Positions 1 to 32,000 of a DNA stretch of 32,000 nt are shown piece after piece. The notes beneath the pieces are model-generated. The model was given only the letters and a program-made list of their open reading frames with translations. It had not been told where the DNA came from and did no database searches. The position numbers and the translations under genes were made by a program. The stretch's first letter is position 1, and each line of letters begins with the position of its first letter. The DNA lies in assembly GCA_963675915.1 (NCBI GenBank), contig OY780959.1:1230001-1262000 (forward strand), written 5' to 3'. Source of the DNA: Coprobacillaceae bacterium. Its GTDB lineage: Bacteria; Bacillota_I; Bacilli_A; Erysipelotrichales; Coprobacillaceae.

Positions 1-433
1 CCGCTGTTGCATCATCACTTTCAAGATAAAGCAAACGGATGTTATCAGGCACTTCAAGTTCCTCAGCCAGATATTCATTCAATTCGATTCCCAGGGCTTC
101 GCTGATCGTATTTTCCAGTTCAGTTGATGAAATCAGAATATTGTTGTTTTCATCATTGAGGTATTTCTCAATTTTTGCATTGGCGATGATTTCTTCCATT
201 ACAACAAAGATATCCTCACCAATCATCGTATCATCAATGATCGCCAAGGCTTCCTCGTTAAGAGGAATGATTTCTTCGACCAGATTTTCTCCGGTTATTT
301 TGATATCCATGCTAGGGTTGATATCAATGGATACCATGGCATAACTGGTACTTCTACGGGGCAAAACAACCGCACTGAATACCAGAGCCAGCGATACCGT
401 CGCCAGGGTGGCAATTGAAAATTTCTTTAGCAT
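1..433 (-). CDS. exported or membrane-anchored protein, N-terminal part only (gene runs off the window start)
   Basis: ATG at 433-431 lies 7 nt downstream of AAGGAGAG (complement of 441-448). The translation MLKKFSIATLATVSLALVFSAVVLPRR... gives an N-terminal hydrophobic helix. A 'SIDINPSMDIKITGENL' segment follows, resembling by eye the extracytoplasmic domain of RsgI-type anti-sigma proteins. The frame stays open to position 1. The + strand ORF 39-344 is its low-complexity shadow. Confidence 0.55.
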   Translation of the reverse strand, partial: MLKKFSIATLATVSLALVFSAVVLPRRSTSYAMVSIDINPSMDIKITGENLVEEIIPLNEEALAIIDDTMIGEDIFVVMEEIIANAKIEKYLNDENNNILISSTELENTISEALGIELNEYLAEELEVPDNIRLLYLESDDATA

Positions 434-492
434 AGTGTTTCTCTCCTTACATTAATGCTCAATCGTTCTTTAGAAAATCTTAAGATACATAA

Positions 493-522
493 ATTATAGC
501 ATATTCGAGCATTATTTAACAA
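493..522 (-). promoter_or_regulatory. putative sigma-A promoter for the partial exported-protein gene
   Basis: On the minus strand: TTGTTA (522-517), 18-nt spacer, then TGcTATAAT extended -10 (TATAAT = 498-493). Confidence 0.35.
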
Positions 523-558
523 GTGCCTTAAAATTACCAAAAATTAATTGATTGTAAC

Positions 559-1296
559 TTATTTAAGGTCGAGGAGATTCATCTGGTCGGGGCTGATTTC
601 GTAAATGACATTTTTCCGTTCCACGATGATTTTTATTTTCCCAGCCACCTGCTTGTCATTTTTGATCAGTTCGAGCAGCCCTCGGGTTGGATTGATCGCA
701 TAGGGATGACCAACCAGTTTGAACATCGCAAAGTCGCCGACCGTATCGCCATATCCATAGGATTTGTCAAGATCGATATCATATTGAAGTGCGAGATCCT
801 TGATCGCCTGACACTTGGACTCACTGTCCCACATCGGAATGATCTTGTCAGTGTAGTTGTTGTTGCCATCGGTCACATAAACGGTCCCCCGATAATCGTC
901 AAAATCATATTTTTCCGCCATTTCCCTGACCAGTTCGATCGGCGAACCGGAAATGGCAATAATTAGATTCTTTTTCTTGCGGTGATACTCAATCTGATTG
1001 CGGGAAAAGACATAGACCCGGTCTCCCTTTTGTTCCACCACTTTCTTGGCGATATGATTGATCAGGATCTGATTGATTCCCAGAATTGACTCGCAGTAGA
1101 TATCAACCATCCGATGGAGATAATCATCATAATCCCCCTGACGGCGGTCGTATTTCATAAAGGCGTGACGGACATCATCGTGCCACATGGATTCATCAGC
1201 CAATTCATGTTTGATTATTTTTTTAAACAACTCGGTAATCATCCCCTCACGGTAAATGGTTCCATCAATATCGAAAAATGCCGCGGTCTTTTTCAT
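559..1296 (-). CDS. HAD-IB family hydrolase (SerB-like phosphatase fold)
   Basis: Contains the DxDxT motif 'FFDIDGT' and the late motif 'GYGDTVGD'. ATG at 1296-1294 is preceded by GGAGG. The track ORF start at 1317 is an upstream TTG with no SD. Confidence 0.85.
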   Translation of the reverse strand: MKKTAAFFDIDGTIYREGMITELFKKIIKHELADESMWHDDVRHAFMKYDRRQGDYDDYLHRMVDIYCESILGINQILINHIAKKVVEQKGDRVYVFSRNQIEYHRKKKNLIIAISGSPIELVREMAEKYDFDDYRGTVYVTDGNNNYTDKIIPMWDSESKCQAIKDLALQYDIDLDKSYGYGDTVGDFAMFKLVGHPYAINPTRGLLELIKNDKQVAGKIKIIVERKNVIYEISPDQMNLLDLK

Positions 1297-1337
1297 CGCA
1301 GTACCTCCTTCTGGCAATTTCCCCCAGTTTCCTTGTC

Positions 1338-1366
1338 TTGTAAATTAATCCTATCAGTGCTAAAAT
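1338..1366 (+). promoter_or_regulatory. putative promoter of the fetAB-like operon
   Basis: TTGTAA (1338-1343), 17-nt spacer, TAAAAT (1361-1366). Confidence 0.35.
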
Positions 1367-1398
1367 TTTCTTATATTATTTTTTGGAAAGGGAAACAT

Positions 1399-2010
1399 AT
1401 GAGCCTGATCAAGTTACAAGATATTTGTCTTAGTTTTGGTCCTAAGTTAATTTTCGACCATTTCAATTTAAAAGTCAATTCCGGTGATAAGATTTTAATC
1501 ACCGGCAAATCAGGAAAAGGAAAGTCGACGATGCTGAAGGTCTTGTTGGGTTTTTGTCCGATCGATAGTGGAACAGTCTTCTTCGATGATAAGGAAATGA
1601 ATCAAACCTTGCTCCGCGCAAACCGCCAGCGCTTTGGCTATGTCAATCAGGATGTCACCTTGCGTGACGGTCCGGTTAAGGAAATCCTGGCTGAAATTGC
1701 CAAATTCGACCATAATCATTTTCAGGGTCGGATTGATGAAAAGCTGATGGATTATTTTGAGTTCAACCCCGAATTGCTTGAAAAGAAGATTTCCCAGCTT
1801 TCCGGTGGGGAACGGCAACGGTTGGGACTGATGATCGCCATCATGCTTGAGCGGGAAATCTACCTGCTTGATGAAGTCACTTCGGCGCTTGATAGCAATC
1901 TCAAAGCGAAAGTGGCCCATTATTTTGGCGACAGTGATGCCACTGTTATCGCCATCTCCCATGACGACAGTTTTAAAAACACCGGAAAATTCAAGGAGGT
2001 TAACTGGTAA
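1399..2010 (+). CDS. fetA: ABC transporter ATP-binding protein, FetA/YbbL-like
   Basis: Walker A 'GKSGKGKST', signature 'LSGGERQR' and Walker B 'IYLLDE' are present. The start is taken at ATG 1399 (MSLIKLQD...). The upstream part of ORF 1114-2010 is antisense to the HAD gene. The stop overlaps the permease ATG (TAATG). Confidence 0.8.
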   Translation: MSLIKLQDICLSFGPKLIFDHFNLKVNSGDKILITGKSGKGKSTMLKVLLGFCPIDSGTVFFDDKEMNQTLLRANRQRFGYVNQDVTLRDGPVKEILAEIAKFDHNHFQGRIDEKLMDYFEFNPELLEKKISQLSGGERQRLGLMIAIMLEREIYLLDEVTSALDSNLKAKVAHYFGDSDATVIAISHDDSFKNTGKFKEVNW

Positions 2011-2774
2011 TGGAAACAATTTCGTATCTCGGCCTGGGTTTTCTGGCCCTGCTGATCATTCCAACCCTTTTGATCAACCGCTATTTTGAAATCAAAATGA
2101 ACCTCGACATTGTCATTTCGGTAATCAGGATGTTCATCCAGCTCTCCCTGGTCGGTTGCTATCTGCAATATATTTTTGATTTGAACAATCCTTTTTTGAA
2201 TCTGGGATATTTGTTTTTGATGGGATTTGTCGCTTCATACAATGTGGTCAAATCCACAGACCTCAAGAAATATCATCTTTATCTGCCGGTCTTCATCGCC
2301 ATCGCCCTGCCCAATATTTTCATGCTGCTTTTCATGAACATCTTTGTTTTGAATCTTGGTGATGTTTTTGAAGCCCGTTATCTGATCACCATGGGTGGAA
2401 TGTTATTGGGAAATCTTCTCAACGGCAACATCATCGCCATCAATTCCTATTACCAGAACATCAAGGACAACATTGAAATCATCAATTACGAGTTGGCCCT
2501 GGGGGCGACCCGCTTTCAGGCGACCCGCCACTATTTCAAAAACTCCCTGGCAATGACAATCAAACCAACGGCGGCCTCAATGGCTACTCTGGGTCTGGTG
2601 GCTTTGCCGGGAATGATGACCGGACAGATTCTAGGTGGCGCCATGCCTTCAAGTGCAATCATGTACCAGATTGCCATTATGATTGCCATCTATATCACCC
2701 GGTATTTCAGCGTCATTCTATCGATTTTCTCATTCCAAAACATCATTTTCGACCAGTATGACCAACTTAAATGA
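2010..2774 (+). CDS. fetB: ABC permease of the FetB/YbbM (UPF0014) family
   Basis: Multi-TM protein with segments matching my recollection of E. coli FetB: 'IQLSLVGCYLQYIF', 'LALGATRFQA', 'LGLVALPGMMTGQ', 'MYQI'. Translationally coupled to the ATPase gene. Confidence 0.75.
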   Translation: METISYLGLGFLALLIIPTLLINRYFEIKMNLDIVISVIRMFIQLSLVGCYLQYIFDLNNPFLNLGYLFLMGFVASYNVVKSTDLKKYHLYLPVFIAIALPNIFMLLFMNIFVLNLGDVFEARYLITMGGMLLGNLLNGNIIAINSYYQNIKDNIEIINYELALGATRFQATRHYFKNSLAMTIKPTAASMATLGLVALPGMMTGQILGGAMPSSAIMYQIAIMIAIYITRYFSVILSIFSFQNIIFDQYDQLK

Positions 2775-2812
2775 AAAAGAGGCGTTTCCAAATGTAGGAA
2801 ATGCCTCTTTTT
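2775..2812. terminator. bidirectional intrinsic terminator between fetB and ribU
   Basis: 12-bp stem (2778-2789 with 2797-2808, one G-U pair) and a 7-nt loop. An A-run lies on the left and a T-run on the right. Confidence 0.8.
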
Positions 2813-2814
2813 GA

Positions 2815-3462
2815 TTAGCTTGATTTTTGAATAGTTTTAGCGAAAGATTTTGCCAAAACGGGTTTTAACACTCTAAAGAAGAACCCGGTAACCAGACCTT
2901 TAAGCAGGTTGAATGGGAAGTAGATCAAAAAGATTGCTTCTCCATAAGGACCCAGGAATCCAAGGAAAGTCGAAGTCGGAAGATTCATCCCGAAGTATTC
3001 ATTGAATGCAGCCATATCCAAAGTGTATGGCAAATCAGTATACCATGTGAATTCCCATGTCAGATATGTCGGAGTTACAAACAGATAATTCAATACTGTC
3101 AGCAACAGCGAGAAGCAAACCATGGTTGCAATGATGGTTGGAATATATTTTTCGCGGAACACTTTATTGAAAAGCAGATAGAATCCCACGATTGAAAGTG
3201 AAGCCACCAATGCAGTCCATTGCCCAATTGCGAATGGTCCCACCGGTCCTTTGACTACCAATGAAATGAAGAATTTGGCGATTGAGACAATCACCCCTCC
3301 TTTAAGACCGTAAAAAAGCACTCCGACCAATACCACTACTTCGGCCAGATCAATCATCAGCCATGGCGCCAGGGGGTATGGGATCTCAATCAGCCCCAAC
3401 AAACCGCCAAGGGCACTTAACATCGCCAGTGTAACTAAAGTTCTTGTTCTAGTATTTTCCAT
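2815..3462 (-). CDS. ribU: ECF-transporter S component for riboflavin (RibU)
   Basis: Small multi-TM protein (MENTRTRTLVTLAMLSALGG...). ATG at 3462-3460 is preceded by AAGGAG. It lies directly downstream of an FMN riboswitch, which is the classical RibU context. Confidence 0.8.
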   Translation of the reverse strand: MENTRTRTLVTLAMLSALGGLLGLIEIPYPLAPWLMIDLAEVVVLVGVLFYGLKGGVIVSIAKFFISLVVKGPVGPFAIGQWTALVASLSIVGFYLLFNKVFREKYIPTIIATMVCFSLLLTVLNYLFVTPTYLTWEFTWYTDLPYTLDMAAFNEYFGMNLPTSTFLGFLGPYGEAIFLIYFPFNLLKGLVTGFFFRVLKPVLAKSFAKTIQKSS

Positions 3463-3514
3463 AATACATCTCCTTAAAATAAAAAATATCATGAAAACAC
3501 TAGTCTCCATGAAC

Positions 3515-3542
3515 GACAAAAAAGATGTATGAATATACGTCT
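3515..3542 (-). terminator. riboswitch expression-platform terminator
   Basis: Minus-strand RNA AGACGUAU-AUUC-AUACAUCU (7 of 8 pairs) followed by UUUUUU. Its 5' arm overlaps the 3' side of the aptamer P1. Confidence 0.55.
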
Positions 3543-3645
3543 ACTTCCATCCAGACTTTACTGTCGGTGTAGGAATCTAACCTACTCAGCTTGCGCTCGC
3601 GGACTATACCGCCGGTCGGGAAATTAACCCTGCCCTGAAGACTTT
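3541..3645 (-). promoter_or_regulatory. FMN riboswitch (RFN element)
   Basis: The minus-strand RNA reads GUCUUCAGGGCAGGGUUAAUUUCCCGACCGGCGGUAUAGUCCGCGAGC...GGUUAGAUUCCUACACCGACAGUAAAGUCUGGAUGGAAGUAGAC. This reproduces the conserved RFN core blocks: AGGGCAGGGU, UCCCGACCGGCGGUA, CCGCGAGC, GAUUCC, CCGACAGU, AGUCUGGAUGG. Confidence 0.9.
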
Positions 3646-3658
3646 TATTTTCGAAATC

Positions 3659-3687
3659 ATTATAGCCTCTATCTACAAATTTGTAAA
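3659..3687 (-). promoter_or_regulatory. putative promoter of the FMN riboswitch-ribU transcript
   Basis: Minus strand: TTTACA (3687-3682), 17-nt spacer, TATAAT (3664-3659). Confidence 0.45.
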
Positions 3688-3771
3688 GTCAAATAACAAC
3701 ATTTCACCAAACAATTTAATTGAAAACTGAAGTTCCAGAGGACATCGCCTTGATGTTTTTTACAATATGGT

Positions 3772-3800
3772 TTATCAACATCTATCAAATATGTTATAAT
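3772..3800 (+). promoter_or_regulatory. putative promoter of the DUF523 gene
   Basis: TTATCA (3772-3777), 17-nt spacer, TGtTATAAT extended -10 (TATAAT = 3795-3800). Confidence 0.4.
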
Positions 3801-3819
3801 TTCCCAACAGGAGTATGAT

Positions 3820-4257
3820 ATGGAAAATATATTGATAAGTTTATGTCTGGTTGGGATCGACTGCAAGTACAACGGGGGCAACAACCTGATCGACCAGCTG
3901 GATGAATTGAAACAGAGATACAACTTGATTCCTTTTTGCCCGGAAGTTACCGGAGGGATGCCAACCCCAAGACTGCCGGTGGAAATCGTCAACGGTCAGG
4001 TAGTCAACCATCTAGGCGAAGAATTCAGCCAGGAATTCAATAAAGGAGCCCAGGAAGCTTTGAAAATCGCGAAGCTGTTCAACTGCAAAAAGGCCATCCT
4101 TCAAGTCCGCTCGCCCAGCTGTGGCTATGGCAGAATTTATGACGGTACTTTTAGCGGGAAACTCAAAGAAGGAAACGGAATCACCGCCGCCTTGCTTGAA
4201 GCCAACGGGATTGAAATCTTTCCCAGCGACCAGATTGCCAGGCTGCTTGAAGAGTAA
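3820..4257 (+). CDS. DUF523 family protein (TudS-like thiouracil desulfidase family)
   Basis: N-terminus 'ILISLCLVGIDCKYNGG', 'PFCPEV.GG' and 'RSPSCG' give the Cys pattern typical of DUF523. AGGAG SD lies before ATG 3820. Confidence 0.7.
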   Translation: MENILISLCLVGIDCKYNGGNNLIDQLDELKQRYNLIPFCPEVTGGMPTPRLPVEIVNGQVVNHLGEEFSQEFNKGAQEALKIAKLFNCKKAILQVRSPSCGYGRIYDGTFSGKLKEGNGITAALLEANGIEIFPSDQIARLLEE

Positions 4258-4268
4258 CCGAAACTAAT

Positions 4269-4299
4269 TATCGAATTGTTTTCAATTTCCAATTCGATA
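4269..4299 (+). terminator. perfect 10-bp hairpin downstream of the DUF523 gene (weak terminator or attenuator/operator)
   Basis: TATCGAATTG (4269-4278) and CAATTCGATA (4290-4299) with an 11-nt loop. The stem is AT-rich and followed by TTCTATAAT, so only a partial T-run. Confidence 0.3.
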
Positions 4300-4313
4300 T
4301 TCTATAATATGAC

Positions 4314-5986
4314 GGTAGTGTCAAACAGGTATGAAAAGTATGATTAATTTGTTATGGAGTTGTTGATGATGTAATCATTGGTCATAGCGATAATCATATT
4401 CCATTTTCTAGGCATGTTGGTCACACCTTCGAATGATTCCAGTTTAACTGGAGGACTGTATTCCAAAGAACTATGCTTCCTGAGGAAATTAAAGTATGTG
4501 GTAAACAGACACATGAATTCATTTGCTTTGTTTAAATCCGCAAATCCATTCTTTACGTAATAAGAAAACTTGAATGTTCTGTTCAATCTTTCAATTATCT
4601 GCTTTTGAGGTCGGTAAATCTTTGAAGCTTCATCCTTGTTTTCTAAACCTATTACCTGATGGACTTTGAATTTCCTGTCTTGCAATAGGAAATATTGTTG
4701 AGCGGCAAGATAGATTGGATTGCCATCAACTACAAAACTCAAGCCTTCGGGAATGGCGGTAAACTTTCTGAGTACTGAATAGTAGGCTTGGATAGCTGAA
4801 AAGGTATCTCTTTTCATAAAGATATTATATGAAGTGATTATCTTCTTGATGCTGTCACACATGAAAAAGACATAGGCTTTGTTACCGTTGATTTTAACGT
4901 AGGTTTCATCACCGCATTGATCTGGTGTCAATTCACCGTATTGGTAATTGTCTAACCAGGGGTTGATTAGACAGCTTGCCGCTTCGGCGTAATTGGCAAC
5001 GGTTTGGTGAGATACATCGACATCATGTACTTCTTTGAGAATCAATGCAGTTTTTCTTAGGGATAGTCCATAATTGATGTGATACGTGAGGATTAAACCT
5101 AGTATTTCCTTAGAATTTTTGATTCTGGATAGTTGAACTCTTGAAGGGGTAATAGTCGCCTGGAGCTGTTCTAGTTGTTCTATGGACGCACTAAAAACCC
5201 TAGTAATATAGCGAAGTTTGAAAGCGGATGGATTCTTCTTGTATAGCTTTTTCTCTTGTTTACTAAGGGAGCGGATATTGTGTTTGTAGTAGGTGCATTC
5301 CCTGTTTGAGCATCGATATACTGTGAAATGATCTCTGACATGATGAGGGTCGAGTTTCCGACCGCAGTAAGGACAGTGATGTGCAACTTGTTGGATATAA
5401 GGTTTCCCGGGAATAAAAGTTGTATCACAAACCTTGCAGCGACACTGCTGGGAGATTTTTCCGGATCTGTTGTCATAAAGATATTCGTAAGGAGCACCGC
5501 AGTGAGGGCAGACAGTATCTTTGGGTATGTTTAAAGGAACTCGTCTATTTATAGGTTTGGGCGAGCGACCGTTATGCTTTGATTTGTAGATTTCAACAGC
5601 TTTAGAGAATGTGATTGGAAGATTTTCTTCTTTGATGAGAGGAACCGGATCAACTTTGAATTTGCGGTATTGTTCGCCCATTATTAAAGTATCAGGATCT
5701 TTGGGAAGAAATTTCATCAAAAAGCATTCGAATTTGAAAGAAATTTTATTGACAATATTCAATAATTTGATAATTAGTGATATAATCTTAGCCATGGTAA
5801 TAGTTCTCCTTTACTTGTGGTTTTGTCACTTACAATTATAGGAGCTATTGCCTTTTTTGTATATTGAAATGGCTAAGTTATATGTCGATTCCGGAGGGGA
5901 GCGACTAAAATAGATAAAAAACCTAGGTAGAATGCGGTTTACCAGTTATTTAAAGCTATAAATAACTAACTGGTTTTGACACTACC
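4314..5986 (-). mobile_element. IS6/IS26-like insertion sequence, copy A (1673 bp)
   Basis: Terminal inverted repeat GGTAGTGTCAAA (perfect 12 nt, then imperfect). An 8-bp direct repeat flanks the element and it encodes a single DDE transposase gene. It differs from copy C at one base (4382 T versus 7756 C), by direct line-by-line comparison. Confidence 0.9.
4344..5795 (-). CDS. DDE transposase, IS6/IS240-like core with an N-terminal double zinc-ribbon and HTH extension
   Basis: Catalytic blocks are 'GDETYVKINGNKAYVFF', 'FVVDGNPIY' and 'IIERLNRTFK'. Two Cys clusters are present: CPHCG...CRCKVC and CPYCG...CSNREC. The HTH-like segment is 'LSLRKTALILKEV...SHQTVANY'. AAAGGAG SD lies before ATG 5795. 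Confidence 0.85.
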   Translation of the reverse strand: MAKIISLIIKLLNIVNKISFKFECFLMKFLPKDPDTLIMGEQYRKFKVDPVPLIKEENLPITFSKAVEIYKSKHNGRSPKPINRRVPLNIPKDTVCPHCGAPYEYLYDNRSGKISQQCRCKVCDTTFIPGKPYIQQVAHHCPYCGRKLDPHHVRDHFTVYRCSNRECTYYKHNIRSLSKQEKKLYKKNPSAFKLRYITRVFSASIEQLEQLQATITPSRVQLSRIKNSKEILGLILTYHINYGLSLRKTALILKEVHDVDVSHQTVANYAEAASCLINPWLDNYQYGELTPDQCGDETYVKINGNKAYVFFMCDSIKKIITSYNIFMKRDTFSAIQAYYSVLRKFTAIPEGLSFVVDGNPIYLAAQQYFLLQDRKFKVHQVIGLENKDEASKIYRPQKQIIERLNRTFKFSYYVKNGFADLNKANEFMCLFTTYFNFLRKHSSLEYSPPVKLESFEGVTNMPRKWNMIIAMTNDYIINNSITN

Positions 5987-5994
5987 AATATGAC

Positions 5995-7679
5995 GGTAGT
6001 GTCAAACGTTTATGAAAAGTATGATTAATTGATGATAGTGGTATTTGTTATGTAGTCGTTGGCCATATCAATGATCATATTCCATTTTTTAGGCATGTTG
6101 GTAACTCCTTTGAATGCTTCAAGTTCTACAGGCGGTTTGTATTTCAATGAGCTGTGATTTCTTAGAAAATTGAAGTACGTGGTAAATAGACACATGAATT
6201 CATTTGCCTTATCAAAATCTGTAAAACCATTCTTTACGTAATATGAGAACTTGAATGTTCTATTCAATCTCTCAATTATTTGCTTTTGAGATCGATACAT
6301 CTTTGAAGTTTCATCTTTGTTTTCTAAACCGATTACCTGATGAACTTTGAATCTTATTTTGTTTATATGTAAATATTGTTGGGCAGCGAGGTAGATTGGA
6401 TTGCCATCAACGACGAAATTCAAATCTTCAGGCAGGTCTTCTGGAATGACTGTAAACTTTCTGATTACTGAATAGAAAGCTTAAATTGCTGAAAATGTAT
6501 CTCTTTTCATGAAGATGTTGTAAGAGGTTATTATTTTTCTGACACTGTCACACATGAAAAAGACATAGGCTTTCTTGCCTTTGACTTTCACGTAAGTTTC
6601 ATCACCGCACTGATCTACAGTCAAATTGTCATACTGGTAGTTGTCCAACCAAGGGTTGATCAGACAACTGGCTGCTTCGGCATAGTTGGCGACAGTCTGA
6701 TGAGATACTTTGACGTCATGAACTTCTCGCATAATCAACGCGGTTTTCCTCAAAGATAAGCCGTAGTTGATGTGGTATGTGAGGATTAGGCCCAGTATGT
6801 GCTTTGAATTATGGATTCTCGACAATTGGACCTTTGAAGGGGTTATGGTTGCCTGAAGTCTTTCCAATTGTTCTATGGTAGCACTGAAAACTCTGGTTAT
6901 GTAGTGGAGTTTGAAGGCGGAAGGATTTCTCTTGTAGAGTTTCTTCTCCTTGCGGTTCATCATTCTGAGATTGTGCTTGTAGTAAGTACACATGTTGTTA
7001 GGACAACGATATACAGTGAAATGTTCACGGGTATGACGTGGATCCAGTTTTACCCCGCAATAAGGGCAGTAATGTGCCACTTGTTGGATATATGGTTTTC
7101 CAGGAACGAAGGCGGTATCGCATACTTTGCAGCGACACTGCTTTGATATTTTGCCGGACTTGTTGTCATAAAGATATTCGTAAGGAGCTCCACAGTGAGG
7201 GCAAACAGTATCTTTTGGTATGTTTAAAGGAACCCGTCTATTTATAGGTTTGGGCGAGCGACCTTTATGTTTGGATTTATATATTTCTACCGCTTCATCA
7301 AATGAAATCGGGAGATTTTCTTCTTTGATGAAAGGAACTGGATCAACCTTGAATTTGCGGTATTGTTCGCTCATGACCAATGTAGCGGGTTCCTTAGGTA
7401 GAAATTTCATTAAAAAGCATTCGGATTTGAAAGAAATTTTATTGATGATGTTCAGTAATTTGATAATTAGTGATATAATCTTAGCCATGGTAATAGTTCT
7501 CCTTTACTTTAGGTTTGGTCACTTACAATTATAGGAGCTATTACCTTTTTTGTATAATGAAAAGGCTAAGTTATATGTCAATCCCGGAGGGGAATGACTA
7601 AAATAGATAAAAAACCAAGGTAGAATGCGGTTTTCTAGTTAATTATGACTATAAATAACTAACTGGTTTTGACACTACC
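5995..7679 (-). mobile_element. diverged IS6/IS26-like insertion sequence, copy B (1685 bp)
   Basis: It has the same terminal sequences and orientation as copies A and C. Internally it is clearly diverged (roughly 80-90 % identity by eye). It carries a 12-bp in-frame imperfect duplication giving PEDLPEDL, at about 6427-6450. Confidence 0.9.
6025..7488 (-). pseudogene. transposase gene interrupted by one in-frame stop
   Basis: Where copies A and C have 'SAIQAYYSV' (CAA), copy B reads 'SAI*AFYSV' (TAA, complement of 6481-6483). This splits the gene into ORFs 6481-7488 (zinc ribbons, HTH and first catalytic D) and 6025-6423 (second D and E). Confidence 0.85.
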
Positions 7680-7687
7680 AATATGAC

Positions 7688-9360
7688 GGTAGTGTCAAAC
7701 AGGTATGAAAAGTATGATTAATTTGTTATGGAGTTGTTGATGATGTAATCATTGGCCATAGCGATAATCATATTCCATTTTCTAGGCATGTTGGTCACAC
7801 CTTCGAATGATTCCAGTTTAACTGGAGGACTGTATTCCAAAGAACTATGCTTCCTGAGGAAATTAAAGTATGTGGTAAACAGACACATGAATTCATTTGC
7901 TTTGTTTAAATCCGCAAATCCATTCTTTACGTAATAAGAAAACTTGAATGTTCTGTTCAATCTTTCAATTATCTGCTTTTGAGGTCGGTAAATCTTTGAA
8001 GCTTCATCCTTGTTTTCTAAACCTATTACCTGATGGACTTTGAATTTCCTGTCTTGCAATAGGAAATATTGTTGAGCGGCAAGATAGATTGGATTGCCAT
8101 CAACTACAAAACTCAAGCCTTCGGGAATGGCGGTAAACTTTCTGAGTACTGAATAGTAGGCTTGGATAGCTGAAAAGGTATCTCTTTTCATAAAGATATT
8201 ATATGAAGTGATTATCTTCTTGATGCTGTCACACATGAAAAAGACATAGGCTTTGTTACCGTTGATTTTAACGTAGGTTTCATCACCGCATTGATCTGGT
8301 GTCAATTCACCGTATTGGTAATTGTCTAACCAGGGGTTGATTAGACAGCTTGCCGCTTCGGCGTAATTGGCAACGGTTTGGTGAGATACATCGACATCAT
8401 GTACTTCTTTGAGAATCAATGCAGTTTTTCTTAGGGATAGTCCATAATTGATGTGATACGTGAGGATTAAACCTAGTATTTCCTTAGAATTTTTGATTCT
8501 GGATAGTTGAACTCTTGAAGGGGTAATAGTCGCCTGGAGCTGTTCTAGTTGTTCTATGGACGCACTAAAAACCCTAGTAATATAGCGAAGTTTGAAAGCG
8601 GATGGATTCTTCTTGTATAGCTTTTTCTCTTGTTTACTAAGGGAGCGGATATTGTGTTTGTAGTAGGTGCATTCCCTGTTTGAGCATCGATATACTGTGA
8701 AATGATCTCTGACATGATGAGGGTCGAGTTTCCGACCGCAGTAAGGACAGTGATGTGCAACTTGTTGGATATAAGGTTTCCCGGGAATAAAAGTTGTATC
8801 ACAAACCTTGCAGCGACACTGCTGGGAGATTTTTCCGGATCTGTTGTCATAAAGATATTCGTAAGGAGCACCGCAGTGAGGGCAGACAGTATCTTTGGGT
8901 ATGTTTAAAGGAACTCGTCTATTTATAGGTTTGGGCGAGCGACCGTTATGCTTTGATTTGTAGATTTCAACAGCTTTAGAGAATGTGATTGGAAGATTTT
9001 CTTCTTTGATGAGAGGAACCGGATCAACTTTGAATTTGCGGTATTGTTCGCCCATTATTAAAGTATCAGGATCTTTGGGAAGAAATTTCATCAAAAAGCA
9101 TTCGAATTTGAAAGAAATTTTATTGACAATATTCAATAATTTGATAATTAGTGATATAATCTTAGCCATGGTAATAGTTCTCCTTTACTTGTGGTTTTGT
9201 CACTTACAATTATAGGAGCTATTGCCTTTTTTGTATATTGAAATGGCTAAGTTATATGTCGATTCCGGAGGGGAGCGACTAAAATAGATAAAAAACCTAG
9301 GTAGAATGCGGTTTACCAGTTATTTAAAGCTATAAATAACTAACTGGTTTTGACACTACC
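7688..9360 (-). mobile_element. IS6/IS26-like insertion sequence, copy C (1673 bp)
   Basis: 1672/1673 identical to copy A, with the same IRs. It is followed by AATATGAC and then the cysE SD. Confidence 0.9.
7718..9169 (-). CDS. DDE transposase, IS6/IS240-like (copy C)
   Basis: Identical to the copy A protein except for one residue near the C-terminus (IIAMANDY versus IIAMTNDY). Confidence 0.85.
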   Translation of the reverse strand: MAKIISLIIKLLNIVNKISFKFECFLMKFLPKDPDTLIMGEQYRKFKVDPVPLIKEENLPITFSKAVEIYKSKHNGRSPKPINRRVPLNIPKDTVCPHCGAPYEYLYDNRSGKISQQCRCKVCDTTFIPGKPYIQQVAHHCPYCGRKLDPHHVRDHFTVYRCSNRECTYYKHNIRSLSKQEKKLYKKNPSAFKLRYITRVFSASIEQLEQLQATITPSRVQLSRIKNSKEILGLILTYHINYGLSLRKTALILKEVHDVDVSHQTVANYAEAASCLINPWLDNYQYGELTPDQCGDETYVKINGNKAYVFFMCDSIKKIITSYNIFMKRDTFSAIQAYYSVLRKFTAIPEGLSFVVDGNPIYLAAQQYFLLQDRKFKVHQVIGLENKDEASKIYRPQKQIIERLNRTFKFSYYVKNGFADLNKANEFMCLFTTYFNFLRKHSSLEYSPPVKLESFEGVTNMPRKWNMIIAMANDYIINNSITN

Positions 9361-9382
9361 AATATGACAAAGAGGTGTAAAT

Positions 9383-10276
9383 ATGAAAAACAAAATCAAA
9401 GACGACATTAAAGACATTGCGATGGAGTTCGCAGCCAACTACCAGGGTTACGAAGACTTCGATGCGCAACATTGCATCAAACTGCCAAATCTCAAAGTCG
9501 TGCTCGATACGATGAAGGATATCAGAAGATTGGTTTTCCCGGGATATTTCGGACCGGAAAACCCCAAATACAATTCACTTGAAAACTTTGCCGGTAGCAT
9601 TCTGGCCAAGATATATGAAAACCTGCTTGAACAAGTCCAAATTGCTTTGCATTACGAACACGAGGATTGTCCCGAGTTGGTGGAAAAAGCCGAAGATCTC
9701 GTGCTCAACTTCCTCAAATCACTACCGGCGATCCAAACCAAACTGATGAAGGATGTCCAGGCAATGATGGACGGTGATCCGGCTGCCCAGTCCCATGAAG
9801 GAATCATTTTCTCTTATCCGGGACTTTACGCGATCTTTGTTTACCGCATCGCCCACGAACTGTATCAGGCCAAGGTTCCTTTCATTCCCAGAATGATGAG
9901 CGAAGAAGCCCACAGCAAAACCGGAATCGATATCAATCCCGGAGCGACCATCGGAGAATACTTCATGATCGATCACGGGACCGGAATCGTAATCGGGGAG
10001 ACCGCAACCATCGGTGACCATGTCAAAATCTACCAGGGAGTCACTGTCGGCGCCCTTTCGACTGCCAAAGGACAAGGCCTTAAAGGAGTCAAACGTCATC
10101 CGACCATCGAAGACAACGTGGTCTTGTATGCCAATACCACTGTTTTGGGTGGAGAAACCGTAATCGGTAAAAATACCGTAATTGGCGGAAACAGTTTCAT
10201 CACATCTTCGGTACCGGCCAACACCCAGGTGATGATCAGCCTGCCAGAGCACAAATTCAGAAAAATCAAAAAATAG
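9383..10276 (+). CDS. cysE: serine O-acetyltransferase
   Basis: Contains 'DGDPAA', 'YPGLYAIFVYRIAHELY' and the left-handed beta-helix hexapeptide run 'GIDINPGATIGEYFMIDHGTGIVIGETATIGDHVKIYQGVTVG'. GAGG SD lies before ATG 9383. Confidence 0.9.
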   Translation: MKNKIKDDIKDIAMEFAANYQGYEDFDAQHCIKLPNLKVVLDTMKDIRRLVFPGYFGPENPKYNSLENFAGSILAKIYENLLEQVQIALHYEHEDCPELVEKAEDLVLNFLKSLPAIQTKLMKDVQAMMDGDPAAQSHEGIIFSYPGLYAIFVYRIAHELYQAKVPFIPRMMSEEAHSKTGIDINPGATIGEYFMIDHGTGIVIGETATIGDHVKIYQGVTVGALSTAKGQGLKGVKRHPTIEDNVVLYANTTVLGGETVIGKNTVIGGNSFITSSVPANTQVMISLPEHKFRKIKK

Positions 10277-10282
10277 TCATAG

Positions 10283-10311
10283 AAAAACATCGGAAATATT
10301 CCGATGTTTTT
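10283..10311. terminator. bidirectional terminator between cysE and queT
   Basis: AAAAACATCGG-AAATATT-CCGATGTTTTT. Confidence 0.75.
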
Positions 10312-10792
10312 ATTTGGCTTTGATTATCGCCATTATTCGTTCATTTTTTTCAATCAGACCAAAGAGGATCGCTCCGGCAATCAAAACAACCGCTTCCCCG
10401 GCAAAGACGTAGAATGCAGTCAGAGCAAACGGAAGATCCAAGGCCACGTACAGTTCCGCTCCGATAATCAGTCCGGTAATGATTCCGCCAGCCAGTGCCG
10501 CCACAAAACGGTTGTCAAGCCGGTACATCACCACTGTCACAATCAAAGTTGACAAGGTTCCAAAAACCATATCCATCAAGCCCAAAGAGGATGGGATGTT
10601 GGCAATAAAGCACCCCAGAACCAGACCGGGAATGAATTTCTTGTTGTAAAATGCCAAAAAGACCATCACTTCGGAAAAGCGCATCTGAATTTGGCCATAG
10701 CTCAGGGGATAGACTGCAACGGTAAGAACCGCATAAAGAGCCGCAATCAACCCGTTGATGATCATATTTTTCAAATAGTTACTGTTTTTCAT
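10310..10792 (-). CDS. queT: queuosine-precursor transporter QueT
   Basis: 160-aa multi-TM protein (MKNSNYLKNMIINGLIAALYAVLTV...) immediately downstream of a preQ1-I riboswitch. GGAGGAG SD is present. Confidence 0.75.
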   Translation of the reverse strand: MKNSNYLKNMIINGLIAALYAVLTVAVYPLSYGQIQMRFSEVMVFLAFYNKKFIPGLVLGCFIANIPSSLGLMDMVFGTLSTLIVTVVMYRLDNRFVAALAGGIITGLIIGAELYVALDLPFALTAFYVFAGEAVVLIAGAILFGLIEKNERIMAIIKAK

Positions 10793-10836
10793 ATTCTCCT
10801 CCTTCGATAATAGTCGAGAGCCTGAGGAAATAAAAT

Positions 10837-10871
10837 CTTAGTTTTTTATCCTGGGTTTGACTACTAACCAG
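10837..10871 (-). promoter_or_regulatory. preQ1-I riboswitch
   Basis: Minus-strand RNA CUGGUUAGUAGUCAAACCCAGGAUAAAAAACUAAG. It has a P1 stem CUGG/CCAG, loop C-run and the A-rich tail AUAAAAAACUAA, identical to the B. subtilis queC-type consensus tail. Confidence 0.8.
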
Positions 10872-10878
10872 CGACCGT

Positions 10879-10907
10879 ATTGTAACACAGGCCGTCTCAT
10901 CAGTAAA
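10879..10907 (-). promoter_or_regulatory. putative promoter of the preQ1 riboswitch-queT transcript
   Basis: Minus strand: TTTACT (10907-10902), 17-nt spacer, TGtTACAAT (TACAAT = 10884-10879). The predicted start falls just before the aptamer. Confidence 0.45.
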
Positions 10908-10914
10908 CCAAAAC

Positions 10915-10941
10915 AAATTAAAAAGTGGCCAGAGCCACTTT
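10915..10941 (-). terminator. intrinsic terminator downstream of the bglA/manA-remnant unit
   Basis: Minus strand: AAAGUGGC-UCUG-GCCACUUU followed by UUUAAUUUGUUUU. Confidence 0.6.
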
Positions 10942-11093
10942 CATTAACTATGATTGCCCCTTCCGGAGGGCAAGAAGTAAATATTGCTACATATTTAGGA
11001 AGTAATCAAAAGACTCCGGAAGTTGCAATCATCGGATATTTATAATTTTATCAAGATAAAGCTACCCTTGCCTGCAATTTCGCACTCACCCGG

Positions 11094-11560
11094 CTAGGCC
11101 GGAATGAAGATACAATCACCGGCAACCAAATCAAGTGACGTGCTGCCGGCGGTAATTTTTCCCTTACCCTCTATTATTGTCAATGCCTGAAAACTTTCAG
11201 GCGTAATTTCGAGTTTGACCGACTCATTGAGGGTGTGTCTGGTACAACTGAAATAATCGTTCTTGGTGAGCAACATGCGCTCATTGGTGCCTAATTTTTC
11301 CACGGCACCGTGAGGTTCTCCGGTTTTCGAGTTGGGGATAAGTTTCGAAACTTCAGCAGCCTTGTCGATGGGTAGTTATCGGGGATTGCCATCTACGTCC
11401 CGGCGGTTGAAATCGAAAACCCGATAAGTGGAGTTGGAACTTTTTTGAATTTCAGCTATCACCATGCCCGCTCCAATGGCATGAATAGCTCCGGTTTCGA
11501 TGGAAAAACAATCACCTGTCGGCCCGAAACCTTTTTTAAGAACTGCAGCTGGTTAATAAC
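11094..11560 (-). pseudogene. manA: remnant of a class I mannose-6-phosphate isomerase gene
   Basis: The minus-strand frame reads ...TGDCFSIETGAIHAIGAGMVIAEIQKSSNSTYRVFDFNRRDVDGNPR*LPIDKAAEV...EKLGTNERMLL...GDCIFIPA. This is a cupin-type PMI C-terminal half with an in-frame TAA (complement of 11376-11378) and another stop further upstream. No N-terminal half is present. Confidence 0.6.
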
Positions 11561-11593
11561 TACCAATTTTAGCCACAATTTCCATCATTTAAC

Positions 11594-12973
11594 CTAACCA
11601 AGGTCCTCGCCGTTGGATTCGAAGGCTCGCTTGACCCAGGCAAATGATTTTTTGGGGATTCTGGCCAGGTCGCGAAGATCCTTGTTGGTTCGATTGACAA
11701 AGACGAAACCATAACGTTTCGACATATCACACATGCTGGCGGGGATATCGATTGGTCCCCAAGTCACATAGCCAAGACAGTCAACACCTTCTTCGATAAT
11801 CGCGTTTTTCATTTCCTTGATATGTTCGCGATGGTAATCGATTCGGTAATCATCTTCAACTGTCCCGTTTTCATCCAATTCTTCGCGCCATCCGATTCCG
11901 TTTTCCAAAACGAACACCGGCAAGTCGGAACGGGCCGCCAGATCATTGAGGGTCCATCTAAATCCAATCGGATCGATTTCCCATTTCCACTCATTGGAAT
12001 CGAGATTAGGATTGACCACAGTGTGTTCACGGACGATTTCATGATATGGCCGTTTATAGTCGAATTCACCTTCGGTGATTGTATTCGAACGATAATAGCT
12101 AAAAGCGATGTAATCGACCGTGTATTGCAGCAGTTTGTCATCGCCCTCTTCGAAGGTCGGCATCCAACCACGGTTTTCCAGATAAGCAATCATGTAATCC
12201 GGATATTTACCCCGGGCAAACACGTCGCAATGGAATCCATTCATATATTGGTATGCCTGCCAGGCAAACAGATTGTTTTTTGGAGTGTTGGTCAGCGGAT
12301 AAATATTGGTTACCGCATTCATCCCGCAAAACTGAGCATCAGGTTGCAGTTCCCGCAATGCTTTGACCGCCTTGCAATGAGCGATGAAGACATTATGGTT
12401 CACCTGATATAGATGTTTGGCCGGGTTGACCCCATCGGGAATTTCCTCGGCATTGGATACCCGCAGCATCATCCCATGAAGATTCTGTTCATTGAAACTC
12501 ATCCAATGTTTGACGCGGTCACCGAAACGTTCGATACAGACGCGGGCATATCTTTCAAAACAGTCAACGACAAATCTCGATGCAAAGCCATTGTATTCCT
12601 TGACCAGTTTGTAGGGCATGTCAAAATGAACCAGAGTGATCATCGGTTCAATTCCAGCTGCAATCAGTTTGTCGATCAGATCGCTGTAGAACTTGACTCC
12701 TTCTTCATTGACTTGATCGTCGCCATTAGGAATGATTCGCGCCCAACAGATTGAAAAACGATAGAAGTTGAATCCCATCTCTTTCATCAAAGCGATGTCT
12801 TCATCATAACGGTGATAGGAATCGATTGCCACCGACCAGTCGGTGAACTCCGGATTGGTGGGACGGACATCATAGATACAAAGTCCCTTGCCACCTTCAC
12901 CACGGGCCCCTTCAGTCTGAAATGAAGATACCGAACCACCCCAATAGAATTTTTCGGGTAATTTTCTTTTCAC
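11594..12973 (-). CDS. bglA: glycoside hydrolase family 1, 6-phospho-beta-glucosidase
   Basis: GH1 blocks are 'FYWGGSVSSFQTEG', 'YHRYDEDIALMKEMG', 'FNEQN' and 'VLENGIG'. The phospho-sugar type C-terminal block is 'TWGPIDIPASMCDMSKRYGFVFV'. GTG start at 12973 has a GGAGG SD. Confidence 0.85.
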   Translation of the reverse strand: MKRKLPEKFYWGGSVSSFQTEGARGEGGKGLCIYDVRPTNPEFTDWSVAIDSYHRYDEDIALMKEMGFNFYRFSICWARIIPNGDDQVNEEGVKFYSDLIDKLIAAGIEPMITLVHFDMPYKLVKEYNGFASRFVVDCFERYARVCIERFGDRVKHWMSFNEQNLHGMMLRVSNAEEIPDGVNPAKHLYQVNHNVFIAHCKAVKALRELQPDAQFCGMNAVTNIYPLTNTPKNNLFAWQAYQYMNGFHCDVFARGKYPDYMIAYLENRGWMPTFEEGDDKLLQYTVDYIAFSYYRSNTITEGEFDYKRPYHEIVREHTVVNPNLDSNEWKWEIDPIGFRWTLNDLAARSDLPVFVLENGIGWREELDENGTVEDDYRIDYHREHIKEMKNAIIEEGVDCLGYVTWGPIDIPASMCDMSKRYGFVFVNRTNKDLRDLARIPKKSFAWVKRAFESNGEDLG

Positions 12974-13002
12974 AAATTAAGCCTCCTTTGGTTATATACC
13001 TT

Positions 13003-13030
13003 ATTTTAGGTAATTTGGTTCAAATGTAAA
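13003..13030 (-). promoter_or_regulatory. putative bglA promoter
   Basis: Minus strand: TTTACA (13030-13025), 16-nt spacer, TAAAAT (13008-13003). Confidence 0.3.
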
Positions 13031-13088
13031 CACTTTGACTCGGATATATAATTTGTTTTCATCATTTTTGGAATTTATCCTTTTTTTG

Positions 13089-13103
13089 TGAAACTTTGTT
13101 TCA
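13089..13103. promoter_or_regulatory. palindrome TGAAAC-TTT-GTTTCA, candidate operator upstream of bglA
   Basis: Perfect 6-bp arms with a 3-nt spacer. It is cre/LacI-like in flavour but has the wrong spacing for a canonical 14-nt cre. Confidence 0.25.
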
Positions 13104-13224
13104 AATGGCTTTTGACAACTTCCTCCTTATTATCAACAACCAGTTGCTTTGATAACCAGATTCAGTCAGATCGGAGCGGGTATTCAATAGTTTTTTGTAC
13201 CATTATCACAAACGAGTCTTATTT

Positions 13225-13263
13225 TACTAGTGTGTAACATATTTATTTTAATTCACACTAGTA
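13225..13263. repeat. perfect 10-bp inverted repeat in the long AT-rich intergenic region
   Basis: TACTAGTGTG (13225-13234) and CACACTAGTA (13254-13263) separated by 19 nt. The left arm overlaps one of two TTATTTTACTA direct repeats (13219-13229 and 13324-13334). Confidence 0.6.
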
Positions 13264-13544
13264 TACTTTAATACGTTCATTTATTGCGCATTAGTTTCTT
13301 AAATAGAGAGCTCAGACGTAGCTTTATTTTACTAACGAAGGTATTATTGCGGTAATTCTTACAAGTGTATTATTACTCGTTTTGCGAAATAAACAAATTA
13401 ATTTAGGATATATCAAACACTTTTAAGACAATAATCGAAAATTTTAGCCTTTATGCCACAAAATCGCATTTTTTATCGATTATTTTTTAAAATTATTAGA
13501 AATATTCTAAAATTAGTGGTAAAATGACGTTGGGGGATTGTAAC

Positions 13545-14105
13545 ATGATTTATTATTTGATAACAATTGGAGTATTTTTGTTGTATATCATCTACGATAT
13601 CAACTCATTAACTATAAATAGTAAAATATTAAACAAGCTGTTTATCATCGGGACGCTGATCTTCACCACTGAAAATCTGTTCCTGATCAGCCAGATAATA
13701 AATGATGTTGAAATCAACTTCACAACCATTTATTTACTCACGTGTGCACTTATATTTTTTGTGCTCTTGATATATACCTTGTTCTTTTCCTTGCCATTTA
13801 AGGACACCTACATTGACCAGAATCAAGCCAATAAGGTGATTCGAACCGGAATGTACGGACTTTCACGACATATCGGGGTACTTTGGTTTATCCTGATGTA
13901 CGCCTGCCTGGCTCTGGCATTAACCAATTATACATTTACCATTTTCGCAATTATCGCCTGTTTGATGAATCTGATCTACATTGTCTTCCAAGACAACTAC
14001 ACTTTTATCAGACTGTTCGATGATTACGAAGATTACAAAAACGAGGTATCGTTTCTGATACCAAGCCCCGAAGCTATTAAGCGGATAATTTCTAGAAGGA
14101 GATAG
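13545..14105 (+). CDS. integral membrane protein of the ICMT/PEMT-like methyltransferase family (divergent)
   Basis: Has about 5 hydrophobic helices. The C-terminal half carries 'VIRTGMYGLSRHIGVLWF' and a terminal 'FDDYEDYKNEVSFLIP'. These parallel the family pattern 'L.T.G.Y...RHP.Y.G' and 'FG..Y..Y...V...IP'. Here RHP is replaced by RHI. ATG 13545 lies 7 nt after GGGGGA; the track start at 13524 lacks an SD. Confidence 0.6.
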   Translation: MIYYLITIGVFLLYIIYDINSLTINSKILNKLFIIGTLIFTTENLFLISQIINDVEINFTTIYLLTCALIFFVLLIYTLFFSLPFKDTYIDQNQANKVIRTGMYGLSRHIGVLWFILMYACLALALTNYTFTIFAIIACLMNLIYIVFQDNYTFIRLFDDYEDYKNEVSFLIPSPEAIKRIISRRR

Positions 14106-14110
14106 TTACT

Positions 14111-15724
14111 ATGAGTTTCAAAGACGATTACAAATCTAAAACTAAAAAGCAAATCTGGGATGAATACTGCAGTTTTGTGGATTTATCGATAGATGAATTT
14201 ATGGCTATTCAAAATCGTCTGATGAAAGAACAGCTCGATTTATGGCAAAAATCACCTTTGGGCCAATCGCTCCTCAAAAAGAATTTTGCAACTATCGAAG
14301 ACTTCCGACATGAATTCCCATTGACCGACTATCAGGACTACGCTGATATTCTCCTGCTCAAAAAAGATGAAATGTTGCCAGCCAAAGCAGTGATTTGGAT
14401 CAAAACCACCTGGGAAGGTGGCAAACATCCCATCAAGCTGGCACCTTACAGTTCTGAAATGATCGAATCATTCCGGGACAATACCATGGCTTGTGTCATT
14501 ATGGCCTCATCCAAAGAAAAGTACCGTTTCACCGTTGAAAACAACGACACTTTCCTTTACGGTCTGGCGCCATTGCCTTTTGCAACCGGACTGTTGCCTC
14601 GGGCGTTGGCAATGCATACCGATATCGAGTTCTTGCCCAATGTCGAAGATGCCGAAAGCATGAGTTTCTCCGAGCGGAACAAACTGGGATTCAAAATGGG
14701 AATGGAAAAAGGAATCGACTACTTTTTCGGGCTGGCTTCGGTGGCCTACTATATTTCAAAAAGCTTCTCATCAATGGCATCTGGCGGTTCTTCAGGATCA
14801 TCAAGCCGGAAATTGTCGCTAAAAACCATCTTCAAATACATCCGTTCACGCAGCATTTCCAAAAAAGAAAACCGCGATATCATGCCTAAGGACTTCTTCA
14901 AGATGAAGGGTTATATGATTACCGGGGCGGACAGCGACTGCTACAAGGATGAACTGACTGAAATGTGGGGCATCGAACCGCTGGAACTTTTCGCCGGGAC
15001 CGAACCTTCACTGATCGGAGCCGAAGATTTCAACCGCAACGGGATGTATTTCTTCCCCGATGTCTGCTTCTTTGAATTCATCAAGGAATCCGATATGTAC
15101 AAATTGGTTGACAATCCTGAATTGAATCCGAAAACCTATCTCTTCAATGAACTTGAAGTCGGTGCAGTATACGAACTGGTAATCTCGGTTCTTCGCGGCG
15201 GAGCTTTCATGCGCTACCGCATCAAAGATGTTTACCGAGTTGTCGGTAAGAACGAAAAAGGCTTGCCAAGATTCAAATTCGTGGACCGGGCACCTGATGT
15301 AATCGATATTGCCGGCTTCACCAGAATCACCCAGGAACTGATTGAAAGAGTCATCAAATTATCAAACCTTGATATCAGCAACTATACAATCACCAAGGAA
15401 TATAATGAAGAAAACAAACCGCTTCTTCATATGTACGTCGAACTCGACCAGAATACCCTGATCGAATCGGCTTACCTTAAAGATATCCTGGAAAGTCAAT
15501 TGGGGATCTATTTTAGATATATCGATTCCGATTACGTAGCTTTAAAACAAATATTAGGAATGAATCCACTTAAAATTACGATTTTGCGTTGCGGCACCTT
15601 TGCCAAGTACGAAAGTGTCTATGGAACCAAGATGAGATCTTTCAACCCGTCTAAACACTCAGTAAAAGATCTTGTTGACATCCAGCAACGAGTCGGCGAG
15701 TACACGGGGGTCAAATATGATTGA
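14111..15724 (+). CDS. GH3-family (acyl-acid amido synthetase-like, ANL superfamily) protein
   Basis: GH3-type blocks are 'FPLTDYQDY', 'FAGTEPSLIG', 'FFPDVCFFEFI', 'VGAVYELVISVLRGGAFMRYRIKDVYRVVG' and 'LPRFKFVDRAPDVIDIAG'. GGAG SD lies inside the end of the upstream gene, with a 5-nt gap. Confidence 0.7.
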   Translation: MSFKDDYKSKTKKQIWDEYCSFVDLSIDEFMAIQNRLMKEQLDLWQKSPLGQSLLKKNFATIEDFRHEFPLTDYQDYADILLLKKDEMLPAKAVIWIKTTWEGGKHPIKLAPYSSEMIESFRDNTMACVIMASSKEKYRFTVENNDTFLYGLAPLPFATGLLPRALAMHTDIEFLPNVEDAESMSFSERNKLGFKMGMEKGIDYFFGLASVAYYISKSFSSMASGGSSGSSSRKLSLKTIFKYIRSRSISKKENRDIMPKDFFKMKGYMITGADSDCYKDELTEMWGIEPLELFAGTEPSLIGAEDFNRNGMYFFPDVCFFEFIKESDMYKLVDNPELNPKTYLFNELEVGAVYELVISVLRGGAFMRYRIKDVYRVVGKNEKGLPRFKFVDRAPDVIDIAGFTRITQELIERVIKLSNLDISNYTITKEYNEENKPLLHMYVELDQNTLIESAYLKDILESQLGIYFRYIDSDYVALKQILGMNPLKITILRCGTFAKYESVYGTKMRSFNPSKHSVKDLVDIQQRVGEYTGVKYD

Positions 15725-18254
15725 GTATACTTTCATACCTCTGATAGCGACTGCCTGTTATAGTTTTCTGCTGCTGGCCTTTTTGGCAGCCAAGAAAAAT
15801 CCAATCGTGAATTCATTCATTCTGATGCTTATCATCTTTACCCTTTGGTCCGGCGGTTCTTTGTTGATGCGGATCCAGTTTCTCGATGCGACCAAAATCT
15901 GGTATGATCTGTCGCTGGCTGGAATAATTTTAGCCCCGTATGCGGTTTTATCTTATGTCAAGAACACTGGCCAACTGAAAAGAAATCTGATCGACTATGT
16001 CCTTCTGGGCTTCAGTATTGTGACTATAGTCATCAATACCATCTGGGAAATATTCCTGGAAGCTCCGGAAATGATCGTCAATGAGATCGGTCAGACAATC
16101 TTCGTTTATCACGCCTCGTGGACAGCAGTATTCCTGTTTGTCTTCCCGGCCCTGTTTGTCATTTATACTTTGGTGATCCTCTTTGGACTGTCAAAGCGCA
16201 ACCACATTCAGGAAAGTGTGTTCAACCCGATCAAGATTGGCTTGCTGGTGCTGTTTATCGGAAATATTCTGACGGTACTTCCATTTATCAATGGGATGCC
16301 AACCGACATCATTTCCAGTGTAATCTTCGTCTTTATCTTATTTTATACTTTATATCGTAAAAAACTGTTCCGCCTTGATCTGTTGATCTCAAAATGGGTG
16401 GTTTATGGAATTTCCGGATTGACTTCAGTAGCAATCCTGATGAACAGTGTCAAATTCATCGAAATAACCCTGAAATCCAATTTCAACGTTTCTGATGAAC
16501 ATATCATCATGTTCGTCGCAATGATTTTCACGCTGTTGGCCTTTGTATTCTACCGCTTGATGGAAATATTCATCGATCGAATCTACATCTCGGATGAATC
16601 AACCAGAAATTCAATCCTCAAAGATTTCAAATCCAATGTTCTTAGCACGCTTGAAGTCAAGGACATTTCCCGGCTGATAGTTCATATCGTCAAGGACACC
16701 CTTGATGTTCAGGAAATATACGTAATGCTTCCTGATGAAGCCGATAAGATTTACCGGGTTGCCAGCACCTCGAATCCGTTGAACAATATCGATTTCAAAC
16801 TCGAATACAACAATCCGCTGGTAACTCTGCTTTCAAACCGCAACGACAGCCTGCTTGCGAGCGAATTTCGAAATCTCAATGCCTACAAGTCATTGTGGAT
16901 CGAAGAAAAAAAGGAAATCGTCTATCTGGGTATCGAATGTCTGGTCCCGTTAGTCGATAACAACAAGCTGGTCGGAATCCTCATGCTTACCAACAAGAAC
17001 AAGAACGGTCGTTTCACTGAGGATGACCTGACTTTCCTGGAGAGTATCAATATCATCGCTTCAACCGCCCTTTCCAAAGCCCAACTTTACGAAACGGTTT
17101 ATAACGAAGCCAGAAAAGATGACCTGACCAAACTTCTGAATCGGAAATATTTCCTTTCGAGCCTCAACGAGCTCGAAGCCAAACGCCGTGACGGTCTTAT
17201 TTCAATCGCGATTTTCAATATCGACGATTTCAAACTTTACAATCAGCTTTACGGATACAGTGCCGGTGATTCGGTCTTGATCGAAACCGCCCGGATTATC
17301 GAAGCCACTATGGAAGGCATCGGATTAGCGGCCAGATACGATTCCAAGGTATTCGCCTGTGTCTTCCCGAACTATGATGTCAACCAGACCAAACTGGTAA
17401 CTGAAAAAATAGTCAGACAAATCAACGAAATCAATTCCAAACGGAAAAACTACAAAATGAAACGGATCACCGTTAGTTGCGGGATCTCGACTATTCCGTT
17501 TTTGGCCAATAACGTCACCGAATTGATCAATGATGCCGAGCTGGCAATCTATCATGTCAAACGGAACGGTAAAAACAATATCCGGATCTCAACCGGTCAA
17601 ATTGTCAAACGGAACGATGACTACGAAGAAGTCGAACATAAATCGGAAGTCTATTCCGAATATGCCGCAGCTATCTATGCTCTGACAGCTGCAATCGACA
17701 CCAAAGACCACTACACCTTCTCGCATTCAAACAATGTAGCCTATTATGCTACCGAGTTGGCCTTCGGTCTCAATATGGACAAAGATTCAATCGAAATCAT
17801 CAAAGAAGCAGCCCTGCTTCACGATATCGGTAAAATCGGTATTGATGAAAACATCCTCAACAAAAAAGGTCGTCTGACCGACCATGAGCGGGAAATCATG
17901 AATACCCATGTTGAAAATTCAGTCAGCATCATCAAACATATTCCATCGCTTACCTACGTCATTCCAGCCGTTATCGGTCACCATGAACGTTACGATGGTA
18001 ATGGTTATCCCCGCGGGGTGCGTGGCAACGACATTCCTTTGTTCGCAAGAATTCTCTGTATTGCCGACAGTTTCGATGCTATGCTCTCAAAAAGAGCCTA
18101 CAAAGATACCCGCAGTATTGAATTTGCTTTGATGGAAGTCGGAAAATGTGCCGGGACCCAATTCGATCCCGATTTGGCCGCTATCTTCATTGAATTGGTC
18201 AAATCAGGAAAAATCGTACCGATTGTAAACAAACCTGACGAAAATTATCTTTAA
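15717..18254 (+). CDS. membrane sensor: multi-TM N-domain, GAF, degenerate GGDEF, HD-GYP c-di-GMP phosphodiesterase
   Basis: ATG 15717 overlaps the GH3 stop (ATGATTGA). About 8-10 TM helices span to roughly 16600. The GAF-like block is '...IYVMLPDEADKIYRVAS...LVPLVDNNKLVGILML'. The GGDEF fold has 'DDLTKLLNRKYF' but 'RYDSKVF' in place of R-GGDEF (17340-17354). The HD-GYP motifs 'LLHDIGK' and 'HHERYDGNGYP' (17979-18011) are intact. Confidence 0.85.
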   Translation: MIEYTFIPLIATACYSFLLLAFLAAKKNPIVNSFILMLIIFTLWSGGSLLMRIQFLDATKIWYDLSLAGIILAPYAVLSYVKNTGQLKRNLIDYVLLGFSIVTIVINTIWEIFLEAPEMIVNEIGQTIFVYHASWTAVFLFVFPALFVIYTLVILFGLSKRNHIQESVFNPIKIGLLVLFIGNILTVLPFINGMPTDIISSVIFVFILFYTLYRKKLFRLDLLISKWVVYGISGLTSVAILMNSVKFIEITLKSNFNVSDEHIIMFVAMIFTLLAFVFYRLMEIFIDRIYISDESTRNSILKDFKSNVLSTLEVKDISRLIVHIVKDTLDVQEIYVMLPDEADKIYRVASTSNPLNNIDFKLEYNNPLVTLLSNRNDSLLASEFRNLNAYKSLWIEEKKEIVYLGIECLVPLVDNNKLVGILMLTNKNKNGRFTEDDLTFLESINIIASTALSKAQLYETVYNEARKDDLTKLLNRKYFLSSLNELEAKRRDGLISIAIFNIDDFKLYNQLYGYSAGDSVLIETARIIEATMEGIGLAARYDSKVFACVFPNYDVNQTKLVTEKIVRQINEINSKRKNYKMKRITVSCGISTIPFLANNVTELINDAELAIYHVKRNGKNNIRISTGQIVKRNDDYEEVEHKSEVYSEYAAAIYALTAAIDTKDHYTFSHSNNVAYYATELAFGLNMDKDSIEIIKEAALLHDIGKIGIDENILNKKGRLTDHEREIMNTHVENSVSIIKHIPSLTYVIPAVIGHHERYDGNGYPRGVRGNDIPLFARILCIADSFDAMLSKRAYKDTRSIEFALMEVGKCAGTQFDPDLAAIFIELVKSGKIVPIVNKPDENYL

Positions 18255-18262
18255 TTAAAATT

Positions 18263-18305
18263 AAAATGCACCGTAATCAAAACTCTTGATTATGGTGCAT
18301 TTTTG
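18263..18305. terminator. bidirectional terminator between the two convergent c-di-GMP operons
   Basis: 15-bp stem ATGCACCGTAATCAA / TTGATTATGGTGCAT (one G-U pair) with a 5-nt loop. An A-run lies before it and TTTT after it. Confidence 0.85.
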
Positions 18306-18309
18306 AATA

Positions 18310-20325
18310 TTATAGAATTTTTAGCACTTCATCCTGACTCACCGGTTTGGAAAGGAAGTAACCCTGAACATAATTGCAATTGAGCTTTTCAAGCAATTGA
18401 TACTGGCTTCGAGCTTCGACTCCCTCGGCGACAGTGGCAATCCCCAGTGATTTCGCCAAGGAAATCAGATGGTGCACTACCAGCATGTCGTTTTGCTTCC
18501 TAGTGATATTGTCGATATAGGACTTGTCGATTTTCAAACGGTCGAACGGGAAATTGATCAGATAATTGAATGATGAGTATTTGGTTCCAAAATCATCAAG
18601 CGCCACATGGAACCCCATATCTTTGAGAGATTTGATCAGCTTGAGACTGTTGTCGAGATTGTTGATCAAAGAATGTTCGGTCAATTCGAATTCAATCAAT
18701 CTAGGCTCGATGTGATATTTTTCAATGCATCTAACCAGAAAGTCAGTCGTCTTGGGCGATTCTACTGTTTGGGCCGAGATATTGATCGACAGGGTGATCT
18801 GACGTCCTCTTAAATTTTTCTGGAAAAAGTCAAAGGCATTCTCAATAACCCAGCGGTCAATTTCCAGTATCTGACCGGTTTCCTCGGCCACAGAAATCAA
18901 CTGTCCGGTATTGAACTGATAAGAATCACCCGACCAGCGCAACAACACTTCAACTCCAGCGACACTCTTGGAGTCAAGTTTGTAGATTGGTTGATAATTG
19001 AGCATGAAGCAGTTATTTTCAAGCATCTCCCGGATCGAACTTTCGATCAAGAGCTTTGTTTCGATCTCTTTTTGAAACCGGGATTGATATCTGGTCGCCC
19101 GATTTTTACCTTTACACTTGGATTCATGCAAAGCCAGGTCGATATTCTTGATCAGCTCTACCGGGACGTTGCCATGCAAGGGATGTTCAACCACCCCGAT
19201 GCTAGCTGAAGGATGATAGGTAAAGCCTTTTTTGTACCACGGGGTTTTCGCCATTTTCAACAGTTGGTCAGCCCGTTTTTGCCAGACCCCTGGTCGCACA
19301 TCAAAATCAAGAATCATGAACTCATCACCGCCCCAGCGGTAGACGCGACAGTCAGGGAAGTTGTTTTTCAGAGTTGATGCAAAATGCCTGATAAACATGT
19401 TCCCGGCATCGTGGCCATGGATGTCGTTAAGGTGCCGAAAATTATCAAGATCCAGAAAGAATAAATTGAATTCCCGTTTGGCCGCGATCAACGAATCGAC
19501 ATCCCGTTGGAACACAATCAGGTTATCGAGTTTGGTCAGTTGATCCTGATAGGCCAACTCGGTGATTTTCTTTTCTTTAAGCTTTTCACTGGTCATATCA
19601 ACCCCAAAGCAGATCACCGACATTTCGTCGAGATTGGGATTTTTTGCCACGGTACAATTCCATAGCATATAGATTTCCCGATTCTCTTTGGTGGACATCT
19701 TCAGTTCAATATTTCGCAGACTTTTCAAACTCTTGACCTGAGCATGAAGAAAACTGATATGATCGCCATCGGCTTCAAGAAACAGTTTCTGGTAACATTC
19801 ACTGTCCCTGAGCTCTTCAGCCTGAAAACCGAACATATCCCGAAAATAGTTGTTGACTTCGATAATCTCACCTTCCATATTCCAGATAATGATTGCCGTG
19901 GTGGAATTGTTGAAGATTTCATTGGAAAACTGCTTTTGGAGCAGCAGTTCGTTCATGGCATCGTTTAGATGTGCTACCTTGTCTTTGAGTTCGTTTTTGG
20001 TCGTTTCCAGACTTAATGTATTTTCCCTCAAAGTCCGATTGTTATTTGAAAGATCCTGGGACAAGTCGACAATCTTGGAATAATCATAGCGAATCACAAA
20101 AAACAAGAGTACGGCTGTAGCCAGGACATAGAAGGTTCCCTTGTATGATTGAAACAGCATGTAGCTCTCGTAATCACTGACGATAAAGGCCAGAACCTGA
20201 TCGGAGAAAAGAACCCATAAATAACCGACAAGCACATAGACAAAAATCGGTTTCCAGGGGTTTTTACTGCGACTAAACTCAACTTTACCACTCTTTTCAT
20301 GGTCAATTTCTCTTTTTTGTTCCAT
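18310..20325 (-). CDS. membrane-anchored PAS-GGDEF-EAL protein
   Basis: Has two N-terminal TM helices and a coiled-coil segment. The PAS-like block is 'TTAIIIWNMEGEIIEVNNYFRDMFGF' and the GGDEF motif is 'RWGGDEF'. The EAL domain carries 'EVLLRW', 'ELTEH', 'LDDFGT', 'LKIDKSYI', 'VAEGVE' and 'QGYFLSKP'. Confidence 0.9.
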   Translation of the reverse strand: MEQKREIDHEKSGKVEFSRSKNPWKPIFVYVLVGYLWVLFSDQVLAFIVSDYESYMLFQSYKGTFYVLATAVLLFFVIRYDYSKIVDLSQDLSNNNRTLRENTLSLETTKNELKDKVAHLNDAMNELLLQKQFSNEIFNNSTTAIIIWNMEGEIIEVNNYFRDMFGFQAEELRDSECYQKLFLEADGDHISFLHAQVKSLKSLRNIELKMSTKENREIYMLWNCTVAKNPNLDEMSVICFGVDMTSEKLKEKKITELAYQDQLTKLDNLIVFQRDVDSLIAAKREFNLFFLDLDNFRHLNDIHGHDAGNMFIRHFASTLKNNFPDCRVYRWGGDEFMILDFDVRPGVWQKRADQLLKMAKTPWYKKGFTYHPSASIGVVEHPLHGNVPVELIKNIDLALHESKCKGKNRATRYQSRFQKEIETKLLIESSIREMLENNCFMLNYQPIYKLDSKSVAGVEVLLRWSGDSYQFNTGQLISVAEETGQILEIDRWVIENAFDFFQKNLRGRQITLSINISAQTVESPKTTDFLVRCIEKYHIEPRLIEFELTEHSLINNLDNSLKLIKSLKDMGFHVALDDFGTKYSSFNYLINFPFDRLKIDKSYIDNITRKQNDMLVVHHLISLAKSLGIATVAEGVEARSQYQLLEKLNCNYVQGYFLSKPVSQDEVLKIL

Positions 20326-20342
20326 TATCGCTCCCCCTTTCC

Positions 20343-21227
20343 TTATTTCATCACAGTCCGGTTGCGGCCGCTGGTCTTGGCCTGATAAAGACAGGCGTCG
20401 ACCGGATCGATGATGGTGTTGAAATCATATTCAGTTTCGCTGACTTGGGCCACACCAAAACTGCAGGTAACCCTGAACGTCTCATCCTTGTAGTTGAAGA
20501 CATGATTTTCAATCTTGACCCGGATTTTTTCAATCACTTGATAAGCTTTTTCACTGGTGGTGTCATTCAGGACAATCACAAATTCCTCGCCCCCAAAGCG
20601 GGCCACCCAGTCAGTAGATGAGCGGACTGATCCTTTGATGATCTTGGCCACTTCAATCAGGACATGGTCTCCTGTGGTATGGCCATATGTGTCATTGATT
20701 TTTTTGAACAAGTCGATATCAGCCATCGCGATGGTGACCTGAGTGCCCTTGGCTAGGGCCTTTTTTTGATCCCCGGGCAGGCGTTCATCAATATAGCGGC
20801 GATTGTATACCTGAGTCAGTTCATCAACAACCAGCTGATTGTTGAGCCGTTTGACAAATTCCTGGAGACTTACATCGACATCCCGGTCTTTCAAAACAAT
20901 CTGGTCGCGTTCGACTTCCTGAATCATCTCCACTATATGGCGATTACCGTTGAAAACAACCGGCAGAGCCTGAATGAGATAGATATTGTTATCCTTGATT
21001 TCGATTTTATGAGCCGGTTTGTGGGAATTGAGCACCCGCATTGAGACACAATTTTCACAAGGTCTGCCATTTCCCCAAAAACGGTGACAATGAGCTGTGA
21101 ATTCCGGCCTTTCTGGCTGTTCCAGACCGGTTTGCGTTTTGTCAACGGGATCGACAATCCGGATATAATCATAAATCCCCGGGAAAATCGCCAATCTCTG
21201 TTTAATTTCTTCTAAAATATCATTCAT
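20343..21227 (-). CDS. diguanylate cyclase (GGEEF) with a Cys/His-rich N-terminal domain
   Basis: Contains 'DELTQVYNRRY', 'DIDLFKKINDTYGHTTGD' and 'RFGGEEF'. The N-terminal 120 aa carries 'HCHRFWGNGRPCENC'. ATG 21227 is preferred (GGTGG SD 7 nt upstream) over the TTG at 21245. There are 17 nt to the downstream PAS-GGDEF-EAL gene. Confidence 0.85.
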   Translation of the reverse strand: MNDILEEIKQRLAIFPGIYDYIRIVDPVDKTQTGLEQPERPEFTAHCHRFWGNGRPCENCVSMRVLNSHKPAHKIEIKDNNIYLIQALPVVFNGNRHIVEMIQEVERDQIVLKDRDVDVSLQEFVKRLNNQLVVDELTQVYNRRYIDERLPGDQKKALAKGTQVTIAMADIDLFKKINDTYGHTTGDHVLIEVAKIIKGSVRSSTDWVARFGGEEFVIVLNDTTSEKAYQVIEKIRVKIENHVFNYKDETFRVTCSFGVAQVSETEYDFNTIIDPVDACLYQAKTSGRNRTVMK

Positions 21228-21329
21228 AATCTGCCACCAAATCAACCCGAGTAAACTCGCAATTTAACAAAAAGAAAACCATCAAACCCTTTGGATTTCG
21301 CAAAATGGGTTTCATGTGTATCTTAACTG

Positions 21330-21358
21330 ATTATAATATAAGTAAATGCTTATTGCAA
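21330..21358 (-). promoter_or_regulatory. near-consensus promoter of the DGC operon
   Basis: Minus strand: TTGCAA (21358-21353), 17-nt spacer, TATAAT (21335-21330). This predicts a leader of about 95 nt. Confidence 0.5.
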
Positions 21359-21370
21359 ACTATTTATCAA

Positions 21371-21413
21371 AACGAAAAACACCCTGTTATCATAATATGC
21401 GATAACTGGGTGT
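21371..21413 (-). terminator. terminator of the FNR-like oxidoreductase gene
   Basis: 13-bp stem (21379-21391 with 21401-21413, one mismatch). It is followed on the minus strand by UUUUCGUUUU. Confidence 0.65.
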
Positions 21414-21429
21414 AGTGATGACTGTCAAA

Positions 21430-22083
21430 TCAATAACCGACGAAACTGTCGGATACCAACCGGCTCTTTTCAATGCCGTGGTCAAGATAATTGTTTTGGA
21501 CTGCTTTGATGACTCCCGGTGAACCCGAGGTATAATAATACGCTGTATTCTGGTACTTGTCGCAAAGGGCCATCAGCTGGTCAGTGGTTTGCTCCACGGT
21601 AACTGTATAGTGAATTTTGATATTCGGCTTTTTGGCAATAATTGCTTCAACTTCATCTTTGAAGTAATATTCACCCAGACAGGCATAAACCAGCTCGACT
21701 GGCTGATCGCTTTTAAGGGCTTTGATCAACGAGAGAATTGGGGTGATTCCGATTCCCGAAGCAAACATCACAATCGGCGTGGTTTCATCTTTGAAATTGA
21801 ACATTCCCGAGGCAGGGGAAATTTCAACTTCATCACCAGGATTTAGCGAAAACAGGATTTTCTTGAAATCCGAGATGTCTTCACCGCGCGACTTGGTTCC
21901 CAGCAGGATCACCTTTTCCTCAGGAATCGAGGCAATCGAAAAAATCCGGAATTCCTTGGTTTTGTCAGGAATCGAGATTTTGAGGAACTGACCCGGAATC
22001 CAGTGATAGTTTTCGGGACATTCGAGCCTGATCGCATAAACGTCTTCTACAGTATTATTGATGTCGATGATTTTTGTTTTCAT
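21430..22083 (-). CDS. ferredoxin-NADP reductase-like FAD/NAD(P)-binding oxidoreductase
   Basis: The 'RIFSIAS' motif is the RxYS-type FAD site. 'MFASGIGITP' is the NAD(P)-binding glycine motif. AAGGAG SD is present. Confidence 0.75.
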   Translation of the reverse strand: MKTKIIDINNTVEDVYAIRLECPENYHWIPGQFLKISIPDKTKEFRIFSIASIPEEKVILLGTKSRGEDISDFKKILFSLNPGDEVEISPASGMFNFKDETTPIVMFASGIGITPILSLIKALKSDQPVELVYACLGEYYFKDEVEAIIAKKPNIKIHYTVTVEQTTDQLMALCDKYQNTAYYYTSGSPGVIKAVQNNYLDHGIEKSRLVSDSFVGY

Positions 22084-22219
22084 AAGTCATTCTCCTTACT
22101 ACTTCATTATAATACGGCACTTGAAAATAAGCAAAAGTTTCACATAATAATCATCCAATTAAACCTTTTCTACATAATTTATGGATTTTGTTTTGTAAAA
22201 ACAGTAAAATTAGATAGAG

Positions 22220-23104
22220 GTGATCAAATTGGAATTGAAAAGTCTGCACTATTTTCTCGCGGTAGCCACTGAAGGCAATATAACCAAAGCCGCTGCGTCA
22301 CTCCATATTTCCCAACCGGCCCTGAGCCGCCAAATCATGCAGCTCGAAGATGAACTGGGAGTCGTTTTGCTCAAACGGGGCAAACGCAAAGTCGAACTGA
22401 CCCAGGAAGGCAACCTGCTCAAATCCCGGGCCAGCGAAATTTTGGGGATGGTCGAAAAGACCGTCAAGGACCTGGTTTCCGACGAAGGCGAACTGATCGG
22501 TGAAATCAATATCGGAACCGCCGAGTGCCTGGCCACCCACAAGACCCTGCCCAAAGTAATCAAGTCATTTGCATCGAGCCACCCCAAAGTGACCTACAAT
22601 CTGTACACCGGTGACGCCGACCATATTAAGGAACGTCTCGATCAAGGCCTGCTTGATGTCGGGATTTTAATCGAACCGGTCAATATCAACAAATATGATT
22701 TCATCCGGCTCAGTGAGGTCGACCGCTGGGGCATTCTGGTTAACAGTTCCAACCCCCTGGCCAGCCGGGAATCCATCACCCCCAAGGAACTGCTCGATTT
22801 GCCGTTGATAACCACCAAAAGGGCCCTGCTCCAAAACGAAATCAAAAGTTGGCTGACCAAATACAACCGGGAAATCGATTATGTCGCCACTTATACCCTG
22901 CTTTCCAACGCCATCTCGCTGGTAGCCAATGAAATCGGCAATGTCATCACAATCGAGGGCGCTTTCTATAATTATCAACATCACGAAATCCGCTTTATCC
23001 CCTTCAAACCGGAATTAACCTCGAATGCCGTTTTGGTCTGGAAAAAGAATCAGACCCACTCTCCAGTCATGCGGAAGTTTCTGGACGCTTTCTATCATGC
23101 ATAA
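22220..23104 (+). CDS. LysR-family transcriptional regulator
   Basis: The N-terminal HTH is 'LKSLHYFLAVATEGNITKAAASLHISQPALSRQIMQLEDELG'. It is divergent from the oxidoreductase gene. The true start may be TTG 22229 (MELKSL...), 5-6 nt after GAGGTGA. Confidence 0.9.
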   Translation: MIKLELKSLHYFLAVATEGNITKAAASLHISQPALSRQIMQLEDELGVVLLKRGKRKVELTQEGNLLKSRASEILGMVEKTVKDLVSDEGELIGEINIGTAECLATHKTLPKVIKSFASSHPKVTYNLYTGDADHIKERLDQGLLDVGILIEPVNINKYDFIRLSEVDRWGILVNSSNPLASRESITPKELLDLPLITTKRALLQNEIKSWLTKYNREIDYVATYTLLSNAISLVANEIGNVITIEGAFYNYQHHEIRFIPFKPELTSNAVLVWKKNQTHSPVMRKFLDAFYHA

Positions 23105-23227
23105 TTAGCATAGTTAACTATTTAAAATAAGTATTAGACATATTAGGCTTTTCCCGTTACAATGAAGTTAGTCAATTAATTGGGTCTGACTTATTAAATA
23201 AATTGTAACACGGAGGCGTTAAAACAT

Positions 23228-23905
23228 ATGAAAACATTCAATCGTTTATTCCTGTACCTGTTGGGACTGTTCATTATCACCATCGGGGTCAATCTTTCAA
23301 TCATTTCCGGACTGGGAATCTCACCAGTCTCGGCATTCAACTTGCCAATCAGTTTGGCGACCGGAGTCAACCTGGGTATGGTAACCACAATATCTTATAC
23401 CGTATTCGTCGTGATTCAGATCTTCCTGCTAAAAAAGGATTTCAAGAAGAAAAACCTGCTGCAGTCGGTCTTCAGTTTCGCATTCGGGTACTTCATCAAC
23501 CTGACTGGCGATCTGCTTAGCTTCATCACTCCGACCACCTACCTGCAACAATTTGCGGTAATGATCATCGGAATCGTGGTTTGTGCCTTCGGGGCGGCCA
23601 TCTATATTGTTATGGATATCGTACCAAATGCACCGGAAGGATTGAATCTGGCCTTCGCGCAAAGATTCAAGATGCCATTTTCAAAATCAAAAATCATCTT
23701 CGATTTGCTTTTCGTGGGAATCGGAGTCATCATTTCCCTGATGTTCTTAAGCGGAAATATGGTTATCCGTGAAGGAACCATTATTTCGGCAATTCTGACC
23801 GGTAAGATGATCGGGGTATTCCTGAAATACATGCAACCGACACTCAAACGAATCGCTTTTGACGAAAACAACCAAGGCATCGACGACGAAACTGCTCTGG
23901 CATAG
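23228..23905 (+). CDS. YczE/YyaS/YitT-type membrane protein
   Basis: Has the 'FLYLLGLFIITIGVNLSIISGLGISPVSAF' signature and about 6 TM helices. GGAGG SD is present. Confidence 0.65.
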   Translation: MKTFNRLFLYLLGLFIITIGVNLSIISGLGISPVSAFNLPISLATGVNLGMVTTISYTVFVVIQIFLLKKDFKKKNLLQSVFSFAFGYFINLTGDLLSFITPTTYLQQFAVMIIGIVVCAFGAAIYIVMDIVPNAPEGLNLAFAQRFKMPFSKSKIIFDLLFVGIGVIISLMFLSGNMVIREGTIISAILTGKMIGVFLKYMQPTLKRIAFDENNQGIDDETALA

Positions 23906-23909
23906 AACC

Positions 23910-23942
23910 AAAACCGACATTGGCAACAGTGTCGGTTTTTTT
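23910..23942 (+). terminator. intrinsic terminator
   Basis: AACCGACA-N10-TGTCGGTT followed by a T-run. Confidence 0.75.
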
Positions 23943-24020
23943 ATTGCATGACAATCAGTGAACATCCTGCTTGGAATAGTGACAATAAGATGATAAAATG
24001 AGATAAAGGTGGTGGGAATA

Positions 24021-24353
24021 ATGAAACTGATTTACGAAAAACTGGTTCGTGACAATATCCCTGAAATAATCGAAGCCGACAACAAGAAAGTCAAATACCG
24101 GATTTTGGAAGACGAAGAGTACATTGCCCGGTTGAACAACAAGCTTAAAGAAGAAGCGGAAGAGTTGGCACGGTCGACTTCAAAACGCGATATCATCAAC
24201 GAACTCTCGGACTTGTTGGAAGTAATCGAGGCGCTGGAAAAAATCCATGATATCACGCGCGACGAACTGGAAGTCCACAAAGAAAAAAAAGCCCGTCGAA
24301 ACGGCAAGTTCGACAAAAAAGTTCTTTTGGAATATGTCGAAGAAATCTTATAA
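24021..24353 (+). CDS. small all-alpha MazG-like nucleoside triphosphate pyrophosphohydrolase
   Basis: The 'KLVRDNIPEII' N-terminus and EE.EE helices ('LKEEAEEL', 'ELSDLLEVIEAL') are typical of this about 110-aa family. ATG 24021 follows GGTGG. Confidence 0.65.
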   Translation: MKLIYEKLVRDNIPEIIEADNKKVKYRILEDEEYIARLNNKLKEEAEELARSTSKRDIINELSDLLEVIEALEKIHDITRDELEVHKEKKARRNGKFDKKVLLEYVEEIL

Positions 24354-24369
24354 TCATCTTCTCCTTTTT

Positions 24370-24394
24370 AGACGGACCAGTTCCGTCTTTTTTT
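24370..24394 (+). terminator. intrinsic terminator of the MazG-like gene
   Basis: AGACGGA-CCAGT-TCCGTCT followed by TTTTTT. Confidence 0.75.
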
Positions 24395-24402
24395 GCGCAA
24401 AA

Positions 24403-24430
24403 TCAAAAAGACACCGGAAATCCGGTGTCT
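24403..24430 (-). terminator. intrinsic terminator of the RpiR gene
   Basis: AGACACCGG/CCGGTGTCT stem followed on the minus strand by UUUUUGAUUUU. Confidence 0.75.
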
Positions 24431-24440
24431 TCAGTTCTGA

Positions 24441-25226
24441 TTATTTTTGATAATAGATCATTTCCGAAATCAGACGGTTGAGATACGGTAAAGAATAATA
24501 GCCATCATTGACACTGTTGGAAATCCCATACTGATAGACGATGTCACCGAAGGCATCAAACATCTCACTTTCCTGAGCGAAGATGACAACCTTCATTTTT
24601 TGGCTTCGAGCCTTGTTCAAGATGGCGGTTTGCTGCTCACCCATCCAACCGCTGAAAACCGAAATGAATACCAGGACATCATTTTCATGAAAATGACTTA
24701 CATACCCGGCGTCGACTTCATGGAAATTCACCAGAAAGGTTGAAATCCCGTTGCAAATCAAATCAAGTTGCAAGGTATAGAAATCCCGCAATTCATGGGA
24801 ATCGCCGACAATGACCACATTCTTGCCACTGGTAAGCACGTCGACGATTTCTTTCAATTTGTCATAATCAAGAGTATTCCTAGTCTGCTGCAGGTTCTTG
24901 ATGGCATCATCAAAGAGTGATTCCCCCATCTTTTCAAGCGTACTGGCCATGAATCGCTGGGTATGGCCGATATGCCGGTAAAAAATCAAATTGTTGTTGA
25001 ATGACTCCATTTTTCGCTTGAAATCCTGAAAAGAGTCAAATCCGATTTTCGAAATAAACCGGCTGACTGATGCCGTGGAAATATTGGCATCAAAAGCAAT
25101 TGACTCCAAAGTCTGGTCATGGATTTTTTCAATGTTTTTGACGAGGTTTAATGCGATGTTGTGCTCGTTGGTATTGGTTAATCTTTCATTACAGAACTGA
25201 ATAAATGTGAATCCGTTCGAACTCAT
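24441..25226 (-). CDS. RpiR/MurR-family transcriptional regulator (HTH_6 + SIS)
   Basis: The HTH is 'IAFDANISTASVSRFISKIGFDSFQDFK', followed by a SIS-like C-terminal half. ATG 25226 follows GGGGGA; the track start at 25283 is a TTG without an SD. Confidence 0.8.
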   Translation of the reverse strand: MSSNGFTFIQFCNERLTNTNEHNIALNLVKNIEKIHDQTLESIAFDANISTASVSRFISKIGFDSFQDFKRKMESFNNNLIFYRHIGHTQRFMASTLEKMGESLFDDAIKNLQQTRNTLDYDKLKEIVDVLTSGKNVVIVGDSHELRDFYTLQLDLICNGISTFLVNFHEVDAGYVSHFHENDVLVFISVFSGWMGEQQTAILNKARSQKMKVVIFAQESEMFDAFGDIVYQYGISNSVNDGYYSLPYLNRLISEMIYYQK

Positions 25227-25313
25227 TTTTCCCCCTTCGAACCACCCGGTTGGGGCCGGATGATTCCCTTTTGTTTTGTTCAACCAAAAACTTTAAAAAC
25301 GTAGTGCAAGATA

Positions 25314-25342
25314 ATAATACGCTATTATTCAGATTTAGTCAA
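25314..25342 (-). promoter_or_regulatory. putative rpiR promoter
   Basis: Minus strand: TTGACT (25342-25337), 17-nt spacer, TATTAT (25319-25314). Confidence 0.4.
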
Positions 25343-25367
25343 ACCGCTTACATTATTTGGAAATTAT

Positions 25368-26894
25368 TTAAATGATTTCTTCGGGTTTTATCATTTTTTC
25401 AATTTCTCCAACCTCCAATTCATCCGTCAAAGGTGCCCATACCTGGTTGAAAAAGGGATCAACTTTGGCCCGGGCTTGGTAATTCCAACTCTTGTTCTCG
25501 CATACCGGACACCAATGTCCGGTTTTAAGCACCAGGCGCGGCGAGGCCAAGAAACGATGGTTGAACCCGCAGCAAAAATCCAATTTTGTATCCAAGTCGC
25601 CGGTAACCATTGCTTTTGAAAGACAACTCCCGCCCCGGAATTTGGCGGCCGCTTTGACATCATCAAGATCTAGCAGAGCTTCCGGTTTGGTTTCATCATA
25701 ACCGTGGTCGATCATAATGACCTGATTGTAATCATCGGGTACTTGAAAATTACTAAGTTGTTCGGGTAGTTGCTGCCACTTCTCAAGGCCGCCAAAAAAG
25801 ACGTCAAGCTTAGCGGTCTTATTTTTTGTGACAAAATAAAGCGGACCGTGGGGTTGACCTGCCAGTTTCCTGAACCCGGAAACCAGGATTTTTCCCATCA
25901 GCAATTTACCCCAAGGCAGTCGGCAAACCAGCCTTGATATCGGCACCAACAGCCCCATTTCCTGACGCACCAATTCATAAAAATAATCCATGCCATCCTG
26001 GCGGAAGTGAAACCTTTGTTCGAGAAATTCGCTGTCAAGATAGTATTGGCCATGGAAATTATGAGTCGCATACAACTTGGGCTTGATGACATAGTCAAGC
26101 TTCTTGATTCCCAGGATTTCACCGTAAATCTTTTGATACAGCTCCAGGGTGGTGATCCGGCAACTTTTGCCCCCTCCGATATTGTAGATGTTTTTCCAAA
26201 ATTCCTCCTCAAGTTCATCTCGAGCCACTGCGACAGTGATATTTTCAATCAGCCGGGCAGAATCCCGATCGGAAACATATTCAAGTACGTTGTTCAAACC
26301 GTTATGGAATATTATCGGATCCTTGATTTTAGCCATCTGGGCCGACAGGATTCCGGTCTGACGCAAGGAAATCCAATAGCTAAGGCCCGATTCGATTACT
26401 GCCCGTTCCGCTGCTGTTTTACTTACCGCGTAATAATCAAAAATACTTGGTTTGATCGGGTCACCGACCCGCCCCCAATGAATCGGCCACATTCTGTCTC
26501 CTGTTTGAGCGACAGTTGCGATATAGATCAGCCGGACTTCATCGCTTCGCTTTTGAATTGAAATCGCCTTGAGGATGTTAACTGTCGAACCGTAATTGAC
26601 CGCCATCGCCTCTTGGGCTTGATAGTCGGCCTGGGGCGAAACCAAAGCCCCCATGTGAATGACCAGGTTGCTTTTTAACACGCCTTGATAAATATCCTCG
26701 AAGTTCTTCAGGTCGCCCCAGATCATTTCAACCCGGAGATCCTTTTTGTACTTGTCAAAGAGCTGATGATTGCGGCGGGAATTTCGCAGCAATACCACAA
26801 TCCGGGAAATGTCCTTGCAGTCATAAAGTCTTAAAAAGCTGGCATATCCCATCTGCCCGCTAGCTCCGGTCAAAAACACCCTTGTTCCTTTCAT
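25368..26894 (-). CDS. NAD(P)-dependent epimerase/dehydratase-type SDR with a C-terminal extension of about 170 aa containing a zinc-ribbon-like motif
   Basis: SDR motifs are 'VFLTGASGQMG' (Rossmann) and 'YYAVSKTAAE' (YxxxK). The C-terminus reads 'FRGGSCLSKAM...LDFCCGFNHRFLASPRLVLKTGHWCPVC'. ATG 26894 lies 8 nt after GGAGG. Confidence 0.75.
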   Translation of the reverse strand: MKGTRVFLTGASGQMGYASFLRLYDCKDISRIVVLLRNSRRNHQLFDKYKKDLRVEMIWGDLKNFEDIYQGVLKSNLVIHMGALVSPQADYQAQEAMAVNYGSTVNILKAISIQKRSDEVRLIYIATVAQTGDRMWPIHWGRVGDPIKPSIFDYYAVSKTAAERAVIESGLSYWISLRQTGILSAQMAKIKDPIIFHNGLNNVLEYVSDRDSARLIENITVAVARDELEEEFWKNIYNIGGGKSCRITTLELYQKIYGEILGIKKLDYVIKPKLYATHNFHGQYYLDSEFLEQRFHFRQDGMDYFYELVRQEMGLLVPISRLVCRLPWGKLLMGKILVSGFRKLAGQPHGPLYFVTKNKTAKLDVFFGGLEKWQQLPEQLSNFQVPDDYNQVIMIDHGYDETKPEALLDLDDVKAAAKFRGGSCLSKAMVTGDLDTKLDFCCGFNHRFLASPRLVLKTGHWCPVCENKSWNYQARAKVDPFFNQVWAPLTDELEVGEIEKMIKPEEII

Positions 26895-26953
26895 CCTCGT
26901 CACCTCCACATCAATGCCCTTTTTCTTAATTGTACACCCAACTCATTCAAGAA

Positions 26954-26978
26954 ACAAAAAAAAGCGCTCCGGCGCTTT
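26954..26978 (-). terminator. intrinsic terminator of the TSCPD gene
   Basis: AAAGCGC-CGGA-GCGCUUU followed by UUUUUUGUUU on the minus strand. Confidence 0.7.
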
Positions 26979-26980
26979 AA

Positions 26981-27226
26981 TTATCCTTTGGCAATTTCCG
27001 CTTCCAGAGCCAATGCGAACTGATCAGCACATGAAGTTTTTTTAGCCCCACAAGTATTCCCCTTGAATCGATCGATGACAAACTGCGGTTCCATCCCCTC
27101 AACAATCTTACCGATAGCCGCGAGATTTCCCGGACATCCTCCGACAAATTTGACATTTTTCAATTTTCCGTTCTCCAGGTCAAACGAGACCATCTTTGAA
27201 CAAACACCTGAAATATTGTAATTCAT
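26981..27226 (-). CDS. TIGR03905-type TSCPD-domain small protein
   Basis: The blocks 'GVCS', 'FVGGCPGN' and 'TCGAKKTSCADQFALAL' match the 4-Cys pattern of this roughly 80-aa family. GGGGGAGG SD is present. Confidence 0.7.
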   Translation of the reverse strand: MNYNISGVCSKMVSFDLENGKLKNVKFVGGCPGNLAAIGKIVEGMEPQFVIDRFKGNTCGAKKTSCADQFALALEAEIAKG

Positions 27227-27335
27227 GATATTCCTCCCCCAATTTTATTTTCCAAAGTATACCAAATAAATCGGCAATTAAAAAGCGATTTGCTTAATTA
27301 TTTTTGTTAGGAAACAACCAATCAGCCACTGCATA

Positions 27336-27360
27336 GAAAACCGCACCCAAAGGTGCGGTC
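27336..27360 (-). terminator. intrinsic terminator of the hexosaminidase gene
   Basis: ACCGCACC-UUUG-GGUGCGGU followed by UUUUC on the minus strand. Confidence 0.7.
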
Positions 27361-27364
27361 ATAC

Positions 27365-28591
27365 TCAGTTGGCCTGAGTGAGATTAAGTTTGGTTTTGAC
27401 TATTTTACGCAGCGAAGTCTCAATCCGGTCGATTGAAATCTCGCCGTTTTCCACGGCCTCAATAACCCCTTGATAGGCTTCCTCGAAGTTTTCAGGCATC
27501 AAGAGCAAATCATTGCCGGCCTGAATCGCTGCGATTGCGGCCTGGGCTGACGTGTAGTAGTTGGTGATGGCGCCCATGCTTAACGAATCGGTTATGATCA
27601 TACCCTGATAACCCAGTTCATCCTGGAGAATGCCTCCGATTATTTTTGATGACAGGGAGCTTGGGACATTGTCTCCGGTCACCGCCGGAAGACTTATATG
27701 GGAAACCATGATCAGTGGCACTTGATTTTCAACCGCATCTGCAAACGGAATCAATTCCGACTCACTTAGCTCTTCGAAATTCTTATTGGTGTAAGCATAG
27801 CCTTCATGAGTATCAATCGAAGTCGCTCCATGTCCAGGGAAATGTTTGTATGTAGCCAATACCCCGGCTTGATCAAGGCCTTTGAAAACTTCCAAAGCCA
27901 GACTGGATACCGTTTCAGGATCACTACCAAATGAACGCTCAATGACTACGGTATTATCCTGATTGGTGATCACGTCGGCAACCGGTGCAAAGTCCAAATT
28001 AAAACCATAACGGCTCAAATAAGCTCCGATAGTCGCCCCGATATTTGCGGCTTGGGCAGCTGTTTTCACCGTATTCATATTCGCAAAACTTTCGACATCG
28101 AAAGCTGGATTGTTGGCGATACGGGCAACCATGCCCCCCTCTTCATCGATACAGGTGAACAGGTTCATTCCCTCGATTTCCTGGGCATATGATTGAACAT
28201 TGGCCAGCATGGTTGTAATCTGGTCTTCACTGACGATATTTTCATCAAAATAAACCAGACCTCCCACTGGATATTGTTCCAGCGCCGTTTTGGTCACATC
28301 GCTGGCGATAGTAACCCGGTCATAGCCAGTCAAGGCTTCCGGTGTGACAACAAAAAGTTGGGCCACTTTTTCTTCAATGGTCATCGTGGCGATGACCTGA
28401 TCGATTTTAGTCTCAATAGCATCGGTGTTGGCAACCGGGGTCTGATTGGTATCGTCAGTTGCGCTTCCGGTTTGGCTGGTTGAATTGTTTTCCCTGATTG
28501 AACTAGCTACAAAGCCCAAGGCCAATATCATTGTCAACAGGACAAATATTACAATCAAACGTCGTTGGTTGGATTTACTGTATATGAACAT
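27365..28591 (-). CDS. nagZ: glycoside hydrolase family 3 beta-N-acetylhexosaminidase, membrane-anchored or secreted
   Basis: Has an N-terminal TM/signal helix. GH3 blocks are 'KHFPGHG', 'IDEEGG' and 'IITDSLSMGA'. Confidence 0.8.
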   Translation of the reverse strand: MFIYSKSNQRRLIVIFVLLTMILALGFVASSIRENNSTSQTGSATDDTNQTPVANTDAIETKIDQVIATMTIEEKVAQLFVVTPEALTGYDRVTIASDVTKTALEQYPVGGLVYFDENIVSEDQITTMLANVQSYAQEIEGMNLFTCIDEEGGMVARIANNPAFDVESFANMNTVKTAAQAANIGATIGAYLSRYGFNLDFAPVADVITNQDNTVVIERSFGSDPETVSSLALEVFKGLDQAGVLATYKHFPGHGATSIDTHEGYAYTNKNFEELSESELIPFADAVENQVPLIMVSHISLPAVTGDNVPSSLSSKIIGGILQDELGYQGMIITDSLSMGAITNYYTSAQAAIAAIQAGNDLLLMPENFEEAYQGVIEAVENGEISIDRIETSLRKIVKTKLNLTQAN

Positions 28592-28687
28592 ATTGTCTTT
28601 CTCCCTTGATCATCAAAAGTCTCAGCGGACTTTGAATAAGATTATCGGTTGACCTAACAATACAGTAAACCGAACCTTTGTTACTTA

Positions 28688-28716
28688 ATTATAACAAATA
28701 TTTGATTTTTTTACAA
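28688..28716 (-). promoter_or_regulatory. putative promoter of the hexosaminidase gene
   Basis: Minus strand: TTGTAA (28716-28711), 17-nt spacer, TATAAT (28693-28688). Confidence 0.45.
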
Positions 28717-28758
28717 TGCCGTAACATTTTTAACTGACCAGATCTGGCCAGTTGGATA

Positions 28759-28785
28759 GAAAAAATCCATATCAGCGATATGGAT
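28759..28785 (-). terminator. intrinsic terminator of the AEC transporter gene
   Basis: ATCCATATC-GCU-GAUAUGGAU followed by UUUUUC on the minus strand. The stem abuts the stop codon. Confidence 0.7.
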
Positions 28786-29699
28786 CAGAATTGGTTGAAA
28801 ACAAAGGTAATCAACGGCAAGGTCACCAGTGAGAGCAACGTCGAAACGAATACCAGTTTTGAGGCAAAATCAGTGTTACCGTCATAACGCTGAGCCAGCA
28901 TCGCTGTCGAACTACCAGCAGGCATTGCTGAAAGCAACACACAGACATTCCCAATCAAAGGATTAATCGGCAACAATCTGACTGCCCCCAGGACAATCAG
29001 CGGCAACATGATCAGCCGGTAAAAACTGAACAACAACGCCCCGAAATCCAGAATTTTCATATCATCGGTATCCCCAAGAATCCCCCCGATAATCAGCATA
29101 CAAATAGCCGTATTGCTGCGAGCGATGATTCCCAAGGTTTCGTCAATCGGACCTGGCAATGAGATCCCCACAAAGCCCATTGCCATCACGACAAACCCGA
29201 TATAAACAGCAATGATGCAAGGGTGAGTCAACACCTGACGGGCGATATTTGTGGAATTGGATTTGGTAAACAGAGAAAGCCCCGAAGACCACATGAATAC
29301 CCGGATGGGAATCAGGAAAAAGGACGCATAAAGCAGACCTTCGTCGCCAAAAATCCCATAGGCAATTGGCAGACCCATGAATCCGGAATTGGAAACCATG
29401 GTCGAATACTGGCAGCAGATTCGCTGTGACAGTTCATAGTTATTGTAAAGAAATTTGTTTATCACTGCATACATCAGCTGGATTCCCAGTGAAATCGCCA
29501 AGATGATAAGACAGTTGGTCAGCAAACTGGCGTCCAGTTCGATTTGAAACGACCTGATGATGGCACTTGGCAGGATAACCAGAAAGACGATATTGGTCAA
29601 CTGACCCCTGGTCGACTTGGAAAAGTGACCTCTTTTGGTCAGGATATACCCGATTGCCATCAGGATGAATATTTGAATCTGTAATGAAATCATTCCCAT
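28785..29699 (-). CDS. AEC (auxin efflux carrier) family permease
   Basis: Multi-TM protein with an N-terminus 'IFILMAIGYILTKRGHFSKSTRGQLTNIVFLVILPSAIIRSF' typical of AEC/malate-permease-like transporters. Confidence 0.75.
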   Translation of the reverse strand: MGMISLQIQIFILMAIGYILTKRGHFSKSTRGQLTNIVFLVILPSAIIRSFQIELDASLLTNCLIILAISLGIQLMYAVINKFLYNNYELSQRICCQYSTMVSNSGFMGLPIAYGIFGDEGLLYASFFLIPIRVFMWSSGLSLFTKSNSTNIARQVLTHPCIIAVYIGFVVMAMGFVGISLPGPIDETLGIIARSNTAICMLIIGGILGDTDDMKILDFGALLFSFYRLIMLPLIVLGAVRLLPINPLIGNVCVLLSAMPAGSSTAMLAQRYDGNTDFASKLVFVSTLLSLVTLPLITFVFNQF

Positions 29700-29851
29700 T
29701 TTTATTCCCCTTTGAAATATAATCTAATAGCCCTTAATGCCTTTCCCCAGGCATTTTCAAACTTGTTTCCAATATACCATATCCCTGCTCAAAGATACAT
29801 TCATTTTCAATTTATAATATTAAACGATACTATAAATATTATTTATTACGC

Positions 29852-29882
29852 CAAAAGACCCGCATCGAATCTCGATACGGGC
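29852..29882 (-). terminator. intrinsic terminator of the MFS gene
   Basis: Minus strand: CCCGUAUCGA-GAU-UCGAUGCGGG (one G-U pair) followed by UCUUUUGG. Confidence 0.6.
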
Positions 29883-29896
29883 CAGCTTTTTTATTA

Positions 29897-31090
29897 TCAA
29901 GCTTTAATCCGGTTTTGTCTTAGCAGCTTGAAGATCAAAGTAACTGCCGCCATGGTACTTAGAATCAGGGCAATCACATAGAAAGTGGTTTGGGGCAGAT
30001 CGTTCCAACTGACCAGGCCGATAAGCAAAGCCACATATGGTGACATGAAAAATCCCAGATTCAAAGCCACCAGAAACAGCGAAGTAATCAGACTGCTCGA
30101 CTTGAAAGCGCCGCTATTGATATGATTAAGCAAAAACGGGACAATGGTTCTAAATGAAAATCCGGTCAGATAGCCCCCGACAGTGGCCACCAATACATTA
30201 TCCCCATAGCCCACCAGAAAAATCGCCACTGCCATCAGGGCATACATGACTGGCAAGGTCAGCCATTTCAAAAAAGCGGTAACCCAGGAAAATGTCAGAC
30301 CAGCCGACATCGCACCAAGACCAAGTACCAAAAGGACAGTCGCCCCGTCAGTTGCGGTTCCATAGCCCTTGAACAGGATCATTGGTCCGACTTTGATTCC
30401 CAAAGTCATGAACATTGTCGCCAAGGCAAAAATCAACAAGACGTAGCCAATCCCGATTTCAAGGCCATTTTGACCGCTAGTCTGGTCGCTATCGTCATTT
30501 TCGCTTTCTTCCAAAGCATTTTTCTCCCGCACTTTTGCGGTCGAAATCGCCGGAACAAACAAACCGAACAAAATAATGATCGGAATCACCAGCAAATAAG
30601 CAAAGAAAATCCCTTTCCAGCCGATCTTGACCAGTTGTCCGGCAATCAAAGTGAAAGTCATTCCACCAAAGCCTTCACAGGCGGTCTGGAACCCGAACAT
30701 CCTGGTCCTTTGAGCACCGCTGTAGAAATACTTGTTGAATGTAACCAGCAGCGACTGGAACATCCCGATTCCAAATCCCAGACAGGCCCGGGCGATGAAA
30801 ATCACATAGAAATTTCCCACCAGAATCGGTAAAGTGCCGCTAAAGCCAACCAGAGCCAAACCGGCCAGTACCGTTTTATTGTATCCAAGGACCGCTGCAA
30901 TCTTATGACTGAGCAGGACTGCAATCATGATGAAAAGTGAAGATACCGTCGCCAGGTTTTCCACCAGAGCCAAGGGTACCTCGCTGAAAACTTCAATCAT
31001 ATTGGGAATGTTGACATTCATGATCCCCCAGGAAACAATCACCGTTGAAGCCGATAGTAAAGCTATCATCTGTAGTCTGTTTGTTTTCAA
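29897..31090 (-). CDS. MFS transporter
   Basis: 12-TM-like hydrophobicity pattern with a central hydrophilic loop (EESENDDSDQTSGQ). The start is uncertain: TTG at 31090, or the in-frame ATG at 31069. Confidence 0.7.
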   Translation of the reverse strand: MKTNRLQMIALLSASTVIVSWGIMNVNIPNMIEVFSEVPLALVENLATVSSLFIMIAVLLSHKIAAVLGYNKTVLAGLALVGFSGTLPILVGNFYVIFIARACLGFGIGMFQSLLVTFNKYFYSGAQRTRMFGFQTACEGFGGMTFTLIAGQLVKIGWKGIFFAYLLVIPIIILFGLFVPAISTAKVREKNALEESENDDSDQTSGQNGLEIGIGYVLLIFALATMFMTLGIKVGPMILFKGYGTATDGATVLLVLGLGAMSAGLTFSWVTAFLKWLTLPVMYALMAVAIFLVGYGDNVLVATVGGYLTGFSFRTIVPFLLNHINSGAFKSSSLITSLFLVALNLGFFMSPYVALLIGLVSWNDLPQTTFYVIALILSTMAAVTLIFKLLRQNRIKA

Positions 31091-31243
31091 GTTAAAGATC
31101 CTTTCCTAAATCAATACCTTCGCAACACCTACTGCCGCTAGGCAGGAAATGTTCAAGTCGAGTTGCTTTGTCCAACCTCAGCAATTCAAATTTCAATATT
31201 ATGCGGTTTGATTCCGGGAAAATCAGTTCTGTCTCGTTGTATC

Positions 31244-32000
31244 TTAAAGATCAAAAAGATCGTAAATCCAGTTTTTGCACAGTTCGACCCACATGTCGGT
31301 ATTTTTCGAACGTATCCCGGCCTCGGCCTGATACATGGCCAGGTCGTTGCTCACTGAAATTCCATGACTTCCTTTTTGGAAAACATGAACTTCATAAGGC
31401 AGATCCAAGGCGTCCATCGCCAACGCCATGCGCAAAGGATGATCGGAAGGGACATATTTGTCGTACCGGGTATGCCAGATAAAAAGTGGTGGCGTATGTT
31501 TGCCGACATAATTAACCACATCAAGTTCCGGCGTGAGATCTTTGGCAATCTTGCCAAGAAAATCCGGTCTATACTGCTCGGGATCGGCGACAATATCCGT
31601 ACTTGAAGCCGCACCATAAGCCAGCACCGCCCCGTTGGGTCTGTTACCTCCCTCGGGAATGTCCAGACGCTCGCAAAGTCCCGGCGTGTTCCACTGGGTC
31701 GCTCCAAAAGCAGCAACTCCGGCCCCGGCTGAAAATCCCATCACCACGATTGCTTCGGAATCGATACCCCAGCTATCCGAATTCTTGCGGACTTCCCAGA
31801 TTGCCCAGGAGATCTCATCAAGCGGATTGGGATAGACCGAATAATCCCCGATTGAATAATTGAGGACAAAGGCGCAAAAGCCCTCTTTCATGAAAGTAAG
31901 TGCCACCGGCTCCCCTTCTAAGTCCGACAGCATTCCCCAGGCTCCTCCGGGCATGATAATGATGGCTGGCCGCTTTTTAAGCTGAGAACCGTGTTCCAGG
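31244..32000 (-). CDS. alpha/beta hydrolase (esterase/lipase type), N-terminus outside the window
   Basis: Contains 'IIIMPGGAW', the nucleophile elbow 'GFSAGA' (GxSxG) and a late 'GSHG' His block. The frame stays open from 31954 to the window end. Confidence 0.75.
   Translation of the reverse strand, partial: LEHGSQLKKRPAIIIMPGGAWGMLSDLEGEPVALTFMKEGFCAFVLNYSIGDYSVYPNPLDEISWAIWEVRKNSDSWGIDSEAIVVMGFSAGAGVAAFGATQWNTPGLCERLDIPEGGNRPNGAVLAYGAASSTDIVADPEQYRPDFLGKIAKDLTPELDVVNYVGKHTPPLFIWHTRYDKYVPSDHPLRMALAMDALDLPYEVHVFQKGSHGISVSNDLAMYQAEAGIRSKNTDMWVELCKNWIYDLFDL

Follow-up and report, generated by a model that had tools for sequence, protein, structure and literature searches.

A conserved operon encodes GH3-like and ICMT-like proteins together with a 7TM HD-GYP sensor in Clostridia and Erysipelotrichia

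In the Rpf/DSF system of Xanthomonas, clustered genes encode a synthase (RpfF), a fatty-acyl ligase (RpfB), a membrane sensor (RpfC) and an HD-GYP protein (RpfG). Plants tune signals by amidating or methyl-esterifying a carboxylate, through GH3 enzymes (such as JAR1, GH3.5, GH3.6 and PBS3) and carboxyl methyltransferases, the latter being soluble SABATH enzymes and not ICMT-like membrane proteins. Bacteria have ICMT-like lipid O-methyltransferases, such as BpsB and SrsB. Among bacterial GH3-like enzymes, the only one for which we found a biochemical characterization in the literature searched is OlsH of Singulisphaera acidiphila, which uses ATP and a free fatty acid to form N-acyl-ornithine; the same operon encodes a SAM-dependent methyltransferase acting on this product, and OlsH, OlsG and OlsI constitute an ornithine-lipid pathway (PMC12493201). 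Membrane-sensor HD-GYP phosphodiesterases, including those with MASE9, MASE10 and MASE12 domains, were surveyed by Galperin & Chou (bioRxiv 10.1101/2021.11.05.467447); HisKA_7TM and GH3 do not appear in that census, and it assigns its sensor domains no dedicated enzyme partners.

Here we analyse three adjacent genes, g1, g2 and g3, in a 32,000-nucleotide stretch of a Coprobacillaceae genome (the window). Like the Rpf/DSF genes, they are clustered and join an ANL-superfamily enzyme to a membrane sensor and predicted HD-GYP-type hydrolysis of c-di-GMP, and the signal would again be self-made and of the fatty-acid type. However, the trio has no crotonase-type synthase, its enzymes being GH3-like and ICMT-like; g3 is a one-component protein, whereas Rpf uses a kinase and a REC-HD-GYP regulator; and the hosts are Gram-positive anaerobes. 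As in the Ols operon, a bacterial GH3-like ATP-dependent enzyme is encoded with a SAM-dependent methyltransferase (here both activities are putative), but the g2 HMM matches no OlsH-like protein, the methyltransferase beside OlsH-like genes is a soluble Methyltransf_25 protein and not an ICMT/PEMT membrane protein, the trio lacks an OlsI-type alpha/beta-hydrolase, and the Ols operon has neither a sensor nor a c-di-GMP gene. With plant GH3 enzymes g2 shares the two-domain adenylating fold and conserved motifs II and III, although its N-terminal domain is barely recognizable, its P-loop is atypical, and plants have no operon or receptor coupling. The plant-hormone parallel drawn in the preliminary description of this DNA is an analogy only, the nearest characterized bacterial GH3-like enzyme making a lipid, N-acyl-ornithine (PMC12493201). 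That description knew of no characterized bacterial system with this architecture, and we found no published account of one in the literature searched.

Operon structure

The three genes form one translationally coupled unit (Table 1). As described earlier, they are packed on the same strand, and the coordinates of the open reading frames, 13545 to 18254 on the + strand, proved exact. g1 ends with TAG (14103–14105) and g2 starts with ATG at 14111, leaving TTACT (14106–14110) as the 5-nt gap that had been noted, with a Shine–Dalgarno sequence inside the end of g1. g2 ends with TGA (15722–15724) and g3 starts with ATG at 15717; therefore ATGATTGA (15717–15724) is common to both genes, which is the 8-nt overlap claimed before. 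Gap, overlap and internal Shine–Dalgarno sequences bear out the proposal of a single coupled unit. The start codons chosen earlier are also right, with homologues beginning MIYY.. (g1) and MIEY.. (g3). An alternative g1 start, ATG at 13524, was rejected; it falls within a conserved extended −10 box.

Table 1 Features of the operon and of its encoded proteins (window coordinates)
Feature	Position	Strand	Basis or remark
Candidate sigma-70-type promoter	13497–13525	+	Promoter scan; TG ahead of −10
g1 Shine–Dalgarno GGGGGA	13532–13537	+	7 nt 5′ of the g1 start codon
g1	13545–14105	+	ORF, 186 aa
g2 Shine–Dalgarno AGGAG	14097–14101	+	In the final codons of g1; seen in sequence
g2	14111–15724	+	ORF, 537 aa
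g2/g3 junction	15706–15724	+	GGGGG (15706–15710) as g3 Shine–Dalgarno; ATGATTGA, g3 start and g2 stop
g3	15717–18254	+	ORF, 845 aa
g3 HisKA_7TM (PF16927), ~aa 1–300	15717–16616	+	Pfam 35 bits (cut-off 28.6)
g3 GAF, aa 312–453	16650–17075	+	Pfam GAF 27.9, GAF_2 26.1, GAF_3 21.9 bits
g3 degenerate GGDEF, aa 467–621	17115–17579	+	Pfam GGDEF 104 bits
g3 HD-GYP, aa 659–820	17691–18176	+	Pfam HD_5 122.5, HD 70.7 bits
Bidirectional intrinsic terminator	18263–18303	.	18-bp perfect hairpin; A-run and U-run flanks

The operon is bounded by one conserved promoter on its 5′ side and one strong terminator on its 3′ side. The candidate promoter has a −35 element TAGAAA (13497–13502), a 17-nt spacer and an extended −10 element TGgTAAAAT (13517–13525), and it gives a leader of only ~15 nt. 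When aligned with two relatives (loci L001 and L006), the upstream region is conserved best in this −35/TG/−10 block, and the g1 Shine–Dalgarno sequence is invariant; the 571-bp gap upstream of g1 matched no Rfam family. Downstream, the terminator separates g3 from a convergent PAS–GGDEF–EAL gene, and its RNA fold (−23.2 kcal/mol, z = −7.9) was equalled in stability by none of 200 shuffled sequences.

Two earlier impressions, that the block is more AT-rich than its neighbours and that it may have been acquired as a unit, were not borne out. Its GC content is 0.422, the window as a whole having 0.424, and GC3 (0.50–0.53) is that of neighbouring genes; only the 571-bp gap (GC 0.285) and the membrane gene g1 (GC 0.36) are AT-rich. 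Nor is there any sign of recent acquisition: GC and GC3 match the surroundings, a Coprobacillaceae relative (g2 identity 73%) retains the same flanking genes, and no plasmid with a g2 relative was found.

Predicted functions of the three proteins

g2 is a deeply divergent, GH3-like, adenylate-forming soluble enzyme of the ANL superfamily, putatively an acyl-acid amido synthetase. Its membership of the GH3 superfamily, which the preliminary description had proposed, is supported by searches with HMMs and by fold. Pfam recognizes GH3_M (50.4 bits) and GH3_C (23.8 bits), with the GH3 N-terminal domain (21.9 bits) under its cut-off of 23.6; in the PDB the family profile matches plant GH3 structures only (4b2g, E = 1e-9). 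An AF2 model (pLDDT 82) was matched by Foldseek to plant GH3 proteins (TM 0.61–0.63), at 13–17% sequence identity, and to the PaaK-like BT_0428 (E = 1.5e-20). Across 80 orthologues there is little or no variation in motif II (FAGTEP) and motif III (GGAFxRYRxGD), which retain AMP/ATP-binding residues. Motif I, WxxTTWEGGxxPxK, is also nearly invariant (T100 and G103 differ in one or two of the 80), although its TTWEGG departs from the canonical SSGTS/TSGTT P-loop, and the position aligned to the C-terminal lysine of ‘QxKxPR’ in OlsH-like proteins is K/R in about 64 of the 80 orthologues; because of these two features, adenylation by g2 is not certain. It is the most conserved protein of the trio (mean identity 64%), with 144 of its 537 residues kept in at least 97% of the orthologues.

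g1 is a divergent integral membrane protein of the ICMT/PEMT superfamily, an assignment that comes from family and fold and not from a single sequence. The window protein has no Pfam match and is below every curated HMM threshold, its only hit being NCBIfam isopcys_mtase (isoprenylcysteine methyltransferase; E = 0.0017, 18 bits); the ICMT-like identity claimed earlier therefore holds for the family and the fold, and does not follow from this protein alone. Among 40 family members, 20 match PEMT (best 1e-6) and 15 match ICMT. For the AF2 model (pLDDT 88.8) the top fold match in the PDB is Ma-ICMT (4a2n; probability 1.0, 80 columns, rmsd 2.3); next come SRD5A, sterol reductase and eukaryotic ICMT. 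Like Ma-ICMT and eukaryotic ICMT (5v7p), g1 is small and polytopic, and its C-terminal half superposes on the cofactor-binding core of Ma-ICMT. That part holds a retained RH...QD..F...F..Y..Y...P block, with R108, H109, Q149, D150, F154, F158, Y161, Y164 and P173 kept in at least 97% of orthologues. The QD, however, stands in place of the acidic EE pair in the ICMT signature, and the three N-terminal helices are family-specific, with an invariant D18 (consensus YDINS) and an LLIYTLFFxLPF motif. We regard g1 as a putative SAM-dependent membrane methyltransferase for a lipid-like substrate, and, as with the ICMT-like lipid O-methyltransferases, its gene adjoins one for an enzyme that would supply such a substrate. 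The use of the same fold by NADPH-dependent reductases, seen in the fold search, counts against the methyltransferase reading.

g3 has a HisKA_7TM–GAF–degenerate GGDEF–intact HD-GYP architecture, and both Pfam domains and motif residues agree with the domain order proposed earlier. Hydropathy gives at least seven hydrophobic segments in the N-terminal sensor domain, in which the invariant residues, described as polar and aromatic, are W44, G47, S48, M51, R52, W62, S66, N107, P195 and D197. The GGDEF site reads RYDSKVF here and RYSGKEF across the family, with no RxxD I-site; in each of 71 orthologues, Lys takes the place of the catalytic Asp/Glu. By contrast with this lost site, the HD and HHERYDGNGYP motifs are intact, and H702, D703, H755, H756, E757, G761, G763, Y764, P765 and D784 are invariant in the 71 orthologues, from which a c-di-GMP phosphodiesterase output is predicted. 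The protein resembles the MASE-HD-GYP proteins in having, fused to HD-GYP, a polytopic sensor whose conserved polar residues lie within the bilayer or close to it, and in those too intramembrane ligand binding is suspected.

Conservation across genomes

All 80 species-representative GTDB genomes that we retrieved, from at least 595 that carry g2 relatives, have g1, g2 and g3 in one order on one strand, which is beyond chance; the trio is thus adjacent in every related genome examined, as expected if the neighbourhood is conserved. Further metagenome loci, reached through g2 or g1, carry the same trio. Median spacing is +2 nt between g1 and g2 and −1 nt between g2 and g3, and over 85 loci the latter pair most often overlaps by 4 or 8 nt. 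The genes are co-inherited across Clostridia and Erysipelotrichia, and their pairwise identities co-vary (r = 0.75–0.86). Flanking genes vary between lineages, and at 81 trio loci there is no recurrent fourth gene. Apart from shadow ORFs antisense to g2 or g3 (56 of the 81 loci), the largest cluster (17 of 81) is a generic ABC ATPase. Record titles identify the hosts as gut, rumen and digester anaerobes, and also include non-host habitats (Sinanaerobacter, Parasporobacterium, Anaerotalea and groundwater or sediment MAGs).

Gene fusions and alternative outputs

Three kinds of arrangement add to the preliminary description: g1–g2 fusions, a 7TM module with a histidine-kinase output and the pair without a sensor. 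Natural fusions of g1 and g2 into single polypeptides occur in P0251, P0252 and P0267; the distant P0267 clears the Pfam PEMT threshold (31.7 bits against 25) and keeps TSGKTG at g2 motif I. At locus L129, a g1–g2 fusion gene overlaps by 4 nt a gene for a hybrid histidine kinase, the N terminus of which is homologous to the 7TM domain of g3 (hhalign 99.9%, E = 2.4e-37). At L133, a g2 relative is followed by a 7TM–GAF–PAS–HisKA–HATPase–REC protein, and no g1 was found on this 6.3-kb contig. The 7TM(–GAF) sensor is therefore kept while the output is either HD-GYP or a hybrid histidine kinase, which links the enzyme pair to the input module and not to the output. At L134 the trio genes are adjacent and differ in orientation. 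The fused pair also exists without a sensor: at L132 there is no receptor in the vicinity, and at L130 and L131 the fusion adjoins a B12/radical-SAM enzyme. What the pair makes may therefore serve an independent function, for example as a membrane lipid or metabolite.

Discussion

We tentatively propose, giving the idea nearly an even chance, that the operon combines a ligand-making enzyme pair and a dedicated membrane receptor, g3, in one transcription unit. We infer substrate and product, and also which way information flows, as follows. g2 would spend ATP on adenylating a hydrophobic carboxylic acid (a fatty acid or another lipid-like acid being most plausible) and, at the membrane's cytoplasmic face, would couple it to an amine that is probably an amino acid, as OlsH does in making N-acyl-ornithine. 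The amphiphilic conjugate would then be methylated by g1 in the inner leaflet, with SAM as donor; an N-acyl amino acid whose alpha-carboxylate is free would be similar to the minimal substrate of ICMT. The neutral lipid so formed would remain in the membrane, where the 7TM domain of g3 would bind it within the bilayer. From there the signal would travel through the GAF domain and the catalytically dead GGDEF to the HD-GYP phosphodiesterase, which would be set accordingly and with it the c-di-GMP level. The g1–g2 fusions and the 7TM module with histidine-kinase output strengthen, and do not prove, the earlier suggestion of a membrane carboxylate signal read by the sensor. Operon anatomy, synteny and the co-variation of the three proteins also speak for the model, OlsH offers a precedent, and conservation of the g2 motifs, of the g1 block and of the HD-GYP metal and GYP motifs suggests that the enzymes are active. 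Occurrence of the pair without a sensor, and of a g2 relative without g1 at L133, count against it. Synteny by itself would fit a receptor for the product as well as one for the substrate or for the enzymes.

Alternatively, g1 and g2 could build a bulk structural component of the amino-lipid type, much as OlsH and OlsG produce methylated ornithine lipid, with g3 as a general monitor of membrane state or composition. The one bacterial GH3-like enzyme that has been characterized produces a membrane lipid and shares its operon with a methyltransferase, g1 is embedded in the membrane and belongs to a superfamily of lipid-modifying enzymes, and the pair can stand alone. However, the kinship of g2 with OlsH is remote (hhalign 84%, E = 8e-6, C-terminal half only), the methyltransferase beside OlsH-like genes is a class I Rossmann protein unrelated to g1, no OlsI-like O-acyltransferase or other lipid-assembly gene recurs near the trio at the 81 loci, and to be paired strictly with a single 7TM domain fits a ligand and its receptor better than it fits general membrane sensing. 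We consider this explanation unlikely.

Also quite unlikely is that the pair conjugates and methylates exogenous carboxylates, such as dietary or host fatty, aromatic or bile-type acids, and that g3 detects either the acid that comes in or its conjugate and switches lifestyle through c-di-GMP, which would be environmental sensing or detoxification and not self-signalling. Hosts in the gut, rumen and digesters meet free fatty and aromatic acids, OlsH takes free fatty acids and not acyl-ACP, and plant GH3 enzymes inactivate or activate pre-existing acids; but no transporter or efflux gene is conserved at the 81 loci, the trio is also found in non-host habitats, and the sequences indicate no particular acid.

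A third possibility, which we judge improbable, is that the enzymes act on the receptor: g2 would adenylate or amidate a carboxylate of g3 and g1 would methyl-esterify one, tuning the sensitivity of the 7TM protein. CheR/CheB methylation tunes chemoreceptors in this way, and ICMT methylates a protein C terminus, proteins being its natural substrates. Strict 1:1:1 co-inheritance with translational coupling, the tracking of the 7TM–GAF module despite a change of output, and a co-variation that fits physical contact would all accord with such modification. Against it stand the fusions with no receptor nearby or beside the B12/radical-SAM enzyme, and we know of no GH3 or ICMT-like enzyme that modifies a polytopic receptor. 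Moreover, the characterized GH3-family enzymes, OlsH included, all use small acids (PMC12493201).

Finally, g2 could have lost adenylation and serve as a cytoplasmic ligand-binding subunit, with g1 as a membrane anchor or scaffold for g3, to which the TTWEGG motif I (against TSGKTG in P0267), the subthreshold GH3 N-terminal domain and the QD of g1 would point, but this is very improbable given the near-invariance of that atypical motif, the AMP/ATP-binding residues of motifs II and III, the conservation in ~80 species of the 144 residues, among them those expected at an active site, and the persistence of the pair without any receptor.

Returning to a ligand-making pair with its own receptor, the partner genes of g3 suggest the source of its ligand, a clue that the census does not give for its sensors. 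If this is true, the supply of acid, amine, ATP and SAM, or an exchanged lipid signal, would be reported as a change in c-di-GMP.

Operon anatomy and conservation

The trio under study comprises genes for an ICMT/PEMT-like membrane protein (g1, 186 aa), a GH3-like putative adenylating enzyme (g2, 537 aa) and a HisKA_7TM–GAF–degenerate GGDEF–HD-GYP protein (g3, 845 aa), which lie as three plus-strand ORFs at 13545-18254, where the preliminary description had placed them. The close packing that it had seen is also there: the 5-nt gap between g1 and g2 reads TTACT, between the g1 TAG (14103-14105) and the g2 ATG, with AGGAG at 14097-14101 within g1, and g2 and g3 overlap by ATGATTGA, which is common to the g3 ATG (15717) and the g2 TGA (15722-15724). 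A GGGGG run lies 6 nt 5' of this overlap. Other possible starts exist further upstream for g1 (ATG 13524) and g3 (TTG 15672); homologues start at the positions that were first proposed, and ATG 13524 falls within the -10 box of the sole conserved promoter-like element.

This element is the upstream stretch best kept in two relatives, and the remainder of the 571-bp gap is not conserved. On the other side of the block, the hairpin 3' of g3 (folding energy -23.2 kcal/mol, z = -7.9) is a predicted terminator of g3 and, from the other side, of the convergent gene. Bounded by this promoter-like element and hairpin, the g1-g2-g3 block looks like one transcription unit. A riboswitch or leader in the 571-bp gap was rejected: there was no Rfam match at gathering level, matches at E <= 5 were chance-level only, and the conserved element is the g1-proximal promoter-like one. 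This intergenic region, which separates g1 from the divergent GH1 gene, also contains a perfect 10-nt inverted repeat (TACTAGTGTG / CACACTAGTA, 13225-13234 and 13254-13263, 19-nt spacer), which could be an operator and is not kept in L001 or L006, two loci of relatives.

The preliminary description had proposed comparing this neighbourhood across genomes. Of the genomes scanned, one for each GTDB species, at least 595 had a g2 relative. The 80 with the best matches were retrieved; all 80 carry g1, g2 and g3 in the same order on one strand, and five further loci found by exact protein look-up with g2 or g1 relatives have the trio as well. The 80 genomes belong to Lachnospiraceae, Oscillospiraceae, Anaerovoracaceae, Christensenellaceae, Peptococcaceae, Eubacteriaceae and Erysipelotrichales. 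Spacings within the trio have medians of +2 nt and -1 nt, with overlaps of 4, 8 and 11 nt common. The genes on either side vary by lineage, and clustering of all flanking ORFs gave no recurrent fourth gene. The three proteins co-vary in pairwise identity (r = 0.75-0.86), g2 being the most constrained (mean identity 64%). The trio was also seen in MAGs labelled Fusobacteria (L035) and Candidatus Acidoferrum (L083), with g2 identity of 51-53%; these two occurrences under labels outside the Firmicutes could reflect mis-binning or rare lateral transfer.

An earlier suggestion that the block is more AT-rich than its neighbours, and compatible with acquisition as a unit, does not hold. In GC content it is on a par with the window (0.422 and 0.424), and its GC3 equals that of its neighbours; a relative with 73% g2 identity has the same flanks (GH1 upstream, PAS-GGDEF-EAL and GGDEF downstream); and no g2 relatives were found on plasmids. 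Horizontal acquisition of the block was rejected on these three grounds. Together with its two convergent neighbours, g3 forms a row of three c-di-GMP genes that is kept in a Coprobacillaceae MAG (L001/L007, g2 identity 73%) and absent in other lineages. About 4 kb upstream of the operon, the rve_3 ORFs look like a row of IS-element copies that accounts for the low-GC stretch at ~5000-9000. The ECF S-component gene is presumably that of a riboflavin transporter.

Features of the operon and of the rest of the window
Feature	Position	Strand	Remarks
g1	13545-14105	+	ORF
g2	14111-15724	+	ORF
g3	15717-18254	+	ORF
Promoter-like element (TAGAAA, 17 nt, TGgTAAAAT)	13497-13525	+	conserved in two relatives
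18-bp perfect hairpin, A- and U-runs either side	18263-18303	both	3' of g3
PAS-GGDEF-EAL gene	18310-20325	-	convergent on g3
Stand-alone GGDEF cyclase gene	20343-21245	-	convergent on g3
483-aa ORF, rve_3 integrase core	4344-5795	-	GC 0.377
483-aa ORF, rve_3 integrase core	7718-9169	-	GC 0.377
Apparently split third copy	6025-6423 + 6481-7488	-	
FMN riboswitch	3535-3646	-	104 bits
ECF-transporter S-component gene	2815-3519	-	FMN riboswitch upstream

A divergent GH3-like enzyme and its membrane partner

The GH3 family first named for g2 was recovered with Pfam, in which GH3_M (50.4 bits) and GH3_C (23.8 bits) exceed the cut-off of 23.6 and the N-terminal GH3 domain, at 21.9 bits, falls slightly under threshold. 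A g2 family profile (30 members) retrieved only plant GH3 chains from the PDB (best 4b2g, E 1e-9), aligned over the central and C-terminal parts only. When the AF2 model of g2 (pLDDT 82) was searched with Foldseek, plant GH3s matched over about 590 columns (E 1e-17 to 1e-18, TM 0.61-0.63), and PaaK-like ligases matched with a better E value (1.5e-20) and a lower TM score (0.55); the model has a two-domain ANL adenylating fold nearest to GH3 structures. The reference nucleotide-binding motifs of GH3 enzymes are SSGTSxGxxK, YxSSE and YRxGD (PMC12493201). Among 80 g2 orthologues, motif II (FAGTEP) is invariant, motif III (GGAFxRYRxGD) is nearly so, and motif I takes an atypical, nearly invariant form (WxxTTWEGGxxPxK). 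Domain scores, fold and nucleotide-binding motifs together point to g2 as a deeply divergent GH3-like putative adenylating enzyme. One g2 relative from the search of cluster representatives, P0249 (727 aa), has an internal duplication of ~190 residues (IRPLKVAPYTQ...KMWGIRP is present two times). Either the tandem repeat is genuine or it arose in assembly.

The ICMT-like character attributed to g1 stands at the level of the superfamily, through family HMMs and fold, and not for the window protein taken alone, which has no Pfam match and scores 18.2 bits against the NCBIfam model isopcys_mtase (isoprenylcysteine methyltransferase; cut-off 160). Among 40 family members, PEMT was matched by 20 (best 1e-6) and ICMT by 15 at E <= 1; several members bear the JGI name Ste14, and the g1 part of P0267, a natural g1-g2 fusion, reaches 31.7 bits for PEMT, above the Pfam threshold of 25. 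A fold search was needed because the g1 profile did not retrieve ICMT in a PDB sequence search, in which the sole match was a short, weak, N-terminal one to YetJ (E 0.016). The AF2 model of g1 is all-helical (pLDDT 88.8), with a polytopic membrane character that agrees with hydropathy. Its best PDB match in Foldseek is Ma-ICMT (4a2n), over the C-terminal 80 columns with probability 1.0, rmsd 2.3 A and a weak E value of 0.076, followed by SRD5A2 (steroid 5-alpha-reductase), a sterol reductase and eukaryotic ICMT (5v7p), all of one superfamily. By this search the model has an ICMT-type fold, polytopic and with C-terminal helices as the predicted cofactor pocket.

Set against the ICMT signature (RHPxY..G and EE..L...FG..Y..Y...V...IP), the g1 family consensus G.YALCRHPGVLWF ... 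QD.WTFP.TF.DY..YKK.TPFLIP, which includes CRHPGVLWF, preserves the Y..Y...V...IP register and replaces EE with QD; the window protein has RHI and QDNYTF at these sites. Family sequences and the model thus support membership of g1 in the ICMT/PEMT superfamily. We infer its methyltransferase activity, and note that the reductase branch of the same fold superfamily binds NADPH. Towards the N terminus, D18 is kept in at least 97% of 82 orthologues and N20 in at least 90% of 40 aligned family members. Residues 1-28 (13545-13628; consensus FLLYxIYDINS) resemble the last helix of Bacillus subtilis YetJ (TMBIM/BI-1 family), which may be chance similarity among membrane helices.

A membrane sensor with a predicted c-di-GMP output

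Pfam domains and motif conservation agree with the first reading of g3 as a polytopic sensor with GAF, an inactive-looking GGDEF and an intact HD-GYP: we found HisKA_7TM (35 bits, threshold 28.6), GAF, GGDEF (104 bits) and HD_5/HD-GYP (122.5 bits, cut-off 27.2). The GGDEF fold is present at its score, but the GG(D/E)EF motif of active diguanylate cyclases is not. At the active site the window protein has RYDSKVF and the consensus of 71 orthologues is RYSGKEF, with Lys invariant at the catalytic-acid position, and the RxxD I-site is absent from the window protein and the family, which marks this domain as a probable conserved non-cyclase. H702, D703, H755, H756, E757, G761, G763, Y764, P765 and D784 are invariant in the 71 orthologues, and the HD, HHExxDGxGYP and downstream Asp motifs are intact, as in the HD-GYP profile; with these motifs, the predicted output of g3 is c-di-GMP hydrolysis.

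The input domain is HisKA_7TM (PF16927) both by score and by its joining to other outputs in relatives (L129 and L133). Its conserved polar residues, for example R52 and D197, are located within hydrophobic segments or close to them. The literature searched, which has most subscription journals outside its coverage, names HisKA_7TM only as a sensor domain and gives no ligand. A comparison with the PADLOC models placed the trio in no anti-phage defence system: neither g1 nor g2 was matched, and g3 resembled Cas3 only in its HD domain and in a generic way (E about 2e-4).

Fusions and interchangeable outputs

A word-indexed search with the 7TM profile returned three proteins only and was uninformative; the evidence for output swapping comes from an exhaustive g2 profile search of 1.84 billion cluster representatives, which yielded 1351 relatives at E <= 1e-3, 248 of them at E <= 1e-30. 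Several matches were over-long, among them the natural g1-g2 fusions P0251, P0252 and P0267, the last with a P-loop (TSGKTG) nearer canonical than motif I of g2. At L129, the fusion has a 4-nt overlap with a 984-aa hybrid histidine kinase (HisKA-HATPase-REC) whose N terminus is homologous to the 7TM domain of g3 (hhalign 99.9%, E 2.4e-37), the WTxGSxxMR and FPxDxLSG motifs included. At L133, a g2 relative is followed by a 7TM-GAF-PAS-HisKA-HATPase-REC protein, no g1 being seen on the short contig, and at L134 genes for a g1-like protein, a g2 relative and a 7TM-GAF-GGDEF-HD-GYP protein lie next to each other on differing strands.

Other contexts have the enzymes with no sensor. A distant fusion (PEMT and GH3, TSGKTG P-loop) at L130 5001-8710 and L131 153-3862 is translationally coupled to a B12-binding radical-SAM enzyme, with no sensor gene at either locus, which hints at a related pathway, for a small molecule or a lipid, to which a radical-SAM reaction (C-methylation, for example) has been added; at L132 the fusion stands alone. 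The fusions and the mixture of sensor-linked and sensor-less contexts argue that the enzyme pair stands as an independent unit. The partner that recurs beside it is the 7TM(-GAF) input module, irrespective of output.

Comparison with known systems

The sole characterised bacterial GH3-like enzyme that we found is OlsH of the Singulisphaera acidiphila ornithine-lipid pathway, an ATP-dependent enzyme that turns free fatty acid into N-acyl-ornithine (PMC12493201). OlsH-like loci retrieved from metagenomes by motif pattern encode Abhydrolase_1, then Methyltransf_25, then GH3, with a strong N-terminal GH3 domain (105 bits). In L093, L111, L118, L128 and other contigs with the OlsH motif (P-loop TSGTTQGATK), the order is alpha/beta-hydrolase, class I methyltransferase, GH3, which confirms the published olsI-olsG-olsH order in uncultured relatives. 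The trio in the window lacks the alpha/beta-hydrolase of the Ols operon, its g1 differs in fold from the class I Rossmann methyltransferase, and g2 is related to OlsH-like proteins at hhalign level only (84%, E 8e-6). It is therefore ruled out as an OlsH/OlsG/OlsI operon, as is g1 as an OlsG homologue, the methyltransferase adjoining OlsH-like genes being the Rossmann enzyme.

The closest functional likeness is to the Rpf/DSF system of Xanthomonas, in which an ANL ligase handles a lipid signal, a membrane sensor reads it and an HD-GYP protein receives it. Neither a crotonase (RpfF) nor a REC-HD-GYP (RpfG-type) gene occurs in the operon or among its recurrent neighbours; with none of the defining Rpf proteins (RpfF, the hybrid kinase RpfC and RpfG) present, an Rpf/DSF cluster is ruled out and the likeness is functional only. 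A census of HD-GYP proteins (Galperin & Chou, bioRxiv 10.1101/2021.11.05.467447) mentions neither GH3 nor HisKA_7TM, and the literature searched, with most subscription journals outside its coverage, has no description of GH3 or ICMT linked to HD-GYP or c-di-GMP. The components are of known superfamilies; the conserved module, a GH3-like and ICMT-like pair, at times fused, with a HisKA_7TM receptor and interchangeable outputs, appears to be undescribed. The kind of system to which the trio would belong, a signal synthase with a receptor that controls c-di-GMP, is a known one.

Discussion

The sequences show the layout of a co-transcribed unit, inheritance of the three genes together, fusion of the two enzymes and a constant pairing with the input domain. 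Beyond this, the best-supported reading is that g1 and g2 make a ligand for which g3 is the dedicated receptor within the membrane; we give it slightly less than even weight. The g2 enzyme would adenylate a hydrophobic acid and then amidate it; g1 would methylate the resulting amphiphile in the inner leaflet; the 7TM domain of g3 would bind the product and relay the signal to HD-GYP through the GAF and dead GGDEF domains. This chemistry is modelled on OlsH and on the likeness of an N-acyl amino acid to the minimal substrate of ICMT. The interpretation in the preliminary description is largely supported, and sharpened by the family assignments, coupling, fusions and link to the input module; its remark on acquisition is rejected on composition and shared flanks.

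Among the alternatives, a structural-lipid pathway with a feedback sensor is unlikely, and the processing of exogenous acids by the pair is somewhat less probable again. That the enzymes covalently modify the receptor we consider improbable, as the pair occurs in some loci without a sensor. A non-catalytic co-receptor is the least probable, the invariant motifs counting against a pseudoenzyme.

In its most specific form, the ligand-making reading would have the pair use GH3 chemistry and ICMT-type methylation to produce a novel class of bacterial membrane signal (a methylated N-acyl amino acid or a lipo-amide like it), with HisKA_7TM as its intramembrane receptor: an autocrine or quorum-type lipid signal of anaerobic Firmicutes, feeding c-di-GMP turnover (HD-GYP) or a phosphorelay (hybrid kinase). 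We regard this version as doubtful. If it is true, the widespread HisKA_7TM domain would gain its first ligand and bacterial GH3 enzymes their first role in signalling; the module would carry these enzymes past ornithine-lipid synthesis and would be a Gram-positive counterpart of the DSF/Rpf lipid-to-HD-GYP pathway.

To our knowledge, only a minority of the c-di-GMP enzymes and histidine kinases that sense through a membrane-embedded domain have a known ligand; the others are orphans. A receptor with two co-inherited, at times fused enzymes gives a lead on the origin of its ligand, and opens the HisKA_7TM ligand to direct testing. Counted by its g2 relatives, the module is found in at least 595 species-level genomes, including those of common human-gut Lachnospiraceae (Coprococcus comes, Enterocloster, Faecalicatena and Blautia). 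N-acyl amides are ligands of host receptors, and any product of g1 and g2 would be a candidate microbiome metabolite.
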